Positions 1 to 57,534 of a stretch of 57,534 bases of DNA are shown here, one piece after another. The DNA is taken from IMG/VR virus record IMGVR_UViG_3300045988_071636, positions 1-57,534 of that record; one strand, 5' to 3'. The notes beneath the pieces were generated by a model. That model did no database searches, was not told where the DNA came from, and worked only from the letters and a program-made list of their open reading frames with translations. This DNA comes from a virus. Position 1 is the first letter of the stretch, and every line of letters begins with the position of its first letter. A program made the translations under genes and the position numbers.

Positions 1-55
1 GGTATCATTCTGCGTGACAAAATTGGCGTGAACGAGTAAGGAGGCGTACATAATG
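1..55. repeat. Terminal overlap copy 1, identical to 57480-57534. The contig is circular or terminally redundant.
   Basis: nt 1-55 (GGTATCATTCTGCGTGACAAAATTGGCGTGAACGAGTAAGGAGGCGTACATAATG) recur exactly at the 3' end. Confidence 0.95.
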
Positions 56-1123
56 GATTTGAGAGAAGTTTTTACTCCCGCTGCGATTGCAGCCAACTGG
101 ACTGAGGTTGCCTCCAATCAGATTCCTTATCTGGGCGCTACCTTGTTCCCTGCCCGCAAGAAGGCCGGTCTTGATCTGTCCTGGCTGAAAGGCTCCCGTG
201 GGCTACCTGTCTCTCTGATGCCCTCCGCATTTGACGCGAAGGCCACCTTCCGTGATCGGATTGGATTTGAGAAGCTGGAGACCGAGATGCCTTTCTTCCG
301 TGAGGGATACAAGATCAAAGAGAAGGACCGGCAGGAGATGTTGCGGGTGCAGGAGTCTACCGACCCCTACGCTGCCGAAGTGATTGCTCGTGTATTTGAC
401 GATACCCGAGATCTGGTTGACGGTGCAAATGTCGTGCCCGAGCGGATGATTATGCAGCTCCTGTTCCCCGAGGGTGGAGACGTTGGTATTGCCATTAAAG
501 CAAACGGTGTGAATTACACGTACAAGTATGATACAGACGGTTCTTGGAAGACCTCCAACTACACCGCACTGACTGATACTGCAACTTGGGACAAGCCCTC
601 TACGGCTGACCCCTTTGCGGCGTTCAAGACAGTCAAAGACGCTATCCGATCTAAGACTGGAACTGAACTGACGGTCGCCATTATGAACTCTTACACGTTC
701 AATCTGCTTTCCAAGGCGGATGCAGTAAAGAATCGTTACTTGACCACTAATGGCCTGTCTCTTGGCTATCTGACAGACGCCGAAGTAAAGGCGGTTGTGG
801 AGTCTACTTCTGGTCTGCGGATTGCCATTTACGACAAGCAGTACCGGGACGAGAGCAAGGTAGCCCATGCGTTTGTGCCAAACGGCTATGTCTGCATGAT
901 CCCTGATGGGAATCTTGGTGGCACTTGGTATGGCACTACACCTGAAGAGGCGGACTTGCGCGGGAAGGAAAGCGCCGAGGTTTCCATTGTGAATACCGGC
1001 GTTGCTATCACCAGAGTTATTCAGGAACACCCGGTTAATACAAACATCTTTGCTTCTGAGATTGTCCTGCCCTCCTTCGAGCGCATGGACGAGGTGGCGG
1101 TGCTCAATGTCCTGGGGGAATGA
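53..1123 (+). CDS. Major capsid protein (lambda gpE-like type)
   Basis: 356-aa ORF with AAGGAGG upstream of the ATG. It follows the scaffold and decoration genes across the circular junction. The N-terminus (IPYLGATLFPARKK...) resembles gpE-family capsids, from memory. Confidence 0.8.
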   Translation: MDLREVFTPAAIAANWTEVASNQIPYLGATLFPARKKAGLDLSWLKGSRGLPVSLMPSAFDAKATFRDRIGFEKLETEMPFFREGYKIKEKDRQEMLRVQESTDPYAAEVIARVFDDTRDLVDGANVVPERMIMQLLFPEGGDVGIAIKANGVNYTYKYDTDGSWKTSNYTALTDTATWDKPSTADPFAAFKTVKDAIRSKTGTELTVAIMNSYTFNLLSKADAVKNRYLTTNGLSLGYLTDAEVKAVVESTSGLRIAIYDKQYRDESKVAHAFVPNGYVCMIPDGNLGGTWYGTTPEEADLRGKESAEVSIVNTGVAITRVIQEHPVNTNIFASEIVLPSFERMDEVAVLNVLGE

Positions 1124-1491
1124 TCGGGTCTGACACTCTAAGCCTTTTCCCCGGCAGTCAGACCCTATTGGGGAAGCAGGTGTCCGAGCTGGTAGGAGAT
1201 GACCTGATGGTCAAGGCGGATGGCTCTGTGGTCGGTACATTTTATCACGTGACAGGATACACTGAGTTCAGTTCTGAGCCGGACGAGCAAGAAGGTTATT
1301 ACTTTCCGTTCCACCTGACTAAGACCGGAAGCAAAATGACCTTCAAGAAAAATGGTTCACCTACTAAGCAGGACATTGCATTTGACCCGGATATTATTTT
1401 CCGGGTCACGAAGACAGATGCTTTCGAAGTGCTGGTAGATAACCAGAGCGTTGTGACGTTCAATTTCTCTGGAGCTACATTCGAGAGTTAA
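1120..1491 (+). CDS. Hypothetical head-module protein
   Basis: 123-aa ORF with an ATGA start/stop overlap with the capsid gene. No motif recognised. Confidence 0.6.
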   Translation: MIGSDTLSLFPGSQTLLGKQVSELVGDDLMVKADGSVVGTFYHVTGYTEFSSEPDEQEGYYFPFHLTKTGSKMTFKKNGSPTKQDIAFDPDIIFRVTKTDAFEVLVDNQSVVTFNFSGATFES

Positions 1492-1508
1492 GAAAAGCGG
1501 GAGGCAGC

Positions 1509-1724
1509 ATGAAGTTTATTCCAAATTACCGCGTGTGTTATGGTGGTCGGTTTTATGAAGCTGGTTCCCAGGTCTCTATCAAGGCCGAAGACGCGGATAT
1601 GATGAAGCGGCACGGGACGGTGTTGGATGAACCGACGCCGCCTTCCGTCGCACTTAAAAAGACGGGCAGACCTAGGAGGGCGGACAATGGACAATCTGGA
1701 GAGGCTGAAACTCCGCACGAATGA
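1509..1724 (+). CDS. Hypothetical small protein
   Basis: 71-aa ORF with a GGGAGG RBS 4 nt before the ATG. It overlaps the next start by 38 nt. Confidence 0.45.
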   Translation: MKFIPNYRVCYGGRFYEAGSQVSIKAEDADMMKRHGTVLDEPTPPSVALKKTGRPRRADNGQSGEAETPHE

Positions 1725-1992
1725 GCCGGACGAGGCCATCCTGGAGGACTGCCTGGAGAGCGCAAAAGCGGCGATCATGGCGAGACGGTATCCGTTCCAG
1801 GAATGGCCGGAGGAACTGGAGAGCCGGTATCTGGATTTGCAGTTCCGCGTAGCTCTTGCAATTTACAACAAGCAGGGCGGCGAATTTGAAACCGCTCACA
1901 CTGAAAACGGTGTGTCCAGATCTTATGGCTCCGAGGGCATTCCGCAGGAGTTGCTTTTGGAGATTACTCCAATGGGGAAGGTAACAAACTGA
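1687..1992 (+). CDS. Head-tail connector protein (gp6-like)
   Basis: Internal ATG at 1687 of ORF 1627..1992. MDNLERLKLRTNEPDEAILEDCLESAKAAI is typical of the N-terminus of gp6-like connector proteins. Position after the capsid gene fits. Confidence 0.55.
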   Translation: MDNLERLKLRTNEPDEAILEDCLESAKAAIMARRYPFQEWPEELESRYLDLQFRVALAIYNKQGGEFETAHTENGVSRSYGSEGIPQELLLEITPMGKVTN

Positions 1993-2076
1993 TATTGCTG
2001 GGGGACAGCGGTTAGCTCCCGTTGGCGCACCTGCATTGCGCCTAACCCCTTCAATATACCTATGCAGGAGGTAAAT

Positions 2077-2760
2077 ATGGCGATTGTAAAGGATTTGACC
2101 AGGAAAAGATTTGGAAGACTTGTTGCAGTTGAATGTGTTGGCCGGACAAAAAACGGAAATGCAAAGTGGCTTTGCAAGTGTGATTGCGGCGGAGAAAAGG
2201 TTGTAGCATCTTGGGGCCTTGTAAGCGGAAGGACGAACAGTTGCGGGTGCCTCAAGCGAGAGCAAAACAAAGTGATGTTTACCACTCACGGAGAATCAAG
2301 TTCGCACAAAACAAGATTGTATAGAATTTGGGCAGGCATTAAAACGCGATGCTATAACAAGAGGCACGAGGAATCATACAGAAAATATGGCGAAAAGGGA
2401 ATTGTCATGTGCGAAGAGTGGAAAAGTTCGTATGAGGTTTTCAGAGATTGGGCGCTCGATAACGGGTATAAAGATAATCTAAGTATTGACAGAATTGACC
2501 CAAGAGGCCCGTATTCTCCTGATAATTGCAGATGGGCTACCAACAAACAGCAGCAAAACAATCGTAGCAATAATCATATCCTTACGTTCGGTGGAGTTAG
2601 CAAAACGCTTGCTGAATGGGTGGACGCAACGGGATTTACCAAAAGCACCATTGAGCATAGGTTAAGCAGAGGGTGGTCTGTCGCAGATGCGCTACAAACT
2701 CCGATGAGAAAAGCCGCAAACGGAAAATTTGTTTACATAGAGTCAAAGATTGCGGGGTGA
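2077..2760 (+). CDS. HNH-family putative homing endonuclease, paralog 1 of 3
   Basis: GGAGGT RBS then ATG 2077. Motifs: RFGRL..., KWLCKCDCG...SCGC zinc cluster, YGEKGIVMCEEW, IDRIDPRGPYSPDNCRWAT..QQQNN and a C-terminal HTH. Paralogs lie at 24017-24673(-) and 41246-41920(+). Confidence 0.75.
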   Translation: MAIVKDLTRKRFGRLVAVECVGRTKNGNAKWLCKCDCGGEKVVASWGLVSGRTNSCGCLKREQNKVMFTTHGESSSHKTRLYRIWAGIKTRCYNKRHEESYRKYGEKGIVMCEEWKSSYEVFRDWALDNGYKDNLSIDRIDPRGPYSPDNCRWATNKQQQNNRSNNHILTFGGVSKTLAEWVDATGFTKSTIEHRLSRGWSVADALQTPMRKAANGKFVYIESKIAG

Positions 2761-2777
2761 TTGCTTTCAGAAATTTA

Positions 2778-3266
2778 ATGGTTAATTGCCAACCTGTGTT
2801 CTTCAAAAACCTCATTGGTACAGAAGAATTGGTGGATGAATTTGGTAACAGTCTCGGAAGTTACCTCCCCATCTACAGCGCCTTGAAATCCGCTATGCTG
2901 TGTGTTTCCCCGAACAAGGGAAATTCCGAAGTGGAGCAGTTTGGCTCTTTGGAAGATTACGATCGGACGGCAACCACCGCAGACACGGCCTGCCAAATTG
3001 ACGAGGATTCCGTTTTGTGGGTAGATGGGGCCGATACTGACGGCCCGTATAACTACATTGTGAAGCGGAAAGCTCCATGGAAGAATAGTATTCAATACGC
3101 TATCAAAAAGGTTTCTGTATCTGAGTACGAAGCGGAACAAAAATTGTTTGATAGAAAAGCAGAGATTGAGGCGGCGATGCTAAGTGCCAAAAATCAAACT
3201 GAAGCTGAGCACGGACTCGATCAACCAAGCGTTGAAGGAAGTCAAGACGTATCAGAAGAAGGTTGA
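2778..3266 (+). CDS. Putative head-tail joining protein (assigned by position)
   Basis: ATG 2778 inside ORF 2673..3266, just after the HNH stop. No clear motif. The acidic C-terminal tail overlaps the next gene by 83 nt. Confidence 0.45.
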   Translation: MVNCQPVFFKNLIGTEELVDEFGNSLGSYLPIYSALKSAMLCVSPNKGNSEVEQFGSLEDYDRTATTADTACQIDEDSVLWVDGADTDGPYNYIVKRKAPWKNSIQYAIKKVSVSEYEAEQKLFDRKAEIEAAMLSAKNQTEAEHGLDQPSVEGSQDVSEEG

Positions 3267-3666
3267 TGGGGCCGGAGAAGAAATCGTAAAAGTTGCCACT
3301 GAGATGGGCGTTGAAGAGGCAAAAAACCAAGCATTGTACATGAATGCCTATGACAGTGGAGACCTTGTAAATGGAATTGTAGCCGAGTATCGCGATGGGA
3401 AAGGCTATATCCATTCAACAGCGATGCACACGATGTTCGTGGAAATGGGTACTGGGGTAACTGGAAAGAACAGTCCTGGAAGCACTATCCCCGGATGGGA
3501 GTATGACGTAAACGAATACGGGGAAGCTGGATGGTACTATTACGATAAGGATGGGAAAAGACATTGGACAAAGGGTATGCCATCCCGGCCGTTTATGTAT
3601 GAAACGGCAAAAACATTACGACAGTCTATTCCGTGGATTGTGGAGGGGGTGCTGAAAGATGATTGA
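3184..3666 (+). CDS. HK97 gp10-like head-tail joining / tail completion protein
   Basis: 160-aa ORF. MPKIKLKLSTDSINQALKEV... and ...TKGMPSRPFMYETAK match the gp10-family pattern, from memory. Confidence 0.65.
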   Translation: MPKIKLKLSTDSINQALKEVKTYQKKVDGAGEEIVKVATEMGVEEAKNQALYMNAYDSGDLVNGIVAEYRDGKGYIHSTAMHTMFVEMGTGVTGKNSPGSTIPGWEYDVNEYGEAGWYYYDKDGKRHWTKGMPSRPFMYETAKTLRQSIPWIVEGVLKDD

Positions 3667-4066
3667 TATTGAAAATCAGGTCTTTAGTACAATCGCAACA
3701 GCACTCCGGGCGCAATACTCTGGAATTTTTGTGAGTGGTGAATTTACTGATGTACCCGCCCGATTCCCAGCCGTCACAATCGTTGAAAGCGACAACAGTG
3801 TGCTTCAAAAAATGAGAACAGCGGCACCAAATTTGGAAAACGCCGTGTCGCTGATGTACGAGGTAAACGTCTACACGAACAGTGTAGGGTACAAGAAGTC
3901 CGAGGCAAAGGATATCATTGAAACCATCGACAATGAGTTTTCCAAGATGGGATTCACTCGTACCATGTGCAATCCGGTGTCTAATTTGCAGGATGCCACT
4001 ATTTACCGCATTGTCGCCCGGTATGAGGGCGTAGCGGACAAGAATTTTAGAATCTACACAAACTAA
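3659..4066 (+). CDS. Tail terminator / tail completion protein (DUF3168-like)
   Basis: 135-aa ORF overlapping the previous stop. It sits immediately upstream of the major tail gene. The pattern FPAVTIVES...YEVNVY is typical. Confidence 0.6.
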   Translation: MIDIENQVFSTIATALRAQYSGIFVSGEFTDVPARFPAVTIVESDNSVLQKMRTAAPNLENAVSLMYEVNVYTNSVGYKKSEAKDIIETIDNEFSKMGFTRTMCNPVSNLQDATIYRIVARYEGVADKNFRIYTN

Positions 4067-4076
4067 AAGGGCTGAC

Positions 4077-4133
4077 AGTGCCGAGTGCCTTTGTGCCAAG
4101 TGCCTCCCTAAAAAATTAGGAGGTACTATTTTT
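4077..4133 (+). promoter_or_regulatory. Late-leader element A: two GTGCC-N2-GTGCC boxes plus an SD-sequestering hairpin and U-tract before the major tail gene
   Basis: AGTGCCGAGTGCCT at 4077-4090 and GTGCCAAGTGCCT at 4093-4105. Stem AGTGCCTCC 4099-4107 pairs with GGAGGTACT 4119-4127 (one G-U pair). ATTTTTATG follows. Confidence 0.6.
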
Positions 4134-4652
4134 ATGGCAGGAATCCAACTTAGCACAGCGGGCGTCACCCTGTTGTACGCCGCAGAAGCCACCGCTGGCA
4201 CTCGCCCGACTACTGGGTACGAAAAAATCTCCGAAATAAAAAGCATTCCTGAGTTGAACCCTGAGCCCGACAACCTGGAAACAACGACCTTGGAAGAGAC
4301 AGAGTGGAAGACCTATGTCCCAGGCTTGAAGGACATCGGCGGCGCGCTGTCCTTTACGGCTAACCTGACCGAGGCATCTATGACCGAGTGGGAGGGCGTT
4401 GTCGATGCCTATGATACGGCGGCCGCCGAAAATAAGGCTACTTGGTTCTGTATCGTGATTCCTGGGCTGACCAAGGCACTGTATTTCACGGGTCAGCCCT
4501 CCCCGATGGGTATGCCCGCTATGGAGGTCTCTGCTGTTCTGGAAACAACTCTCTACATCACCCCGACCGGTGCGCCTCAGTGGGCAGCAAAGCCTACTGA
4601 TCTGGAAAGCATGAGTCTGAGATCTTCTACCAAGAAAAACGTTGAAGTTTGA
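4134..4652 (+). CDS. Major tail protein
   Basis: 172-aa ORF located between the tail terminator and the chaperone pair. Ser/Thr/Ala-rich N-terminus typical of siphovirus tail tube proteins. Confidence 0.8.
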   Translation: MAGIQLSTAGVTLLYAAEATAGTRPTTGYEKISEIKSIPELNPEPDNLETTTLEETEWKTYVPGLKDIGGALSFTANLTEASMTEWEGVVDAYDTAAAENKATWFCIVIPGLTKALYFTGQPSPMGMPAMEVSAVLETTLYITPTGAPQWAAKPTDLESMSLRSSTKKNVEV

Positions 4653-4666
4653 GGAGGAAATACCAT

Positions 4667-5038
4667 ATGAGTGATAATGTCGTGAGCATTCAGGATAGAG
4701 TGATGCCCGTTCGCGTCATTGACAATAAGACCGAGACGGCGTATGAACTTGATTTTAGCAGAGAAAGCGTTAAATTTGCCGAGAATCGTGGCTTTAAGGC
4801 GGACGAGCTGACAGTGTTCCCGGTGACTAGAATCCCGGAGCTGTTCTACTATGCTTTCCGAAAAAATCACAAGAATGTAGCCCGGTCTCAGACTGATGCC
4901 CTGCTGGATGGTATGGGCGGGATGACAAGTGCTCTTCTGGAACGTCTGGTTCAGCTCTACAATCAGGCAGCCCTTACCCACCTGATTGCAACTGACGAGG
5001 ATGCGGCAAAAAACGCAGAGGTGACTGTGGAGCTGTAA
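4667..5038 (+). CDS. Tail assembly chaperone (gpG analogue)
   Basis: GAGGAGG RBS then ATG 4667. 123 aa, sitting directly before the -1 frame ORF and the tape measure gene. Confidence 0.8.
   Translation: MSDNVVSIQDRVMPVRVIDNKTETAYELDFSRESVKFAENRGFKADELTVFPVTRIPELFYYAFRKNHKNVARSQTDALLDGMGGMTSALLERLVQLYNQAALTHLIATDEDAAKNAEVTVEL
5008..5014 (+). other. Programmed -1 ribosomal frameshift slippery heptamer A_AAA_AAC
   Basis: Zero-frame codons are gcA AAA AAC. The -1 frame from 5014 is open with no stop through 5101 to 5418. Confidence 0.8.
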
Positions 5039-5418
5039 ATAGCCCACGGTCTTATACGGAACTATTTGAGGCGGAGTGCCCCTACTATCTGTCCATCGGC
5101 ATGACTTGGGAACAGTATTGGTATGGTGATGTATGGATGGTAGAGGCATACCGCCAAGCTGATAAGCAAAGGCTTGAGCGGGAAAACATGATGCTCTGGC
5201 TACATGGCCTTTATAACTACGAAGCCCTTTGTGACGCATCTCCAATATTCCGAGATTTTGCCAAAAAGGGGACAAAACCAGTTCCATACCGAACGGAACC
5301 GTACCCACTAGGCAAGAAAAAAGAAGTACCAACCGAGCAGGAAGTTAAAAACGAGCGTTTGAAAGCCACCCTGTTCTTTAAGAATTGGGCAAGGGCTGCT
5401 GAGAAAAAGTTCCGGTAG
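5014..5418 (+). CDS. Frameshift extension of the tail assembly chaperone (gpGT analogue C-terminal part)
   Basis: The -1 frame is continuous from the slippery site. The ORF track lists 5101..5418. WYGDVWMVEAYRQADKQRLERENMMLWLHGLYNYEAL is the typical T-part motif. Confidence 0.7.
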   Translation, partial: RRGDCGAVNSPRSYTELFEAECPYYLSIGMTWEQYWYGDVWMVEAYRQADKQRLERENMMLWLHGLYNYEALCDASPIFRDFAKKGTKPVPYRTEPYPLGKKKEVPTEQEVKNERLKATLFFKNWARAAEKKFR

Positions 5419-5467
5419 GCCCTGGTTTGCACCTTGCCAACTTCATATGAGATAGCGGAGATTTTGA

Positions 5468-5497
5468 TTGACCTCCTCCCCTGAGTTGTGGTAAGAT
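5468..5497 (+). promoter_or_regulatory. Sigma70-type promoter of the moron island
   Basis: TTGACC 5468-5473, 18-nt spacer, TGgTAAGAT with -10 at 5492-5497. A 10-bp inverted repeat CCTCCTCCCC 5472-5481 / GGGGAGGAGG 5501-5510 spans the promoter and the downstream SD. Confidence 0.5.
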
Positions 5498-5517
5498 TTG
5501 GGGGAGGAGGGGAATAC

Positions 5518-5832
5518 GTGGGGAAACTCATTGGAGGAATTATGGTAATTTCTGGACTAGCGTATTTGCTTTTTGCCTGTATTGGCCTTGCAATTATGTG
5601 GGATTCCCGTGAGGCAAGGAATGTTCGAGCTGCTTCGGAAGCGCAAAGCAGGGCCTGGGCCGTGTGGGATGAGCATGATAGACGGGAGAATAAAAGTGCG
5701 GAGGATAGGCTTTCTGAGGCCAGAAATGAGCTTTGGGGAAAAGTTAATACAATAGCACTTCCACTTTGGATCATTACAGAAGGTGTATTTATTTTTGCTG
5801 TTGTAAAAACAATGAGGAACAAAAAAGAATGA
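5518..5832 (+). CDS. Small membrane protein with two predicted TM helices (moron)
   Basis: ORF 5488..5832. Probable start is GTG 5518 (after GGAGGAGGGG) or ATG 5542 (after GGAGGA). Hydrophobic N- and C-terminal segments. Confidence 0.55.
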   Translation: MGKLIGGIMVISGLAYLLFACIGLAIMWDSREARNVRAASEAQSRAWAVWDEHDRRENKSAEDRLSEARNELWGKVNTIALPLWIITEGVFIFAVVKTMRNKKE

Positions 5833-5931
5833 TTTATTAGTATGTAGCGATATGAGCTAATATTATATTCCATATAAAGCAACATCTACAACACCCAACG
5901 TCGCCTTTAGAATGGATGGGGTGGAGGGAAA

Positions 5932-6504
5932 ATGAGAAAAAAATCGCTTCTGCTCTTAGCTGGACTGGCCGCATTGTTTATGTTGCTGTCTGGATTATTC
6001 GCATCTAAACCAGAAAATGTTTCAGAGACCTCGCCAGAAAAGCACCTTCTTGAACCTGGGGGGGTATTTGATAGAGGGGCGTATATTACAGTTAGCGATG
6101 TAGAGATTGAATATAATGGGGAACAATTTTCGGTAAAAAATAACGGGGACAGAATTGTAAGAATTTCAGTGAGTATTGTTGGAGTAAAGACCGACGGGCC
6201 TTATGAAATCTTGCAAATTCCGTCTTTTGTGTGGGGCGATGGAATACAGAACGAAAAAAATCTTCAAGAAAACGGATGGGCTGTAGAGCAGGCAACAAAC
6301 ATGGTTAGGCCGGGGGAGAGAGTACTAGCCACACTCTCTGTATTTGATTTCAATTCTATGGATGAAAACTATCCCAAAGCTGATATAGATGAAGATGGAT
6401 ACTACGATATTGTATTTACAGTGAGTCCACAACCAGACGAAAACACGATTGTAACATCAACAAGTGACCCCGTATCTGATGTATATAAAATAAAAGCTGA
6501 ATAA
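5932..6504 (+). CDS. Secreted or membrane-anchored protein (moron)
   Basis: 190 aa with GGTGGAGGG RBS. N-terminal signal-like MRKKSLLLLAGLAALFMLLSGLFA with no lipobox Cys. Confidence 0.65.
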   Translation: MRKKSLLLLAGLAALFMLLSGLFASKPENVSETSPEKHLLEPGGVFDRGAYITVSDVEIEYNGEQFSVKNNGDRIVRISVSIVGVKTDGPYEILQIPSFVWGDGIQNEKNLQENGWAVEQATNMVRPGERVLATLSVFDFNSMDENYPKADIDEDGYYDIVFTVSPQPDENTIVTSTSDPVSDVYKIKAE

Positions 6505-6517
6505 TGAGATAGAACAA

Positions 6518-6553
6518 CCCTCCGCTCCTTTTGGATCGGAGGGTAAAATTTTT
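6518..6553 (+). terminator. Intrinsic terminator
   Basis: Stem CCCTCCG 6518-6524 / CGGAGGG 6537-6543, followed by TAAAATTTTT. Confidence 0.6.
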
Positions 6554-6563
6554 GGAAAACCTC

Positions 6564-6605
6564 TTGATTTGTTGCCCGTAACACGGTATAATGTTACCCG
6601 TAACA
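6564..6605 (+). promoter_or_regulatory. Consensus promoter with two 14-bp operator repeats
   Basis: TTGATT 6564-6569, 17-nt spacer, TATAAT 6587-6592. Operators TGTTGCCCGTAACA 6570-6583 and TGTTACCCGTAACA 6592-6605 are 22 bp apart. Each is a TGTTAC/GTAACA inverted repeat. Confidence 0.7.
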
Positions 6606-6616
6606 AGGAGGTGAGT

Positions 6617-6799
6617 ATGGTGCCACCCGAGAGCAGAGCCGAGTATTTCAAAGAACGACGAACCAAATTCAAATCGTTCACAGTGGAAGTTGAACGAGAG
6701 AAGATGGAAAGATTCGAAAAAAAGTTGAGTAAAGTTCAGACCACAAAGGCTGAATGGCTTAACAAGAAAATCGACGAAGAACTCGGAAATGAAAAATAA
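6617..6799 (+). CDS. Small basic protein, possible RHH-like DNA-binding autoregulator
   Basis: AAGGAGG RBS then ATG 6617 within ORF 6569..6799. 60 aa, Lys/Arg/Glu-rich. Sits directly behind the operator-bearing promoter. Confidence 0.5.
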   Translation: MVPPESRAEYFKERRTKFKSFTVEVEREKMERFEKKLSKVQTTKAEWLNKKIDEELGNEK

Positions 6800-6911
6800 G
6801 ACAACCGGGACACCGTGACAAGTAACCCCGATTGTCTTATGCGCCAGAGGTTTCCCACTGGATAAATCCATTCTATCACAGCGGGAACCTTTAATCAACA
6901 GGAGGTTTCCC

Positions 6912-7052
6912 ATGAACGAGAGAAACAGTATTCAAGAATTGCTCAACCAACTGACCAACAGCGAACATTGGGTCAAGCGTATCGCCGCCGCTTATCTGGG
7001 CGTGAAGCCAGAACAGGTTGTTATCACTGTGAAAGGCGGTGATGCGGAATGA
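6912..7052 (+). CDS. Hypothetical small protein (46 aa)
   Basis: GGAGG RBS then ATG 6912. Below the ORF-track cutoff. ATGA overlap with the next ORF. Confidence 0.45.
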   Translation: MNERNSIQELLNQLTNSEHWVKRIAAAYLGVKPEQVVITVKGGDAE

Positions 7053-7183
7053 GCGTGGAACTCATGCGCAGAGCTATCATTGACATGATTCTTTGGACAG
7101 ATGATCCGAAGAAAATGAGACATATTTATGTGCTCCTTGGAACATTGTTGAAGAGGAAGGATGGTGAGCCTTGGTATGAATGA
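7049..7183 (+). CDS. Hypothetical small protein (44 aa)
   Basis: Coupled start ATG 7049 overlapping stop TGA 7050-7052. Ends at TGA 7181-7183, overlapping the Bro-N gene start. Confidence 0.4.
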   Translation: MSVELMRRAIIDMILWTDDPKKMRHIYVLLGTLLKRKDGEPWYE

Positions 7184-7721
7184 ACTCCAAATCTTCAACA
7201 GTGATCAGTTTGGCCGTATCCGTGCCGTAGAGATGGACGGTGAGCCGTGGTTCTGTCTGGCGGATGTGTGTAAGCCGTTGGGGTTACAGACAAAAGATTG
7301 CCGACGCCGCTTGAAAGAAGATGGGGTGGCTACAACCCACCTCACCGATGCAATGGGTAGAGACCAGCAAATGCTCATCATCAATGAGGGCAACCTCTAT
7401 CGGGCAATCTTCCAGAGCAAGAAGCCGGAGGCGGAGCAGTTCACGGATTGGGTAACAGAAGAAGTTCTCCCTGCCCTACGAAAGCATGGTGAGTACAAAA
7501 CACCTGGACGGGCACCAGAGGTATCTCCGAGCGGGCTTGCTAGTCTGATTCGCATTACCCGCCGAACGATGCTGGATGCTGGGAATACGCCGCAGGATGT
7601 TTTGAAGATGGTCAAAGGAATTTTCAGCACATGGAACGTACCAATCCCTGAGCCGTTGAATAATCAACTTCCGGGACAAACAAAACTCATTGGATGGAAC
7701 GCCCCGGCGTTAGAGAGCTAA
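7176..7721 (+). CDS. BRO N-terminal domain protein (antirepressor-like)
   Basis: ATG 7176 within ORF 7161..7721. LQIFNSDQFGRIRAVEMDGEPWFCLADVCKPLGL ... QFTDWVTEEVLPALRKHGEY is the Bro-N signature. Confidence 0.75.
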   Translation: MNELQIFNSDQFGRIRAVEMDGEPWFCLADVCKPLGLQTKDCRRRLKEDGVATTHLTDAMGRDQQMLIINEGNLYRAIFQSKKPEAEQFTDWVTEEVLPALRKHGEYKTPGRAPEVSPSGLASLIRITRRTMLDAGNTPQDVLKMVKGIFSTWNVPIPEPLNNQLPGQTKLIGWNAPALES

Positions 7722-7732
7722 ATAAAATCGAA

Positions 7733-7769
7733 GTCCCCGCTATCTTATATGAGGTGGCGGGGGCTTTTT
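7733..7769 (+). terminator. Intrinsic terminator closing the moron island
   Basis: Stem GTCCCCGC 7733-7740 / GCGGGGGC 7757-7764 followed by TTTTT. Confidence 0.7.
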
Positions 7770-7777
7770 ATATCTTT

Positions 7778-7828
7778 AGTGCCAAGTGCTTCATTGCCAA
7801 GTGCCGTATTTCAGAAGGTGGTGGCACC
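7778..7828 (+). promoter_or_regulatory. Late-leader element B: GTGCC box pair before the tape measure gene
   Basis: AGTGCCAAGTGCT at 7778-7790 and TTGCCAAGTGCC at 7794-7805. GTGCC 7801-7805 is complementary to GGCAC 7823-7827, adjacent to ATG 7829. Confidence 0.5.
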
Positions 7829-10800
7829 ATGGCCGTTGATATTGATAGTCTGCAAATTGAAATAGAGGCAACATCGAGTGATGCGGCGGCGAAAATCGAC
7901 GCATTGGCTACCGCGCTGGCTAGCCTGAAAACAGTGGCAAAGGGCGGAGCGGGGCTTACTACAGTTTCTAATCAGATGCAGGCACTTGCAAATGCGGCAA
8001 AGCTGATAAATAGCAGCAGCCTTAATACAGCAAAGCTAAAGGAAATGACAAGTGCACTTAACGGATTGTCTTTTATTCAGAAGTCCAGCGGCTTGTCCTC
8101 CACAATCAACGCCCTTAAAAAGTTGCCTCAGATTAGCGAATCCTTAGAAAAAGCAGATTTAGGAAAGTTTGCTGTTCAGATGAATCAGGTGGTGGACGCA
8201 ATGCGCCCCCTGGCTACGGAGATGCAGAGAGTTTCCAGTGGGTTCTCAGCTTTCCCGATAAGGATTCAGAAGATCATCCAGAGCAACACTGGACTGGCTG
8301 CTTCGAACAGTAAGGCGGCAAAGAGTTTTGGGGTATTTGGTAATGGCATCACAAGTGCGCTTGCGAAACTTTCCATTTATGGATTTACGATTAAGCAAGT
8401 ATATGGATATGCCAAGTCTTGGGTGACTTCTGCAACGGATTACATAGAGAATGTCAATCTGTTTCAAGTATCTATGGGTGAGTTTTACGATGAAGCGTTT
8501 GCTTACGCAGAACTCCTCAATGATAGGCTTGGTATAGACCCTTCGGAGTGGATGCGGGCACAGGGCGTATTTATGTCCATGACAAACGGTTTCGGCCTTG
8601 CCCGGCAGCAAGCATACGATTTGAGCGAGGGCCTTACCGAACTTGCTTATGACCTTAGCTCACTTTACAACGAAAGCACAGAACAATCCATTCTCCGTTT
8701 GCAATCCGCACTCTCTGGAGAAATCGAGCCTATCCGCCGTCTTGGTATTTCCATCAGTCAGGCAACGCTACAAGAGTATGCTCTAGCCCATGGCATCAAC
8801 GAAAGCGTTGTTTCTATGACGGAACAGGAAAAGGCATTGCTCCGAAGCCTTGTTCTAATGGAAGGCGCGGGCCGTATCGGGGCGATTGGAGATTTTGCCC
8901 GTACTCTTGAAAGCCCCGCTAATGCCATGCGGGTTTTAAGTCAGCAAATCACACAGTTAGGACGAGCACTTGGTACGGTTCTTCTCCCGATCATCGTTCA
9001 AATCATACCTTGGGTACAGGCGTTTGTCGAAGTCCTGACTGACGCTATTAAGACTCTTGCTATTTGGGTTGGATTTACGATGCCGGAATGGGATACAAAC
9101 GACTGGGCAGGTGGCATCGTCAGTGGTGGTGAAGATGCTGAGGATGCTATAAATGGTGTCACTAATGCTACGAAGGAATTAAAAAAAGCGCTTCTTGGCA
9201 TTGACGAGTTGACTATTTTAGAGCCAACAAATGCTGGAGGGGCTGGTGGTACAGGAGGAAACTCAGGATGGGGTAGCGACTTGGAAATCCCTAATATTTG
9301 GGATAAGGATGCAATATCGGGAATCAAAACAAAAGCCGATGAACTTAAAGGCATTTTAGAAGAAATTCTTTATGATTATGTTCTTCCAATCGGCGCTGCG
9401 TTTGCTGCGTGGAAGATATTGGGGTTGCTGAATAATCTCGGAGTCGCAACAAGTCTTGTTTCTGATTTGAAAAAAGCTGTGGCAGGTGGAATTATTGCCT
9501 ATTTAGAATTTAAATTAGTAAAAGGGTCTTTTGATAATTTCCTATCTGCTGATGGATCAATTTGGGATCTCATTAAGGCTGCTTTATATACCGCGATCGG
9601 AAGCGGAATACTTTACTACATGTTTGGCCCGGCTGGGCTTGTGGTTGGTTTAGGTGTAAGTTTAGTAGCATCAATCATTTCATTGGCAACTTCGATATCA
9701 GGTGGACTAGACTATAACGGGTTAAAAGCCAATATAATGAAAGCTATTTCGACTGGTCTTGGTGGGGGAATCGGGTTTGTATTGGGGGGAGCCGCTGGAG
9801 GAACTATTGGGCTTCTAGTTACAGCCGGAATCACATTTACAATAACGAGCATTATGGCGAACCTAAGCGGGCAAGTAGATAGTGGGACGTTAGAAAATGC
9901 AATTAACATTTTACTAGGAGCAATTGCATCCGGTATTTCAGGAGCTGCCATAACAATGCTTTTAGGCATAGCCGGTGGCCCAGTTGGGTTTTTGATAGGG
10001 GCAACAATAAGTTTTGTTGTGCAAGGGGTCTCAATGAATTGGGGCGATATAACTAGCTGGGCAAAAGAGTGGTGGTCAGATTTAACAGCAGAAATAGTAG
10101 GAATATGGGACGACCAAACACTAAGCGTACCAGCAAAAATAACGGCTATTGGGATGGCTATTGTTGGAGGGATTCTATCTGGAATTGTTGATGCAATTGC
10201 AGGGATTGGAACATGGCTTTATAACAACTTGGTTGCGCCTATTATTAACGGAGTAAAAAGTCTTTTAGGAATACACTCACCGTCCACAGTGTTTATGGAA
10301 ATAGGGCAAAACATTATAGAAGGTTTGTTACAGGGGATAAGCGGAACTTGGAGTTCTATTATAAATTTCTTTACAATAGAAATGCCGAAATGGTGGAACA
10401 ACAATATAGCGCCGTGGTTTACCCTTGAAAAATGGAGCGGACTTGTAAGTAGCATTGGAACATCCATTAAAAATGTATGGAATTCTACGGTTGGTCAATG
10501 GATAACGGATATTTCGGCTTGGTGGAACAATAATGTATCTCCATGGTTTACATTAGAAAAATGGACAGGTATTCTTAGCGGAATTTTAGGAGCATTTTCG
10601 TCCGTTTGGGACAATATCACTTCTGGGTTTGATAAATTCAAAAATGTTTTCAGTTCTGGATGGGATACATTTTGGGGCAAAGTTGGAGGAGTTGTGGCTG
10701 GAGCAATTAATGGAGTGATTTCAGCAGTAGAAAACGGTATAAATTGGGTAATAAAGAAACTGAACTCCCTTAGTTTCACTATACCAGATTGGGTCCCATT

Positions 10801-11173
10801 ATTAGGCGGAGAAAGATTTGGCCTAAACATTCCAACTGTAAAGCTGGGAAGAGTAAATTTCGAAATGGGGAGCTATGCGTTTGGCGGTTTCCCAGACCAC
10901 GGCGAAATGTTTATTGCCAGAGAACAAGGCCCTGAGCTAGTGGGCCGTATCGGGAACCGGACAGCGGTAGCAAACAATGATCAGATTGTGGAGGGTGTTG
11001 CTGCTGGTGTGACATCTGCCAACGATGGAGTAATCAATGCTATCTATGCCATGGCCCAGCAAATCATTTCCGCAATTGAAGAGAACAGCGGAGACGTTTA
11101 TCTGGATGGGGATAAGGTCGGAGAACGAGTAACGGAATACCAAAATAGGAAGAATCGCATTTTTGGCAGATAA
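7829..11173 (+). CDS. Tape measure protein
   Basis: 1114 aa from ATG 7829. N-terminal coiled coil, Gly/Ala/Ile-rich hydrophobic core and a duplicated WWNNN(I/V)(A/S)PWFTLEKW(S/T)G motif. Canonical position. Confidence 0.9.
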   Translation: MAVDIDSLQIEIEATSSDAAAKIDALATALASLKTVAKGGAGLTTVSNQMQALANAAKLINSSSLNTAKLKEMTSALNGLSFIQKSSGLSSTINALKKLPQISESLEKADLGKFAVQMNQVVDAMRPLATEMQRVSSGFSAFPIRIQKIIQSNTGLAASNSKAAKSFGVFGNGITSALAKLSIYGFTIKQVYGYAKSWVTSATDYIENVNLFQVSMGEFYDEAFAYAELLNDRLGIDPSEWMRAQGVFMSMTNGFGLARQQAYDLSEGLTELAYDLSSLYNESTEQSILRLQSALSGEIEPIRRLGISISQATLQEYALAHGINESVVSMTEQEKALLRSLVLMEGAGRIGAIGDFARTLESPANAMRVLSQQITQLGRALGTVLLPIIVQIIPWVQAFVEVLTDAIKTLAIWVGFTMPEWDTNDWAGGIVSGGEDAEDAINGVTNATKELKKALLGIDELTILEPTNAGGAGGTGGNSGWGSDLEIPNIWDKDAISGIKTKADELKGILEEILYDYVLPIGAAFAAWKILGLLNNLGVATSLVSDLKKAVAGGIIAYLEFKLVKGSFDNFLSADGSIWDLIKAALYTAIGSGILYYMFGPAGLVVGLGVSLVASIISLATSISGGLDYNGLKANIMKAISTGLGGGIGFVLGGAAGGTIGLLVTAGITFTITSIMANLSGQVDSGTLENAINILLGAIASGISGAAITMLLGIAGGPVGFLIGATISFVVQGVSMNWGDITSWAKEWWSDLTAEIVGIWDDQTLSVPAKITAIGMAIVGGILSGIVDAIAGIGTWLYNNLVAPIINGVKSLLGIHSPSTVFMEIGQNIIEGLLQGISGTWSSIINFFTIEMPKWWNNNIAPWFTLEKWSGLVSSIGTSIKNVWNSTVGQWITDISAWWNNNVSPWFTLEKWTGILSGILGAFSSVWDNITSGFDKFKNVFSSGWDTFWGKVGGVVAGAINGVISAVENGINWVIKKLNSLSFTIPDWVPLLGGERFGLNIPTVKLGRVNFEMGSYAFGGFPDHGEMFIAREQGPELVGRIGNRTAVANNDQIVEGVAAGVTSANDGVINAIYAMAQQIISAIEENSGDVYLDGDKVGERVTEYQNRKNRIFGR

Positions 11174-11193
11174 ATTTTAAATTGGAAGAAAGG

Positions 11194-11568
11194 GTGACAA
11201 TATTGGTTCTTGAAATTGATGGGTTTAATATTGTCCCTTACATTTCATTTGGAGGAGTTAAGTGGCAACGGTCTGACGTGGACGGGGAGGGAGCTGGTCG
11301 TACTTTGGATGGCAAGCTCAGAAGGAATCGGGTGGCAACAAAGCGGCGGCTGGATATTACCTGCCGTCCGCTCAATGCCGCCGAAACAAGTAAAGTCTTA
11401 ACGGCAATTATGCCGGAATGGGTATCGGTTCGATATACAGACCCTCAAACAAACAGCATTGCAACAAGAAAAATGTATTCCAATAACAACCCGGCTACGT
11501 TTCAAATGAAGCAGAGGAACGGAGATGAACTATGGGGAGGGATCACATTCCCACTGATTGAGGAGTAA
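11194..11568 (+). CDS. Small tail protein in the distal-tail (Dit) position
   Basis: ORF 11182 (TTG)..11568. GTG 11194 follows GGAAGAAAGG. First gene after the tape measure gene. Confidence 0.5.
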   Translation: MTILVLEIDGFNIVPYISFGGVKWQRSDVDGEGAGRTLDGKLRRNRVATKRRLDITCRPLNAAETSKVLTAIMPEWVSVRYTDPQTNSIATRKMYSNNNPATFQMKQRNGDELWGGITFPLIEE

Positions 11569-11571
11569 TAT

Positions 11572-12195
11572 ATGCCATACGAGTATCAAGTAGAAATTGG
11601 CGGAATAATGTATGGAATGGATAGCATTAAAAGCGCAAATATAAAGCAGCCGTTATTCGAGTATTTTGGAGCGGGGAATGCAATGCCTGCTGAGTTCCAC
11701 ATTACATTTATTCCTAAAGAGGAACCTCCCAGAATGGCAAAAATTGTACCATTCTGTAGAGAAGAAGGAGAAAAAGATTGGCATAAGCTAGGTATATTTT
11801 TTGTTGATGTAAGGAGTGAAGATAGACAGTGGAAAAATCTCATTGCCTATGACTCCATGCTGAAAACCGAACAAACTTACTTGATTAGTGAAGATGTGGG
11901 TGAATGGCCAAGGGGGATGAAAGCGCTTGTTGCGGATATAGCAAGCCGTATAGATGTAGAAATTGATAGTAGAACAGTTATCAATGAAGGTTATGTGGTT
12001 GAATATCCAAACGATTATACAATGCGAGAAATTTTATGCCATATAGCAGCAGCCCACGCAGGGAATTGGATTATTACGGCGGACGGGAAATTGTTGCTAA
12101 TTCCGCTTTTTACTGCAATGCCTCCAGAGACATATTATTTAATAGAAGACAGCGGAAGTGCCATAGTGTTTGGAGAGGATAGAATTTTGGTATGA
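11572..12195 (+). CDS. Tail/baseplate protein
   Basis: 207-aa ORF with GAGGAG RBS, tightly packed after the Dit-position gene. Confidence 0.55.
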   Translation: MPYEYQVEIGGIMYGMDSIKSANIKQPLFEYFGAGNAMPAEFHITFIPKEEPPRMAKIVPFCREEGEKDWHKLGIFFVDVRSEDRQWKNLIAYDSMLKTEQTYLISEDVGEWPRGMKALVADIASRIDVEIDSRTVINEGYVVEYPNDYTMREILCHIAAAHAGNWIITADGKLLLIPLFTAMPPETYYLIEDSGSAIVFGEDRILV

Positions 12196-13400
12196 ATAAC
12201 AAGTATTATGTAGGCCAAAAAGCATCTTCTTTTTTAAAATATGAAAAAACTCCTCCAGTTAGTAAAATCCGGCTGTTTTGGGATGATGAAAATGCATTCG
12301 AAGCTGGAGATGATACAGGATACACAATAGAATTGTTTTGCCCATCAGCTACACAGAAGATGGCAGATAATATTTTGAATGCAGCAAAAGGATTTGTGTA
12401 TCAAGGATTTTCGGCCCCTGGCTCAAGCCTAGTTCCAGAAGCGGAACTGGGGGATGGAGTAACGGTTGACGGTTTTTACGGAATGATAGCAAATCGGGAT
12501 ATAGAATTTGGCCCAGGGAATTTATCCGACATCTCTGCTCCAGGGGAAAAGGAAATTAACCATGAATATCCTTATTTGAGCTCAGAAAGTAGAGAACTAA
12601 AACGAAAAGTTACACTAGGGACTTCTTACTATGGCACTAAAATTACTCGAAAAAACGGATTAGAAATTACCAAAACAGATAATAGCGGTGCAGAGAAAAG
12701 CCGGGTTATTTTAAACAGCGATATTTTGGCCTTTTATAATGACGATGGACAGGCAGCACTCTATTTTGATGCGGCCAGTGGAAGATACATTTTTCGCGGG
12801 GACATCAACATGCAAGGGGGATCTATTTATTGGGGAGATTCCTTCCCTTACAAGTCCCAGTTTTCAACATCTCCGGATGGACCATGGCATGATAAGCAGC
12901 AAGAAGGAGATAAATACAGACGAGATACATATGATGGGGGAAAAACTTGGGAAGAGCCTTACCAATTTGTCGGAACAGACGGACGAGACGGTATAGACGG
13001 TTCGGATGCAAGTGTTACATTCAACAATGTACTTCGAGCATTACAAAGAGCAGAGGCGACACAAACAACATTTATTACAGCGGATGAGCTAGGGGCTCCC
13101 ACCATTTATGGTGCCAAAATTTATGGTGCAGAGATATATGCTGGCGGTGTAGATGATATGGGTGGACAAATTATTGGGCTCTTGGACACTGGGATGGTGG
13201 TATGGAACGGAGATGGAGAACGAGTATTAACTATTTCTGGAAATGCAGATACTGCGAGCCTTGTCACGGGCTATAACATATTACGATTTAACTGTCCGTA
13301 TATGTCGGTAGAAGCCACATCATCAGTTTCCTTTCATGGACGATTAGTTTCTTTTGATGACGTAAATGAGGTTTCAGGACTTTATCTGAGGTTTTCTTAA
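12192..13400 (+). CDS. Tail/baseplate protein with a short collagen-like run
   Basis: 402 aa with an ATGA overlap. GTDGRDGIDGSDA GXY run. Position in the tail module. Confidence 0.6.
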   Translation: MNNKYYVGQKASSFLKYEKTPPVSKIRLFWDDENAFEAGDDTGYTIELFCPSATQKMADNILNAAKGFVYQGFSAPGSSLVPEAELGDGVTVDGFYGMIANRDIEFGPGNLSDISAPGEKEINHEYPYLSSESRELKRKVTLGTSYYGTKITRKNGLEITKTDNSGAEKSRVILNSDILAFYNDDGQAALYFDAASGRYIFRGDINMQGGSIYWGDSFPYKSQFSTSPDGPWHDKQQEGDKYRRDTYDGGKTWEEPYQFVGTDGRDGIDGSDASVTFNNVLRALQRAEATQTTFITADELGAPTIYGAKIYGAEIYAGGVDDMGGQIIGLLDTGMVVWNGDGERVLTISGNADTASLVTGYNILRFNCPYMSVEATSSVSFHGRLVSFDDVNEVSGLYLRFS

Positions 13401-14548
13401 TGCTCCCTAAAATATATTCAGCGTTTCTCAACTTGACAAATGCATGTAACTTGGCGTGTCGCTATTGTTTTGTGGAACAGCATCCAGATATGATTTCCCT
13501 TCAGGTAGCGAAAGATGCAGCGGATTTTTTGGCCGCCAACGCGGGAGACGGGGTTCCGTCTATCAACTTTTTCGGCGGGGAACCGCTACTGATGTGGGAC
13601 GCTATTATAGTCCCGCTGACCGAGTATGTCCGGGATCGGTATCCAGCATATAACCTTTCTATGACAAGCAATGGAACTCTGCTGAACCAGGAGCGGGCGG
13701 AGTATATGAGGAAGAAAGGAATAGGGCTCTTGCTTTCCATGGACGGAGACAGACGGACTCAGGAGCGCAATCGACCGCTTCAGGATGGCGGCTCCAGTTT
13801 CGACATTCTGGGGAAAAAGCTTCCTTTAATTTTGAAATACTTTCCTGATGTGATGTTCCGATCTACGGTAACACCGGAGACCGCAGTTGACTTGTTTCAC
13901 GATATGATATTTGCAGAACAAGCTGGTTTCCGCACATTTTTTACTATGCCGGATAGTTTTGCAAATTGGGACGGCACTGAGCCACTGGAGGAGGAACTTC
14001 GGCGCTATTCAGAGCATTATGTCGAGTGCTTAGAAAATGGATGGGAACCAATCTACTTCACACAGATTGAAAAGTTTTTCCCCAAAATACTCTTGCACAA
14101 CCAGGCGATCCAAGAGGGGGCAAACCGCGCCTATACCTCATGTATGGCCTGCGGCAAGTGCGGACTGGGTTCTGGGCGCTATGCGGGGATTAACCTGAAT
14201 GGAGATATCCTAGCTTGTCAGGAGTTCTTTTCACGAGGCGATAATCCATTCGTGATTGGAAATATCTATACTGGGGTGGCAGATGAGGCGCGGAGACGAC
14301 TTATGCAGAAATACGATAGCGCACAGGTTGAAGGGGATGGGTGCGATGAATGCCCCCTGAACCGCATCTGTGATGGAGGGTGCGTGGCCAACAACTATAT
14401 TCGATCGGGGAGTTTCCACCATATGCCCCCCATCTGCTGTCGGTGGAACCGTCTGCTATTCCGAGAGGCAATCTATCTAATGGAGCGGCTGGGCAAGGCA
14501 AGAAACAAGCGCTTTTTAGAGAGGTGGCATATCTATGTTGCCAGATGA
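13400..14548 (+). CDS. Radical SAM enzyme with a SPASM/twitch-type C-terminal Cys clusters (anSME / peptide-maturase-like)
   Basis: CNLACRYC (CX3CX2C) at residues 16-23. GGEPLL motif. C-terminal CMACGKCG..ACQEFF..GCDECPLNRICDGGC..ICC. TAATG overlap with the upstream gene. Confidence 0.85.
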   Translation: MLPKIYSAFLNLTNACNLACRYCFVEQHPDMISLQVAKDAADFLAANAGDGVPSINFFGGEPLLMWDAIIVPLTEYVRDRYPAYNLSMTSNGTLLNQERAEYMRKKGIGLLLSMDGDRRTQERNRPLQDGGSSFDILGKKLPLILKYFPDVMFRSTVTPETAVDLFHDMIFAEQAGFRTFFTMPDSFANWDGTEPLEEELRRYSEHYVECLENGWEPIYFTQIEKFFPKILLHNQAIQEGANRAYTSCMACGKCGLGSGRYAGINLNGDILACQEFFSRGDNPFVIGNIYTGVADEARRRLMQKYDSAQVEGDGCDECPLNRICDGGCVANNYIRSGSFHHMPPICCRWNRLLFREAIYLMERLGKARNKRFLERWHIYVAR

Positions 14549-15467
14549 GCTGATCGAAGTACCGGAATACCTGAAGGGGGAACTTACCGGTGCAAACGTC
14601 ATGCCCATGTGCGACTTCTGTACGGAGATTGCCTGTGAGACAGATGGAATGGCCTGTGGTGAGACTTGCAGCCAAGGATGCCACGGGCAATGTACTGTGG
14701 TACAGTGCGGACAGTGTAGCGGCTGCCTGGGTGGATGCCAGATATGCGAATCATCCTGCCAAAATTCCTGTCAGTCCTGTCAGTCATCCTGCGAGTCGGC
14801 AGCGCAAAACCCTACCAGCTATGGTTCCATCACGGTGGGCGAAGTTACCAGCCATACTATTGAAGTAACGCTGAGAGCCATTTCAAAAGCAACATCTTAT
14901 GTGATCGCCTATCGGCCAGACAGCACGACTACTGCCCGAAATGTGGAAACTACGTCGCGAAATTACACGCTAAAAAGCCTCGAGCCTAACCAGAGGTATG
15001 TAATTAACTACTATGGCAAGAACAGCTACGGAACCGGCCCTTATATGCCTTCTCCGGTCTATGCCACCACAAGGCCAGAGATTGTAGTTGAACCGTGGTC
15101 ATGGACATCATCCAATGGGGCAGCGACGGACACACAGACCCGTAACGCCTACCAAATTTTACAGGGTAACCGGGCAGCAGATGACTTCCATCACAATGTA
15201 TGGAACGACTTCATAGACAAGATTGTGGAGATGCGAGAGGCATACGGATTGTTTTGGACGACGGACAGTGGGCGCTTTCCCTCCGCCTCCGGGTGCAAGG
15301 TGTCCGCCGGGGACACACTGACCGCCGAGATTTACAACGCGGCCAAGACCAATATAGGTTCCATACAATCTACCGGGATACAGGATGTAGATCCGGGGGA
15401 CGAGATAACCGGATACCACGTTCTTCACATCTCGGATGTTCTGAATGATATCATTGGAGGTCTGTAA
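14535..15467 (+). CDS. Cys-rich (SCIFF-like) N-terminal module fused to an FN3 domain and a tail-fibre-module C-terminal domain
   Basis: The start overlaps the rSAM stop (ATGTTGCCAGATGA) and has a GAGAGGTGG RBS. 16 Cys lie in residues 26-87, ending in CESSCQNSCQSCQSSCES. An FN3-like region follows (SITVGEVTSHTIEVTL...YVINYYGKNSYG). Confidence 0.8.
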   Translation: MLPDELIEVPEYLKGELTGANVMPMCDFCTEIACETDGMACGETCSQGCHGQCTVVQCGQCSGCLGGCQICESSCQNSCQSCQSSCESAAQNPTSYGSITVGEVTSHTIEVTLRAISKATSYVIAYRPDSTTTARNVETTSRNYTLKSLEPNQRYVINYYGKNSYGTGPYMPSPVYATTRPEIVVEPWSWTSSNGAATDTQTRNAYQILQGNRAADDFHHNVWNDFIDKIVEMREAYGLFWTTDSGRFPSASGCKVSAGDTLTAEIYNAAKTNIGSIQSTGIQDVDPGDEITGYHVLHISDVLNDIIGGL

Positions 15468-15628
15468 TGGATAGTCAAAAAATTATTCAAATGGCTGTAG
15501 CAATTAGAGAAGCAGCCTCTAGGATCACAGTATCTGGGCCAAACAATTGGACACAGTTGCTTGGTATTATCCACACAGCGGAATCTATAGTTACAGAGGC
15601 GGGGAAGGAGGGAGAACATGGCGGATAA
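15467..15628 (+). CDS. Hypothetical small protein (53 aa)
   Basis: TAATG overlap with the upstream stop. Its end overlaps tail fibre start 15618. Below the ORF-track cutoff. Confidence 0.4.
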   Translation: MDSQKIIQMAVAIREAASRITVSGPNNWTQLLGIIHTAESIVTEAGKEGEHGG

Positions 15629-17903
15629 ACGGATTGGGGAATTGCCTCTTATCGAAGACCTTGATGATGAGTCTTTTTTTGTGGCTGAACAACAAGGTGC
15701 AGCAGGACATATTACCGGCGCACAGATAAAGGGATTCGCCCGGAAGTCCGTGGAAGATATTGCAAACGCTTCCCAGAAATCGGCTGAAGCGGCGGCGAAG
15801 AGTGCGTCTGCGGCCCAGGAGAGCGCTACTCAGGCGGAGGAAGCGCAGGAAGCAGCAGAGAGTGCCAAGAGTGGGGCAGAGGTTGCACAAAAAGCGGCGG
15901 AAACGGCACAAGGCGCCGCCGCGGACGCGCAGGCCGGGGCGGAGAGCGCCAAGACGGCAGCGGAGGCAGCGGCGGACGTTGCAGCGAAAGACGCCGCCGA
16001 AGGTGTGCGGGAAGAGCTCTCCGTCTATGTGGAGCAGACTGAGGCAAACGCCCAGGCGGCAGCAGATTCGGCTTCGGAGGCCGCAGTGTCCCAAGAGGCC
16101 GCAGCACAGAGCGCCCAGGGGGCGGCAGGCAGTGCAACCGCGGCGGCGCAGGACGCGGTGGATGCGGCGGATGCCAGGACGGCTGCCGAAGCGGCACAGG
16201 GCAAAGCGGAGGCCGCCCAGGGGGCTGCGGAAGCGGCCAAGAGCGGGGCGGAGACGGCGGCGGGCACGGCCACTACAAAGGCCGAAGAAGCAAGCGAGAG
16301 CGCCGAGACCGCCAAGCAGTACAGCGGAAAACCGCCGAAGCCGCAGAATGGAACCTGGTGGGTATGGAACGCAGAGACCCAGGCGTATACCGATACCGGG
16401 ATTAAGTCTGTTCTCTCCATTGTGAAATCCTATCCCTCTGTGGAGGCTATGGAGGCGGACAAGCTCAATATGCATGAGGGCGACCTGGTTATCATCGCCT
16501 CCACTGTAGATGACCCGGATAACTCCAAGCTCTATGTGCATGATGGCGTTGGCTGGGTGTATCTCTCCGATCTTTCCGGCGTGGAGGGCGTGGGGATTGC
16601 GGGCATCTCTCAGACTGATGGCAACCATGCGCCGGGCACCACGGACACCTACACAATTGAGCTGACCGATGGGAGCTCATACGAGTTCACTGTCTACAAT
16701 GGTGCGGATGGCGACGGAAGCGGAGACATGCAGTCTTCTACATATGACCCACAGGGCAAGGCGCAAGACATCTTCGGATATGCGGACAATGCAGCAAAAG
16801 GCAAGCAAGACAAGCTGAAAGGTACCGCTGGCCAGGTGGTAGGCTTTGACTCCGAAGGCAACGCAATCCCCCAGGCGGCCCCCATCGGATTGCCGGATGG
16901 CGGAACTGTGGGGCAGTTGCTGGAAAAAACGGAGGACGGGGCAGAGTGGGCAGACAAGCCTGTGATGTATGTAAACATAACGCCACCGGCTGGAGATTCC
17001 CCGTTCGGAACGGCTGACCACACGATTGCTGAAATAACGCAAGCAGTCTTGAACGGGGTAACCGTGCTTTCAAAAATATCGGCAGGAACCGATACTAAAG
17101 TAATTCCACTTTCGACTGTAACAGACAGTGTGGCTTCCTTTTCGTCTACGTCTGTAGACTACGGCGGGTCTGTTATCGCCAATATTGTACCCCAAGAACA
17201 GTCCGAAGTGGTTATTATAGCGGAAGATCAATTTAGAGCAAGCCAGATTCTATACGATAAAGAAACGAGTGGCCTTGATTCAGATGATGTGCAAGGCGCA
17301 ATCAAAGAACTGGCTAAGAACAAGCAGGACTCCGCAGATGCTGTAACTGTTTCCGGCGGCGGCACGATGCAGATGGGGGAGAGCTTGGGGGCCGGCCCCT
17401 ACACCATTGAGGTGACCGAGGACGAGGACAGCGACCTCTCCGCCGAACAGGTGGGCTACAATAATGAGGGAACCGGCTTGACGGCGACAAACGTCCAGGA
17501 TGCGGTCACAGAGCTTTTTACGTCTGTCAGTGAGGGCAAAGCTGCCATTGCCGCCGCGATCACTGACAAGGGAGTAGCAACTGCGGCGGACGCCACGTTC
17601 CAGCAGATGGCGGAGAAGATCGGGGAGATTCAGAGTACGCCGGAATATGAACTGGTTGAGGTCTCAACTTCCGGTGCGAATACACAATTTATCACCTTAA
17701 AAGATGGTGCTCTGCTTGCGACATTTGATAGGGATTCCACGGTTCAGATTGTTAAAGGTACGATTTTTACCTTTGCTTACAATATATCATCGCCGTCGAT
17801 AACGGGCGACCTAAAAAACCTGGGCGTGGATACAAGAGGATACCCCATGATAAAAGTAAACGGGGCAGGGAGCATTAAAATAGGAGGAGGGGGAAGTAAC
17901 TGA
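15618..17903 (+). CDS. Tail fibre with a long Ala/Glu/Gln-rich coiled-coil stalk
   Basis: 761 aa with GGGAAGGAGGGAG RBS. Conserved-looking N-terminus MADKRIGELPLIEDLDD. About 190 aa of AAEAAxxA heptad-like repeats at 15780-16330. Globular C-terminal region. Confidence 0.75.
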   Translation: MADKRIGELPLIEDLDDESFFVAEQQGAAGHITGAQIKGFARKSVEDIANASQKSAEAAAKSASAAQESATQAEEAQEAAESAKSGAEVAQKAAETAQGAAADAQAGAESAKTAAEAAADVAAKDAAEGVREELSVYVEQTEANAQAAADSASEAAVSQEAAAQSAQGAAGSATAAAQDAVDAADARTAAEAAQGKAEAAQGAAEAAKSGAETAAGTATTKAEEASESAETAKQYSGKPPKPQNGTWWVWNAETQAYTDTGIKSVLSIVKSYPSVEAMEADKLNMHEGDLVIIASTVDDPDNSKLYVHDGVGWVYLSDLSGVEGVGIAGISQTDGNHAPGTTDTYTIELTDGSSYEFTVYNGADGDGSGDMQSSTYDPQGKAQDIFGYADNAAKGKQDKLKGTAGQVVGFDSEGNAIPQAAPIGLPDGGTVGQLLEKTEDGAEWADKPVMYVNITPPAGDSPFGTADHTIAEITQAVLNGVTVLSKISAGTDTKVIPLSTVTDSVASFSSTSVDYGGSVIANIVPQEQSEVVIIAEDQFRASQILYDKETSGLDSDDVQGAIKELAKNKQDSADAVTVSGGGTMQMGESLGAGPYTIEVTEDEDSDLSAEQVGYNNEGTGLTATNVQDAVTELFTSVSEGKAAIAAAITDKGVATAADATFQQMAEKIGEIQSTPEYELVEVSTSGANTQFITLKDGALLATFDRDSTVQIVKGTIFTFAYNISSPSITGDLKNLGVDTRGYPMIKVNGAGSIKIGGGGSN

Positions 17904-18086
17904 AAATTTGGCCTATGCGCCTAAACTTTTCCTTCAAGCCTGGACGGCGCTTCCAGAGGCTTCCCAGTGCGCCAGCACGAGGAACCGAATCAAATAAGAC
18001 CCGGTATGACAATACGAGAGGAGCATTATCGTGGACGTCATCAACTGGAGCGACCTCACAATTACCATCGAAGGGATGTATTCATA

Positions 18087-19892
18087 ATGGCTGTGATTGT
18101 CAATGGCAAAAAAGTAGCCGGGCTTGGTCAGCCCGGCAAGGACGGAGCTCCCGGGAAAGATGGTGCTCCTGGTAAAGACGGTAAGTCCGCATATCAATCA
18201 GCATTAGATGGTGGCTACATCGGTAGCGAAACCGAATTTGGAAAGGCGCTGGCAGACTCGGCCAATGGGAAAAGCGCGGTCAAGGGCACCTATCCCATCG
18301 CGGCGGGGCAGGTCATCCAGGCAGGCGACGCTGTGGATGTGGTGGAGGGGCAGGTGCAGAAGAGCGCCACGCCGGTGGCAAATGTGGAGACGGTGTTTGA
18401 TAACGGGGCGGCTACTCTTGGTACTTCTGTTCTTCGCCTTTCAGACAATCTAAATGTTGTGTGTTACCTTTATCAAAATGGTTCAACATATTGGCCTTGC
18501 GTCCATTTGATTGATGATACTGGAACAGTGGTTGGACAAACGAATAGGCAAGTCATAGAAAATGTCAATGCTTCCAATATTATGGCCGCCCGCCTGAGCG
18601 ACACGCAGTTCGTGGTGGTGTATTCCGAGGCAGGGAACAACTGGAAATCTCGCGTTGGAACAGTAACTGGAACAAGTATTAGTTTTGGAACGGAATATGC
18701 AATTGCAACAGCGAATGAGGGCGTGGTTATTCCCTTTTCGTCTACATCTGTATTAAGGATTTTCCGTGCAAGTACACTGAAGATTAGCCTCTTAAACGTT
18801 TCTGGTACATCCATCACGGAGCAGAGCCTTGGCTCTTTAGGGATAATGGCGGTTGACCCCTCGGCGGTAAGGTTGCCAGACGATGGACTTGGTGGCAAAC
18901 GAGTCTGTATCTGCTTCCGCGACAATAGTGACGGCAATAAGGGCAAGGCCGTCATCGCCACCATCGACAGCGCCAATCAGGTGACGTGGGGGAGCGTGGT
19001 GACAATCGTTCCTTCGGTCGTCAACGGAATGAGCTGTGTGAGCGTTGGGGCGGTAATATATGTGGTTTTTGATACCACAGTTTATATCCTAAATGACAGT
19101 TTATCGGTTCTTGGACAAGAAAAGTATGATACGAACACGCATAGCGATACTAGGCTCACATTAACCTCGTTTGATAACTTCGCAGTCGGCACATATTTCG
19201 GGAAAAACCATACAGATGCGGCGGTAATCAGGTGGGACGGCGAGAAAGTTTCAATTTCTGAGCCATATTCGTTTTCTCCAGTTGGATATGCAAACTATAT
19301 AAGTACAGCACGCATCTCCAATGACCGGATGATTGTTGCATACCAAAGCGCAGGGAGCGGAAACTACGGTACCACCACCATCCTGACCGTCATGGGCAAC
19401 CAGATCGCGGGCAGCTTTGTGGACGGCAGCCAGGACGCTATCGCCCTCAAGAGCGGCACAGCCGGACAGAGTATCGAGGTCATCTACTCGGGCACCGTGG
19501 CGGCAGATTGGGTGACGGATGGGCAGGTCATCAGCAGCCCCGGCGTGTACGGCGCTGGTGTGCTGGACGGGGTGCTCCAGGTGTGGAGCAAGGATAGGCC
19601 AGATAACGTCGTAACGGGAACGTACATTGGCGATGGTGCTCCTAGCCAAACAATACAATTAGGCTTTACGCCCAAAGCAGTATTGGTTTGCCAAAACGGT
19701 ATACTTAGCCGGGGATACCAAAATCATTACGCCGAAGGGTTGGCGCTTGATGGATATCCAGCCGCAGCGTCCAATAGCAATGTCGTGAGCGTTGTAGAGG
19801 GTGGATTCCAAGTATTTGACGGGACTAGCGCCAATCACAACGGCCGTACCAATGTCGCCAGCCAGAAATATTATTATTTGACTTGGAAATGA
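18087..19892 (+). CDS. Collagen-like tail fibre / receptor-binding protein
   Basis: ATG 18087 within ORF 17967..19892. N-terminus MAVIVNGKKVAGLGQPGKDGAPGKDGAPGKDGKS (GXY repeats) followed by a large beta-rich domain. Confidence 0.7.
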   Translation: MAVIVNGKKVAGLGQPGKDGAPGKDGAPGKDGKSAYQSALDGGYIGSETEFGKALADSANGKSAVKGTYPIAAGQVIQAGDAVDVVEGQVQKSATPVANVETVFDNGAATLGTSVLRLSDNLNVVCYLYQNGSTYWPCVHLIDDTGTVVGQTNRQVIENVNASNIMAARLSDTQFVVVYSEAGNNWKSRVGTVTGTSISFGTEYAIATANEGVVIPFSSTSVLRIFRASTLKISLLNVSGTSITEQSLGSLGIMAVDPSAVRLPDDGLGGKRVCICFRDNSDGNKGKAVIATIDSANQVTWGSVVTIVPSVVNGMSCVSVGAVIYVVFDTTVYILNDSLSVLGQEKYDTNTHSDTRLTLTSFDNFAVGTYFGKNHTDAAVIRWDGEKVSISEPYSFSPVGYANYISTARISNDRMIVAYQSAGSGNYGTTTILTVMGNQIAGSFVDGSQDAIALKSGTAGQSIEVIYSGTVAADWVTDGQVISSPGVYGAGVLDGVLQVWSKDRPDNVVTGTYIGDGAPSQTIQLGFTPKAVLVCQNGILSRGYQNHYAEGLALDGYPAAASNSNVVSVVEGGFQVFDGTSANHNGRTNVASQKYYYLTWK

Positions 19893-19903
19893 GGTGAACT
19901 GAA

Positions 19904-20215
19904 ATGACAATTATCAAAATTAACCCGCTGGAAAGCGGCCAGCATCCGATCCAGAGCCAGAGCCACCGGCGCGCCTGCTGGCTGGAAGACTACATAGAGG
20001 TGCCCGCCCACCTCCATGACGCGGTGTGGGCGACCTATGGCTGGTGTGACCTCCAGATTGAGGAGGGCAGGCTGGTGGGTATCACGCCTACTGAGCGGCC
20101 TCCAGAGCCGGAGCCGGAGCCCCAGCCGCCCTCTGAGGAGGACATCACCTTGGACATGCTGGCCGAGCACGAGGAACGACTTTGTATATTGGAAATCACC
20201 ACCAATGCTGTTTGA
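19904..20215 (+). CDS. Hypothetical protein following the tail fibre
   Basis: 103-aa ORF with GAGGTGAA RBS. PEPEPEPQPP linker. Confidence 0.55.
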   Translation: MTIIKINPLESGQHPIQSQSHRRACWLEDYIEVPAHLHDAVWATYGWCDLQIEEGRLVGITPTERPPEPEPEPQPPSEEDITLDMLAEHEERLCILEITTNAV

Positions 20216-20229
20216 GGAAGGGGAAGAAC

Positions 20230-20379
20230 ATGAACACGGTATTTAATCTCTGCAAGCTGCTTATTGACCGGGGCCGCACCGACGGCCTCCAGGACAAGAT
20301 GGATGTCTATCTCGCCGCCGACCGGCTCACCCCGGAGGAGTACCAGGAGCTGGCCGGGCTACTGGCCCCGGAACAGTAA
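20230..20379 (+). CDS. XkdX-like small protein
   Basis: ATG 20230 within ORF 20182..20379. 49 aa ending ...RLTPEEYQELAGL, like the XkdX-family ITxEEYxEITG motif. Confidence 0.5.
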   Translation: MNTVFNLCKLLIDRGRTDGLQDKMDVYLAADRLTPEEYQELAGLLAPEQ

Positions 20380-20417
20380 TCAACAGCGGGATCGCTGGAT
20401 AAAAGGATGTGAATCAA

Positions 20418-21770
20418 ATGAGTAAGCTCATTACATACATCCCGCTCTCGTCCGTGGAGCGGATTGAGCTGAGAGTCACCAACTGCCGCAAGACGCTCTC
20501 TCAGGTCAAGGCTGAAACAAAGGCTCATTACGTGCTCAATGGCGGCATGTGGAACCCAGACGGCACCCCCTGCCCGCTGCTTAAGGTGGGCGGGGCGATG
20601 CTCTCCGGCACGCCCTGGCGTCCGATGGGCTACGCCTGGGACAAAGGCCCGGACATCCGCATGACCTCCGAGTACGGGGGAGCGGCTAACTTTATCGCTG
20701 TGACCGCCCTCGTTACCTCCGGTAAGCCGGTGGATAAGCCCTCCTACGGATCAGCCCAGGGAGGCAAGAGGGGGCGCAGCGCCATTGGCCTGCGTGGTGG
20801 CAGTCTGGCCCTCTATTGCTCTGGCGATGGGACCGGAGACGCAGCCACGCCGGAAACTCTGCGGGACGAGTTGGCCGGGCTGGGCTGGGCCTCTGCCGTT
20901 ATGCTGGACGGGGGCGGCTCCAGCCAGTGCGATTTCGGCGGGGAGCGCATCACCGCCAGCCGCAAGGTGCACAACTGGATTTGTGTATATCTCAAGCAGG
21001 ACGGCGCTGAGACGCCGCCGGAAGAGGAGGACAAGCCTATGAGCAAGCATACTGTATGCCTCGACCCCGGACACGGGCCGGGCAACGTCAACGGATCCCC
21101 GGACGGTACATACAAGGAGTGGGAGTTTACCTGGGATATGGCCCAGCGCGTCAAGCCGCTGCTGGAGGCTCAGGGAGTGGGCGTGGTGCTCACCAAGACC
21201 GCGGACAATTACCCCAACCTGACGGAGCGGGCCAACATCAGTAATAAGGCAAAGCCGGATTGCTTTGTGAGCATCCACACCAATGCTGGACAGGGGAAAG
21301 GATGGTCGAGCGGATCTGGGCTTGAAATCTACACCAGCGCCGGGCCCATGACGGCACAGCGCAATGTGCTGGCATCCAAGCTGGTCAACGCGTTCCACGC
21401 CGCCGGGGTGGCTTTGAGAAGTGAGCCTATCAAACACAACATCGAATTGACCGTGCTCGCCAAGACCGACGCCCCCGCTTGCCTGATTGAGTACGGCTTC
21501 CATACCAATAAGACCGACGTGGAGTATCTCAAAGATACCAAGTACCGGGACAAACTGGCCGAGGCCACCGCAAAGGGAATCTGTGACTGGCTGGGCGTGG
21601 CCTGGCAGGGCGAAACGGGAGCGGACAACGCGGAGGATACCCCGGACGTTTGGGCCGCTGAGGCGTGGCAGAAGGCCAAGGACAAGGGCGTACTGGACGG
21701 CACCCGGCCCCGCGATAATATGACCCGGCAGGAGCTGGCCGTCGTGCTGGATCGGTTGAATCTGATTTGA
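20418..21770 (+). CDS. Endolysin: phosphodiester-glycosidase (NAGPA/DUF2233-like) domain, N-acetylmuramoyl-L-alanine amidase (Amidase_3-like) and an SLH-like C-terminal motif
   Basis: RSAIGLRGGSLALY...MLDGGGSSQ in the N-terminal half. VCLDPGHGPGN...CFVSIHTNAG in the amidase half. C-terminal GVLDGTRPRDNMTRQELAVVLDR. Confidence 0.8.
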   Translation: MSKLITYIPLSSVERIELRVTNCRKTLSQVKAETKAHYVLNGGMWNPDGTPCPLLKVGGAMLSGTPWRPMGYAWDKGPDIRMTSEYGGAANFIAVTALVTSGKPVDKPSYGSAQGGKRGRSAIGLRGGSLALYCSGDGTGDAATPETLRDELAGLGWASAVMLDGGGSSQCDFGGERITASRKVHNWICVYLKQDGAETPPEEEDKPMSKHTVCLDPGHGPGNVNGSPDGTYKEWEFTWDMAQRVKPLLEAQGVGVVLTKTADNYPNLTERANISNKAKPDCFVSIHTNAGQGKGWSSGSGLEIYTSAGPMTAQRNVLASKLVNAFHAAGVALRSEPIKHNIELTVLAKTDAPACLIEYGFHTNKTDVEYLKDTKYRDKLAEATAKGICDWLGVAWQGETGADNAEDTPDVWAAEAWQKAKDKGVLDGTRPRDNMTRQELAVVLDRLNLI

Positions 21771-21784
21771 TGGAGGTACATATT

Positions 21785-22057
21785 ATGGACATTTCTTCTT
21801 TGGGTATCACCGGAGTAGCGGTTATCACTGTGATCTGCTTCCTGGTCGGCCAGGTGGTTAAGGCTACCGGACTGGACAACAAGTGGATTCCCATTATCTG
21901 CGGCGTGTTCGGCGCGGCGCTGGGTATCCTTGGTATGTTTATCATGCCCGAGTTCCCGGCTTCGGACTATTTGACCGCTGCCGCTGTCGGCATTGTGAGC
22001 GGACTTGCGGCCACTGGTATCAATCAGGTCTATAAGCAGATGACTAAGGAGGGCTGA
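21785..22057 (+). CDS. Holin
   Basis: GGAGG RBS 8 nt before ATG 21785. 90 aa with three hydrophobic segments and a charged C-terminus. Adjacent to the endolysin gene. Confidence 0.65.
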   Translation: MDISSLGITGVAVITVICFLVGQVVKATGLDNKWIPIICGVFGAALGILGMFIMPEFPASDYLTAAAVGIVSGLAATGINQVYKQMTKEG

Positions 22058-22392
22058 TGCCCATGGAGTGGGTAGGCCCACTGATTTCCGGCGCGGCGGT
22101 CGTCCTGGTGGCAATCATTGAGGCGGTCGCCGCGAGGGAGCGGAAACGCATCAAATCTGACAACCAGAAGAGCGATGCCCTTATGAATGGGGTACAGGCT
22201 CTGCTAAGACGCGAAATCATTGCCGAGTACAACCACTACTCCGAGCAACGCTATATCCCGATTTATGGGATGGAGAACGTGCTGGACATGTACAATGCCT
22301 ACAAGGAGTTGGGTGGGAATGGGATGGCGGCAAAGCTGGTCGAGGCCCTGAAACAACTGCCAACGGAGCCGCCGGAGGTCGAAAGGACGTGA
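22057..22392 (+). CDS. Membrane-anchored hypothetical protein (lysis-module accessory)
   Basis: 111 aa with a TGATG overlap with the holin stop. One N-terminal TM helix. Confidence 0.55.
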   Translation: MPMEWVGPLISGAAVVLVAIIEAVAARERKRIKSDNQKSDALMNGVQALLRREIIAEYNHYSEQRYIPIYGMENVLDMYNAYKELGGNGMAAKLVEALKQLPTEPPEVERT

Positions 22393-22396
22393 GTGA

Positions 22397-22657
22397 ATGA
22401 GCGCAAAGGTGAAGCTGCCCCCAGAACTGGCGAACCTCTTGCGCTCAGAGCTGGAGACGGCCATCTATGAAGCCGCCCTGCACCGGGACGATGAATTGAT
22501 CGCCAAGCGCCGTATCATCGACAAATGGGCGGAAATGGACATTGCGGCGGAGCTTGGATGGGAGCGGTCCACGGTATCCAAGCATATCCCGTACATACTG
22601 AATGAAGTGAAACGGGTGGCAAACAGAATAACAAAGTTAAAAGGAGTCGGGAATTAA
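22397..22657 (+). CDS. Small HTH protein resembling sigma-70 region 4 (candidate transcription regulator)
   Basis: 86 aa. ...EMDIAAELGWERSTVSKHIPYILNEVKRV is HTH-like. Confidence 0.45.
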   Translation: MSAKVKLPPELANLLRSELETAIYEAALHRDDELIAKRRIIDKWAEMDIAAELGWERSTVSKHIPYILNEVKRVANRITKLKGVGN

Positions 22658-22670
22658 CCCGGCTCCTTTT
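22643..22670. terminator. Bidirectional hairpin terminator between convergent genes
   Basis: Stem GGAGTCGGG 22643-22651 / CCCGGCTCC 22658-22666 followed by TTTT. Both convergent stops lie in or near the loop. Confidence 0.6.
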
Positions 22671-22914
22671 GCTTTGTCCATTTCATTAAGTCTTCGCAAT
22701 CCTTTTCCATTCTTGTGTAACTCTCAATGTTTCGAATACTTCGCATCGCGCAAAAACCACACACCAACGCGCAAATAATCCCGCCTACGATTGAAAACAT
22801 CCGCCCGGATACAACACCCCATACAAAATTACCAGAACCGTATGCTACAGCAAATAAACAGAAAAGAATCAATAACTTGCAATTTCTGATTTCCTTTTTA
22901 TACATCCATATCAC
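22654..22914 (-). CDS. Small membrane protein (reverse-strand moron)
   Basis: 86 aa with two hydrophobic helices. The only minus-strand gene in this part of the genome. Confidence 0.55.
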   Translation of the reverse strand: MIWMYKKEIRNCKLLILFCLFAVAYGSGNFVWGVVSGRMFSIVGGIICALVCGFCAMRSIRNIESYTRMEKDCEDLMKWTKQKEPG

Positions 22915-23074
22915 CTCTATGTAATTTAATTATATGCTAAAATCCTGAATTTGCAAGGGGAATCAACCTCCGGTCAAATATAGTCACAAAAAGTCACATA
23001 AATCGAACAGGACTAACACAAGTACCCCTCTGGAACGCCACCCAGCCGGGGTATTTTTATGCGACAATATAGAC

Positions 23075-23317
23075 ATGGAGGACGTGAGGATACAGGGTTG
23101 GTACACGTCGCCGCCCTCCTCACGGACTCCTTATTTTATGGACAAGGACGTGTTGGATATGACTCTAATCGAGAGAATGGTAGCCGCTGGCATGTCCCGC
23201 GATTGTGCCGCCGAAACAGCGATGTGGTACATGGCACAGGGAGATGACGAGGGCCTAGAGGATTACGTAACCGCATTGGAGGCGGGGAAGGAGGCGCGTC
23301 AGTATGGCGTTTCCTAA
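23075..23317 (+). CDS. Hypothetical protein
   Basis: 80-aa ORF. The start is uncertain (alternative ATG 23138) and the RBS is weak. Confidence 0.4.
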   Translation: MEDVRIQGWYTSPPSSRTPYFMDKDVLDMTLIERMVAAGMSRDCAAETAMWYMAQGDDEGLEDYVTALEAGKEARQYGVS

Positions 23318-23789
23318 TTACACATACCCGGCTTATGGGGCCTACAATCCTGTTACCCCATTTGCTCCGGCTCCACAAGTATATCAGCCCCAGCAGCCTG
23401 CTCAGCAACCGTCACAGGCCATTCAGGCACAGGGGAATGTAAACACACAGCCTGCCTTTTTTTGCCGTCCTGTGGCCTCTAGAGAAGAAGCGCTGGGGGT
23501 CCCGGTTGACTTCATGGGTGCTCCCATGTTTTTCCCCGACCTCGCTCATAATGTGGTCTATATGAAACGCTTCAATACGAATACCGGAGCTGCTGATGTG
23601 TTTGAGTTTCATGGTCAACAGCCGGCAAAAGAACAGCAGGCAGAGAATCCGGCCCCTGCTTTCGCACCACTGGATGAATTTATGGACATGAAGGACACCA
23701 TCAACAATCTGAAAGACGAAATAGAGCGGCTGAAAAAGCCCGCCTCCAGCGGAAAGGCAGGGAAAAAGAATGATGCCTCCGATGAATAA
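23304..23789 (+). CDS. Pro/Gln-rich hypothetical protein
   Basis: 161 aa. Low-complexity N-terminus (YPAYGAYNPVTPFAPAPQVYQPQQPAQQP) and a C-terminal coiled coil. Confidence 0.55.
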   Translation: MAFPNYTYPAYGAYNPVTPFAPAPQVYQPQQPAQQPSQAIQAQGNVNTQPAFFCRPVASREEALGVPVDFMGAPMFFPDLAHNVVYMKRFNTNTGAADVFEFHGQQPAKEQQAENPAPAFAPLDEFMDMKDTINNLKDEIERLKKPASSGKAGKKNDASDE

Positions 23790-24009
23790 TCCCATGATGG
23801 CCATGCTCCAGATGGCGCGGAACGGCGGGAATCCCATGCAAATGCTCCAGCAGATGGCTGGCCAGAATCCGCAGGCTGCCCAAGCTATGCGGCTCATTCA
23901 AGGGAAAAACCCGCAACAGCTTCGCCAGATCGCGGAGAACATGGCAAAAGAGCGTGGTGTGGATCTGAATCAGATGGCCCGACAGATGGGTGTAACACTA
24001 CCCAAATAA
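23770..24009 (+). CDS. Met/Gln/Asn-rich hypothetical protein
   Basis: 79-aa ORF overlapping the previous gene by 20 nt. Confidence 0.5.
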   Translation: MMPPMNNPMMAMLQMARNGGNPMQMLQQMAGQNPQAAQAMRLIQGKNPQQLRQIAENMAKERGVDLNQMARQMGVTLPK

Positions 24010-24016
24010 TCTCATA

Positions 24017-24673
24017 TTATTTCTTTTTCTTAATAAAAGTGTCCTTAATTGCCGCTTCAAAAGACATGCCCTTATGAACCTTTTTATAAACTGAGCCGGG
24101 AGATATTCCAAGTATAGAACACCACTCCGTAATGCATCTCTTCTCTCCATTTAACACGATGAAACGATTTGTCTTTATGTTGTGAACCTGTTCCAGCTGA
24201 GTAGCCCATCTGCAATTTTCGGGACAATACCCTTTACTTCCGTCTATTCGGTCTATTGTTAATCCCTTTGCTCCTGGATGGGTTTCTTCGCACCAAGCAA
24301 TAAATTGCTCTGGGGATTTTCTCCATTCCTCGCAAACAGTGACGCCCCGTGCCCCATATTTTTTATATGCCGGTTCTTTGGGATCGTAACATCTCCTGAC
24401 CATATCATTCCATTTTTTATAGAATGGGTGCTTGCTCAGGCCGTGTGTTTTTCTTCGGTTGTCCCAAGTATGAGCACCTTTTTTCCCTTTTGGAAGGCAA
24501 CCGCAAGATTTAACAGCTCCACTTGAAAATTGATAAGGAAGACAAAAGACTGTATTCCCGCAATCACATAGACATTTTAACTTTACTCGGCCACCAGCTT
24601 CTGGCCTTATATAGCCTATAACAGTTAGTTTATTATTCTTTTTCCCCATAAATTCGTTGACATCGATTCGCAA
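24017..24673 (-). CDS. HNH-family putative homing endonuclease, paralog 2 of 3
   Basis: Same architecture as 2077-2760: CLCDCG...SCGC, YGARGVTVCEEW, IDRIDGSKGYCPENCRWAT. TTG start after AGGGTGA. Confidence 0.7.
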   Translation of the reverse strand: MRIDVNEFMGKKNNKLTVIGYIRPEAGGRVKLKCLCDCGNTVFCLPYQFSSGAVKSCGCLPKGKKGAHTWDNRRKTHGLSKHPFYKKWNDMVRRCYDPKEPAYKKYGARGVTVCEEWRKSPEQFIAWCEETHPGAKGLTIDRIDGSKGYCPENCRWATQLEQVHNIKTNRFIVLNGEKRCITEWCSILGISPGSVYKKVHKGMSFEAAIKDTFIKKKK

Positions 24674-24785
24674 AATATCACCCTACTACATTATATAGCA
24701 AACTATATAATAATTCAAGTGTATTCTCGATATATAACGGGGCGCGCGACCCGATATATAAATCACTAACAAAGGAGAACTATTT

Positions 24786-25550
24786 ATGGACGATTTTGCA
24801 ACCGGATATATTGCTGGACAGGGAGATAACAACAACAGTAGCAATGGCATGTGGGGTGATGGCGGCTGGATTTTTGGCATCATCATTCTGGCTATGGTCT
24901 TTGGCTGGGGCCGCGGCGGCTTCGGTGGCTTCGGTGGTTTCGGCGGTGGCGGTGCCAGCACCGATCCCGGCCTCCAGGGCCTAGCCACCCGTGCCGATGT
25001 GAACGAGGCCATTGCGTTCAATGGCGTTGAGCGCGGTATTTCTGCTATCCAGCAGGGCATCTGTGACAGCACCTATGCGCTGAATAACAGCATCACCAGC
25101 GGCTTCAACAACACCAATGTGGCACTTCTCCAGGGCTTCAACGGCGTCCAGTCTCAGATGTGCAACATGGCCGCTCAGGCACAGGACTGCTGCTGCCAGA
25201 CCCAGCGCGCTATCGACGGCGTGAACTACAACATGGCGACCAACACCTGCGCCATCCAGAATACCATCCAGAATAGCACACGAGATATCATTGACAGCCA
25301 GAACGCTGGTACTCGTGAAATCCTGAATTTCTTGACTCAGGATAAGATCGCCTCCCTCCAGTCTGAGAATCAGGCGTTGAAGTTCCAGGCCAGCCAGACC
25401 GCACAGAACTCTTATCTTGCTGCCATGTCTGACGCTCAGACCTCTGAGCTGATTCGGCGCATCAACCCCATGCCCGTACCCGCTTACCAAGTGCCCGCCC
25501 CCTATCCCTATTGCGGGACCTACAGCAGCGGCTGCGGCTGTGGCTGCTAA
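24786..25550 (+). CDS. Gly-rich membrane protein with Cys-rich C-terminus
   Basis: 254 aa with AAAGGAGAA RBS. TM helix then GGFGGFGGFGGGG. CCC at mid-protein. Ends YCGTYSSGCGCGC. Confidence 0.6.
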   Translation: MDDFATGYIAGQGDNNNSSNGMWGDGGWIFGIIILAMVFGWGRGGFGGFGGFGGGGASTDPGLQGLATRADVNEAIAFNGVERGISAIQQGICDSTYALNNSITSGFNNTNVALLQGFNGVQSQMCNMAAQAQDCCCQTQRAIDGVNYNMATNTCAIQNTIQNSTRDIIDSQNAGTREILNFLTQDKIASLQSENQALKFQASQTAQNSYLAAMSDAQTSELIRRINPMPVPAYQVPAPYPYCGTYSSGCGCGC

Positions 25551-25650
25551 ACTTACGAGGTTTCCTCGTAAGTTGACCTTCCGGCTTTGCCGTGACTATT
25601 TCGGGGCGGCGGGCTAAATGTCTGCCGCCCCTGATTCTTGGAGGTATTTT

Positions 25651-26046
25651 ATGTCTTGTAAGCCTGTTTGCCGCCTGTGCGACAACCTGGTGCTAAGCCA
25701 GGCGGTCACCTTTACCGGCGGCAACCTTGAAATCAATCTGCCTGCCGGTGCCTACAACAACGGCGGGAAGTATTGTATTGTGGTAGCCCAGTCCATCCCG
25801 GCCACAACTACCATCAATGCACCTGTGTACATTACTATTGGTACGGGGACAGAGCTATATCCCCTTACCAAGCGTAACTGCGCTCAGGTGACTGCCTGCG
25901 GCATCCGTACTCGCACCCGCTACTCCGTCTGTGTGGTGACTACCCCAACCGGCGGCTCGTTCCGCATGTTGGGGCAGCCCTGCTGCTCTCCCAGTAACAA
26001 TCTTGCCAGTATTGACGGCGGTGCTGCACCCGCCCCTACGGCGTAA
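25651..26046 (+). CDS. Cys-rich hypothetical protein
   Basis: GGAGGT RBS 5 nt before ATG 25651 (ORF track 25618..26046). 131 aa. MSCKPVCRLC... CC near the C-terminus. Confidence 0.55.
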   Translation: MSCKPVCRLCDNLVLSQAVTFTGGNLEINLPAGAYNNGGKYCIVVAQSIPATTTINAPVYITIGTGTELYPLTKRNCAQVTACGIRTRTRYSVCVVTTPTGGSFRMLGQPCCSPSNNLASIDGGAAPAPTA

Positions 26047-26058
26047 GGAGGGGTCAAA

Positions 26059-26868
26059 ATGAAACGATCTACTCGGATGATGCTCATGTCCAGTGGCAAC
26101 AATCGCCGCTACAACGACGGACGGAGCTACGACAACTACGATGTCGATGATAAGTTTCGTGACCGCCGTGGCCGGGAACACTACGACAATGGCCGTTATG
26201 CACCGCGCTCTGAGATGATGGAGCCGGAGGATCGGGGCTATCGTCGCTACTCTGATGGGCGCTTTGCCCCACGCAACGATGGTGGCATGTGGGTAGATAG
26301 CCGCTACTGGGATGACCGGATGTACGGCCCTCAGTCTCACTACGGCTACCCCTACGTCCCACCGGTCTATCGGGAGGATGGGAGCGCATACACAGAGCGA
26401 CGGGAGATGAATCGGCCAATGAACAAAATCGGATTCGCTATCTCTGGAGAAGGAGAAATGAGAACTCCGAGAGAGTTTGACCATGACTACCGCATGGACG
26501 AGATGGCATACAGAAAAGGTGGAGAACACATGACAGGTTATGGGGCTGCTTCCGGCTATATCCCTTTCACCAAGGAGATGGCCGATGAATGGTCTAAGCA
26601 TATGGACAACGAGGATGGCACCCGTGGCGCTCACTGGACGCTGGAGCAGGCCAAACAGGTCATGGCCCAGCGCGGGATTGAGTGCGACCCCATCCAGTTC
26701 TGGGCGGCCCTCAACATGGTCTATAGTGACTACGTTAAAGTAGCCAAGAAGCACGGTGTCGGCGATAAGATTGATTTTTACGCCGACATGGCAAAATCGT
26801 TCCTCTGTGACAAGGACGCACCGGAGGACAAACTGGCCCGCTACTACGAGTACATCGTGAGGGGCTAA
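26059..26868 (+). CDS. Arg/Asp/Tyr-rich hypothetical protein with a conserved-looking C-terminal domain
   Basis: 269 aa with AAGGAGGGG RBS. N-terminal half is low complexity (RYxDGR repeats). C-terminal half is globular-looking (WTLEQAKQVM...FYADMAKSFLCDKDA). Confidence 0.6.
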   Translation: MKRSTRMMLMSSGNNRRYNDGRSYDNYDVDDKFRDRRGREHYDNGRYAPRSEMMEPEDRGYRRYSDGRFAPRNDGGMWVDSRYWDDRMYGPQSHYGYPYVPPVYREDGSAYTERREMNRPMNKIGFAISGEGEMRTPREFDHDYRMDEMAYRKGGEHMTGYGAASGYIPFTKEMADEWSKHMDNEDGTRGAHWTLEQAKQVMAQRGIECDPIQFWAALNMVYSDYVKVAKKHGVGDKIDFYADMAKSFLCDKDAPEDKLARYYEYIVRG

Positions 26869-26873
26869 ACAAG

Positions 26874-26906
26874 GGGCGGGGGCAATAGCCTCCGCCCTCT
26901 ATTTTT
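26874..26906 (+). terminator. Intrinsic terminator
   Basis: Stem GGGCGGGGG 26874-26882 / CCTCCGCCC 26889-26897 followed by TCTATTTTT. Confidence 0.7.
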
Positions 26907-27159
26907 GAACTTTTTCATCGGTTTGCTATTTGCACATATTTACACCGAAAGTTACGCACTAGCTACATACTAGCTACAAAAAATCCTGTAAGCATTGCAA
27001 TCACTAGCTTTATTTTCACTACTAATTACAAACACATTAAAAGTCAATCTAATTTTACAACTAAAAACACTAGAATAGCAAGAAGAATGCACAATAAAAA
27101 CAACTTTTTCGAACTTTTTGTGCGTTGTTCTATTTGCACATATTTAAGAAGAAAGTTAC
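26907..27159. other. Candidate attP region: AT-rich, ORF-free, bounded by 49-nt imperfect direct repeats
   Basis: 26907-26955 and 27111-27159 share GAACTTTTT...CTATTTGCACATATTTA...GAAAGTTAC. ACTAGCTACA occurs in tandem at about 26958-26980. The region abuts the integrase stop. Confidence 0.5.
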
Positions 27160-27165
27160 AAATAC

Positions 27166-28197
27166 TTAGGAAACCTTCTGGATCTCTTTAGCCAAAAACG
27201 AAACATCTACGTGCGTATAGTGCTCGGTAACATCTCCATCGGAATGCCCTAAGATACGCTTTATAGCGACTTCGTCCACCCCGGCCATCCTCATCCGAGA
27301 CGCGGCGGTATGTCTGCACCAATGAGGGGTAGCGGCAGGCACTCCTAATTCTTCCATAACTTTAGAGAATAGCGGGCGGTATTTGTATGCGGGGATTGCA
27401 TTCCCGTCATCATCACAGATAATAGTCTTACCGCCCCTGGACAGCCACTTGGTCAGATATGGCATGATTTTAGGGTGCACCGGAACAATCCGATTTTTCC
27501 CGGCCTGTGTTTTTAGGCCGCCCTGCAAATAGCTCCCATCTGGATGATAGGAAAATCTGGTGAGCCCCAAAAACTCAGATACTCGGAATCCAGTATAACA
27601 TAGCATTAGTACGGTATCAGCCCAAGGGAATCCAGAGGACGCCAGGTTCTCCAATTTACGCATTGTGATATCATCAAAAGCACCCTTTTCGTGCTTTGCT
27701 TCAACTCCTGGAAGTTCCACAAAAGCGGAATAGTCTTTATACACGATATCGCGCTCCATTGCGTGCTTAAAAAGTGCTTTCATAAGCATTTTGTCATTGC
27801 TAATACTAGATTTCGATAATCCGTTGGCCCTGTCTTGGTCAATAATAGATTGCAGGTCGTCAATCGTAACCTTACACATATCCTTTTCTTCCAGCACGCA
27901 GAGGCGTGCCCAAGAAGCTTTATAGCTGGCGATAGAGGCAGCTCCTGCCTTTGCATACTTTTTAGCCGACCACTGATTGTATACGTCTCCCCAAGTAACG
28001 GCAAGTGACTTTGCCGGGATATTAGATGCCAAATATTTGTCGAGGGCCTCCTGTGCTTCTTTGGTGGTTCTGTGGTAGGATAAGTATTTTTGTTTCCATA
28101 GGCCGGGCCGTTCCAGGTATGAAACTCTGACGGCGTATCGGTTTCTGCGGTTTGGCCCAAGATTTACAATACTTCCAGTTCCGTTCGCTCTTCTCAT
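27166..28197 (-). CDS. int: Tyrosine integrase
   Basis: 343 aa. C-terminal catalytic-domain motifs: ...YTGFRVSE..., HWCRHTAASRM, LGHSDGDVTEHYTHV. Confidence 0.9.
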   Translation of the reverse strand: MRRANGTGSIVNLGPNRRNRYAVRVSYLERPGLWKQKYLSYHRTTKEAQEALDKYLASNIPAKSLAVTWGDVYNQWSAKKYAKAGAASIASYKASWARLCVLEEKDMCKVTIDDLQSIIDQDRANGLSKSSISNDKMLMKALFKHAMERDIVYKDYSAFVELPGVEAKHEKGAFDDITMRKLENLASSGFPWADTVLMLCYTGFRVSEFLGLTRFSYHPDGSYLQGGLKTQAGKNRIVPVHPKIMPYLTKWLSRGGKTIICDDDGNAIPAYKYRPLFSKVMEELGVPAATPHWCRHTAASRMRMAGVDEVAIKRILGHSDGDVTEHYTHVDVSFLAKEIQKVS

Positions 28198-28218
28198 TGA
28201 CTTTTCCCCCTATTCTGG

Positions 28219-28259
28219 TAAAATAAAGGGGTGATATGGCACCCAAACCTTATCACCCC
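28219..28259 (-). terminator. Intrinsic terminator (minus strand) upstream of int
   Basis: Plus-strand GGGGTGATA 28228-28236 / TATCACCCC 28251-28259. On the minus strand it is followed by TTTATTTT. Confidence 0.6.
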
Positions 28260-28302
28260 TATGTGAGCCGTCCCTGGTGTTGGTAGCACCGGGGGCGGTA
28301 TT

Positions 28303-28605
28303 TTATTGCGCTTTTTTCAGTTCGGCGATTTCCTGATTCATGGTGCGGATCGCCAGCTTAAGTACGGATACTTCGTTTCGCAGTTCCTCGATTTCACTTT
28401 TTGGCGTGATGGCGTCCATAATGGCCTGCTGCCCCTCGGCCAGAAGGTTAAACCGGGTGGTGACCTCCGTGTCCAGCAGTAGTTTCATGCGTCTGGTGCT
28501 TTCGTCCAGGATTTCCTGCTTCTGCTTCTCCAGCTTCTGGTCGATGCGGGATTCCATCCCCTTCATCATTTCCGCGATTGCCTGCAAATCTTTTTCGTCC
28601 AGCAT
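28303..28605 (-). CDS. Coiled-coil hypothetical protein
   Basis: Internal ATG at 28605 of ORF 28303..28710. 100 aa, heptad-rich (MLDEKDLQAIAEMMKGMESRIDQKLEKQKQE...). Confidence 0.55.
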   Translation of the reverse strand: MLDEKDLQAIAEMMKGMESRIDQKLEKQKQEILDESTRRMKLLLDTEVTTRFNLLAEGQQAIMDAITPKSEIEELRNEVSVLKLAIRTMNQEIAELKKAQ

Positions 28606-28625
28606 ACTATATCTACCCTTTCTCT

Positions 28626-29024
28626 TTACTGCAACGGCATGCCTGCCTTGTCCCGGAAACTGCCTACAGCTATCATAATGATGTCGATAATCCAGCCGAC
28701 TCCAAGACAACCAGCAGTCAACAACCAGATAATTCCGGTTCCGAGTTTCCCGACATAAAAGCGGTGTATCCCAAGACCGCCAACGAAAATAGACAGGAGC
28801 AGAGCGACGGTTTTACTCTTATAGGGGTAATCGCTTCCATTGTTATTGATAATTACCTGAGACGGGTCTTGCCTGAGCGCCTCGATTTGTTTTCCGCACT
28901 TAGGGCAAACAACACAGTCAATGTCGATGCGCTCGCCACAATATTTGCAAAACTTTTTGGGCGATTCGGGTGGAGTGGTCTGGCCGACTTCTGGGTTAGT
29001 CCCGTTGATAGCTTCATTTTCCAT
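28626..29024 (-). CDS. Zinc-ribbon plus TM2-domain membrane protein
   Basis: CKYCGERIDIDCVVCPKCG zinc ribbon, then LLLSIFVGGLGIHRFYVGKLGTGIIWLLT...WIIDIIMI (TM2 signature). Confidence 0.75.
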   Translation of the reverse strand: MENEAINGTNPEVGQTTPPESPKKFCKYCGERIDIDCVVCPKCGKQIEALRQDPSQVIINNNGSDYPYKSKTVALLLSIFVGGLGIHRFYVGKLGTGIIWLLTAGCLGVGWIIDIIMIAVGSFRDKAGMPLQ

Positions 29025-29320
29025 ATCCCATTCTCCTCTCTATTTTACCGACCTCTGGCGGTAGGTTCCATAAATACAATTCTGCTGCTAGATTCTCGTT
29101 CTGTTTGGCAATCATGGGTTGGTGTACCATATCATAAGCATAGTCCAATAATCCGTTCTTTTCCAATGAAGCAATCTTTTAGCATATAGAAAATAAGCTG
29201 CCACAATTTGGTGATAACACATATTGCTTAAATAGAACTAATGTTCTATAATGATAAACAAGGGGAACAAAATTCCCAACCAAAATCTTGGTAAGGTGAA
29301 AATTGGGAGGAGGGCGCGAA

Positions 29321-29428
29321 GTGACGCCAAAAGAAAAAAGGCTAAAAGAAATCGAAAAGATCGTGTCAGAAATGCCGGAAGATAAAGTTAAGCGGGTGTA
29401 CCAGTTTGTTCTCCACATTGCAAAATAG
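29321..29428 (+). CDS. Hypothetical small protein (35 aa)
   Basis: GGGAGGAGGG RBS then GTG 29321. An upstream promoter has TTGCTT-17-TATAAT with a TAGAAC/GTTCTA palindrome. Below the ORF-track cutoff. Confidence 0.4.
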   Translation: MTPKEKRLKEIEKIVSEMPEDKVKRVYQFVLHIAK

Positions 29429-29437
29429 AATCGCATT

Positions 29438-29476
29438 AAAGCCGACTGCCTAGTTAGGTGGTCGGCTTTTCTTTTT
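29438..29476. terminator. Bidirectional terminator
   Basis: Stem AAAGCCGAC 29438-29446 / GTCGGCTTT 29461-29469, T-rich on both sides. The repressor stop lies in the loop. Confidence 0.65.
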
Positions 29477-29843
29477 GCATTTCCTCGACCAATTTGTTCG
29501 CCATATCCTCCAACATCTCCCATTGGTCAGAGGATAATCTAGCAAGTACAGATATAAGGCGGCGCTTAAAGTCCGGTTCCCCACTCAAAATATCTCCAAA
29601 AAAGGCCGCTAATTCCTCTTCTCGGCTACGCTGTAGAAACATATCACCTTCTCCAGTACGAAGCCATTCTTCATTTACATTAAATTCACGACAGATATCC
29701 ATGATAGTTCTATCACTTGGATCTATTGCTCCAGTTTCATAGCTTGTTACGGTGTTCCGCTTTATTCCGATTGCATCCGCAAAGGCTTGCTGAGTTTTTC
29801 CACAGCATTTTCTAGCCTCTTTAATTCTATCTCCAATTCCCAT
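29454..29843 (-). CDS. CI-like repressor (XRE-family HTH)
   Basis: ATG at 29843 after GGGGGTGAG. IGDRIKEARKCCGKTQQAFADAIGIKRNTVTSYETG is an HTH_3 signature. Divergent from a Cro-position ORF. Confidence 0.8.
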   Translation of the reverse strand: MGIGDRIKEARKCCGKTQQAFADAIGIKRNTVTSYETGAIDPSDRTIMDICREFNVNEEWLRTGEGDMFLQRSREEELAAFFGDILSGEPDFKRRLISVLARLSSDQWEMLEDMANKLVEEMQKEKPTT

Positions 29844-29902
29844 AAAACTCACCCCCTTGGATGAGCTTATTATAAAACACAGAATAAATTGTGTCAATAG
29901 AG

Positions 29903-29957
29903 AATGTCATTCAACGACTAAAAATATCTTGACAAATGGCATTAAATGACGTATACT
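29903..29957 (+). promoter_or_regulatory. Early rightward promoter with AATGNCATT operator palindromes
   Basis: TTGACA 29929-29934, 17-nt spacer, TATACT 29952-29957. AATGTCATT at 29903-29911 and AATGGCATT at 29935-29943. Confidence 0.6.
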
Positions 29958-29991
29958 TGTCATAGAACGACATGATACAGGAGGTGACGAT

Positions 29992-30153
29992 ATGAGCGAG
30001 AAAGAGCGCAATATTGCCGAAAGCCTGACGCGTGCTTGTGAACTTCTTCCAGACGGAAAGAAAGAGTATTTGATCGGGTATGCAGAAGGCGTAGCAGCTA
30101 TGGCGGAGAAGGCCAAGGAGCACACCAATGGAGAAAAAGAAGCCCGCCCGTGA
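29992..30153 (+). CDS. Small protein in the Cro position (53 aa)
   Basis: AGGAGGTG RBS then ATG 29992. Divergent from the repressor. No clear HTH recognised. Below the ORF-track cutoff. Confidence 0.45.
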   Translation: MSEKERNIAESLTRACELLPDGKKEYLIGYAEGVAAMAEKAKEHTNGEKEARP

Positions 30154-30179
30154 CGGGGCGGGGGAAAGAGGGGAAAGCG

Positions 30180-30344
30180 ATGGAAAGAGTGGTTTTAAGA
30201 AACGATGGGCATAACACAAAGCTGGAAATTGACGGCGTGGAAATACAGAATTTATACAGCGTAAAAATTGAAAAAACGCCGGATGGCCCCATAAGAATAG
30301 AACTATCCGGCTCCGTGACTAATGAAGTCCTAATTGAGACTTAA
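30180..30344 (+). CDS. Hypothetical small protein
   Basis: Internal ATG 30180 of ORF 30150..30344. 54 aa. Confidence 0.4.
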   Translation: MERVVLRNDGHNTKLEIDGVEIQNLYSVKIEKTPDGPIRIELSGSVTNEVLIET

Positions 30345-30699
30345 TGATTTCTGTTACTACGGCTGATGCAATTTGAGAAATGGCATTCAACGATTTTGAA
30401 CCGACTTTAGATGACACAGCTTTGACATTATTCCAAATCGTATTTTCCCGGATGTTCGCAAGGAATTCATGGCCCTTTGGAGTTAAATCTACAACTTCCC
30501 AGCCGCCATCAATACCACGTTTGAATTTGTAAAACATACCAGCCATATCACATTGGCGAGCATGGTATGCAATTTCTTCTACACTGTAATTTCCGTGTAT
30601 TTTATCTAAATCTATTCTGGAATCAAAGTAGTGTCCAGTATCGCATATGGCTTCTACGGTCAAAAGAATATCTCGAATACAATCAGGATTTAGTTTCAT
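30319..30699 (-). CDS. DUF2513 / YjcQ-like winged-helix protein
   Basis: 126 aa. MKLNPDCIRDILLTVE... is the typical DUF2513 N-terminus. Confidence 0.6.
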   Translation of the reverse strand: MKLNPDCIRDILLTVEAICDTGHYFDSRIDLDKIHGNYSVEEIAYHARQCDMAGMFYKFKRGIDGGWEVVDLTPKGHEFLANIRENTIWNNVKAVSSKVGSKSLNAISQIASAVVTEIIKSQLGLH

Positions 30700-30837
30700 T
30701 TCTCAATACCTCCTTTTCGCCAGTATACCATGGCAAGGAAGGAACCACAACAAAAAGCGCCCCGGCCAGTGGTGACGCACCGACCAGGGCATGACACCAC
30801 GTAAGCACGCTACGAGGTATCGGAGACAGTATATCAC

Positions 30838-30872
30838 ATCCTCCGGCCTCTGGCAAGATTGGAGGATTTTTT
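30838..30872 (+). terminator. Hairpin plus T6; the 3' arm is the SD of the next ORF
   Basis: ATCCTCC 30838-30844 / GGAGGAT 30861-30867, then TTTTT and ATG 30873. Confidence 0.5.
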
Positions 30873-31079
30873 ATGACCAAAGATGGACAGCTCAACGAGA
30901 GCAGTACGAAGCGGGAGATTGAGAACCGCTTCAGCAATGCGCGACGCGTCATGGACGACCTATGCCGGTCCTATTACGGGATGACTTGGGACGAGCATGA
31001 GCGGTTGCATGGCGAAAGGAGGGAGGATAGCCATGAGGCCAAGAACGAGAGAGCGGCCACCGGTTCCAACGGACAATGA
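30873..31079 (+). CDS. Hypothetical protein
   Basis: 68-aa ORF with GGAGGA RBS. Confidence 0.5.
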   Translation: MTKDGQLNESSTKREIENRFSNARRVMDDLCRSYYGMTWDEHERLHGERREDSHEAKNERAATGSNGQ

Positions 31080-31362
31080 GATACTAGCATATGACAATGT
31101 TCCCTTGGACGTTGCGGCCCGATATCTGGACTGGCCCGAACAAACGGTAAGGCTGGCGCTCAGAGAAGGCCGGGCAACCTTCGGGATTGCGGTCAAGGAC
31201 AAGGCGCTTACATACAAAATCAGCCCCGGAGGGCTGGTTAAATACAAGCGGGAGGGCGTACCGTGCTTTGACTACGAAACCATCGTACACATGATACGGA
31301 CGGCGGTGGCGAGCACCATTCAAAGCGAAATGAGCGATTTCAAGACAGAGCTTTTCAACTAA
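31033..31362 (+). CDS. Putative DNA-binding protein (excisionase/HTH-like)
   Basis: Internal ATG 31033 after AGGAGGGAGG. ...LAYDNVPLDVAARYLDWPEQTVRLALREGR resembles MerR/Xis-type HTH. Confidence 0.45.
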   Translation: MRPRTRERPPVPTDNEILAYDNVPLDVAARYLDWPEQTVRLALREGRATFGIAVKDKALTYKISPGGLVKYKREGVPCFDYETIVHMIRTAVASTIQSEMSDFKTELFN

Positions 31363-31380
31363 TGAAAGAGAGTGAAAATT

Positions 31381-31542
31381 ATGGGAGCACAAACCGAGCG
31401 CGACAGGCGCGCAAAAGCATACAGCTACCGGGCCTACCGCCGCCGGGTACAGCAGGCGCAGGCGATGGCCCAGCGGGTACAACTGGCGGTGGTTGCCGGA
31501 GCGGCGCTTGTGTTGGCTGTTGTGGTGGCGGCGAGCCTATGA
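31381..31542 (+). CDS. Small membrane protein (53 aa)
   Basis: ATG 31381. Basic N-terminus and hydrophobic C-terminus. Preferred over the Gly/Pro-rich frame of ORF 31362..31784. ATGA overlap with the next gene. Confidence 0.45.
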   Translation: MGAQTERDRRAKAYSYRAYRRRVQQAQAMAQRVQLAVVAGAALVLAVVVAASL

Positions 31543-31784
31543 AGAAGCAACTGATCGTTACCACTGTGTACCTGTTCTTTTTGTTGACGCTGGTTGCACT
31601 AGTTGAAATCATCTGGAACCAGGAGCCGGAGCAGCCAGCCATTGAGACCCCGGCGGCAACCACCACCCCGTCCCCCACGCCCACCGGCCCGCTCACCATC
31701 CAGATCACCGGCCTGGAGGGCGCGGAGAGCATCGACGATGTGTGGGCGGTCATCGAAATACCTGGAGGGAACGAAAATGAATGA
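31539..31784 (+). CDS. Small membrane-anchored protein (81 aa)
   Basis: MKKQLIVTTVYLFFLLTLVALVEII TM helix followed by a Thr/Pro linker. Confidence 0.5.
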   Translation: MKKQLIVTTVYLFFLLTLVALVEIIWNQEPEQPAIETPAATTTPSPTPTGPLTIQITGLEGAESIDDVWAVIEIPGGNENE

Positions 31785-32127
31785 AACCCTAGATTTTATC
31801 GAAATTGGCACTGACGAAGAGATAATCCAGAAGACGGGCACAGAGCAATACGTGAAGCTGGCAAGCCCGAACACCGCCCTATATGTGAGTTCCGCCACCG
31901 CAAAGTGTATCCCCAACATATTGCCTCGAGTCCTGATCGGCAAGGCCGGAAAGTATCTGCTATTCCATTTCACCGACAGCAAAAAAGGCTTTGCTGTGTC
32001 GAGATATTCCGGCGGGTTTTCGATCCCGATGGCCGGCGTCGTCAGAAAACTCGGGATAAGGCCGGAGCAGGTAAATGGCAAGCGCCCAAAGCTCATCAAA
32101 GATGGCTTTGCAATCGAGCTATATTAA
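31777..32127 (+). CDS. Hypothetical protein
   Basis: Internal ATG 31777 (GGAGGGAACGAAA upstream) of ORF 31603..32127. 116 aa. Confidence 0.55.
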   Translation: MNETLDFIEIGTDEEIIQKTGTEQYVKLASPNTALYVSSATAKCIPNILPRVLIGKAGKYLLFHFTDSKKGFAVSRYSGGFSIPMAGVVRKLGIRPEQVNGKRPKLIKDGFAIELY

Positions 32128-32167
32128 AAAGCGCCGCTCCCCGGTGTGCGAAACCGGAGGGCGGCAA
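32127..32167 (+). repeat. 41-nt direct repeat, copy 1 (hairpin-forming), 5' flank of the pentapeptide gene
   Basis: AAAAGCGCCGCTCCCCGGTGTGCGAAACCGGAGGGCGGCAA is identical to 32870-32910. Confidence 0.9.
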
Positions 32168-32214
32168 GACAAAAGCTATCTGCCCTTATTTTAGGGCTGG
32201 GAGGAGGGAGCAAA

Positions 32215-32871
32215 ATGGACTTAAAAAAGATTTTGGACGAGCATCTCCTTTGGCTGAATGGAGAGGGCGGCAGCCGTGCCGACCTGTTCGGTTCCGACCT
32301 GCGCGGTGCCGACCTGTTCGGTGCCAACCTGCGCGGTGCCAACCTGCGCGGTGCCGACCTGCGCGGTGCCGACCTGCGCGGTGCCAACCTGTGCGGTGCC
32401 AACCTGAGCTGTGCCGACCTGCGCGGTGCCAACCTGAGCGGTGCCGACCTGTTCGGTGCCGACCTGAGCGGTGCCAACCTGCGCGGTGCCAACCTGAGCC
32501 GTGCATCTATGGATCAAATGATATGGGATATTCATACAGCTTTTTACCCGCTGCAATGCCCAGATTCCGGTTCTTATATCGGCTATAAAAAGGCAAGTGG
32601 CCTTGTTGTGGAGTTGGAAATCCCCGCAGATGCACGCCGGTCCTCCGCTACTAGCCGAAAATGCCGCGCCAGTAAGGCCAAGGTATTGAGTATCACAGAT
32701 ATCAACGGAAATCCTGGGGGCGACCAAGTAAGGAGTAATTTTGATCCGAACTTTGTTTATGCCATAGGCGAAACCGTTGAGGTGACTGATTTCGACGATA
32801 ACCGATGGAACGAGTGCTCTACTGGCATTCATCATTTTATTACACGGGCGGAAGCCGTTATTTACGAATAA
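32215..32871 (+). CDS. Pentapeptide-repeat protein with a C-terminal non-repeat domain (DUF5758-like)
   Basis: ATG 32215 after GGAGGAGGGAG. About 15 tandem A(D/N)L(R/F/S)G pentapeptides are encoded by 15-bp DNA repeats at 32281-32500. A roughly 120-aa globular C-terminal domain follows. Confidence 0.85.
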
Positions 32872-32910
32872 AAGCGCCGCTCCCCGGTGTGCGAAACCGG
32901 AGGGCGGCAA
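32870..32910 (+). repeat. 41-nt direct repeat, copy 2, 3' flank of the pentapeptide gene
   Basis: Identical to 32127-32167. Both copies begin at the stop codon of the preceding gene. Confidence 0.9.
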
Positions 32911-32923
32911 AAAGGAGAATAAA

Positions 32924-33142
32924 ATGAAACCTATCATTATTAAAACATATCCTGCACCAGAAAGCAAGTGTGAATTGGTGCGATTACAGAAGGATGCGAA
33001 TGATGTCGTAGCTTCCCTACAAAGGTGCTCTGGACTCACAAAGGCCTATATCGTTTCTGAAATCATTCGGCAGGCCGCTCCTTATGTGGAATTCAAGTTA
33101 CAGGAGGTAACATTCAGTTATGAACCCGATACAGAATCCTGA
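32924..33142 (+). CDS. Hypothetical protein
   Basis: 72-aa ORF with AAAGGAGAA RBS. Confidence 0.55.
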   Translation: MKPIIIKTYPAPESKCELVRLQKDANDVVASLQRCSGLTKAYIVSEIIRQAAPYVEFKLQEVTFSYEPDTES

Positions 33143-33335
33143 TGCGCAGGCCCGCCCTCCGGTTTCACATTGTGGACGGTGTGACGGAGAGGTTTGGAGT
33201 GACGAGCCAATCTTCCAGTGGGATGGACAATGGATTTGTCTGGATTGTTTCAAAGATGCTATTAAGGCAATGCTGGAAGACGACCCGGTTTTGCTTGCCT
33301 ATGAAATGCAGGTAGAGGTGGTGAGATATATTTGA
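33120..33335 (+). CDS. Small zinc-ribbon-like protein
   Basis: 71 aa. CGRCDG...CLDC pairs. Confidence 0.5.
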   Translation: MNPIQNPDAQARPPVSHCGRCDGEVWSDEPIFQWDGQWICLDCFKDAIKAMLEDDPVLLAYEMQVEVVRYI

Positions 33336-33568
33336 AAGCCTCTGGAAATTGCGTGACCTTTTATAAAACAGGGAAAGCAACGGTGTTGGTTCACTATCCC
33401 AATGGGGATGTTTGTTGCAGATGGTGTCCGTATGTCCGATACGACGAAAGTCTACGGCGGCACCGCTGCTTATTCACTGGTGAATACCTCCCGTTCCCGT
33501 TAGAGACACGGGGAAATGAATGCCCGGTTATTTTAGAGGAAGGAGAAACAGAATGGGGATCCCAGTGA
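33332..33568 (+). CDS. Small Cys-rich protein
   Basis: 78 aa with a start/stop overlap. CCRWCP...HRC. Confidence 0.45.
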   Translation: MKASGNCVTFYKTGKATVLVHYPNGDVCCRWCPYVRYDESLRRHRCLFTGEYLPFPLETRGNECPVILEEGETEWGSQ

Positions 33569-34188
33569 TGGTATATGGACAGAGTGGGTCAGGAAAATCT
33601 ACCAGTCTGCGTAACTTTCTGACTGACGAGGTTTGTGTAGTCAATGTCAGCGGGAAACCGCTTCCATTCAAGACAAAAATCAAGACATACAACTGTGACG
33701 ACTACATGAAAATCGACACAGCAATTAGGACTGCCCCTGCCAAAGCGATTGTAATTGACGACGCTACATATCTGATGACCAATGAATTTATGCGTGGAGC
33801 TAAAACGACCGGCTACCAGAAGTTCACGGATATGGCACTGAACTTTTGGACGTTGATTCAAACAGCGATCCGACTCCCCGATGACAAAGTAATTTATTTC
33901 ATGGGTCATGTAGACCTTGACCAGAACGGGAACGAGAAATTCAAGACTATTGGTAAACTGCTGGACGAAAAGGTCACCCTGGAAGGGCTGTTTACTGTAG
34001 TGCTAAAGACAGTCGTAACCGACGGGAAATACCAGTTTTCCACACATACAAACGGAGCCGATACGGTCAAGTCACCAATGGGCATGTTCTCTGAAAACCT
34101 GATTGATAATGACTTGAAGATGGTTGACAGCGCAATCCGTGATTACTGGGGCTTGTCCCCATTGAAAAATGAGGAGGAACACAAATGA
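33553..34188 (+). CDS. RecA-fold ATPase (Sak4-like / AAA_24)
   Basis: Walker A in MVYGQSGSGKSTS and Walker B in AIVIDDATY. About 210 aa. Followed by a DUF669-like gene. Confidence 0.7.
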   Translation: MGIPVMVYGQSGSGKSTSLRNFLTDEVCVVNVSGKPLPFKTKIKTYNCDDYMKIDTAIRTAPAKAIVIDDATYLMTNEFMRGAKTTGYQKFTDMALNFWTLIQTAIRLPDDKVIYFMGHVDLDQNGNEKFKTIGKLLDEKVTLEGLFTVVLKTVVTDGKYQFSTHTNGADTVKSPMGMFSENLIDNDLKMVDSAIRDYWGLSPLKNEEEHK

Positions 34189-34754
34189 GACAGTATTCTG
34201 ATGTAAAGGCCGCTCCCAACAAAGCCCGTGAAATTATCCCTGCCGGCGGATATGTGGCGAAGGTAAATGCAGCAGTAGTCGAAACTACAGATTATGGGGA
34301 TCGCCTTATTATTTATTTCGATGTAATCGAGGGCGATTACAGAGGATTCTTCCAGAAGGACTATTCTGAGCAAAACCGAGAGGACAAAAAGTGGCGCGGA
34401 ATCTACCGCATGTATCTTCCCAAAGATGACGGCTCTGAAAAGGACTCCTGGAGCAAGCGGACTCTTGGAAATGTGATCTGGTCATTTGAGGCAAGCAACA
34501 ATGGCTACCACTGGGATTGGAATGAATCTGTCCTGAAAGATAAGCTGATCGGTGTCCTTTTCCGAAACAAGGAGTGGGAGTACAACGGACAGACTGGTTG
34601 GACTACTGAATGCTGTGCCGTTACAGACATTGAAAGCATCCGGGCCAATAAGTATAGGACTCCCAAGGACAAGCCCTTGTCTAACAAAACGCCCGCCGGG
34701 TTCACTGACCTTTCAAATGAGGAAGATAAAGACCTTCCCTGGGTAATGAACTAA
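34185..34754 (+). CDS. DUF669-like protein (putative ssDNA-binding partner of Sak4)
   Basis: 189 aa with an ATGA overlap. IPAGGYVAKVNAAVVETTDYGDRLIIYFDVIEG is typical of DUF669. Acidic C-terminal tail. Confidence 0.55.
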   Translation: MRQYSDVKAAPNKAREIIPAGGYVAKVNAAVVETTDYGDRLIIYFDVIEGDYRGFFQKDYSEQNREDKKWRGIYRMYLPKDDGSEKDSWSKRTLGNVIWSFEASNNGYHWDWNESVLKDKLIGVLFRNKEWEYNGQTGWTTECCAVTDIESIRANKYRTPKDKPLSNKTPAGFTDLSNEEDKDLPWVMN

Positions 34755-35269
34755 TGCACCCGTGCAACGTGAACGTGGCCCTCAGTAGCATGACGGTTCT
34801 AGTCGATACAAGGGAACAGGATACGCCAAGCGCCAGGCGGCGCATGAAGCAAATCGGAGTCCCGATTGAGAGGGTTGCCCTCTCTTTCGGGGATTACTCC
34901 ACAAAATGCAATGTCATAGATCTGAGAGACCAAGTTGCTATTGAGCGAAAGATGGACTTAGATGAACTATGTGCTTGTTATGGAAGAGACCGCAGCAGAT
35001 TTACACGGGAATTTGAACGCGCCAAAGAATCCGGAGCAAAGTTATACATGCTGGTGGAAAACGCAGATTGGGAAAAGGCGTACAAAGGAGATTACCGGAG
35101 CCGGATGTCGTCCGCGTCTTTGGTAGCCAGTATGCAAGCATGGCTTGCCCGCTACAATTGCCAGATTCTTTTCTGCGCCTCGCAGACAAGCGGGAGGCTC
35201 ATTCATGACATTTTATTCCGAGAGCTGAAAGAACGGCTGGAGGCCATTCCGGATGAAGATTGCGGATGA
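34754..35269 (+). CDS. ERCC4-type (XPF/Mus81-like) nuclease
   Basis: VDTREQ ... FGDYS ... IERKMDLDE (GDxn-ERKx3D motif). Confidence 0.7.
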   Translation: MHPCNVNVALSSMTVLVDTREQDTPSARRRMKQIGVPIERVALSFGDYSTKCNVIDLRDQVAIERKMDLDELCACYGRDRSRFTREFERAKESGAKLYMLVENADWEKAYKGDYRSRMSSASLVASMQAWLARYNCQILFCASQTSGRLIHDILFRELKERLEAIPDEDCG

Positions 35270-35825
35270 AATCAAATCTCTGGTTACGATGCAGCAGGTC
35301 GCCGAATTTTATGGTTTTCAGGTGGGGCGGTCAGGGTTTATATCCTGCCCGTTCCACACTGGGGATCATACAGCCAGCCTAAAAATCTACGATGGCATCG
35401 GAGGCTTCCATTGTTTCGGATGTGGCGCTCATGGCAGTGTAATTGATTTTGTGATGCTGCTGTTCAACTTGAACTTTCAGCAGGCCGTCCTCAGACTTAA
35501 CGCGGATTTCCATCTGGGGATATCCAGCAAAAAACCAAACAGGTCTGAACGTTCTAAAATCTTGGAGGAACGGAAAGTTGAGCAGTGGGGCAAGGAGCAA
35601 GCAGAGGCCAATTTCCAGCGAATGATTTCAGAAATGAGATACTGGGAAGAGGCGCAGGAAGTCTTCCAACCGGTCAAAACAGTAAATCGCGCATACTTCC
35701 ATCCGTTATATGTTGAGGCCGTCAAGCGCCTCCCATACATTCGGTATTGGCTTGACGAGTTTATAGAGAAGGGAGGCAAGAAAGAGTGGAAGAAATTCCA
35801 GCTTACACAAGAGACGACTACTTGA
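35253..35825 (+). CDS. CHC2 zinc-finger protein (DnaG-primase-type zinc finger)
   Basis: CPFHTGDHTASLKIY...FHCFGCGAHGSVIDF. Confidence 0.75.
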   Translation: MKIADEIKSLVTMQQVAEFYGFQVGRSGFISCPFHTGDHTASLKIYDGIGGFHCFGCGAHGSVIDFVMLLFNLNFQQAVLRLNADFHLGISSKKPNRSERSKILEERKVEQWGKEQAEANFQRMISEMRYWEEAQEVFQPVKTVNRAYFHPLYVEAVKRLPYIRYWLDEFIEKGGKKEWKKFQLTQETTT

Positions 35826-37630
35826 CAAGCACAGAACCATTTGAGTATTTATACGCCCACAAAGAAAATAAATTTGAGTTGAAGCAACTTCTTGGCCGCA
35901 TGTCGGCCCAAGCGCAAACTGTTGGTGTTCGGAATTTAGCTGCGCTGTTTAAGGCATATTTGGAGACAGTCAGCGGATCTGTAGCGCCTGGGTTCAACAG
36001 GACAGACTTTACCGGTCAAGCGTTGGAGTTAGATTGCGGTGGATGGACGGCCACAGACACCGGAATTTACGGCACCGACAAGATGGGCTTTGAGGTCGTG
36101 GCCTGCTACCACCCCATCATGCCGGTTCAGCGGTTGGTAAACGTAGATACGCGGGAGCACAAGGTTATGCTTGCATACCGGCTTAGCCGCCGGTGGGACA
36201 TTGTGATTGTGGATCGCAACGTAATTTCCGACAGCCGCTCTATCATCGGACTCTCCAAGTATGGAATCATGGTCAACAGTGAGACCGGCAAGGCCCTTGT
36301 ACGATATCTGGCTGATGTGGAGCAGCTCAATTATGACCTGATCCCGGAGGTATCCAGCGTGGGGCGGCTGGGCTGGATTGAGGAATATGGCTTCTCGCCA
36401 TATGAGGAAGAACTGGTCTTTGATGGAGAGGAAACCTACCGCACTCGTTTTGAGAGCATCCAGGAGCATGGGAGCCGGGAGGCCTGGCTGGACTGCGCGA
36501 GAGCTGTCCGGTCAGGCAAAACCCCCGGTAACGTGATCGCCCGTATCGTTCTAGCCGCTTCCTTCGCCTCTGTTCTGGTGGGACCGTGCCGTTGCCTACC
36601 ATTTTTTGTACACCTGTGGGGCGGATCGGAAACCGGAAAGAGCCTGAGCCTGGTTCTGGCCGCCAGCGTGTGGGCCAATCCAGAGATCGGCGTTTACATC
36701 CAGACCTTCAACGCCACGGAGGTGGGGAAGGAACTGGGAGCGGCGTTCTGCAATTCCCTGCCCCTCATCATTGACGAGCTCCAACTGGTCAAGGACAACC
36801 GGAAGGACTTCGACCGGATGATCTATCAGTTATCAGAAGGTGTGGGACGGGCCCGTGGCCGGAAGCAGGGAGGCCTCCAAAAGACACCTACCTGGAGGAA
36901 CTGCGTCATCACCACAGGCGAATTTCCCATCATTTCCGCCAATAGTGGAGAGGGGGCAGTCAACCGGACAATCGAGGTGGACTGCCACGATACCAAACTC
37001 TTTGATGAGCCGAAAAAGACCGCCACCAGCCTGTACGCCAACTACGGCTTCGCTGGGCGGGAGTTTGTAGATCACCTGATGGAGGATGGCGTGATAGAGC
37101 GCGTCCAGAAGCTCCAGGAGGACTTACAAAAGGCCATTAAGACCGGTGACACTATGGACAAGCAGACGGCATCTGCGGCCCTTATACTGGCCGCTGACAG
37201 GCTATCAGAGGAGTGGATCTTCCAAGATGGCGTTCTCCTTCAGCCAGACGATATCCGGCCATATCTGGTATCAAAAGAGACCGTCAACCAAAACGCCCGC
37301 GCACTGCAATACCTATATGACTTCATTAACATCAACCAATCCAGATTCTCGCCGGGTGCGGACGCCCACCAGGGCGAAGTGTGGGGCGATCTGGACGATG
37401 ATTACGCTTATATCATTCGTTCCAAATTCGACCAGATCCTTCAAGACGAGGGTTACAATGCCTCTGCTTTCCTCGGATGGGCGAAAAACAACAACCTAAT
37501 TCTTCCGGGTAAAGATGGGAAAATGACCCGGACAAAACGGATTAACGGGCGAGTTTCACGTTGTATTTGGCTCAAAATGGACAATTATTTGAATGATTTT
37601 GAGGGAAACGGAGAGGAACTATTGCCGTAA
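35786..37630 (+). CDS. DUF927-type replicative helicase / primase-associated NTPase (SF3-like)
   Basis: GTG 35786 after GGGAGG. 614 aa. Walker A in HLWGGSETGKSLS and Walker B in LPLIIDELQ. Confidence 0.7.
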   Translation: MEEIPAYTRDDYLTSTEPFEYLYAHKENKFELKQLLGRMSAQAQTVGVRNLAALFKAYLETVSGSVAPGFNRTDFTGQALELDCGGWTATDTGIYGTDKMGFEVVACYHPIMPVQRLVNVDTREHKVMLAYRLSRRWDIVIVDRNVISDSRSIIGLSKYGIMVNSETGKALVRYLADVEQLNYDLIPEVSSVGRLGWIEEYGFSPYEEELVFDGEETYRTRFESIQEHGSREAWLDCARAVRSGKTPGNVIARIVLAASFASVLVGPCRCLPFFVHLWGGSETGKSLSLVLAASVWANPEIGVYIQTFNATEVGKELGAAFCNSLPLIIDELQLVKDNRKDFDRMIYQLSEGVGRARGRKQGGLQKTPTWRNCVITTGEFPIISANSGEGAVNRTIEVDCHDTKLFDEPKKTATSLYANYGFAGREFVDHLMEDGVIERVQKLQEDLQKAIKTGDTMDKQTASAALILAADRLSEEWIFQDGVLLQPDDIRPYLVSKETVNQNARALQYLYDFININQSRFSPGADAHQGEVWGDLDDDYAYIIRSKFDQILQDEGYNASAFLGWAKNNNLILPGKDGKMTRTKRINGRVSRCIWLKMDNYLNDFEGNGEELLP

Positions 37631-37646
37631 TTGGGAATTCGAAGTT

Positions 37647-37837
37647 GTAACACCGTAACACCTTGTAACACCCTTTTTGATATGTTTCTATAAAATAAAA
37701 AAATTGCGTGCGCACTTTTTTTAAAAATTCAAAGTTAAAAAATAGGTGTTACAGGTGTTACAGTTCTTTCAATCCGTTGCGGCGCAATGGTTATAGCGTA
37801 ACACCAGACGTGTTACAAAACGGTTACTTAGTGTTAC
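37647..37837. repeat. Candidate replication origin: GTAACAC/GTGTTAC iterons flanking an AT-rich core
   Basis: GTAACAC at 37647, 37655, 37665 and 37798. GTGTTAC at 37746, 37755, 37810 and 37831. A/T-rich 37675-37745 contains the GTGCGCAC palindrome. ORF-free, directly after the helicase gene. Confidence 0.6.
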
Positions 37838-37849
37838 AAAGGAGAGGCT

Positions 37850-38182
37850 ATGATATTTCCATTTGAAAGAGAAGCTGAGCAAGGCGCCCCCATGCCGGAC
37901 GGTTTATCTCTTCCAGATCAGCTTGCGTTCCGTTTTTTGTCCAGCATGTATGCAAGTATTAGAGCGGGATCTATAACCAGAGAACGGGCGATTTCTGATA
38001 AGGGGAAAATGACGTATCAATATAATATAGCAAATGAATCCATGAAACAATGGAAGGAACTAGGGCAGCACTGGTCAAACATTATTAAGTATGTTGAGTT
38101 CGCACAAAGTCAATATAGAAAGAATCGTACTTTGGAAAATGCGGACGTACTAAGCAAGGCGTTAGATGGGGTGCTGATATGA
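37850..38182 (+). CDS. Hypothetical protein
   Basis: 110-aa ORF with AAAGGAGAGG RBS. Confidence 0.6.
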   Translation: MIFPFEREAEQGAPMPDGLSLPDQLAFRFLSSMYASIRAGSITRERAISDKGKMTYQYNIANESMKQWKELGQHWSNIIKYVEFAQSQYRKNRTLENADVLSKALDGVLI

Positions 38183-38439
38183 TCACCAGAGACCCCTACG
38201 GCATCAGCCGGGCGGTGGCACCCTGGCGCAGTCTGGACGCGATGGAGCCGATCGTGGAGCGCAATATCACGGAGCGGGACGCGGAGGAGGCGGCAATCTG
38301 TGGACAGTGCCCGCTGCCGGACTGTAACCCCAAAAGAGTTGGCTGCCTGCTGCATACCAGAGCAAAAAAGCCAAAGCCGTCCCGCGATTTGCTGGAGCGC
38401 ATGGCGCTAGACGGGTATGGGCCGGAGACGATAGCCTAG
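38179..38439 (+). CDS. Cys-containing protein ending at an in-frame TAG inside an HTH-like segment (possible amber-interrupted gene, 38179-38607)
   Basis: 86 aa ...LERMALDGYGPETIA-TAG-ATGYSISTTAMYMKEFFK... The frame stays open for 55 more codons to TAA 38605-38607. Confidence 0.55.
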   Translation: MITRDPYGISRAVAPWRSLDAMEPIVERNITERDAEEAAICGQCPLPDCNPKRVGCLLHTRAKKPKPSRDLLERMALDGYGPETIA

Positions 38440-38596
38440 GCCACCGGATACAGCATATCGACCACCGCGATGTACATGAAAGAATTTTTTAAGGCTGGAC
38501 CATGTGAACGATGCTCATCCAAGAGCATTTGTGATGCGACCGGCGGGACGTGCAGAAGAAAAGAGCGGTGGAAAACTTGCAAGGAGGAACCTAACG

Positions 38597-38899
38597 ATGG
38601 ACGATAAGATGCGCGCCCTCCTGGGCGACCACGAGGCGGCCAAGCGGCTGACGGAGGCGGGGGTGCTGCTGCCGTGTATGTGCGGTAAAACACCAAAGGA
38701 ACACGGCCCAGAGGACTGGAAGCCGACCTTCTATGACCCTGATAGTGGCGGTGATCCGGTGAGTATTGAGTGCGAGTGCGGGATTGACTTTTCTATTGGG
38801 AGCTATGACTATCGTGAAACCCGCCTCTCCTGGAACACCCGCGCGCTGATCCTGAGCGCTGCGGAGATGGAGCTGCTGGAAAAGGAGGCCCAGCCGTGA
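38597..38899 (+). CDS. Lar-like (restriction alleviation-like) zinc-ribbon protein
   Basis: AAGGAGGAA RBS then ATG 38597 (ORF track 38504..). ...LLPCMCGK...IECECG...RLSWNTRA resembles the Lar-family WNxR ending. Confidence 0.4.
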   Translation: MDDKMRALLGDHEAAKRLTEAGVLLPCMCGKTPKEHGPEDWKPTFYDPDSGGDPVSIECECGIDFSIGSYDYRETRLSWNTRALILSAAEMELLEKEAQP

Positions 38900-39225
38900 C
38901 GCGAGAAGAAGCGATCAAGTCATTGCAAAACATAATCGAATACTGGACATATAAGCCGACTGAGGTTGAAGCCGCTAAGATGGCAATTGCCGCCCTCCGC
39001 CCCGTCAGCCGGGAGCAGGTGGAGAAGGTGTGGAGGGGTGAATGGGTAGGCGTACCAAGCATGGGGGTATACGACACTGTATGTTCGAAGTGCGGATATT
39101 GCCCTGGAATTAGATTTTGGAGTTCTGATTTCTGCCCTCACTGCGGCGCTCCCATGACGGACGAGGCCGTGGAGATGGTGTTGGAGAGGATGGAGAAATT
39201 GCATGAAGATAACGGTTGTCCTTGA
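38896..39225 (+). CDS. Hypothetical zinc-ribbon protein
   Basis: 109 aa. CSKCGYC...CPHCG. Confidence 0.55.
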   Translation: MTREEAIKSLQNIIEYWTYKPTEVEAAKMAIAALRPVSREQVEKVWRGEWVGVPSMGVYDTVCSKCGYCPGIRFWSSDFCPHCGAPMTDEAVEMVLERMEKLHEDNGCP

Positions 39226-39358
39226 GGCTTTTGTCCAGACAAGCTATGAGACTTATACCCACAAATACAAAACCGTTGACATAGAAATACCGGACGACGG
39301 GAACGAGTGGCACGTCGCCGGGGAATTGGAGGCGCTGAAAGATGGCAAGGGCGATTGA
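39203..39358 (+). CDS. Hypothetical small protein (51 aa)
   Basis: ATG 39203 bridges the gap between neighbours, overlapping both. Below the ORF-track cutoff. Confidence 0.35.
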   Translation: MKITVVLEAFVQTSYETYTHKYKTVDIEIPDDGNEWHVAGELEALKDGKGD

Positions 39359-39749
39359 TGCTGACGAATTGTACAGGATTGAAAAGCTGCTTGACACAGA
39401 TATTGTTCATCAAGATAAAGTTGCACTCAATTTGCTTGAACAAGTGCTATACGACATCCAGCATATGCCCACCCTCACCCCGCCGAACGAGTGGGTTAGC
39501 GTGGATGAGAGGTTGCCGGAATACAATCCGGGAACAGGGGCAAAGTCGTATTGGGTGGCGAAAAAAGACAACGCCGGAAACTGGCAAATGAAAATAGCTC
39601 AATACTGTGACTATGGATATGCCATGACTATGGATGCCGAAACAGAGGTTACCTGGAGAGACTGGGATTTTACAAAAATCGCAAATGTCACTCACTGGAT
39701 GCTCCTTCCCGCACCGCCTGACAGCCGCCCGCCGGAGGGAGAAGCATGA
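39342..39749 (+). CDS. DUF551-domain protein (paralog 1)
   Basis: EWVSVDERLPEYN... and ...VTHWMLLPAPP are DUF551 signatures. Confidence 0.65.
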   Translation: MARAIDADELYRIEKLLDTDIVHQDKVALNLLEQVLYDIQHMPTLTPPNEWVSVDERLPEYNPGTGAKSYWVAKKDNAGNWQMKIAQYCDYGYAMTMDAETEVTWRDWDFTKIANVTHWMLLPAPPDSRPPEGEA

Positions 39750-39991
39750 GACATAGATACACACGCCAGGAGCTGGAATCCATCACCCAGGAGACCGCAA
39801 TCTACATTGAGGGTGCAGGGATAGCCCAGCTCCAATGGGGCGGCCTGGAGATTGCAGAGGGGTGCAGGGATGGATACCTCTACTGTAAGCACATCAAGCC
39901 GTTTTCTATGGATCTGTACGGACAATACTGGACGGCATTTGACGGGCCGCCGGAAAGGGGAAAAAATAATGAAAATCCCAGCGGAATTTGA
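39746..39991 (+). CDS. Hypothetical protein
   Basis: 81-aa ORF with an ATGA overlap. Confidence 0.5.
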   Translation: MRHRYTRQELESITQETAIYIEGAGIAQLQWGGLEIAEGCRDGYLYCKHIKPFSMDLYGQYWTAFDGPPERGKNNENPSGI

Positions 39992-40448
39992 GGACATTTT
40001 CCGGGGTGTAGAGTTGACGGAGAGAGAGGCCCTGTTCCTGAGCTGGATAACCAGCTGGGACGACTACACAGTACAGAACATGAGAACCGTGGTGGAGAAA
40101 GTACGGAGCGCCCTCTCCACGCTCCAGGCCGAAAACGAGAAGCTGCGGGCCGAGCTGGAGCAAGCCCGCGAATCTCTGGACTTTGCCCGCACAAAAGATG
40201 CCGAGATCGTGCGTCTTGGGAGAAAGCTGGAGCAGGTGAAGCGGGAACTACAGGCATATAAGGACACGGGCTTGGAGCCGGAGGACTTCAAACGAGCATT
40301 TAGTGAGGATACTATTTTGAAGTTGGCTGGGCAAGCCCTTGGCATAACGCCTGACCGCCTCCGCGAACTGGCCCAGGCGGACAAAGATAGAGGATGGCCT
40401 GTTGAAAAGGCGCTTGGAAGGGGGAATTATCGTGTCTCGGCTGATTGA
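39969..40448 (+). CDS. Coiled-coil hypothetical protein
   Basis: Internal ATG 39969 of ORF 39852..40448. LQAENEKLRAELEQARESL heptads. Confidence 0.5.
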   Translation: MKIPAEFEDIFRGVELTEREALFLSWITSWDDYTVQNMRTVVEKVRSALSTLQAENEKLRAELEQARESLDFARTKDAEIVRLGRKLEQVKRELQAYKDTGLEPEDFKRAFSEDTILKLAGQALGITPDRLRELAQADKDRGWPVEKALGRGNYRVSAD

Positions 40449-40749
40449 TGCTGATAATTTAGATTTCACATTTGATAGGTGTTGTTTTTCGGAGGGTGAT
40501 ACCCAGTATGTGCGCGGAGCGGACGATGCCATTGGGGTGGTAAACAACGCCCCCACCATCGACGCCGTGCCTGTGGTCAGGTGCCGGGAGTGCAAGTTTT
40601 ACCGAGAGTTCCGTACAAAACGGCACAACCAGCTCATGCGACTGTGCTACCGGATGGGCAAGCACGATATGGAGTACCCGGTCAAGCCGGATGATTTCTG
40701 CTCCTACGGCCAGCGAAAGGAGGCCGCCAATGAAGTTTCGGAACCCTGA
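40432..40749 (+). CDS. Hypothetical Cys-containing protein
   Basis: GTG 40432 within ORF 40402..40749. VSRLIDADNLDF... N-terminus resembles neighbouring small early proteins. Confidence 0.45.
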   Translation: MSRLIDADNLDFTFDRCCFSEGDTQYVRGADDAIGVVNNAPTIDAVPVVRCRECKFYREFRTKRHNQLMRLCYRMGKHDMEYPVKPDDFCSYGQRKEAANEVSEP

Positions 40750-40978
40750 GACGGGGGAAGTGGTGACAGACGAGCAAGCACACGGGCAATTTTGTAGGGG
40801 TAGAAGTTGCTGTGAATGTCCGATGAACCAAACCCAAGAAAATTGCATTGGGTTTAGAAGGTCCCGCCCCCACGAAGCCGCCCGCCTGATGGGGTTCGAG
40901 GTGGTGGAGGATGATACATTAACTTTGGGAAAAGCCATCGAAAAGTACCTGAAAATCAAGGAGGAGGACAACAAGTGA
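40730..40978 (+). CDS. Hypothetical protein
   Basis: Internal ATG 40730 (AGGAGG upstream) of ORF 40691..40978. Confidence 0.5.
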   Translation: MKFRNPETGEVVTDEQAHGQFCRGRSCCECPMNQTQENCIGFRRSRPHEAARLMGFEVVEDDTLTLGKAIEKYLKIKEEDNK

Positions 40979-41262
40979 ATAAACCAAGAATTGCACAGGT
41001 GCTGGGTGTTGAGGTAGGCGAAGAATTTACATACGATTTCGGCGCAAATCAGGTAAATAGAGGCACCTTCAAAATTGGAGCAGACGGGAGGCGATATTAT
41101 AAGACGGGAGATCTCTGGAGCCCTTGCTACAATGAGGATGATTTGGCTGTAATTATTAACCACCCCGACCGCATCATCCGCAAGTCAAAGCAGGAGCAGG
41201 AAGAAAAGAAAGTGGACAAACCGAGAATTTGCGAGGTGAACTTGAATGAGCAGATTGATTGA
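40975..41262 (+). CDS. Hypothetical protein
   Basis: 95-aa ORF with start/stop overlap. Confidence 0.55.
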   Translation: MNKPRIAQVLGVEVGEEFTYDFGANQVNRGTFKIGADGRRYYKTGDLWSPCYNEDDLAVIINHPDRIIRKSKQEQEEKKVDKPRICEVNLNEQID

Positions 41263-41920
41263 TTTATCAGGACAGAGGTTTGGCAGGCTGCTAGCTATCG
41301 AAAGAGATACAAGTAGAAGCCCCAAAGAACGAAAATATAGAACGCTTTGGAAATGCAAATGTGACTGCGGTAAAGAAGTTGTTGTTTGGGCGAACAACTT
41401 GGTAAGAGGGCACACATTAAGCTGTGGGTGCTACAAAATTGAAACTTTTCTTGACCGAGAAATAGAACACGGAATGTCAGATACAAGGCTATACGAGATA
41501 TGGAAAGGGATGAGACGCCGGTGTCTTGACCCCAAAAGAAATAGCTACCACAACTATGGAGGGAGAGGAATTGTAGTTTGCGCAGATTGGGAAAATGACT
41601 TTAAAGCATTTCAAAAGTGGGCGATTGAAAATGGCTATAAAGATGGCCTTACTATTGACAGAAAAAATAATGACGGCCCGTATAGTCCGGAGAATTGTAA
41701 ATGGGCAACCATAAAGGAACAGGCCAATAACAGGAGAACGAATAGATATATTGATGTGTTCGGGGAGCATTTGACGATTTCCGAAGCTGCCCAGAAGTAT
41801 GGGATAAAACCTTGTACGATTAGAGCAAGAATTGAACATGGATGGGTACCAGAAAGAGCAGTATCCCTCCGCCCCGGCGAAACCGTCACCCTTGACGAGA
41901 TCATCGGAGGTGCCCAATGA
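41246..41920 (+). CDS. HNH-family putative homing endonuclease, paralog 3 of 3
   Basis: RFGRLLAI..., WKCKCDCG...SCGC, YGGRGIVVCADW, IDRKNNDGPYSPENCKWAT..EQANN. Confidence 0.75.
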   Translation: MSRLIDLSGQRFGRLLAIERDTSRSPKERKYRTLWKCKCDCGKEVVVWANNLVRGHTLSCGCYKIETFLDREIEHGMSDTRLYEIWKGMRRRCLDPKRNSYHNYGGRGIVVCADWENDFKAFQKWAIENGYKDGLTIDRKNNDGPYSPENCKWATIKEQANNRRTNRYIDVFGEHLTISEAAQKYGIKPCTIRARIEHGWVPERAVSLRPGETVTLDEIIGGAQ

Positions 41921-42084
41921 TTTCCTTGAAATGCCCTGATTGCGGGTTCTTTTTCAGCGTAGACTTTCCTGACGATATTTCAGAAGATGAACGGGTCGAA
42001 CTGTATACCTGCCCTTGCGGAGCAATGATGGAGGAAGTTCCGTTCAGTATGGATTATATACCAACAATCGGAGGTGCCAAATGA
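41917..42084 (+). CDS. Small zinc-ribbon protein (55 aa)
   Basis: ATGA overlaps at both ends. CPDCG...CPCG. Below the ORF-track cutoff. Confidence 0.45.
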   Translation: MISLKCPDCGFFFSVDFPDDISEDERVELYTCPCGAMMEEVPFSMDYIPTIGGAK

Positions 42085-42548
42085 CCAGAGAAATACTTTT
42101 CAAGGCCCAACGGCTGGATAACGGCGAGTGGGTGGAGGGAAACATTGTGGATGTCCCGGAAGATGCCGACTTTATGCCCGGAGCGTACATTCTACCGCGG
42201 CTGGTATCGGCCAGGGCAGACCCGCCCACAAAAGGTATCATGCTCGGAGGTTTCTTTGAGGTTGACCCCTCCACGGTCTGCGAGTACACCGGCCTGACCG
42301 ACAGTGATGGAAAGCGTGTTTTTGATGGAGATATCCTCAAATTCTATGATGAGCCAAACGACTATGAATGGATTGGCCGCGTGGAGTTTGGGAATCCAAA
42401 TGGCAGCTATACATGGGGCTGGCAACTTGTCCATATAAGCGGCCCGGAGCCGAACATTGATACCCTGTGCTGGTTTGATATGGAGGAAGTAGGAGTATAC
42501 AGTGAAGTCATTGGAAACAAATTCGATGGAGGAAAAGATGATAGTTAA
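42081..42548 (+). CDS. YopX-family protein
   Basis: ATG 42081 within ORF 42015..42548. FKAQRLDNGEWVEG... EYTGLTDSDGKRVFDGDILKF is the YopX signature. Confidence 0.7.
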   Translation: MTREILFKAQRLDNGEWVEGNIVDVPEDADFMPGAYILPRLVSARADPPTKGIMLGGFFEVDPSTVCEYTGLTDSDGKRVFDGDILKFYDEPNDYEWIGRVEFGNPNGSYTWGWQLVHISGPEPNIDTLCWFDMEEVGVYSEVIGNKFDGGKDDS

Positions 42549-42596
42549 TGAACAAACGTGTACGAAAAAATAGCATCCACGGCGAGGAGGGCGGCA

Positions 42597-42800
42597 ATGA
42601 TTAGACTGCTCCTTTTCCTGGGCATCATCCTGTCCATCGTCAAGGCAAATGGCTGGTTTGTGGTGCCGATGCCTGTCTTGGTTTTCTGCTGGGTAGGAAG
42701 CCTCGTTTGCTGGCTGATTTATTCCTATGCCCTTGGTGTGGGTGAAGGAGCTGCAAAAGAGATGAAAAAGAAAGTCCACGGCGGGGAGGGCGGACAATGA
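42597..42800 (+). CDS. Small membrane protein
   Basis: GAGGAGGG RBS then ATG 42597 (ORF track GTG 42558). Two hydrophobic helices. Confidence 0.5.
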   Translation: MIRLLLFLGIILSIVKANGWFVVPMPVLVFCWVGSLVCWLIYSYALGVGEGAAKEMKKKVHGGEGGQ

Positions 42801-43096
42801 AGTGCGAGAAATGCGGAAAGGAAATCGGGCATCTGTTGGTTGATACTTTCCTCTATGATGGGAGCGACACTGATATTGAGCAGCCGGTTATTGAGTGCGA
42901 GAAAAATGCCGCTTACATTGAAACCACGCAAAACTGGACCGGATATGATCTGTCAGAGGAAGAAATGCTCGAAACGATAACCTGCCCACACTGCAAACAG
43001 TTCCCATTCAAGAGCAAAGAGATACAGGTCTATGATGTGGTGCGGGTGGTCTGCTTCAAGACGGAGGAGGGCGGACAGCATGATGGAGTGGATTAG
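42797..43096 (+). CDS. Zinc-ribbon hypothetical protein
   Basis: 99 aa. CEKCGK ... CPHCK. Confidence 0.55.
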   Translation: MKCEKCGKEIGHLLVDTFLYDGSDTDIEQPVIECEKNAAYIETTQNWTGYDLSEEEMLETITCPHCKQFPFKSKEIQVYDVVRVVCFKTEEGGQHDGVD

Positions 43097-43475
43097 CGTC
43101 AAGGAGAGGCTGCCGGAGAACGAAAGAGATGTACTCATTTGTGTGACGAGAAAGCATTATCTACACCCTGAAAAATATATCAGGTTTGTAGTGAAAGCAT
43201 TTTACACAGACGGGAAACACAACACCGAACAGTCGAATTATGTGTGGGATAATTGCGACTTTGAATATGACGAAAAAGAAGACGCTTATATTATCCCTGA
43301 AAATTGGTGGGAATCGGTGGACTACACAGAGGAGTTTTCTGTTGTGGATGATTTTGTCACCCACTGGATACCCCTCCCCGACCCGCCGAAGGAGGGATGC
43401 GATACGAACGGAGAAGCAAAAAAATATACGGCGGAAGAAATTAAGGAATTAGCAAAGAAAGCATTTGAGGCTTGA
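43080..43475 (+). CDS. DUF551-domain protein (paralog 2)
   Basis: ATG 43080 after GGAGGAGGG. MMEWISVKERLPENE... VTHWIPLPDPP. Confidence 0.65.
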   Translation: MMEWISVKERLPENERDVLICVTRKHYLHPEKYIRFVVKAFYTDGKHNTEQSNYVWDNCDFEYDEKEDAYIIPENWWESVDYTEEFSVVDDFVTHWIPLPDPPKEGCDTNGEAKKYTAEEIKELAKKAFEA

Positions 43476-43812
43476 CAGAACGATTGTTTTATATTATGAT
43501 ATAAAGGGAATTTATAAACAAAAATAAAATATGGCATTTCAAATCTACTTAATGCAGTCGGCGCCATGTCTGAAATGCTCTGAGTTTTCTACGACAATCT
43601 GATAAAGCAGGGATTTTCCCAGGAAGAAGCTCTTTATCTGACTAGCGACTATATGAAGGCGGTGTTAGGGAAATGAAATATAGCAATCCGACTTGGGAGT
43701 CTTACTTCAAAGACATCTCCCCTGCCCTATCAAAAATTTACTTCCTGACCAACTCAGGGACTATCAGATACATAGTGGCGACTATGATTTTCAAGAAGAT
43801 GTCCTTTCTCGA

Positions 43813-44127
43813 ATGGAGGAACGAACATTGGACTTAACAAAATACGAAATGGAAACTATCTACAACTACAATCAGGAAGAGCCTCTTGCATCCTGCTACA
43901 CGATGGATCGTGCCCTAATTCGCCGATTAGATGTACTTGCCGGAAAACACAAAGAAATTACTGTAGTTCGAACAGGTGAAGGTGTGAGGGAATATACTTT
44001 CCCCAAGAAGTGGATTAAAGTCCGAACGCCAAAGCAACTATCGGACGAACAGCGGGAAAACATGGCAAAGAGAGCGAGAGAGAGGTTTGGATTTACAAAG
44101 GAAGGTGACAACTCTGAGCAAGAATGA
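43813..44127 (+). CDS. Hypothetical protein preceding terS
   Basis: Internal ATG 43813 of ORF 43693..44127. 104 aa. Confidence 0.45.
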   Translation: MEERTLDLTKYEMETIYNYNQEEPLASCYTMDRALIRRLDVLAGKHKEITVVRTGEGVREYTFPKKWIKVRTPKQLSDEQRENMAKRARERFGFTKEGDNSEQE

Positions 44128-44134
44128 TGCGACT

Positions 44135-44659
44135 ATGGAGCAGGGGAAAACTATCGTAAAGGCAAGGGGCCGTGGAGGCAAAGAGAACTTTCCAAGTGTT
44201 ATCTCTGGGGCTAAAGCAGAAGATATATCCCGCTGTATGGCTAACTGCATGATGTTCTATGATAGACCTCTTGTTAAATCGGATGATGAGTGTCGCCAAC
44301 GACTATACGACTTCTTTGATACCTGTCAGAAAACAGGGCAATTGCCTACTGTGGAAAAGATGGTCATGGCATTAGGGACTATCAAGCAGACGGTTTGGAA
44401 CTGGGAAAATGGGATTGGGTGCAGCTCTGTACGAATGGACCTCATTAAAAAAGCCAAAGGATTTATTGCATCTTTTGAGTCAGAAATGGTCACAGAAGGC
44501 AAAATTAACCCCGTTGTTTACATTTTTAGGGCAAAGAACTATTTTGGCATGAAAGACCAGCAAGAGGTTGTTTTGACGCCCAATCAGCCCCTCGGTGACT
44601 CCCCCGACCAAAAGCAGCTTGAGGAGCGCATTTCCGACTCTGTGGTGGTGGAGGAGTAG
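44135..44659 (+). CDS. terS: Terminase small subunit
   Basis: ATG 44135 within ORF 44087..44659. GRGGKENFPS...CRQRLYDFFDTCQKTGQLPTVEKMVMALG...VYIFRAKNYFGMKDQ matches the small-terminase HTH pattern. Confidence 0.7.
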   Translation: MEQGKTIVKARGRGGKENFPSVISGAKAEDISRCMANCMMFYDRPLVKSDDECRQRLYDFFDTCQKTGQLPTVEKMVMALGTIKQTVWNWENGIGCSSVRMDLIKKAKGFIASFESEMVTEGKINPVVYIFRAKNYFGMKDQQEVVLTPNQPLGDSPDQKQLEERISDSVVVEE

Positions 44660-44664
44660 CGACT

Positions 44665-45105
44665 ATGAAAGAGGCCGACGACTATAAGCTGAAACCTTGC
44701 CCATTTTGCGGAGGAACAGCAGAAGTTGGGTATGCGATTAACGACTATAACAGATATGGCGTGTATTGCAAAAATTGTGGTGCTACCGTAGAAGTGAAAG
44801 ATTGGAAAGGTATGGAGGACACCGAGGAAAACGCCATTAAGGTTTGGAACCAAAGGACTATCGACTATGACAGCCTCACGCGCGGGAAGCTGTGTCCGCT
44901 CAAAGCTCCTGAGCCGCCCGATCTGGACGCAATACTGAGGGTTGGCGCGATAAAGTGCCGCACTGATGGTGAGCCGCCCCGCGTGGAGTATATCGGCGGG
45001 CGATGTGACGGCCCCCGCTGCGCCTGGTGGGATGCCAGCAAAGGCCGCTGCGCCGCCCTCTCCCTCAGCCCGCAAAAAAATGACAACACCCCGGCTTGCT
45101 CTTAG
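44665..45105 (+). CDS. Lar-family (restriction alleviation) zinc-ribbon protein with a C-terminal extension
   Basis: LKPCPFCGGTAEV...YCKNCGATVE...EENAIKVWNQR. Confidence 0.6.
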   Translation: MKEADDYKLKPCPFCGGTAEVGYAINDYNRYGVYCKNCGATVEVKDWKGMEDTEENAIKVWNQRTIDYDSLTRGKLCPLKAPEPPDLDAILRVGAIKCRTDGEPPRVEYIGGRCDGPRCAWWDASKGRCAALSLSPQKNDNTPACS

Positions 45106-45408
45106 TGGAGCGGGCCGGGGTTGCTTTGTGCTCTGTTTGGCGTTCTGTGGGCCGATATACGGCGTTTTAGGACATGGGAATATAGAGACACTTCCAGACG
45201 GTAAAGACGCTCTACGGGCCTGTAAATAGCCTTTGCGGCGGTTCTGCTTTTTGGGGCGTGATCTTCTCTGCTGGTCACGGGCGCAAAAATGCCGCCTGCT
45301 GACCTCTGGAGGGCCTACAAGCGGCGGAAAACTGGCGGGAAGTATAGGGAGACATGGGCAAAAGAAAACCCGCTCCAGGAAAGCCCAGGGCGGGCGGTGG
45401 AGATATTG

Positions 45409-45708
45409 TTAGATGGCCCACCCCTCAGACAGGACGCGGAGCGGGATAAACGGCCCGCCGCGCTGGGAGTGGTCAATGATGCAGGGTACGCCGTCAGCGT
45501 TGGCGGTCAGCTCGTAGCAATCAGAACCTCGGAAAATGTGCTTGCGCCCGTCTCCGGCCTCTGCCGCCTCAAATCCTGCGGGCAGCTCTACGGTAACGCG
45601 CCGGGTCCATGTCCGGCTGATCTCCGGGTACTCCTCAAGTGTAACCGCTGCGGGCTTTCCCGTGCGGATCATATCGCCGGTGCGGGTGATATATAGCGTA
45701 ATAGTCAT
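45409..45708 (-). CDS. Hypothetical protein (GC-rich reverse cassette, gene 7)
   Basis: 99-aa ORF with its own promoter on the minus strand (TTGACT-17-TACAAT, with a CCCGATCGGG palindrome in the spacer, at about 45745-45780). Confidence 0.5.
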   Translation of the reverse strand: MTITLYITRTGDMIRTGKPAAVTLEEYPEISRTWTRRVTVELPAGFEAAEAGDGRKHIFRGSDCYELTANADGVPCIIDHSQRGGPFIPLRVLSEGWAI

Positions 45709-45840
45709 GTTGTGCCGTCCTTTCCCCCGGCTCTGCCGGGCTCCGTTGTGTTGATTGTATCGCGCCCGATCGGGGCAGTCAAGATTTTTTCGCCGTCTCC
45801 CAGATAATCATGATCGGGAGGAGCAAGATAAACAGAATAA

Positions 45841-46038
45841 TCAAGCGGGGGGCACCTCCTCGGCGGCTTTGTTCATTTGAGTTTCCCACCAAGCGGTTTT
45901 TTCTTCCAGTGTTTCCCCCGGCTGCTCCTGCGTTGGAATGTCGCAGATAGCAAGCAACGGGCAGCCAGAACATTTATAATCAAAGTGCTTTTCGCAAATC
46001 AATTTGACTGCATTTGACAACATGTTCATTTCCTCCAT
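45841..46038 (-). CDS. Small Cys-containing protein (cassette gene 6)
   Basis: C-terminal 60-65 aa of ORF 45841..46299. Start among ATG 46038, 46029 or 46023. ...CEKHFDYKCSGCPLLAIC... Confidence 0.45.
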   Translation of the reverse strand: MEEMNMLSNAVKLICEKHFDYKCSGCPLLAICDIPTQEQPGETLEEKTAWWETQMNKAAEEVPPA

Positions 46039-46054
46039 TCTCCCGGTGGTCGGG

Positions 46055-46342
46055 TCAAAAGCGGGTGATTTCCTGTCCATCGCTTGCCACGTCCGGGAGG
46101 AATGTTCCCAGGCGGGCCGGGTCGGTAAACAGGTTGTAGCCGTCAATGCCCACAAACTGGGCAACCTCCACGGCGTTCCCGTGGGCGTCTCTGTCGATGT
46201 AGCGGCGCAGGGTGTAGGCTCTGCCCTCGTAAATATAGCGCCCGCCGTCCTGGTAGTATTCGCGGGCCTCGGCCAGCGTGGCGGCGGCGATCTCGTCAAT
46301 GGTCATTGTCAGCCGCCTGGCGGCGTCTCTGTATCGTTTCAT
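46055..46342 (-). CDS. Hypothetical protein (cassette gene 5)
   Basis: 95-aa ORF with an ATGA overlap with the upstream gene. Confidence 0.55.
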   Translation of the reverse strand: MKRYRDAARRLTMTIDEIAAATLAEAREYYQDGGRYIYEGRAYTLRRYIDRDAHGNAVEVAQFVGIDGYNLFTDPARLGTFLPDVASDGQEITRF

Positions 46343-46503
46343 TGTGCGACCTCCTCCATGTCAACGCATTTTTGGAGATTGTCGGCCTCCGTGCCTAGAT
46401 TGAAGATATTACCTAGATAATAGGCCTTTGCCTCCTCGATAGAGGCATTAAGCTGGGTATACAGATAGTCTCCATTGGAAAAGGTGACTTTGTAAGTATT
46501 CAT
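46339..46503 (-). CDS. Hypothetical small protein, 54 aa (cassette gene 4)
   Basis: ATGA overlaps at both ends. Below the ORF-track cutoff. Confidence 0.45.
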   Translation of the reverse strand: MNTYKVTFSNGDYLYTQLNASIEEAKAYYLGNIFNLGTEADNLQKCVDMEEVAQ

Positions 46504-46721
46504 TGTGCGGCCCTCCTTGCGGAAAGAATCATCTGCCGGAGTTCTTCCGTTTCGGGTACAGCCCAGAGACTGACGGCGGCGAAGGCGTTTCCCATGTCGT
46601 TCACGGCGTGGCGGATTTTCTGGGCGTCTCCGCTCTCTCTGGCGGCCCTGTAGTCCCCGATTGCGCTCTGGATAAGTTCGGCGCGTTCCTTGTTTGTCAT
46701 TTCTGTTTTCCTCCTTGTCAT
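46500..46721 (-). CDS. Hypothetical protein (cassette gene 3)
   Basis: 73-aa ORF (alternative start 46700), helical-looking. Confidence 0.5.
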   Translation of the reverse strand: MTRRKTEMTNKERAELIQSAIGDYRAARESGDAQKIRHAVNDMGNAFAAVSLWAVPETEELRQMILSARRAAQ

Positions 46722-46806
46722 GGAGGGCCGCCCGTGCTATACTGGGCGTGCCCTGGTTCGCGGTTGTTCTGGGGTTTCTCTTTGCCCGTCTGGCCTTTGC
46801 GAGAGG

Positions 46807-46977
46807 TCAGACGGGTTTTTCTGTTCTTTGGTATCTCACATGGACGCAAGACTTATAAAGTTCGCAAAACTGCTTTTTTGCGTTTTCTGCTTGTTCCTCG
46901 ATGTCAAGATTATACGGGCCTTTTATAATCGGCTCGGAATCGTAATTGGCAAACCCTTCAACATATATATAGTTCAT
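46807..46977 (-). CDS. Hypothetical small protein, 56 aa (cassette gene 2)
   Basis: GGGAGA RBS then ATG at 46977. It is the C-terminal part of ORF 46807..47316. Confidence 0.45.
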   Translation of the reverse strand: MNYIYVEGFANYDSEPIIKGPYNLDIEEQAENAKKQFCELYKSCVHVRYQRTEKPV

Positions 46978-47062
46978 GTTGTCTCCCTTCTGCCCTGGCC
47001 ACTGTTGCAAGCGGTGGCCGGGGCTTTTGTCTGCCCTCGTGACCTCCGGGGCGGGGTGGTGG

Positions 47063-47464
47063 TTACTCCGCATACAGCCCAGAGGCCGCAAGCTGGAGGG
47101 CCTCGGAGATGGCAGCATCCCTGGCGGCGGGGCCATAGCCGGGGATTGTCTTACTGACTGGGGGCGCGGGGTGCTCCCCACGTAGGCAGGCATAAGCATC
47201 TCCCCACGCCTCCAAAAGGTAGCTCGCGTCTTTGCCCTGGTTGTACTGCCGGACGGCGACGCGATAGCCCCGGAGCTTCTTCTGCTGTCCCCGATTCTCC
47301 CAGCGCTTGGGATCAAACCGGGACGCGCTGCGCTTGGGTTGCATCATTGAGACCGGGACCAACACAATAATAGTCTTGCTGCTGGCGTCATACGACCCTC
47401 GGACGGTCTCGCAGTTAGCATAATGCCGTTTATAATCGCGGTACTGCATCTTGACTTCTTCCAT
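47063..47464 (-). CDS. Hypothetical protein (cassette gene 1)
   Basis: GGGAGGG RBS then ATG at 47464 (ORF track 47063..47530). 133 aa. Confidence 0.55.
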   Translation of the reverse strand: MEEVKMQYRDYKRHYANCETVRGSYDASSKTIIVLVPVSMMQPKRSASRFDPKRWENRGQQKKLRGYRVAVRQYNQGKDASYLLEAWGDAYACLRGEHPAPPVSKTIPGYGPAARDAAISEALQLAASGLYAE

Positions 47465-47515
47465 TTTCTTTCCCTCCCGGCCTGTGGCCTGTCGTTGTTT
47501 GTTCCTTGTGAGTAT

Positions 47516-47544
47516 AATATAGCATATCATTTGGGTGGTGTCAA
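47516..47544 (-). promoter_or_regulatory. Leftward promoter of the reverse cassette
   Basis: Minus strand: TTGACA (plus coordinates 47539-47544), 17-nt spacer, TATATT (47516-47521). Confidence 0.55.
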
Positions 47545-47782
47545 TATATTTTGAGATAATTTAGTATCAAAATAATGCACAAATAACCCGTGTGCAATTT
47601 GTTTATATTGTATCATTAGATTATGGCCTATTGATACACAAGAGGCGCGGTGCCGTGGCCTGGTCACACTGGGCAGGCCAAAATGGCGACACCGGAGGGG
47701 GATTGCGCCCGGTATAATGTAGGTGGGTCAGTGCTGTCAGCACCGAAAACACAAAAAAGATTTCAAATGTATCAAAACTATA

Positions 47783-47811
47783 TTGACACATAAAAAATGA
47801 TATGATACACT
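47783..47811 (+). promoter_or_regulatory. Rightward promoter of the serine recombinase gene
   Basis: TTGACA 47783-47788, 17-nt spacer, TGaTACACT (extended -10, 47803-47811). TGATACA repeats overlap it. Confidence 0.5.
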
Positions 47812-47836
47812 TGATACAACAAGGAGGCGAGACAAA

Positions 47837-48439
47837 ATGAGAATCGGATATGTGCGAGTATCTACGGAGGAACAGAACACCGCTCGACAGGACGAGTTGA
47901 TGAAGGAGCTCGATGTCGAGAAGGTTTATACGGATAAGGCGAGCGGAAAAGACAGGGAGCGACCCGGACTGAAAGAGATGATGAATTTCGTCCGGGAGGG
48001 CGACACGGTTGTTGTTGAGAGTATCAGCCGGTTTGCGAGGAGCACAAAAGACCTTCTTAATTTGATTGAGGAATTGAAGGGCAAGGGCGTAGAGTTCTAC
48101 TCGAAGAAGGAAACATTTGATACCACCACTCCGCAAGGCAAGTTTGTGATGACGATGTTTGGCGCACTTGCAGAGTTGGAGCGCGAGCAAATCATGCAGA
48201 GACAGGCGGAAGGTATCGCAGAGGCGAAGAAGAAAGGAAAGTACACAGGAAGAAAGCCCATTGCGGTCGATGAAGATGCTTTTACAGAGCAGTATCGAGC
48301 CTGGAAAAATGGAGAGACTTCCCCGAAGTTCATTTGCAAGAAGTTGGGGTTAAGCCACGCCACATTTTATCGTAGGGTTAAGGCGTATGAAGAAAAGCAT
48401 GGGATAATCAAAGTGGAGGATAAAAATGGGAAAGAATAA
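47837..48439 (+). CDS. Small serine recombinase (resolvase/invertase family)
   Basis: MRIGYVRVSTEEQNTARQ (catalytic Ser motif), ...VVVESISRFARS..., and C-terminal HTH ...KKLGLSHATFYRRVK. 200 aa. Confidence 0.9.
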   Translation: MRIGYVRVSTEEQNTARQDELMKELDVEKVYTDKASGKDRERPGLKEMMNFVREGDTVVVESISRFARSTKDLLNLIEELKGKGVEFYSKKETFDTTTPQGKFVMTMFGALAELEREQIMQRQAEGIAEAKKKGKYTGRKPIAVDEDAFTEQYRAWKNGETSPKFICKKLGLSHATFYRRVKAYEEKHGIIKVEDKNGKE

Positions 48440-49073
48440 TTGGTGCGTCTACCGTCACACATTCCCGAACGGAAAGGTCTATATTGGGATAACGAGCCAA
48501 GAGCCAGAGGAAAGATGGGCTGGTGGAACGGGCTACAAGTACAACGATGAAATGTACAACGCCATTTTGTATTATGGGTGGAGAAATGTTGCACATGAAA
48601 TTCTTTATGATGGACTTGACGAGACGACAGCACGAAAGAAAGAGGCGGAGTTGATTTTAGAGTTTGGCATTGATGGTAGAGAAAGAACATACAACACCTC
48701 TCACACAAAATATCCCGGAGCGCCGAATTTGTCTTGGATCGATTTGAAAGTGAGCGAGGAAACGGTAAAGCAACACTGGCTTGACTTTGAATTGCTGGAC
48801 GATTATTGGATGGAAACCTATATTCAGCAGATGGGCGCACACCCGTTTGGTTGCAGGATTAAAGAGAACGGCGTTGAAATGACATTTTATGTGCCTGATG
48901 GCGAATATATTGTGAGCAAGGCATTATTTTTGAGACACCCAAGAAAGAGTGTAACATTTAGGGAAGTCCATAAGTGGCTATATACTGCTCCAAAAGCAGA
49001 GGTTAGAACGGACGAAAATTTCAAAATTTCTAAAAAGCAGCTTGCGGAGATGGCACAATCAATGGGGGCGTGA
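48426..49073 (+). CDS. GIY-YIG nuclease-domain protein (putative homing endonuclease)
   Basis: WCVYRHTFPNGKVYIGIT (GIY...YIG), ...R...E... core. 215 aa. Confidence 0.7.
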   Translation: MGKNNWCVYRHTFPNGKVYIGITSQEPEERWAGGTGYKYNDEMYNAILYYGWRNVAHEILYDGLDETTARKKEAELILEFGIDGRERTYNTSHTKYPGAPNLSWIDLKVSEETVKQHWLDFELLDDYWMETYIQQMGAHPFGCRIKENGVEMTFYVPDGEYIVSKALFLRHPRKSVTFREVHKWLYTAPKAEVRTDENFKISKKQLAEMAQSMGA

Positions 49074-49136
49074 ATTTGGAGTTTAGAAAAGAAGTCCCCC
49101 TAAATCTCGCCGAAAAACAAAAAAGGAGGTTTCATC

Positions 49137-49412
49137 ATGGTAGACGAAACCGCATTGCAGAACTACTTGTTGAAGTGTGAGTTGCAGTACAGGGCGGAGC
49201 ACGCTGATGGAGTGGAGCGCGTTGGATGGCTGATGGGATATTGCAAGACCGTCAAACAGACTGCCAGATTCTTGAGAGATATTGGATTCCGGGTGAAGGA
49301 TATTGTGGATGATGTAGACTGCGCCGGAGACAGTCACGCCTGGGTGGTCACAACGTCTGGTGTGGTGGTGTATGCTGATGGGAGTGGACTGGTTGGACGG
49401 GAGGCGAGATGA
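49137..49412 (+). CDS. Hypothetical protein
   Basis: 91-aa ORF with AAAGGAGG RBS. Confidence 0.6.
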   Translation: MVDETALQNYLLKCELQYRAEHADGVERVGWLMGYCKTVKQTARFLRDIGFRVKDIVDDVDCAGDSHAWVVTTSGVVVYADGSGLVGREAR

Positions 49413-49652
49413 TGGACTGGATCAAAGTAACGCCTGAGACTGTGCCGCCGGACGGGGAACCAATTCTTATCACGATTGAAAGTTGGATGGATAAGCATAG
49501 ATATGTGTGGGAGACACAGGCAAGATGGCACAACGGTTTTTTATGAGGTTTGGGAAGATGACGGATTTGCATGTGGGTGGGGATCTGGTCGATTTTCCGG
49601 GCCAAAGGTAACTCATTGGATGCCGTGGCCTGAACCGGCGGAGGAGGATTGA
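49412..49652 (+). pseudogene. DUF551-domain gene disrupted by a frameshift in a T6 run (paralog 3)
   Basis: MDWIKVTPETVPPDGEP... stops at TGA 49544-49546. Removing one T from 49537-49542 restores ...GPKVTHWMPWPEPAEED to TGA 49650-49652. Confidence 0.6.
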
Positions 49653-49654
49653 GT

Positions 49655-49882
49655 ATGGACTGGATCAAATGCACCGATAGGATGCCGCCGGATATGGAGC
49701 CGGTAATGGTGACGGTAAGAGTCAATGATGGAGGAAAGCAGACCTGGGTTGATGTCCGATACAATCCAGAGTACAAAGAATGGGAACAGCTTGCGGATGC
49801 TGTTGGAGATTACTGGGAAGGGCTTGGAAAGGATTATGAAGTAACTCATTGGATTCCGTACCCGGAACCGGCGGAAGATTGA
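49655..49882 (+). CDS. DUF551-domain protein (paralog 4)
   Basis: MDWIKCTDRMPPDMEP ... VTHWIPYPEP. Confidence 0.65.
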   Translation: MDWIKCTDRMPPDMEPVMVTVRVNDGGKQTWVDVRYNPEYKEWEQLADAVGDYWEGLGKDYEVTHWIPYPEPAED

Positions 49883-49890
49883 ATAATTGT

Positions 49891-49968
49891 AGTGCCAAGT
49901 GCCTCTCCAGATGGAGCGAACAGTGCCAAGTGCCTTTTATCTGAAAGGATAGGAGGCACTTTATTTTT
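49891..49968 (+). promoter_or_regulatory. Late-leader element C: two perfect AGTGCCAAGTGCCT boxes plus a 14-bp SD-sequestering hairpin and U-tract before terL
   Basis: Boxes at 49891-49904 and 49922-49935. Stem 49928-49941 / 49948-49961 contains AGGAGG 49951-49956. TATTTTTATG leads to the start at 49969. Confidence 0.65.
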
Positions 49969-51603
49969 ATGGAAATTCGGGAGCTGGTGAAGAGGGCGTT
50001 CAAGCGTGACCTCTCCGACCCGTCTGCGTTATCTGATGCCTTTGACACGTTGCGGCTGCTAGAACCAGAAGATTTTACCTTGGCCCATGAGCGAAACAAG
50101 GAAGTACGTCGGCTGTCCGCAAGATTCGCCGCAGAACAAAAAAGCCTCCGTATGTTCGAGCTGAACAAGCGGAGTCTGCTGTTTGACGCGCCGTATGATT
50201 TTGACGCACACTGTCGGTATATTGAGTGGAACCGCGAACCTTCAAAGAGGTTCTACTTGCCCAGACGGAAGCAGTTATATAGGGTTGCAAAGGCGTTGCA
50301 ACGATTGGCAGATAATGAACTAGACTTGCTGGCGATTTCTCTTCCCCCTGGAGTGGGAAAGACCACATTGGCTCTGTTCTTTCTGACCTGGATTGGAGGG
50401 AGAAACCCAGAAAAGCCAATCCTGGGGGGGTCTCATTCGAACGCATTTTTGCGCGGAGTATATGACGAGTGTATTCGTATTATGGACCCGCAGGGGGATT
50501 ATCTTTGGTATAACGTGTTTCCGTCAGTCAAGGTGGTCAAGACCAACGCCCAGGATATGATGATTGACCTTGGAACAGACCCAAAGAGGGGAAAGCGCTT
50601 TGCAACATTGGAGTTCTCGTCTGTTGGGTCAGGAAATGCAGGTAAAGTCCGAGCTGAAAATCTGCTTTATTGTGACGATCTGGTTGATGGTCTGGAAAGC
50701 GCGCTCTCAAAGGAGCGCATGGACAAGCTCTGGAATCTGTATGCAACGGATTTACGGCAACGAAAAATTGGAGACTGCAAGGAGCTCCATATTGCGACTC
50801 GATGGTCGATCCACGATGTTATAGGACGATTGGAACAGTCCTACGAGAAAAGTGACCGAGCGGAGTTTATCGTCATGCCAGCACTAAACGAGAATGACGA
50901 AAGCAATTTTGACTATGGGAACCATGCTGGATTTACTACTGCGTTTTATCATGAGCAGAGAGAAGTAATGGATGATGCAAGCTGGCGGGCGCTTTACATG
51001 AATCAGCCCATTGAGCGCGAAGGGCAGCTCTACAATGAGGATGAGCTGCGCAGGTATTTTGAGCTTCCTGATGGGAAACCAGATGCAATCCTGTTTGTCT
51101 GCGATACGAAAGACAAGGGAACTGACTACTGCGTCATGCCAATTTGCTATCAGTACGGAAATGACTTCTATTGCGAAGACGTGGTATGTGACAACAGCAA
51201 TCCAGAGGTTGTAGAGGCGCGCTTAGTGTCGAAACTCCTTCAGCACAAGGCGCAAATGGGGCAGTTTGAGAGTAATAGTGCTGGTGGGAAAGTAGCAGAG
51301 AAAGTACAGAAAGATGTGAAAGAGGCTGGCGGTATAGCGAAAATCACCACAAAATATACGACACAGCAAAAGGAAACAAAAATCATAGTGAACTCGCCGT
51401 GGGTGAAAGACCATGTGCTGTTCAAAGACAACTCTGTCATAAAGAAGGACAAGGAATATCGAAGGATGCTCAACTTCCTTTGCGGGTATACGATGGCAGG
51501 TAAAAATAAGCATGATGATGTTCCTGATGCTTGGGCAATGTTTGCTGAGTATGTTCAGCAACTCGAAGGGAACAAAGTAGAGGTGTTCCGCCGTCCATTT
51601 TGA
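49969..51603 (+). CDS. terL: Terminase large subunit
   Basis: 544 aa. Walker A in LPPGVGKTT, Walker B-like LLYCDDLVD, nuclease half with ATRWSIHDVIGRL. Confidence 0.9.
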   Translation: MEIRELVKRAFKRDLSDPSALSDAFDTLRLLEPEDFTLAHERNKEVRRLSARFAAEQKSLRMFELNKRSLLFDAPYDFDAHCRYIEWNREPSKRFYLPRRKQLYRVAKALQRLADNELDLLAISLPPGVGKTTLALFFLTWIGGRNPEKPILGGSHSNAFLRGVYDECIRIMDPQGDYLWYNVFPSVKVVKTNAQDMMIDLGTDPKRGKRFATLEFSSVGSGNAGKVRAENLLYCDDLVDGLESALSKERMDKLWNLYATDLRQRKIGDCKELHIATRWSIHDVIGRLEQSYEKSDRAEFIVMPALNENDESNFDYGNHAGFTTAFYHEQREVMDDASWRALYMNQPIEREGQLYNEDELRRYFELPDGKPDAILFVCDTKDKGTDYCVMPICYQYGNDFYCEDVVCDNSNPEVVEARLVSKLLQHKAQMGQFESNSAGGKVAEKVQKDVKEAGGIAKITTKYTTQQKETKIIVNSPWVKDHVLFKDNSVIKKDKEYRRMLNFLCGYTMAGKNKHDDVPDAWAMFAEYVQQLEGNKVEVFRRPF

Positions 51604-51628
51604 AATACAAAATGTTGTGTATAACGAC

Positions 51629-51657
51629 TTGATTGATAATATATATTGTGGTATAAT
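51629..51657 (+). promoter_or_regulatory. Near-consensus extended -10 promoter in front of the tRNA/ncRNA island
   Basis: TTGATT 51629-51634, 17-nt spacer, TGgTATAAT (-10 at 51652-51657). Confidence 0.6.
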
Positions 51658-51660
51658 AAA

Positions 51661-51699
51661 GGCGGATAGATATTTGCCCATATCCGCCAGGTTTCTTTT
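51661..51699 (+). terminator. Hairpin plus T-rich tract after terL
   Basis: GGCGGATA 51661-51668 / TATCCGCC 51681-51688, then AGGTTTCTTTT. It begins only 4 nt after the -10 box, so its role relative to that promoter is unclear. Confidence 0.4.
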
Positions 51700-51762
51700 C
51701 CAACCTCCTTCACACGGACGGGGTGGCGGCGGTGCAGCCGCTGCCCCTACTGTGTGGAATAT

Positions 51763-51837
51763 GCCCTTGTAGCTCAATGGTGAGAGCGATACCCTGATTT
51801 GGTATAGTGGACGCCGGTTCGATTCCGGCCGAGGGCT
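51763..51837 (+). tRNA. tRNA-like gene with an atypical anticodon loop CUGAUUU (nominal anticodon GAU, Ile) and a 7-nt variable region
   Basis: Acceptor GCCCTTG/CGAGGGC. D arm GCTC-AATGGTGA-GAGC. Anticodon stem ATACC/GGTAT. T arm GCCGG-TTCGATT-CCGGC. No encoded CCA. Confidence 0.6.
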
Positions 51838-52126
51838 TGGTGACCCGCACTTTTTGCGGTAGCCAACTTATTAAACCGCTCCAAAGGCCACGGAGCTGAC
51901 TGTGGAAAGACACTACACCAGATTGCCGGAGCGTCTAGGCGCTGGGAAGAGTAAGACGCGAGCCGCCTGTCATGGGGGCGGAGCTAAAAAAGCGGTAGCA
52001 GCTATGACCTGCCCCGGCGCTATCCCGCTGAAAACTGCCGTGCGTACCATCCAGAGTTGTAGGTCAACTTTGGGCGCAGAAGGCGTGAGCATCTAAGCGG
52101 GAGAAGCGCACAAATAGGAGAAGAGT

Positions 52127-52279
52127 ATGAGGGTTACGAAGGAACTGGCGCGTGAGATTTGCCGGGAGTTGGGAATTGAGTGGGATGAGAACGCTTGTGA
52201 GCCCACACTACAGGGGGAATCCATTTCGGATATAGACATGGAAGAACTTTTTCACTTCTTTTCGCGCAGGAGAGGATAA
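52127..52279 (+). CDS. Hypothetical small protein (50 aa)
   Basis: TAGGAGAAG RBS then ATG 52127. Below the ORF-track cutoff. Confidence 0.4.
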   Translation: MRVTKELAREICRELGIEWDENACEPTLQGESISDIDMEELFHFFSRRRG

Positions 52280-52280
52280 A

Positions 52281-52436
52281 GTGCTGGAATTAGTCAAAAT
52301 TATTGCAGAATTTATCTGCCTTGTCCTCATGATTGTGAATGCTTACTTAGCGTTCAAAGCAAAGGATAAAGACGACCTGATTGGAATGGTTTGGAATTTG
52401 GCATTTATGATTCTTATGAGCACTTGTATTAAATAA
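52281..52436 (+). CDS. Small membrane protein (51 aa)
   Basis: AGGAGAGG RBS then GTG 52281. Two hydrophobic segments. Confidence 0.4.
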   Translation: MLELVKIIAEFICLVLMIVNAYLAFKAKDKDDLIGMVWNLAFMILMSTCIK

Positions 52437-52665
52437 GTGGGATGTGCAAAAAAGTTGCAAAATCCGCGGCCGAAAATAAGGCCATATAAATAGCATAACC
52501 ATTGCAACACAAGAGGTTTATGGTGGCCGGAAAAACTTTAGGATCGGCTCAAAAAGTTATATGCCGAGTGCTGTAGCAGAAGCGCCTGCGGCGGCCCGTT
52601 ACGTCGCGGACGTGTGGCGGCTCAATACCGCCTCTCGGCTCCAAAACTGAAACGGTGGTGAAAAT

Positions 52666-52845
52666 ATGCCAACCTATCGAAACGGCCGTATCTGCTTGAA
52701 TAGAAACGAAGCAAGAAGATTTTACAGGCAGACTATCCACCCATCTGAGGATACCGCAAGGCTGAGAGACAAATACCTGGACGAAATTGATAAAACGTTA
52801 GAAATCAAGCCGACAAGGGATGGTGTAGTCCTGAGCCGGAAGTGA
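52666..52845 (+). CDS. Hypothetical small protein (59 aa)
   Basis: GGTGGTG RBS then ATG 52666. Below the ORF-track cutoff. Confidence 0.4.
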   Translation: MPTYRNGRICLNRNEARRFYRQTIHPSEDTARLRDKYLDEIDKTLEIKPTRDGVVLSRK

Positions 52846-53408
52846 CATGATATGCCGCTCCTCGCCGCATGAGGCGGGCGGTGGCGCCAGATGTATGGCA
52901 CCACAGGTTAAAAGCAGACGGGCCTTCCTTGTGCGCTGTGCGAAAGCGGCAAGGTGAAGAAATTATTTTTGGCTGACCCCGGCCCTATAAAGATGAACGG
53001 TTCCGACTGACGACACCAGCGGAGGGGTTGAGATGTACCGTGATTGCTATACGATGAAACTGGCCTACCCCTGTGAGGCTGACGGATGTAGGTGTGGTTC
53101 CGGCTGTCTTAGGACAAGGCCGGATTGTAACAGGACGGCTGACGAAGATTCGTATAGTAATTGTGATGTGATACCGCATAGCGGATTACATACCATTGAG
53201 CGGTGGCGGAATAGACACTAATTGTGGTAAAACTGGTGCGATTACCAGCAATAGTAGACGCCGACAGTGAAGAAGGGTAACCGTCTGTGAAGAACAAAGC
53301 AACAGCGGCGAAGTCGTGGGCGTAGAGGTCTGGTGAGGTCAGCAATGATCAAACAGGCCCGCGGAAAGCCTGACCAAACCCGCAGCATACCCCGAAAGGG
53401 GTATATCT
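52846..53408 (+). ncRNA. Candidate large structured ncRNA (about 560 nt) abutting tRNA-Met; possible ROOL/GOLLD-class RNA
   Basis: No convincing ORF. Dense short GC hairpins, some with GNRA loops (for example 53387-53404 ATACCCC-GAAA-GGGGTAT; also 53099-53124, 53225-53247, 52927-52954). Phage context next to tRNAs. Confidence 0.4.
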
Positions 53409-53482
53409 GGACCATTGGCCCGATGGTCGGGCGGGCCCCTCATAAGGGCTTGGTCTTGGTTCGATTCCAAGATGGTCCACCA
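53409..53482 (+). tRNA. tRNA-Met (anticodon CAU; could also be an Ile2/lysidine type) with encoded CCA
   Basis: Acceptor GGACCAT/ATGGTCC. D arm GCCC-GATGGTC-GGGC. Anticodon arm GGCCC-CTCATAA-GGGCT. T arm CTTGG-TTCGATT-CCAAG. Ends A-CCA. Confidence 0.85.
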
Positions 53483-53508
53483 GAATTAGAAAGGAGTCGC
53501 CCAACTGA

Positions 53509-53676
53509 ATGAAGATTGACATTTATTGTCCGGTCTGTGCCGCTGCTGGCATCAATCATGGAAAAGGGCGGCTTTTGATGCAGGTGGATAGCAAAACAAC
53601 TGGTATAGTTTATCCATACTGTAAGGCTTGCAAGAAAAACATCAAGATTGAGTTAAAAGGCGATAAAAGCGCCTGA
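53509..53676 (+). CDS. Com-like zinc-ribbon protein (55 aa), candidate post-transcriptional regulator
   Basis: ATG 53509. IDIYCPVCAAAG...YPYCKACKKNIKIEL has two CxxC pairs spaced as in Mu Com-type zinc fingers. Below the ORF-track cutoff. Confidence 0.5.
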   Translation: MKIDIYCPVCAAAGINHGKGRLLMQVDSKTTGIVYPYCKACKKNIKIELKGDKSA

Positions 53677-53689
53677 GAATATATAGTTT

Positions 53690-53737
53690 AGTGCCAAGTG
53701 CCTCTGGGCAATGCCTGGACGAAGCGTGCCGAGTGCC
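53690..53737 (+). promoter_or_regulatory. Late-leader element D: GTGCC box pair before the portal gene
   Basis: AGTGCCAAGTGCCT at 53690-53703 and GTGCCGAGTGCC at 53726-53737. Confidence 0.6.
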
Positions 53738-53781
53738 GAGAGTAGACCTTATACGGGTCTGTTCTTGGCACTTTTTTGTTT
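53733..53781 (+). terminator. Strong intrinsic terminator whose 5' arm starts inside box D2
   Basis: 16-bp stem 53733-53748 / 53756-53771 (three G-U pairs), then TTTTTTGTTT. Confidence 0.75.
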
Positions 53782-53797
53782 GTCTGGAGGTGACAGA

Positions 53798-55273
53798 GTG
53801 ACTGAAAACTATACTGTTCGAGCTATATCCGAGTGGCCTGCTGAGGGTCTGACAGGGCGCAGAAAAATCTACACCGCAAAAAAGAAGGTTGCACCGGAAA
53901 ATGTGGTGGATGTGCTGGGCAAGGCACTGGCTGTGCATCGCATGAACATGGCAGAAATGTCCTATTTGTATGGCTATTACAAAGGGAAACAGGACATTCG
54001 CCTGAAAGATAAAATTGTCCGTCCTGAAATCAACAACAAAGTGATGATTAATCGGGCGAACGAGATTGTCACATTCAAGACAGCCTATCTACTGGACGGC
54101 CCTATCCGATATGTGTCCAATGGCGGAGAAGATGATGTTTCTGCCAGCGTGAACAAGCTCAATGAGTATATGCGCGCTGAGAGCAAGGACACGCTGGACA
54201 AGGAACTGGCGGACTGGATGCACATTTGCGGTGTTGCGGTACGCATGGTACTCCCTGACGAAGCCGGAGAGGAAGACGGGTCCCCCGCCTCGATCTATAC
54301 CATTGACCCGATGGCAGCGTTTTGCATCTACCACAGCGGCGTAGGCCAGAAAAAGGTTGCCGGTGTGCTGGAACAGGTGGACGAGGAGGGCCAGCCCTAC
54401 TTCTGCGTGTACACCACTGAGTGGTATTTCGAGGTGCAGAACAGAAAGATCACAAAGCAGGAAGCCCGCACCATCCCCTATATCCCCATTGTGGAGTATG
54501 TAAACAATGACGCCCGCATGGGTGCGTTTGAGCCGGTTATTCCCATTTTGAATGCCATCAATATGATTGAGTCCAATAGATTGGACAGTATTCAAGATTT
54601 CGTCAACGCTTTTGACGTGTTCCAAAACTGCGAGTTGGAGAACGGACAGTATAAGGAACTGGCAAAGGGCGGCATGGCAATCACCATCAAGAGCGTTCAG
54701 CCCGGCATGGAGGCCAAAGTATACCGCATTGCGTCTGAACTGAACCAGACCAATACGCAGACCATTGTGGACGATTTGGAGGACGCATATCTGACCATCT
54801 GCGGGATGCCAAACCGGAATGGAGGTTCCTCTACCAGTGATACCGGGCAGGCGGTCATTTACCGTGATGGGTGGTCTGCCGCTGAGAGCCGGGCCAAGGA
54901 CACGGAAAAGACCTGGGAGCGGTCGGAACGGGAGTTCCTGCGGCTGGTGCTGTATATTTGCCGGGAAACTGGCGATTTAGATTTGCAGCTATCCGACATT
55001 AAGCCGGAGTTCACCCGCAAGAACCTGTCCAATATCCAGTCCAAGGCGCAAGTGCTGGCGGAGATGCTGAACAACAGCAAGATTCATCCGAAGTTGGCGT
55101 TCCAGTACAGCGGGCTATTCAGCGACCCCGAATCTGCGTACCGTGTGAGTATGGATTGGTACGAGGAACAGCAACGCAAGATGGAGCGGAGTTTGAGAGA
55201 TGAACTGAATAAAAACAGGGACACAAATATAACTGCGGAGGAAAGAAACAATGATGTCTCCGTTTCGGAATGA
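53798..55273 (+). CDS. Portal protein (SPP1 gp6-like)
   Basis: GGAGGTG RBS then GTG 53798 (the ORF track ATG 53711 lies inside the terminator leader). About 491 aa. ...YLYGYYKGKQDI... typical N-terminal region. Confidence 0.85.
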   Translation: MTENYTVRAISEWPAEGLTGRRKIYTAKKKVAPENVVDVLGKALAVHRMNMAEMSYLYGYYKGKQDIRLKDKIVRPEINNKVMINRANEIVTFKTAYLLDGPIRYVSNGGEDDVSASVNKLNEYMRAESKDTLDKELADWMHICGVAVRMVLPDEAGEEDGSPASIYTIDPMAAFCIYHSGVGQKKVAGVLEQVDEEGQPYFCVYTTEWYFEVQNRKITKQEARTIPYIPIVEYVNNDARMGAFEPVIPILNAINMIESNRLDSIQDFVNAFDVFQNCELENGQYKELAKGGMAITIKSVQPGMEAKVYRIASELNQTNTQTIVDDLEDAYLTICGMPNRNGGSSTSDTGQAVIYRDGWSAAESRAKDTEKTWERSEREFLRLVLYICRETGDLDLQLSDIKPEFTRKNLSNIQSKAQVLAEMLNNSKIHPKLAFQYSGLFSDPESAYRVSMDWYEEQQRKMERSLRDELNKNRDTNITAEERNNDVSVSE

Positions 55274-55598
55274 CCCGTTCAGCATGGTATATCAAGCATT
55301 TCAGAGCCTTTATCCTGGAAAAGAGTGCGAGTGCTACTTTGAGCCTGACTTGAAAGCAGACGATGGAGACAAGGCGTATGGTCTCACAAATTTCTGCGAT
55401 GATGGAGAAATTCAAATTTTAGTAGACCCGAATGTGGACATTGAAAACGCAACAGAAATTTTTGCACACGAACTTGCACATGTAGCCGTTGGATATGACG
55501 CTAAACATGGCCCGGAATGGGATTCCGCTTTTGATGCAATTCTCGATGAATACAACCGCATAGGGGATGAACTGTTTGGAAAACAAAAACCATTATGA
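55251..55598 (+). CDS. Small HExxH zinc-metallopeptidase-like protein
   Basis: 115 aa. ATEIFAHELAHVAVGYD carries the HExxH motif. Located between the portal and minor head genes. Confidence 0.55.
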   Translation: MMSPFRNDPFSMVYQAFQSLYPGKECECYFEPDLKADDGDKAYGLTNFCDDGEIQILVDPNVDIENATEIFAHELAHVAVGYDAKHGPEWDSAFDAILDEYNRIGDELFGKQKPL

Positions 55599-56193
55599 CC
55601 TCACTGACAAAGCCATCGATATTTTGAACAGGAGGGCGGTCAAGCGGTTTGAGGACGCCAAAGATGAAGCGGCGCAGAGGGGATTTGATGAACTCAATGT
55701 GCTGGAAGTCACCCGGACGCTATATGACCAACTGCGCAAGGACAACCAAGATGTCTTTCTTGAACTGGCGCAAGAGCGGTATCAGGAGACCGAACCGCAC
55801 GGAAAGGAACCACCTGATTTAGCGTGGTTACTGGCATTGCTGGCGGCGTACAACGCTGTGACGAAATACCAGTATTCCCGCGAATGGGAGCGCAAGCGTG
55901 ACCGCACAGCGGAGGCTATTAACTCTACTACCGCAAAGGTCACAGAGTTCCGCCGTGGCCTTTCCTACTGGGCGCAGATGACGGAATGGTATGCGGTGGA
56001 AGTCACAGACCAATCCACGTTGAAAGCGTTCCGGGATAGCGGTGTGCGATATGTGAAATGGAACACCATGAATGACGGACGGGAGTGTTCCACTTGTAAG
56101 GAGCGTGATGGGAATATATATTCCATCCGTAGCATACCGCCCAAGCCCCACCCCGGTTGCCGGTGCTGGTATACACCGGCGGAGAAAAAGTGA
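55567..56193 (+). CDS. Minor head protein (SPP1 gp7 / Mu F-like head morphogenesis)
   Basis: ...WNTMNDGRECSTCKERDGNIYSIRSIPPKPHPGCRCWYTP is the Mu-F C-terminal signature. Confidence 0.75.
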   Translation: MNCLENKNHYDLTDKAIDILNRRAVKRFEDAKDEAAQRGFDELNVLEVTRTLYDQLRKDNQDVFLELAQERYQETEPHGKEPPDLAWLLALLAAYNAVTKYQYSREWERKRDRTAEAINSTTAKVTEFRRGLSYWAQMTEWYAVEVTDQSTLKAFRDSGVRYVKWNTMNDGRECSTCKERDGNIYSIRSIPPKPHPGCRCWYTPAEKK

Positions 56194-56233
56194 ATTTAGG
56201 CGGCCCAGCCGTTTGAATATGGGAGGAAAGAAT

Positions 56234-56476
56234 ATGGCAAGCCTTGATGGAACTCTGACAATTACAAACTCAGAATATCGGCCTTGCGTTGTGGACGGGA
56301 AAAAGGCAATGTTTCACAGATGGGAAAGCCTTTTAGAACATGGAATAAAGCAAACGGCTGCAATTATAGAGTACGAGGACGGAACCGTAGATGAAGTTCT
56401 TCCATATAAAATAAGATTTCTTGATAGCAAAGGCTTATTTGCCCAATACCCATTTGAAAATCCAAACGGGCAATAA
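56234..56476 (+). CDS. Hypothetical protein
   Basis: GGGAGGAAAG RBS then ATG 56234 (ORF track 56072..56476). 80 aa. Confidence 0.5.
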   Translation: MASLDGTLTITNSEYRPCVVDGKKAMFHRWESLLEHGIKQTAAIIEYEDGTVDEVLPYKIRFLDSKGLFAQYPFENPNGQ

Positions 56477-56594
56477 CCGTTGAATATGGCCCCAGAGAAG
56501 GGGCGGTATCAAATATCGCAGGCTCACAGAGAAGTGAGGATAATCAAACGCAAGAATAAGTCGGAGATGACTATAAGCGCAGAGGAGATTTTGT

Positions 56595-57167
56595 ATGCCT
56601 ACCATTGACACCAGTACGATTGAGGGCTTTGACAGTATGACTGCGGAGCAGAAGGTAGAGGCCCTTCTGAAAGCAGAAGTTCCCGAGAAGGTAGATTTGT
56701 CCCTGTATGTATCCAAAGACACCGCAGACAAGTATGCGACAGAGGCGGCGGAACTGAAAAAGCAGCTCAAATCCAAGATGACCAATGACGAAGCCGCCAA
56801 AGCTCAGGCTGACGCTGACCGAAAAGCGCTGGAGGACAAGTACACCGAACTGCTGCGGAAGTTCACCATTGCCGAGCATACCGCCCGCTACATCACCATG
56901 CCTGGTTATGACGAGAAGTTAGCCAGGGAAACGGCGGAGGCCTTGTTTGATGGCGATATGGAGCGAGTCTTTGCCAATCAGCAAAAGGCCAACGCCGCCT
57001 ATGAGAAGAAGCTACGGGCTGATTTGGTGAAGCAGGACCCTAAGCCTTCCGGTGCTGGTGGTGGAAGTGAGGAGAAGGACGAGGCCGTTGAGTTTGCCAA
57101 GAAGTTGGGAAAGCAGCGTGCGGACGCCCTCAAAAATGCAAACGAAGGTATGAAACACTATTTTTGA
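56595..57167 (+). CDS. Scaffolding protein
   Basis: 190 aa. Lys/Glu/Ala-rich helical protein. Position immediately before the decoration and capsid genes. Confidence 0.7.
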   Translation: MPTIDTSTIEGFDSMTAEQKVEALLKAEVPEKVDLSLYVSKDTADKYATEAAELKKQLKSKMTNDEAAKAQADADRKALEDKYTELLRKFTIAEHTARYITMPGYDEKLARETAEALFDGDMERVFANQQKANAAYEKKLRADLVKQDPKPSGAGGGSEEKDEAVEFAKKLGKQRADALKNANEGMKHYF

Positions 57168-57185
57168 TGAAAAGGAGAGAAACAG

Positions 57186-57518
57186 ATGAAGTTTACCAAG
57201 ACTTCTGTTGGCGGCACCATTGAGATTCTGGCCGCTGACGATTTTGTGGCGATCCCCATTTGTGTCACGGAAGCCGCTGCTGTCCCTGCCGGTATGCCCA
57301 TGACCGCTGCGGGCAAGAAGGTGGCCGCTACCTCTTATGCTACCGCTGTGGGTATGTTGCTGTATGATGTGGACCCGACCGAGAATCCCAATGGCGCTCT
57401 GCTGGTACAGGGAGTTGTGGACAAGAAGAAAGTCGAGTCCCATGCGAGCATTACGCTGGATGATACTTTTGCTGTGCCCGGTATCATTCTGCGTGACAAA
57501 ATTGGCGTGAACGAGTAA
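57186..57518 (+). CDS. Head decoration / cement protein-like
   Basis: 110 aa with AAAGGAGAG RBS. Located between scaffold and gpE-type capsid, as in lambda D-E. Gly/Ala/Val-rich beta-type sequence. Confidence 0.55.
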   Translation: MKFTKTSVGGTIEILAADDFVAIPICVTEAAAVPAGMPMTAAGKKVAATSYATAVGMLLYDVDPTENPNGALLVQGVVDKKKVESHASITLDDTFAVPGIILRDKIGVNE

Positions 57519-57534
57519 GGAGGCGTACATAATG
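57480..57534. repeat. Terminal overlap copy 2 (identical to 1-55)
   Basis: Exact 55-nt identity with the window start. Confidence 0.95.

Follow-up and report, generated by a model that had tools for sequence, protein, structure and literature searches.

A candidate phage cassette pairing a radical SAM/SPASM enzyme with a cysteine-repeat protein encoded among tail genes

The stretch of DNA analyzed here (the window) is the 57,534-nucleotide viral record IMGVR_UViG_3300045988_071636 from IMG/VR. Two overlapping genes were studied, and they lie on the plus strand, as do the two neighbors that adjoin them and every feature mapped within them. A tape measure protein gene (7694–11173) lies upstream of the pair, and the gene immediately preceding it (12192–13400, 402 amino acids) encodes a tail-tip protein that matches phrog_32308 (E 1.6e-16). 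The TAA stop of this tail-tip gene shares 1 nucleotide with the ATG of a gene for a radical SAM/SPASM enzyme (13400–14548; TTCTTAATGCTC), which places the enzyme gene in the late structural operon. The enzyme gene overlaps the next gene (14535–15467, 310 amino acids) by 14 nucleotides (ATGTTGCCAGATGA), with the downstream ATG at 14535 and the enzyme TGA at 14546–14548, and homologous loci exhibit the same overlap. Within the 3′ end of the enzyme gene, a sequence that resembles a Shine-Dalgarno element (GAGAGGTGG, 14519–14527) is located 7 nucleotides before the ATG of the second gene, although its function is only inferred. An initial sequence-only reading had noted both the gene overlap and the location of the pair between tail genes. 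These observations, and all other statements of that reading about the sequence itself, are upheld by our analysis. The genes at 11572–13400 match tail-protein PHROGs and those at 15618–19892 match tail-fibre PHROGs.

Re-reading of the sequence confirmed that the ORF at 13400–14548 encodes 382 amino acids and carries the motif C16-NLA-C20-RY-C23 (13445–13468). This is the CX3CX2C site for the radical SAM [4Fe-4S] cluster, and both this motif and the GGEP sequence are invariant in our alignment A2. The protein scores above the gathering threshold of the radical SAM superfamily profile PF04055 (50.8 bits versus 29.5). Its C-terminal Cys pattern, which had been proposed to represent a SPASM domain, matches TIGR04085 over residues 254–342 with 48.9 bits (cutoff 27). 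The SPASM auxiliary-cluster region (residues 254–347; 14159–14440) includes seven Cys residues that are invariant in an alignment of 22 homologs, arranged as C254, C273, C315-X2-C318-X5-C324-X3-C328, and C347, and in SPASM proteins such a seven-Cys motif binds two auxiliary clusters. Judging from these profile matches and conserved residues, the ORF is an intact radical SAM/SPASM enzyme.

We were unable to assign the enzyme to a curated named maturase family, as no such cutoff was reached in an NCBIfam profile search. The best score was obtained with the PapB family (NF047865; 181.5 bits, E 2.4e-53, cutoff 340). Lower scores resulted with the nif11-type maturase family (139 bits), with ScfB (TIGR03974; 129.9 bits, cutoff 425), and, at fifth place in the list, with QhpD (TIGR03906; 117.7 bits, E 5e-34, cutoff 453). 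The CXXX-repeat maturase model (TIGR04115) yielded 79.1 bits against a cutoff of 350, and the anaerobic sulfatase maturase model (TIGR03942) yielded 73.5 bits against a cutoff of 349. The best matches of this enzyme, whose SPASM domain is complete, are the thioether-forming peptide maturases PapB, nif11-type, ScfB, and QhpD. Firm clustering with families that do not modify peptides would have argued against the original proposal, but these families and the anaerobic sulfatase maturase score lower. Because the enzyme falls below every family cutoff, the chemistry of these families cannot be transferred to it with certainty. Membership in the QhpD family is also not supported by genomic context, which is a phage tail module rather than a qhp operon. 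The closest solved structure is that of CteB (5WGG; E 3.3e-32), and the alignments to ScfB, nif11, QhpD, and CteB begin only at positions 81–100 of those proteins. The cluster motif of the phage enzyme begins at residue 16, and therefore the N-terminal RiPP-recognition domain (RRE) is absent according to both the profile and the structure alignments.

The 310-amino acid protein, which is the proposed substrate, starts with MLPDELIEVPEYLKGELTGANVMPM and is composed of a leader-like segment, a Cys-repeat module, a fibronectin type III (FN3) domain, and a helical C-terminal domain. The leader-like segment (residues 1–25; 14535–14609) had been recognized from its appearance alone, and alignment A1 reveals that it carries a conserved motif, hydrophobic-x-hydrophobic-P-x-x-L (IEVPEYL in this protein). 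The motif is present in 27 of 35 Cys-rich homologs and in 0 of 17 Cys-poor homologs. Note that it is missing in about half of the substrate families, which leaves the mode of substrate recognition unclear.

The reported run of 16 Cys residues is real and occupies residues 26–86 (61 residues; 14610–14792). The Cys residues are spaced mostly as CX2–3C, and the module ends with CESSCQNSCQSCQSSC. Only 1 Cys is found in the remaining 224 residues of the protein, and the enrichment within the module is highly improbable by chance (binomial P ~9e-20) given the mean Cys content of 0.84% in the other proteins of this phage. AlphaFold2 predicts that the module is disordered (pLDDT 30–44). The module had also been likened to SCIFF peptides, and this resemblance holds for composition but does not extend further. 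No NCBIfam family, including SCIFF and the other curated substrate models, matched the whole protein (E up to 0.01) or the module (E up to 10).

As had been surmised, an FN3 domain follows at about residues 99–178 (14829–15068). It is matched by PF00041 over residues 99–170 (29.5 bits versus a cutoff of 25, E 8.8e-7), is modeled by AlphaFold2 with seven strands and pLDDT >90, and retrieves FN3 structures with Foldseek at a probability of 1.0 and likewise in a PDB profile search. The C-terminal domain (residues 185–310; 15087–15464) is predicted to form four helices with a pLDDT of 96 when folded alone, and W188, W190, S193-N194-G195, and V222-W223-N224-D225 are invariant in alignment A1. We found no fold match for this domain in the PDB (all E >4) and no annotated relative, but only a weak match to phrog_37329. 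Attachment to the virion is probably the role of this domain. However, in the absence of a structural or annotated relative, the grounds for placing the protein in the virion are the position of its gene and the analogy with FN3/Ig decoration proteins.

We examined Cys-bearing homologs from about 14 lineages (the type found in the window, P0012, P0015, P0016, P0018, P0024, P0045, P0046, P0050, and L017/L091/L094/L101/L110), and the enzyme gene is directly upstream in every one. In contrast, no enzyme gene was found within 6 kb of Cys-less homologs at ~60 loci. The enzyme gene and the module are gained and lost jointly, in ~14 and ~15 independent lineages. One pair of syntenic phages (L001 and L242) has substrate bodies that are 75% identical, and the difference between them consists of the enzyme gene and the Cys module. 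Viewed from the enzyme, 51 of 58 loci with a homolog at E <1e-50 have an adjacent Cys-repeat ORF. The 47 distinct substrates adjacent to enzyme genes carry 12–100 Cys residues each and are built from the family-wide unit C-[QE]-x-x, wherein CX3C accounts for 56% of the spacings and ~78% of the Cys residues are followed by Gln or Glu. Modules with the alternative unit C-[ST]-x-D (C-x-x-D) pair with a separate enzyme clade, whose members are 38% identical to the window enzyme and 47–55% identical among themselves. Thus the predicted co-occurrence proved to be strict across many independent lineages, with the two elements gained and lost together and their types varying in concert. This co-occurrence and co-variation, along with the gene overlap, support the assignment of the two genes as an enzyme–substrate pair, although this evidence is entirely genomic.

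The family is large, comprising 626 protein clusters at an E cutoff of 1e-30. The window phage infects a gut bacterium, and the phages with this cassette have strictly anaerobic Clostridia as hosts. In the cultured strain Lawsonibacter faecis NSJ-52, a related prophage carries a cassette with an enzyme that is 63% identical to that of the window, and Flavonifractor is likely a cultivable host genus.

At least five large, mutually unrelated bodies carry the module, which is internal in some and C-terminal in others. Module-bearing bodies include Hoc-like head-decoration proteins (E 1e-84), proteins with a stretch that resembles part of a phage amidase family, and proteins with PG_binding_1 or M23 peptidase domains, and some of the related loci may be chromosomal and outside prophages. 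Therefore, the suggestion that the substrate is a tail or receptor-binding protein is consistent with the position of the cassette in the window, but the system as a whole is not restricted to tail or FN3 proteins. A 53-amino acid ORF lies directly 3′ of the substrate gene (15467–15628; weak similarity in alignment A3), and related loci have a small ORF of 53–80 amino acids at this position whether or not the Cys module is present, which indicates that it travels with the body and not with the enzyme. Separately, stand-alone ORFs of 49–133 amino acids with the same C-Q-x-x repeats are present beside related cassettes in L107 and L108. The ORF from L107 weakly matches TIGR04114 and TIGR04117 (15 bits, E ~0.02). 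These are the only matches to any substrate model, and both are below the cutoffs of 20 and 50.

From the observed catalytic motifs, family affinities, gene coupling, co-occurrence, co-variation, and domain layout, we propose that the overlapping late genes constitute an enzyme–substrate cassette in which the SPASM enzyme forms thioether links within the Cys module of a virion protein. We assign this proposal a probability of roughly 60%. The earlier idea that a phage radical SAM enzyme acts on a Cys-rich protein of the tail module is thereby strengthened by the SPASM/maturase affinity and the strict co-occurrence. However, the modification itself, its thioether type, the retention of the leader, and the presence of the protein in virions are all inferred in the absence of chemical or proteomic data. 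We found no description of such a phage system in a full-text literature search.

By this proposal, the enzyme would be synthesized along with tail proteins in the strictly anaerobic cytoplasm of the host and would act on the disordered N-terminal module (residues 26–86) of the protein encoded by the adjoining gene, probably guided by the leader (IEVPEYL), the repeat motif itself, or both. By analogy with PapB, CteB/ScfB, and QhpD, a side-chain hydrogen would be abstracted and the Cys sulfur bonded to a nearby residue at its beta- or gamma-carbon. As the acceptor, we envisage the Gln or Glu that follows almost every Cys, or the Asp of the C-x-x-D variant. The resulting stack of small thioether rings could compact the otherwise flexible Cys-rich segment and render it insensitive to redox conditions and resistant to proteases, and the module would remain joined to the FN3 domain and the helical anchor in the tail-tip or fibre region of the virion. 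One observation that weakens the thioether proposal is that Gln is as common as Glu beside Cys in the modules, and we know of no established role for Gln as a thioether acceptor.

SPASM enzymes catalyze many different reactions, and the enzyme might instead modify the module by sactionine formation (at the alpha-carbon), C–C cross-linking, epimerization, methylation, or conversion of Cys to formylglycine. Such alternatives are left available by the failure to reach any curated family cutoff and by the difference between the unit C-[QE]-x-x and the CX3D repeat of PapB. Nevertheless, we view them as unlikely, because Cys-based thioether formation is the reaction of all the top-scoring families and of the closest enzyme of solved structure, and because the C-x-x-D variant, which is paired with a separate enzyme clade, is reminiscent of the Cys-Xn-Asp thioether motifs known for PapB and QhpC. 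Formylglycine formation is further disfavored by the low score of the sulfatase maturase model and by the lack of a visible C/S-x-P/A-x-R motif in the module. The module could also be an unmodified metal, Fe–S, or disulfide domain, with the enzyme acting elsewhere and the two linked merely by genome mosaicism. Dense CX2–3C arrays can bind metals, and one stand-alone Cys-rich ORF very weakly matches a copper-storage family (E 0.07). However, the strict co-occurrence, the joint gain and loss, the syntenic insertion/deletion pair, the gene overlap, and the matching of enzyme clade to module type make the absence of a direct functional link hard to sustain, and we consider this explanation very improbable.

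Other alternatives concern the fate of the product. The leader and Cys core might represent a true RiPP precursor that is cleaved to yield a free peptide (a bacteriocin, signal, or anti-defence factor), wherein the FN3 and helical parts serve only as a carrier or handle. Although the conserved leader-like motif and the stand-alone C-Q-x-x ORFs, one with weak matches to CXXX-repeat targets, are compatible with this possibility, it appears quite improbable. Neither the window nor those related loci whose gene lists were read have a protease or exporter gene adjacent to the cassette, the module is carried by unrelated large bodies at internal or C-terminal positions in some cases, and the cassette resides within a late tail operon. 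Moreover, Cys-less homologs occupy the same structural-gene position, which implies that the body has a role of its own. We also doubt that the modified protein is absent from virions and serves instead inside or at the surface of the host cell, where its role might be, for instance, to bind the cell wall, to control lysis, or to exclude superinfecting phages. The window and L239 cassettes directly follow Dit/Tal-like tail-tip genes and precede fibre genes, FN3/Ig domains and Hoc-like bodies typically serve to decorate virions, and Cys-less homologs are encoded among structural genes (collagen-like protein and capsid, then large downstream proteins). This doubt is tempered by the cell-wall-related parts (an amidase-like stretch, PG_binding_1, M23 peptidase) on several module-bearing bodies and by the L001 and L244 cassettes, which adjoin lysis or integration genes rather than tail genes.

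A broader reading, to which we attach even odds, is that phages of strictly anaerobic Clostridia, and possibly gut jumbo phages, routinely staple variable-length Cys-repeat cassettes on virion-surface proteins by using a radical SAM enzyme that lacks an RRE. The targets may include tail accessory proteins, Hoc-like decorations, and wall-binding proteins, and the thioether ladders may be an enzymatic, redox-proof substitute for disulfides. If so, these proteins would define a new class of structural proteins with post-translational cross-links, and the enzyme would be a naturally leader-tolerant stapler of whole proteins. Small secreted peptides and a single enzyme subunit (QhpC) are the known targets of radical SAM/SPASM thioether chemistry, and the phage cassette, which recurs in at least dozens of lineages, would be a portable form of this chemistry attached to virion-type proteins. 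If the thioether proposal is correct, an enzyme-installed covalent cross-link would join the short list of virion-hardening strategies and would explain how phages of strict anaerobes attain disulfide-like stability in the reducing, protease-rich gut. A large unnamed family would also gain a function, and natural maturases that act on full-length folded proteins without a recognition domain could be used for protein stapling and engineering.

Among known systems, PapB/PapA (the ranthipeptide freyrasin) shares with the phage cassette the radical SAM and full SPASM architecture and a repetitive substrate, in which PapB forms many small Cys-to-Asp/Glu thioether rings. The phage enzyme differs by its lack of a recognition domain and by a score far below the PapB cutoff, its substrate is a 310-amino acid protein rather than a short peptide, and its repeat is C-[QE]-x-x or C-x-x-D rather than CX3D. 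The RiPP recognition element of PapB comprises residues 1–85, but activity in vitro is retained without it and little is needed beyond a Cys-Xn-Asp/Glu motif (PMC12715619).

The SCIFF core modified by CteB/ScfB has a similar C-x-x-x-C composition that is rich in Gln, Ser, and Thr. In SCIFF, the link connects a Cys with the position that immediately follows the next Cys (Cys32 to Thr37), and by analogy links from Cys(i) to Gln/Glu(i+5) would be in keeping with this register in the module of the phage protein. However, SCIFF is a peptide of ~45 amino acids with six Cys residues, whereas the phage modules have 12–100 and are fused to large proteins, and the phage enzyme lacks the leader-binding domain of CteB because its alignment begins at CteB residue 99. 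The radical SAM/SPASM enzyme QhpD forms thioethers between Cys and Asp/Glu in QhpC, which remains a working subunit rather than being released as a natural product, and QhpD therefore provides a precedent for a SPASM-modified polypeptide that is retained in function. In contrast to QhpC, a small periplasmic subunit of an enzyme that carries three links and loses its leader by cleavage, the system described here is encoded by phages, and its highly repetitive modules vary in length and are joined to virion-type domains.

CXXX-repeat systems (targets TIGR04114/TIGR04117, maturase TIGR04115) likewise have tandem Cys-Xaa-Xaa-Xaa repeats beside a radical SAM/SPASM maturase, and the phage enzyme aligns with this maturase from its very N-terminus without a recognition-domain extension. 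These are small bacterial proteins defined in silico, none of the target models matches the window module, and to our knowledge their chemistry has not been characterized. Functional parallels are found in the autocatalytic cross-links of the HK97 capsid (isopeptide chainmail) and of Gram-positive surface proteins (pilin isopeptide and thioester domains), wherein covalent intramolecular bonds harden extracellular structural proteins when disulfides are unavailable or unreliable. The proposed phage system follows the same functional logic, but HK97 and pilin bonds form spontaneously in folded domains, whereas the phage would employ a dedicated oxygen-sensitive enzyme on a disordered repeat before assembly.

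The window phage makes an intact, thioether-maturase-like enzyme together with a tail-module protein whose disordered Cys-repeat module is genetically inseparable from that enzyme. Both open reading frames (ORFs) proposed in the sequence-only reading are present exactly as described. The first (13400–14548, plus strand) encodes a 382-residue protein in which the radical SAM motif C16-x3-C20-x2-C23 is accompanied by a Pfam Radical_SAM score of 50.8 bits (cutoff 29.5), and the SPASM-type cysteines noticed near its C terminus are accompanied by a match to the SPASM model TIGR04085 of 48.9 bits (cutoff 27), covering residues 254 through 342. Among 22 aligned homologs (46–77% identity), the three cluster cysteines, a GGEP motif, and exactly seven C-terminal cysteines are invariant. 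These seven (C254, C273, C315-x2-C318-x5-C324-x3-C328, and C347) form the canonical SPASM pattern.

The best curated family match for this enzyme is PapB (E 2.4e-53, 181.5 bits), followed by a nif11-type maturase (138.6 bits), the SCIFF maturase ScfB (129.9 bits), QhpD (117.7 bits), and CcpM (100.6 bits). Each of these top-scoring families comprises maturases of Cys-containing peptides. The anaerobic sulfatase maturase model scored only 73.5 bits, and this identity was rejected given the low score and the absence of the target motif. Because none of these family cutoffs is reached, the enzyme represents a separate family, of which 626 protein clusters were recovered at E values up to 1e-30, none of them named. 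Note that these affinities rest on a ranking of curated HMM scores, not on a reference phylogeny with PapB, ScfB, AlbA, and sulfatase maturase.

The closest solved structure is that of the thioether synthase CteB (5WGG, E 3.3e-32). Alignments with the phage enzyme begin at CteB residue 99 and at model positions 81 to 100 for ScfB, nif11, and QhpD, indicating that the N-terminal RiPP recognition element is entirely missing. By analogy, this absence need not block function, because PapB lacking its recognition domain (residues 1–85) still cross-links in vitro, and PapB requires little of its substrate beyond a Cys-Xn-Asp/Glu motif (PMC12715619).

The second ORF (14535–15467, plus strand) encodes the 310-residue substrate protein. 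The expected gene overlap was found, with the enzyme TGA (14546–14548) lying inside a gene whose ATG is at 14535, and GAGAGGTGG is located 7 nt before this ATG. Also as anticipated, cysteines are clustered: 16 are in residues 26 through 86 and one is in the other 224 residues (binomial P ~9e-20, using as background the mean of 0.84% Cys in twelve other proteins of the window phage). In a tandem-repeat scan, the Cys module contained no more than two short arrays, each with 2.2 copies, and thus did not arise by recent repetition at the DNA level. The ORFs at 14301–14690 (minus strand) and 14590–14868 (plus strand) were dismissed as other-frame shadows of the Cys-rich gene.

An AlphaFold2 model built from a 24-sequence alignment has pLDDT values below 50 for residues 1–6 and 13–79, which comprise the leader and Cys module. 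The FN3 domain and C-terminal domain that had been predicted to follow the core are modeled at pLDDT values above 90, as an FN3 sandwich (residues ~99–178) and a four-helix domain (residues 185–310). The C-terminal domain modeled alone reached a pLDDT of 96, and its comparison with PDB folds gave no match (all E >4). Foldseek with the full-length model and a PDB profile search with the alignment of homologs returned FN3 domains only.

We identified 52 homologs of the substrate protein, which share the C-terminal domain (invariant W188, W190, SNG, and VWND) and vary in FN3 copy number and in the presence of the N-terminal leader and Cys module. The proposal that the N terminus is leader-like is supported by the motif hydrophobic-x-hydrophobic-P-x-x-L, present in 27 of 35 Cys-rich homologs versus 0 of 17 Cys-poor ones. 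In loci L062–L078 (e.g., L062 4507–6888), proteins of ~750–790 residues also begin with the conserved helical domain (PWSWT..NG.A...VWNDLVDK). These proteins lack a Cys module and match nothing in Pfam or PHROG, and their neighborhoods contain no radical SAM gene. A tblastn search with the substrate protein against 50,697 GenBank phage records gave no match, which leaves no cultured-phage homolog or proteomics lead to draw on for this protein.

The sequence-only reading had called for a survey of the synteny between the radical SAM gene and the Cys-rich gene. Among 79 loci (75 from IMG/VR by alignment of the body, i.e., the protein without its Cys module, and four from two protein look-ups), a radical SAM ORF lies directly upstream of, and overlaps, every homolog carrying a Cys module. 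Cys-less homologs (~60 loci) have no radical SAM gene within 6 kb, and the enzyme gene is immediately upstream in all of the further Cys-rich homologs (P0016, P0018, P0024, P0045, P0046, and P0050). Two syntenic phages with bodies 75% identical, L001 and L242, share the order holin, ~300-residue protein, body, ~60-residue ORF, ~540-residue protein, ~490-residue protein, and giant protein; the enzyme gene and Cys module are both present in L001 and both absent from L242. The module and enzyme gene behave as one cassette.

Starting from the enzyme instead, we surveyed 58 viral or genomic loci with a homolog at E <1e-50 and found an adjoining, usually overlapping, Cys-repeat ORF in 51. The seven exceptions include two contig ends, two short modules (5–6 Cys), and one locus (L115) whose module is in the upstream gene. 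The 47 distinct substrates have runs of 12 to 100 cysteines, spaced mostly as CX3C (56%) or CX2C (23%). Because Gln (512) or Glu (395) follows ~78% of the ~1180 cysteines, the module unit can be written as C-[QE]-x-x. The bodies attached to these modules are mutually unrelated, and include the FN3 and helical domain type seen in the window, Hoc-like head decoration proteins (phrog_10993, E 1e-84 and 3e-92), proteins of 600–790 residues with a stretch resembling part of a phage amidase family, and proteins of 929–1800 residues with PG_binding_1, or Big_2 and an M23 peptidase. The module is internal in one body family, starting near residue 140, and is often C-terminal beside distant enzyme homologs.

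Phage enzymes only 24–29% identical to that of the window also adjoin proteins with repeat modules of 8–104 Cys, and some of these contigs are from jumbo phages. On jumbo-phage contigs of 200–290 kb (L146–L152, L125–L145), two or three paralogous radical SAM/SPASM genes are clustered beside proteins of 270–440 residues; in the two loci inspected in detail (L125 and L158), these proteins end in C-Q-x-x Cys runs. The best enzyme homolog in GenBank phages, from the cultured-source Phage Phass-1 (L241; OQ749652, 68353–69378), is 32% identical and is annotated as hypothetical; its neighbors are unannotated. This phage belongs to a genetic code 15 clade, which we take to be TAG-recoding.

Stand-alone ORFs of 49–133 residues consisting almost entirely of C-Q-x-x repeats were observed in Ezakiella-type prophages (L107 3135–3536; L108 3811–3960 and 3975–4214), ~2–3 kb upstream of an enzyme gene that has a fused substrate directly downstream. 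The same enzyme may use these ORF products as free-peptide substrates. In bacterial loci from Clostridium tepidiprofundi and Vallitalea (L176 7193–9982 and L171 7240–10296), the enzyme adjoins proteins of 929 and 1018 residues. These proteins have 100 and 69 Cys, respectively, in repeat modules, and carry either PG_binding_1 or the combination of Big_2 and an M23 peptidase. Because the neighboring genes do not look phage-like (they encode YARHG-domain proteins, a sigma-70 family factor, and SAM synthetase), wall-associated proteins of bacteria, for example at the cell wall or spore surface, may be a further use of the cassette.

Three homologs of the window body (L238, L239, and L240) carry a different module, C-[ST]-x-D, with Asp at +3 for 11 of 13 cysteines in L238. 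The enzymes encoded upstream of these bodies belong to a clade of their own, with 38% identity to that of the window and 47–55% to one another. Judged from sequence, a motif switch paired with an enzyme-clade switch on the same body is what an enzyme–substrate pair predicts. The thioether motif of QhpC is also Cys-Xn-Asp, and the Cys-x-x-Asp module is close to it. The module is similarly close to the Cys-Xn-Asp thioether motif of PapB (PMC12715619).

The window represents a circularly permuted siphophage genome encoding a large terminase subunit, portal protein, major head protein, major tail protein, tape measure protein (7694–11173), and endolysin. As originally proposed, the gene pair lies between baseplate and tail-fiber genes: tail-tip genes (11182–13400) precede the cassette and two fiber-like genes follow it. 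The enzyme ATG shares one base with the TAA of the upstream tail gene, and a promoter and terminator scan around the cassette gave only background-level signals. The gene overlaps place the tail gene, enzyme gene, and substrate gene in one late operon. GC content rises near the cassette (tail-tip genes 0.40–0.41, radical SAM gene 0.49, substrate gene 0.52, fiber gene 0.57), and the step between 11572–14000 and 14000–18000 suggests a recombination boundary close by.

The second fiber-like protein (17967–19892) has a collagen-like G-x-y stretch near its N terminus, GKDGAPGKDGAPGKDGKS. In L001, L003, and L245, too, the cassette or its Cys-less counterpart has collagen-like proteins as neighbors. 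An anti-repressor (Ant)-like ORF (7161–7721) directly precedes and overlaps the called tape measure start. Because the PHROG tape-measure match begins at residue 48, translation probably begins instead at an internal Met, residue 46 (MAVDIDSL). Other features are an HNH endonuclease gene (2062–2760) between head and tail genes, two tRNA genes (Ile-GAT, 51763–51837; Met-CAT, 53409–53482) between the large terminase and portal genes, and a perfect-register 15-nt tandem repeat at 32276–32504 (15.3 copies, consensus GTGCCGACCTGCGCG, 86% matches). The repeat lies inside overlapping ORFs 31905–32588 and 32146–32871 plus one minus-strand ORF, and in one frame encodes the five-residue repeat CAVPT.

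The lysis cassette (endolysin/holin, 20113–22043) shares 89.5% identity with its counterpart in Flavonifractor phage Chenonceau (ON453904), and GenBank phages offer almost no match elsewhere in the first 25 kb; this cassette looks like a mosaic module and provides a host clue. Enzyme homologs occur in genomes of Lawsonibacter, Oscillospiraceae, Ca. Scatomorpha, Ezakiella, Peptoniphilus, and other Clostridia. One of them, at locus L159, lies in a prophage of the cultured strain Lawsonibacter faecis NSJ-52 (NZ_JACOPQ010000005.1) and shares 63% identity with the window enzyme. Together, these findings point to a strictly anaerobic gut Clostridium-class host, which fits an oxygen-sensitive enzyme.

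We infer, without chemistry data, that the enzyme would join Cys sulfurs to side-chain carbons of neighboring Gln or Glu (or Asp) residues, perhaps guided by the leader, the repeat itself, or both, to give a putative ladder of small rings. Candidate acceptors would be the Gln or Glu at +1, +5, or −3 from each Cys. In the SCIFF peptide CteA, the link reportedly runs from a Cys to the position immediately following the next Cys (i to i+5), a register that by analogy would fit C-Q-x-x-C-Q. To our knowledge, Gln has no precedent as a thioether acceptor. The Cys module presumably remains on the protein, and the product could be a compact, reductant- and protease-resistant virion appendage; in the absence of proteomics, its virion location is inferred only from gene position and domain type.

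Full-text literature searches turned up no account of a radical SAM enzyme of a phage coupled to a virion protein rich in Cys, although subscription journals were mostly not covered and an earlier report is not excluded. Neither a study of a cyanophage 'antibiotic synthesis' radical SAM gene nor one of the Clostridia pangenome proved relevant. Seven Cys modules scanned against NCBIfam at E up to 10 matched no substrate family significantly. Among curated substrate models, the closest in concept is the CXXX-repeat radical SAM target (TIGR04114/04117), which was defined in silico and is touched only by the stand-alone L107 ORF (E ~0.02). The SCIFF/ranthipeptide resemblance originally assigned to the core is one of composition only and is not supported by any substrate-family model. 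Given the missed cutoffs, absent recognition domain, and silent substrate models, the phage system is a member of none of the PapB/PapA, ScfB/SCIFF, or QhpD/QhpC systems. Nevertheless, it is inferred to work like PapB/PapA and ScfB/SCIFF, and especially like QhpD/QhpC, wherein the thioethers are kept in the functional protein.

Follow-up and report, generated by a model that had tools for sequence, protein, structure and literature searches.

The window, i.e., the whole stretch of viral DNA analysed, is 57,534 nt long. On it, 2.2 kb separate terL (49969-51603) from portal, which starts with GTG at 53798; both gene calls of the first-pass annotation are borne out, as are the two tRNA genes placed in the gap, which are the only tRNAs called by ARAGORN or Rfam in the window's island. 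The near-consensus promoter reported behind terL was recovered as well (TTGATT-17-TATAAT, 10 of 12 matches and a TG extension), and a terminator-like site absent from the earlier list was found at the end of the gap. These promoter-like and terminator-like sites bracket a putative cassette of ~2.1 kb (51629-53773) between terL and portal (Table 1), and for annotation the 2.2-kb gap is accounted for as an inserted non-coding cassette. The leader hairpin behind the promoter-like site could be a 5′-terminal stabiliser, an attenuator, or the terminator of terL. It has a counterpart, also a hairpin with a U-tract, at the analogous position of locus L109 (11166-11193).

Table 1. Features predicted in the cassette between terL and portal, with positions in the window.
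Feature	Position	Strand	Remarks
Sigma-70-type promoter-like site, TTGATT-17-TGgTATAAT	51629-51657	+	Consensus match only; cassette head
Leader hairpin GGCGGATA..TATCCGCC, then U-rich tract	51661-51700	+	z = -3.15
Module A: CCUCCUU tract, then long GC-rich hairpin	51704-51762	+	z = -4.95, 0/200 shuffles
tRNA-Ile(GAU)	51763-51837	+	59.9 bits; without encoded CCA
Module B: second conserved structured RNA, ~150 nt, apparent H-type pseudoknot and two hairpins	51895-52045	+	
Two short ORFs, one of 50 aa and a hydrophobic one of 51 aa, between modules B and C	52127-52436	+	Outside conserved RNA
Module C: tRNA-like cloverleaf ending UCCA	52563-52643	+	6-bp acceptor stem, two arms, T-arm GGCGG-CUCAAUA-CCGCC
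59-aa ORF between module C and minihelix	52666-52845	+	Insertion specific to the window
tRNA-like acceptor/T-arm minihelix, 6 + 6 bp, discriminator G and CCA	52854-52889	+	-22.6 kcal/mol
D RNA, structured ncRNA of ~276 nt	52890-53165	+	Exactly one copy per locus, 265 loci
P0 stem of D	around 52896-52925	+	Suggested by eye
P1, P2, and P3 of D	52927-52954; 52972-52983; 52997-53041	+	Covariation
P4 of D	53042-53054 pairing with 53150-53163	+	Per-sequence duplex tests
P5 of D	53099-53124	+	Anchored motif tests
Hairpin P6, AUGUGAU-ACCGC-AUA-GCGG-AUUACAU	53166-53191	+	Only window-type and L004-type sequences
Lineage-specific insert	53195-53349	+	Just 7-10 loci align
Module E: two small hairpins, CAGGC..GCCUG and AUACCCC-GAAA-GGGGUAU	53350-53404	+	z = -2.61
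tRNA-Met(CAU)	53409-53482	+	57.8 bits; encoded CCA present
55-aa CxxC...CxxC (zinc-ribbon-like) ORF within the cassette	53509-53676	+	Weak PHROG 19114 match
Intrinsic-terminator-like hairpin, 19 pairs and T-run	53731-53773	+	25 nt before portal start; consensus match only

All three small ORFs listed earlier for the gap exist (52127-52279, 52281-52436, and 52666-52845), but the count was incomplete, as a fourth is located at 53509-53676. The segment 52050-52290 has no counterpart in any other locus and 52291-52436 has one in five loci only; no Pfam or PHROG match was found for the ORFs of 52127-52436. Positions 52650-52850 around the third ORF are unmatched in all other loci, and the spacer here is 205 nt long in the window vs. 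77 nt in L109. PHROG 19114, the weak match of the fourth ORF, is a family of unknown function.

The stretch 52846-53408 had been proposed to encode one ornate RNA of about 560 nt, free of credible ORFs and rich in hairpins. The absence of credible ORFs holds, as the ORFs found there are mechanical, 78 aa long at most, and none of them is conserved. Folding of the stretch gives an MFE z-score of -3.45 on the + strand, where 0 of 100 shuffles fold as well, vs. -1.62 on the - strand. Its conservation in other phages is far beyond chance. It is not one large RNA, however. The conserved unit, designated D, comprises ~276 nt (52890-53165), with a minihelix before it and lineage-specific sequence and module E after it. 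The whole is thus a mosaic of minihelix, D, a clade-specific hairpin with an insert (53166-53349), and module E, followed by tRNA-Met, with the structured part stopping at 53404, 4 nt before the tRNA start at 53409.

Among the hairpins proposed for this stretch, those at 52927-52954 and 53099-53124 are genuine and covary, being P1 and P5 of D. The loop of the former is a conserved 7-nt GUGCGAA and no GNRA tetraloop. The hairpin with a GAAA loop at 53387-53404 belongs to module E and is kept in about 26 loci. The hairpin at 53225-53247 is situated in the poorly conserved insert (7-10 loci), and the one at 53337-53375 is partly inside the same insert, with its 3′ half alone overlapping module E; the conserved hairpin of this module is another one, at about 53354-53372. 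In L004, L109, and similar loci the insert is absent and the counterpart of 53193 is joined directly to that of 53350.

Sequences homologous to D come from IMG/VR phages, human-gut metagenomes, and Oscillospiraceae genomes, including that of Flavonifractor plautii ATCC 29863, in which D belongs to a prophage locus on NZ_JH417714.1. A 20-mer from P1 is present on >116 IMG/VR contigs and a 21-mer from P5 on 51, with constant spacing between both. The P3 pattern, independent of P1, was found in 11 species genomes (F. plautii ATCC 29863, Colidextribacter, Oscillibacter, Ructibacterium, and rabbit-gut MAGs) and on >120 metagenomic contigs, mostly from human gut. A covariance model of D recognizes a single copy in the window with 134.9 bits. 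The carriers are phages and prophages of gut Oscillospiraceae and of Clostridia related to them. Neutral decay is made unlikely by the core of D, which retains 74-98% identity among phages whose terminases are unrelated. The real neighbour genes are terminases, portal, and a cysteine desulfurase, none of them universal. No conserved protein partner was found near D; the best real neighbour family is present in 34 of 145 loci, and the clusters of neighbour genes consist largely of spurious ORFs over the RNA itself.

The fold of D is supported by covariation. In the MAFFT alignment, 97.2% of the cells of P1-P3 are paired, vs. 86.0% after shuffling and 32-56% with a slid partner, although such cell counts overstate independent events, as the diversity of D stems from a few major clades. 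Changes on both sides were observed there in 12 pairs vs. 6.0 +/- 1.0, and 0 of 500 shuffles reach 12. In 43 diverse sequences aligned to the D model (an alignment fitted to this model, the MAFFT-based tests being the unbiased versions), the pairing is 97.7% vs. 85% shuffled and 31-56% slid, with compensatory changes in 14 of 26 pairs and a covariation score of 0.322 vs. 0.100 shuffled and ≤0.059 slid. P4 is present in 43 of 44 representatives, where it begins at the first base after P3 in 41 and at +3 in two, and ends in most with ..UUG or ..CUG just before UG/UA. Its pairing is retained across >12 unrelated helix sequences. Because the P4 arms are unrelated in sequence, MAFFT with RNAalifold gave no usable consensus for the 3′ domain. 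Two further searches, one for an ungapped best helix at P4 and one for a generic stem-bulge-stem at P5, could not tell the sequences from shuffles and were discarded. The inner stem of P5 occurs in 11 Watson-Crick-compensated versions, and in type-2 sequences the exact complement is present in 44 of 47 vs. 3 of 376 with stems swapped. Conserved G-U pairs, e.g., those at two positions in 34-39 of 43 sequences, would become A-C mismatches on the opposite strand, so the fold is specific for the + strand. D is a real, strongly conserved folded RNA of this strand.

The 5′ end of D is tied to tRNA ends. Of 235 unique loci, 121 have an ARAGORN tRNA within 2.5 kb of D, and 262 of the 264 tRNAs near D share its strand. 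The tRNAs directly 5′ of it represent 14 different identities, and a minihelix or pseudo-tRNA takes the upstream place in about half of the loci. In a strict test, T-arm, acceptor, and NCCA directly before D were found in 109 of 171 unique sequences, compared with 60 of 1171 control CCA sites (5%); by eye, the remaining loci mostly have NCCA|GAUGUA or NCCA|UAGGCG. The largest clade has U as the base that follows CCA, and other clades have G. Nearly always, D starts with the nucleotide right after the NCCA of a tRNA or a tRNA mimic.

In the window this mimic is the minihelix 52854-52889 (12 bp, end GCCA), which marks the 5′ boundary of D and the place of which is occupied by a genuine tRNA 3′ end in other loci. 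Its inner stem covaries in comparison with L072-type loci (CUCGCC/GGCGGG to ACCGGG/CCGGGU). Neither the minihelix nor the cloverleaf of module C is called as tRNA by ARAGORN or the Rfam tRNA model, but in their predicted folds both have a coaxial acceptor/T-arm stack of ~12 bp with discriminator and CCA. Module C is kept in 20-32 loci and module A in about 18-20 other loci. Module B was found in 35-42 loci with 73-98% identity. Compensatory changes in it were noted by eye, without a formal count, as GCGUCU/AGACGC to CCGUC/GGCGG and CCGCC/GGCGG to CCCC/GGGG, with four of five pairs retained in L146, the locus of Colidextribacter sp. OB.20. Module E, adjoining tRNA-Met, is present without D in Flavonifractor phage Chenonceau. 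The order of modules varies among loci, and in L023 D precedes B.

The RNAs were compared with Rfam 15, and no match was obtained for the whole window at gathering score, for 51550-53850 at E≤10, or for the homologous D in 12 other loci at E≤1. The models of HEARO and of group I and group II introns gave no match at E≤10 over 51550-53850. The first-pass proposal of a ROOL/GOLLD-type or new large phage ncRNA stands in so far as D is a new structured phage ncRNA tied to tRNA genes; it is mid-sized (~276 nt) and not giant, and it is neither ROOL nor GOLLD. A tmRNA, including permuted forms, was rejected, as there was no ARAGORN or Rfam match, and Y RNA, T-box, RNase P RNA, 6S, SRP RNA, and phi29 pRNA were rejected for lack of Rfam matches. 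The segment CUGACGA was not accepted as a hammerhead, as it covaries as a helix. No description of D was found in a literature search, and its motif strings are absent from the first 200 of 408 files of a human-microbiome paper. D appears to be an uncatalogued RNA family, its novelty being judged against Rfam and the literature. Candidate RNAs predicted from IMG/VR, 8,495 in number, 29-151 nt long, and listed without names as "DNAVirus_X" (PMC10690425), may include fragments of D.

ROOL and GOLLD are among the largest bacterial RNAs without known function and were recently shown to form RNA-only cages. These structured ncRNAs of phages and prophages are usually located beside tRNA islands, their protein partner and function are not known, and the GOLLD linker sometimes contains tRNAs (PMC12286853). 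The D island is likewise located in phages or prophages and adjoins tRNA genes. As in GOLLD, the 3′ unit (D) is widespread and the 5′ unit (B) less so, with tRNA or tRNA-like elements between them. Unlike in ROOL and GOLLD, D abuts an NCCA end exactly and the units of the island may swap their order. That D is nevertheless a divergent member of either family, as the shared setting beside tRNA genes in phages and prophages might suggest (PMC12286853), is extremely improbable. No match to RF03087 (ROOL) or RF01998 (GOLLD) was obtained in the window, at gathering score or E≤10, or in the 12 homologous loci. ROOL has ~580 nt and a multi-pseudoknot fold and GOLLD >800 nt with a conserved 3′ domain, so D is 2-3 times smaller, and both its helices and its conserved sequences are peculiar to it. 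As far as sequence and structure models go, the identity is refuted.

D more probably represents a new family of tRNA-punctuated phage ncRNAs, a unit of a mosaic cassette that would be released by the tRNA machinery and act in trans. This reading starts from the fold of D, its strand, its modularity in single copy, its abutment on NCCA, the co-orientation of tRNAs, and the lack of coding potential, all of which were observed. In the cassette 51629-53773 the structured RNAs A, B, D, and E alternate with tRNA-Ile, cloverleaf C, the CCA minihelix, and tRNA-Met, and small ORFs appear to have been inserted into it in the window's phage. It would be transcribed as one precursor of the + strand, with the tRNAs and tRNA-like elements as punctuation marks for the host tRNA-maturation machinery; RNase P would cut on the 5′ side of each of them and another activity between CCA and D. 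For RNase Z an encoded CCA is an anti-determinant, which speaks against it as the enzyme that would separate D from the upstream element and is a point against this reading. The product may be D alone or a fusion of minihelix and D protected by a tRNA-like 5′ cap, and it would work in trans as a stable folded RNA, as assumed for the tRNA-island RNAs ROOL and GOLLD. The tRNA cluster of phage T4 also yields stable non-tRNA RNAs, species 1 and species 2, matured from shared precursors by host tRNA-processing enzymes. These RNAs of an E. coli phage are ~120-140 nt long and unrelated in sequence to D, and their function is still unknown. In tRNA punctuation and MALAT1-mascRNA, an embedded tRNA-like fold recruits RNase P and sets the end of the neighbouring ncRNA. 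These systems are mitochondrial or eukaryotic nuclear, while for D the same principle is suggested by the gene layout.

Some chance, though a small one, is given to the region being a cis-acting leader of the late (packaging/structural) operon, e.g., an element of processive antitermination or stability that serves portal and the genes behind it. Terminase or portal genes often follow D at a distance of 1.3-3 kb in the same orientation. Modules A, B, C, and E are just 5′ of HNH, terS, and terL in the Flavonifractor phages Castelnaud and Chenonceau; moreover, both the window and L109 have a promoter-like site, then a hairpin and U-tract, at the start of the island. In the window, however, a strong terminator-like hairpin separates the island from portal, which counts for autonomy, and the tRNA-free island of L109 is not a leader because a convergent gene follows it. 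The position of D and its order relative to B are variable, and tRNAs on both flanks point to excision from the transcript. It is quite unlikely that D is a tRNA-processing element, i.e., a self-cleaving ribozyme or nuclease guide cutting its own 5′ end and freeing the NCCA 3′ end upstream. Theta ribozymes, which are minimal HDV-like ribozymes of gut phages, have been proposed to free tRNA 3′ ends in this manner; in gut Caudoviricetes they map to the 3′ ends of phage tRNAs to within +/-1 nt, and in vitro they cleave at this site (bioRxiv 10.1101/2023.06.13.544163). D resembles them in its place in gut phages, with a 5′ end that coincides to +/-1 nt with the 3′ end of a phage tRNA of the same strand. 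It starts right after NCCA irrespective of the element upstream, be it one of 14 tRNA identities, a pseudo-tRNA, or a minihelix, and a 276-nt structured trailer behind an encoded CCA would be hard for exonucleases to remove. But theta ribozymes are built as small nested double pseudoknots in which J4/2 contains the catalytic C, while D has another helix layout and a variable first base, and its 276 nt far exceed the need of such a task. No HDV-like or other Rfam ribozyme matched the D region even at E≤10, the theta ribozyme being judged by these models and by reading of the sequence, and in the window no complement to the first 7 nt of D was found at the position of an HDV-like P1. Also, the minihelices and pseudo-tRNAs upstream of about half of the loci have no obvious need of maturation.

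Conservation at the DNA level (a pac/cos site, an origin, or a recombination or attachment site), or a set of decaying, functionless tRNA-gene spacers, is very improbable. The island is near the packaging genes, the usual place of cos and pac sites, and its mosaicism is as high as in recombination hot spots, but the pairing persists even where helix sequences are entirely replaced, a feature not needed by DNA sites that bind proteins, and the G-U pairs indicate a strand-specific fold. Conservation due to translation of ORF 53033-53221 (62 aa) or another small ORF is next to impossible. In the window this ORF has GGAGGGG 7 nt upstream of its ATG, but the start is missing in 70 of 101 unique homologues, and where it exists the length varies from 9 to >100 aa and the sequence is unrelated after residue 4 (MYRD). 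The ORF also crosses the hypervariable domain enclosed by P4. The comparative data refute it as the cause of conservation, in agreement with the first-pass annotation, which had not taken it for the explanation.

A third unrelated family would show that orphan structured RNAs are linked to tRNA islands in phages generally, beyond ROOL and GOLLD. The D family is abundant in human gut, has a compact, well-defined fold, and forms an exact junction with tRNA 3′ ends. With a low probability, D could be a new functional class of RNA coupled to tRNA ends, either a large ribozyme or RNase-P-guiding element with a precise cut at CCA|D, or a self-assembling particle of ROOL/GOLLD type with a covalent tRNA mimic, e.g., a decoy for tRNA-directed host defences. 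If true, a "tRNA-punctuated ncRNA operon" widespread in human-gut phages would be defined by D together with module B and the mimics of tRNA. The exact CCA junction offers a sharp handle on the production of D, i.e., on which enzyme, or D itself, cuts there, and D is also present in the cultivable hosts Flavonifractor plautii ATCC 29863 and Colidextribacter sp. OB.20.

The ORF layout suggests that the window is a complete phage genome, circularly permuted and about 57.5 kb long. The genes terL and portal are separated by 2.2 kb, and the four small ORFs in this gap had no family match in PHROGs or Pfam. Since a promoter-like site and a terminator-like hairpin were found there, the gap is best read as an inserted cassette with start and stop signals of its own. 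Just ahead of terL, the segment 47837-49073 (+) holds genes for a serine-recombinase DNA invertase (Resolvase, E = 4e-46) and for a GIY-YIG homing-endonuclease-like protein.

Features of the terL-portal cassette and of the conserved RNA D (window positions)
Feature	Position	Strand	Basis or remark
terL	49969-51603	+	PHROGs and Pfam
Promoter-like site, strong	51629-51657	+	sequence match
tRNA-Ile(GAU)	51763-51837	+	without encoded CCA
Module B, structured RNA, ~150 nt	51895-52045	+	conserved in 35-42 other loci
Module C cloverleaf, ends UCCA	52563-52643	+	fold; uncalled by tRNA finders
Minihelix, 6+6 bp, discriminator and CCA (ends GCCA)	52854-52889	+	fold; uncalled by tRNA finders
D RNA	52890-53165	+	conserved fold
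P0, variable stem	first in D	+	by eye, seems present
P1	52927-52954	+	conserved 7-nt loop GUGCGAA/GUACGAA
AU-rich linker	between P1 and P2	+
P2	52972-52983	+
P3	52997-53041	+	inner hairpin and conserved internal loop
P4, long-range helix	53042-53054 with 53150-53163	+	encloses variable 3' domain
P5 hairpin	53099-53124	+	5-bp and 4-bp stem, 2-nt bulge, usually AG
tRNA-Met(CAU)	53409-53482	+	CCA encoded
Terminator-like hairpin, 19 pairs and T-run	53731-53773	+	directly ahead of portal
Portal, SPP1-type	from GTG 53798	+	PHROGs and Pfam

Among GenBank phages, BLAST matched three in short mosaic stretches, two of them phages of Flavonifractor plautii and one from a faecal metagenome. Of two short conserved strings from these matches, one was present in >116 IMG/VR contigs and the other in 51, and the distance between the two is constant. 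When all loci were aligned on the window, five conserved blocks appeared: A (51700-51775), B (51875-52045), C (52550-52650), D (52850-53200, core in 134 loci), and E (53350-53404). The ORF-bearing intervals 52050-52550 and 52650-52850, as well as 53200-53350, are missing or rare elsewhere, which makes the small ORFs, along with some tRNAs, insertions in a conserved island of non-coding sequence. The island has a modular build: some loci lack a block or have differing inserts between blocks, and in L023 and L105 the order is reversed, with D upstream of B. The cultured Flavonifractor phages Chenonceau (L003, 3001-3281; modules A, minihelix, and E) and Castelnaud (L002, 3001-3339; modules B and C) carry other modules with D absent, upstream of HNH, terS, and terL, where they are annotated as hypothetical proteins. 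The module A hairpin in the window is directly preceded by a CCUCCUU tract (51704-51710, +), identical to the anti-Shine-Dalgarno core of 16S rRNA and retained in L109, L130, L080, and L136. Module B has by eye two hairpins and an H-type pseudoknot, in which CCAG..CUGG surrounds a GCGUCU that is paired to AGACGC further downstream; compensatory changes occur in all of these, and no Rfam family matched the module at E<=10. The very hydrophobic 51-aa ORF at 52281-52436 (+; MLELVKIIAEFICLVLMIVNAYLAFK...), downstream of a 50-aa ORF, has a counterpart of 88% identity in five other islands; it may be an insertion into the RNA island that encodes a small membrane peptide.

A search with the P3-helix pattern, independent of the first two strings, matched 11 species genomes, including Flavonifractor plautii ATCC 29863, Colidextribacter sp. 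OB.20, Oscillibacter, Ructibacterium, other Oscillospiraceae and Clostridia MAGs, and rabbit-gut MAGs binned as Lachnospiraceae and Alistipes, besides >120 metagenome contigs with human gut predominating. Exactly one copy of D was found in each of 265 loci; in the window, the P1-P3 covariance model gave a single copy at 52923-53044 (134.9 bits; runner-up 12.4 bits). In one clade, D is followed at a distance of about 1.9 kb by a class-V aminotransferase/cysteine-desulfurase-like gene (Aminotran_5, E = 3.5e-41; 5104-6276 in L001, with some 15 related loci), which in L001 is preceded by a 91-aa ORF (4762-5037) that is HU-like by eye. Cysteine desulfurases supply tRNA thiolation, so the neighbourhood of D in this clade may be tRNA-themed.

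The first-pass annotation had marked 52846-53408 as an ORF-free, hairpin-dense stretch. Its ORFs are indeed mechanical only, and its folding beats shuffles on the plus strand (z = -3.45, 0/100 shuffles as good), with a weaker signal on the minus strand (z = -1.62). Among the hairpins listed there, P1, P5, and that at 53387-53404 are real and conserved, that at 53337-53375 is partly within poorly conserved sequence, and that at 53225-53247 sits entirely in such sequence. In the MAFFT alignment of 28 sequences, which gives the unbiased figure, 97.2% of P1-P3 cells were paired (86.0% shuffled, 32-56% with slid partners), 12 pairs were changed on both sides vs 6.0 +/- 1.0, and the covariation score was 0.279 vs 0.095; 0/500 shuffles reached the observed value in any measure. 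The alignment of 43 more diverse sequences, biased to the model, had 97.7% paired, 14 of 26 pairs and 111 cells compensated, and a score of 0.322 (0.100 shuffled, <=0.059 slid). P4 was present by RNAduplex in 43 of 44 representatives, beginning at the first base after P3 in 41 and ending in most with ..UUG/..CUG right before UG/UA; more than 12 unrelated helix sequences occur (e.g., GAUUGCUAUACGA, GAUUAUCAAGGCUGU, GGUUGGUUCGGGUGCCGG, GGGAUACCGGCAUUGC, GAUGAAAAGGGUGAU, GGUUUUUCAGAGGCG). The 3' domain within P4 holds conserved GAGGC and GGAUGUGGUGUGG-like tracts besides P5, whose inner stem has 11 Watson-Crick-compensated versions. In sequences of the second architectural type, the exact complement stands at the expected site in 44 of 47 sequences, vs 3/376 when stems were swapped between sequences.

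ARAGORN called a tRNA within 2.5 kb of D in 121 of 235 unique loci; 262 of 264 such tRNAs are on the strand of D, and their positions peak immediately to either side of it. Fourteen different identities occur directly upstream, and the link is therefore to tRNA shape and not to one particular tRNA. Loci without a called tRNA have a pseudo-tRNA or minihelix ahead of D; related loci such as L001 (3858-3950) hold further pseudo-tRNAs. A strict test for T-arm, acceptor strand, N, and CCA was positive upstream of D in 109 of 171 unique sequences vs 5% of control CCA sites, and the remaining ones, read by eye, mostly have NCCA followed by GAUGUA or UAGGCG. With tRNAs and their mimics between modules, the island is thus a series of structured RNAs punctuated by tRNAs or tRNA mimics. 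CCA is encoded in tRNA-Met and in all tRNA mimics of the window; tRNA-Ile would require RNase Z and CCA addition.

The D fold is conserved, specific to the plus strand as its conserved G-U pairs indicate, non-coding, modular, single-copy, abutting NCCA ends, and co-oriented with tRNAs. A single plus-strand precursor would run from the promoter-like to the terminator-like site and be cut at the punctuation marks by host tRNA-maturation enzymes; D would be freed, or remain joined to its tRNA-like 5' cap, and would act in trans as a stable RNA. In layout alone, D is similar to the stable RNAs, other than tRNAs, that the tRNA cluster of T4 encodes, and to tRNA-punctuated processing. An encoded CCA blocks RNase Z, so this enzyme would not account for the cut between CCA and D; that D itself makes or directs this cut is therefore kept as a less probable rival. 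Theta ribozymes do so beside gut-phage tRNAs (bioRxiv 10.1101/2023.06.13.544163), but no HDV-like model matched D, and the base with which D begins is variable.

The ATG of ORF 53033-53221, named earlier as a possible coding explanation, falls inside the P3 internal loop. Among 101 unique homologues, 70 have AAG or AAA in its place; in those that keep ATG, the ORF has 9 to >100 aa, unrelated beyond four residues. By comparison of homologues, a coding explanation for the D stretch is excluded. A leader or antitermination element is unlikely because the terminator-like hairpin stands ahead of portal and because in L109 a tRNA-free island of about 1.1 kb, downstream of a small HTH gene, runs into a convergent gene and so is not a leader of anything. 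Entire helices have been replaced with their pairing kept, and the G-U pairs are asymmetric between strands; both points make a DNA-level role unlikely.

At gathering score, Rfam recognized in the whole window only the two tRNAs and a full-length RAGATH-31 RNA (23077-23130, +; 81.6 bits vs a gathering score of 71.8), a further orphan phage-associated motif elsewhere in this genome. At E<=10 over 51550-53850, tRNAs and noise only were obtained, with no match to ROOL, GOLLD, HEARO, intron, ribozyme, tmRNA, or T-box models. No Rfam match covered D in 12 other loci, where tRNAs, one DUF3800-VIII RNA, and int-alpA RNAs were found nearby. The latter two motifs (L072, 1155-1219 and 3657-3721; L129, 2263-2333) lie 0.4-2 kb from D and exceed their gathering scores, so such islands gather several orphan RNA motifs. 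Literature searches found no published description of D, and only two GenBank phage records, metagenomic and unannotated, carry it; its fragments may be among the unnamed RNA candidates, 29-151 nt long, that a prediction on IMG/VR yielded (PMC10690425). ROOL and GOLLD are phage RNAs in tRNA islands without known partner or function (PMC12286853), and D shares this setting but is much smaller and does not match their defining models. The ROOL/GOLLD label of the first-pass annotation is rejected, while its alternative of a new phage ncRNA is supported. On the comparative evidence, D is a real feature and a new family among phage tRNA-island RNAs.
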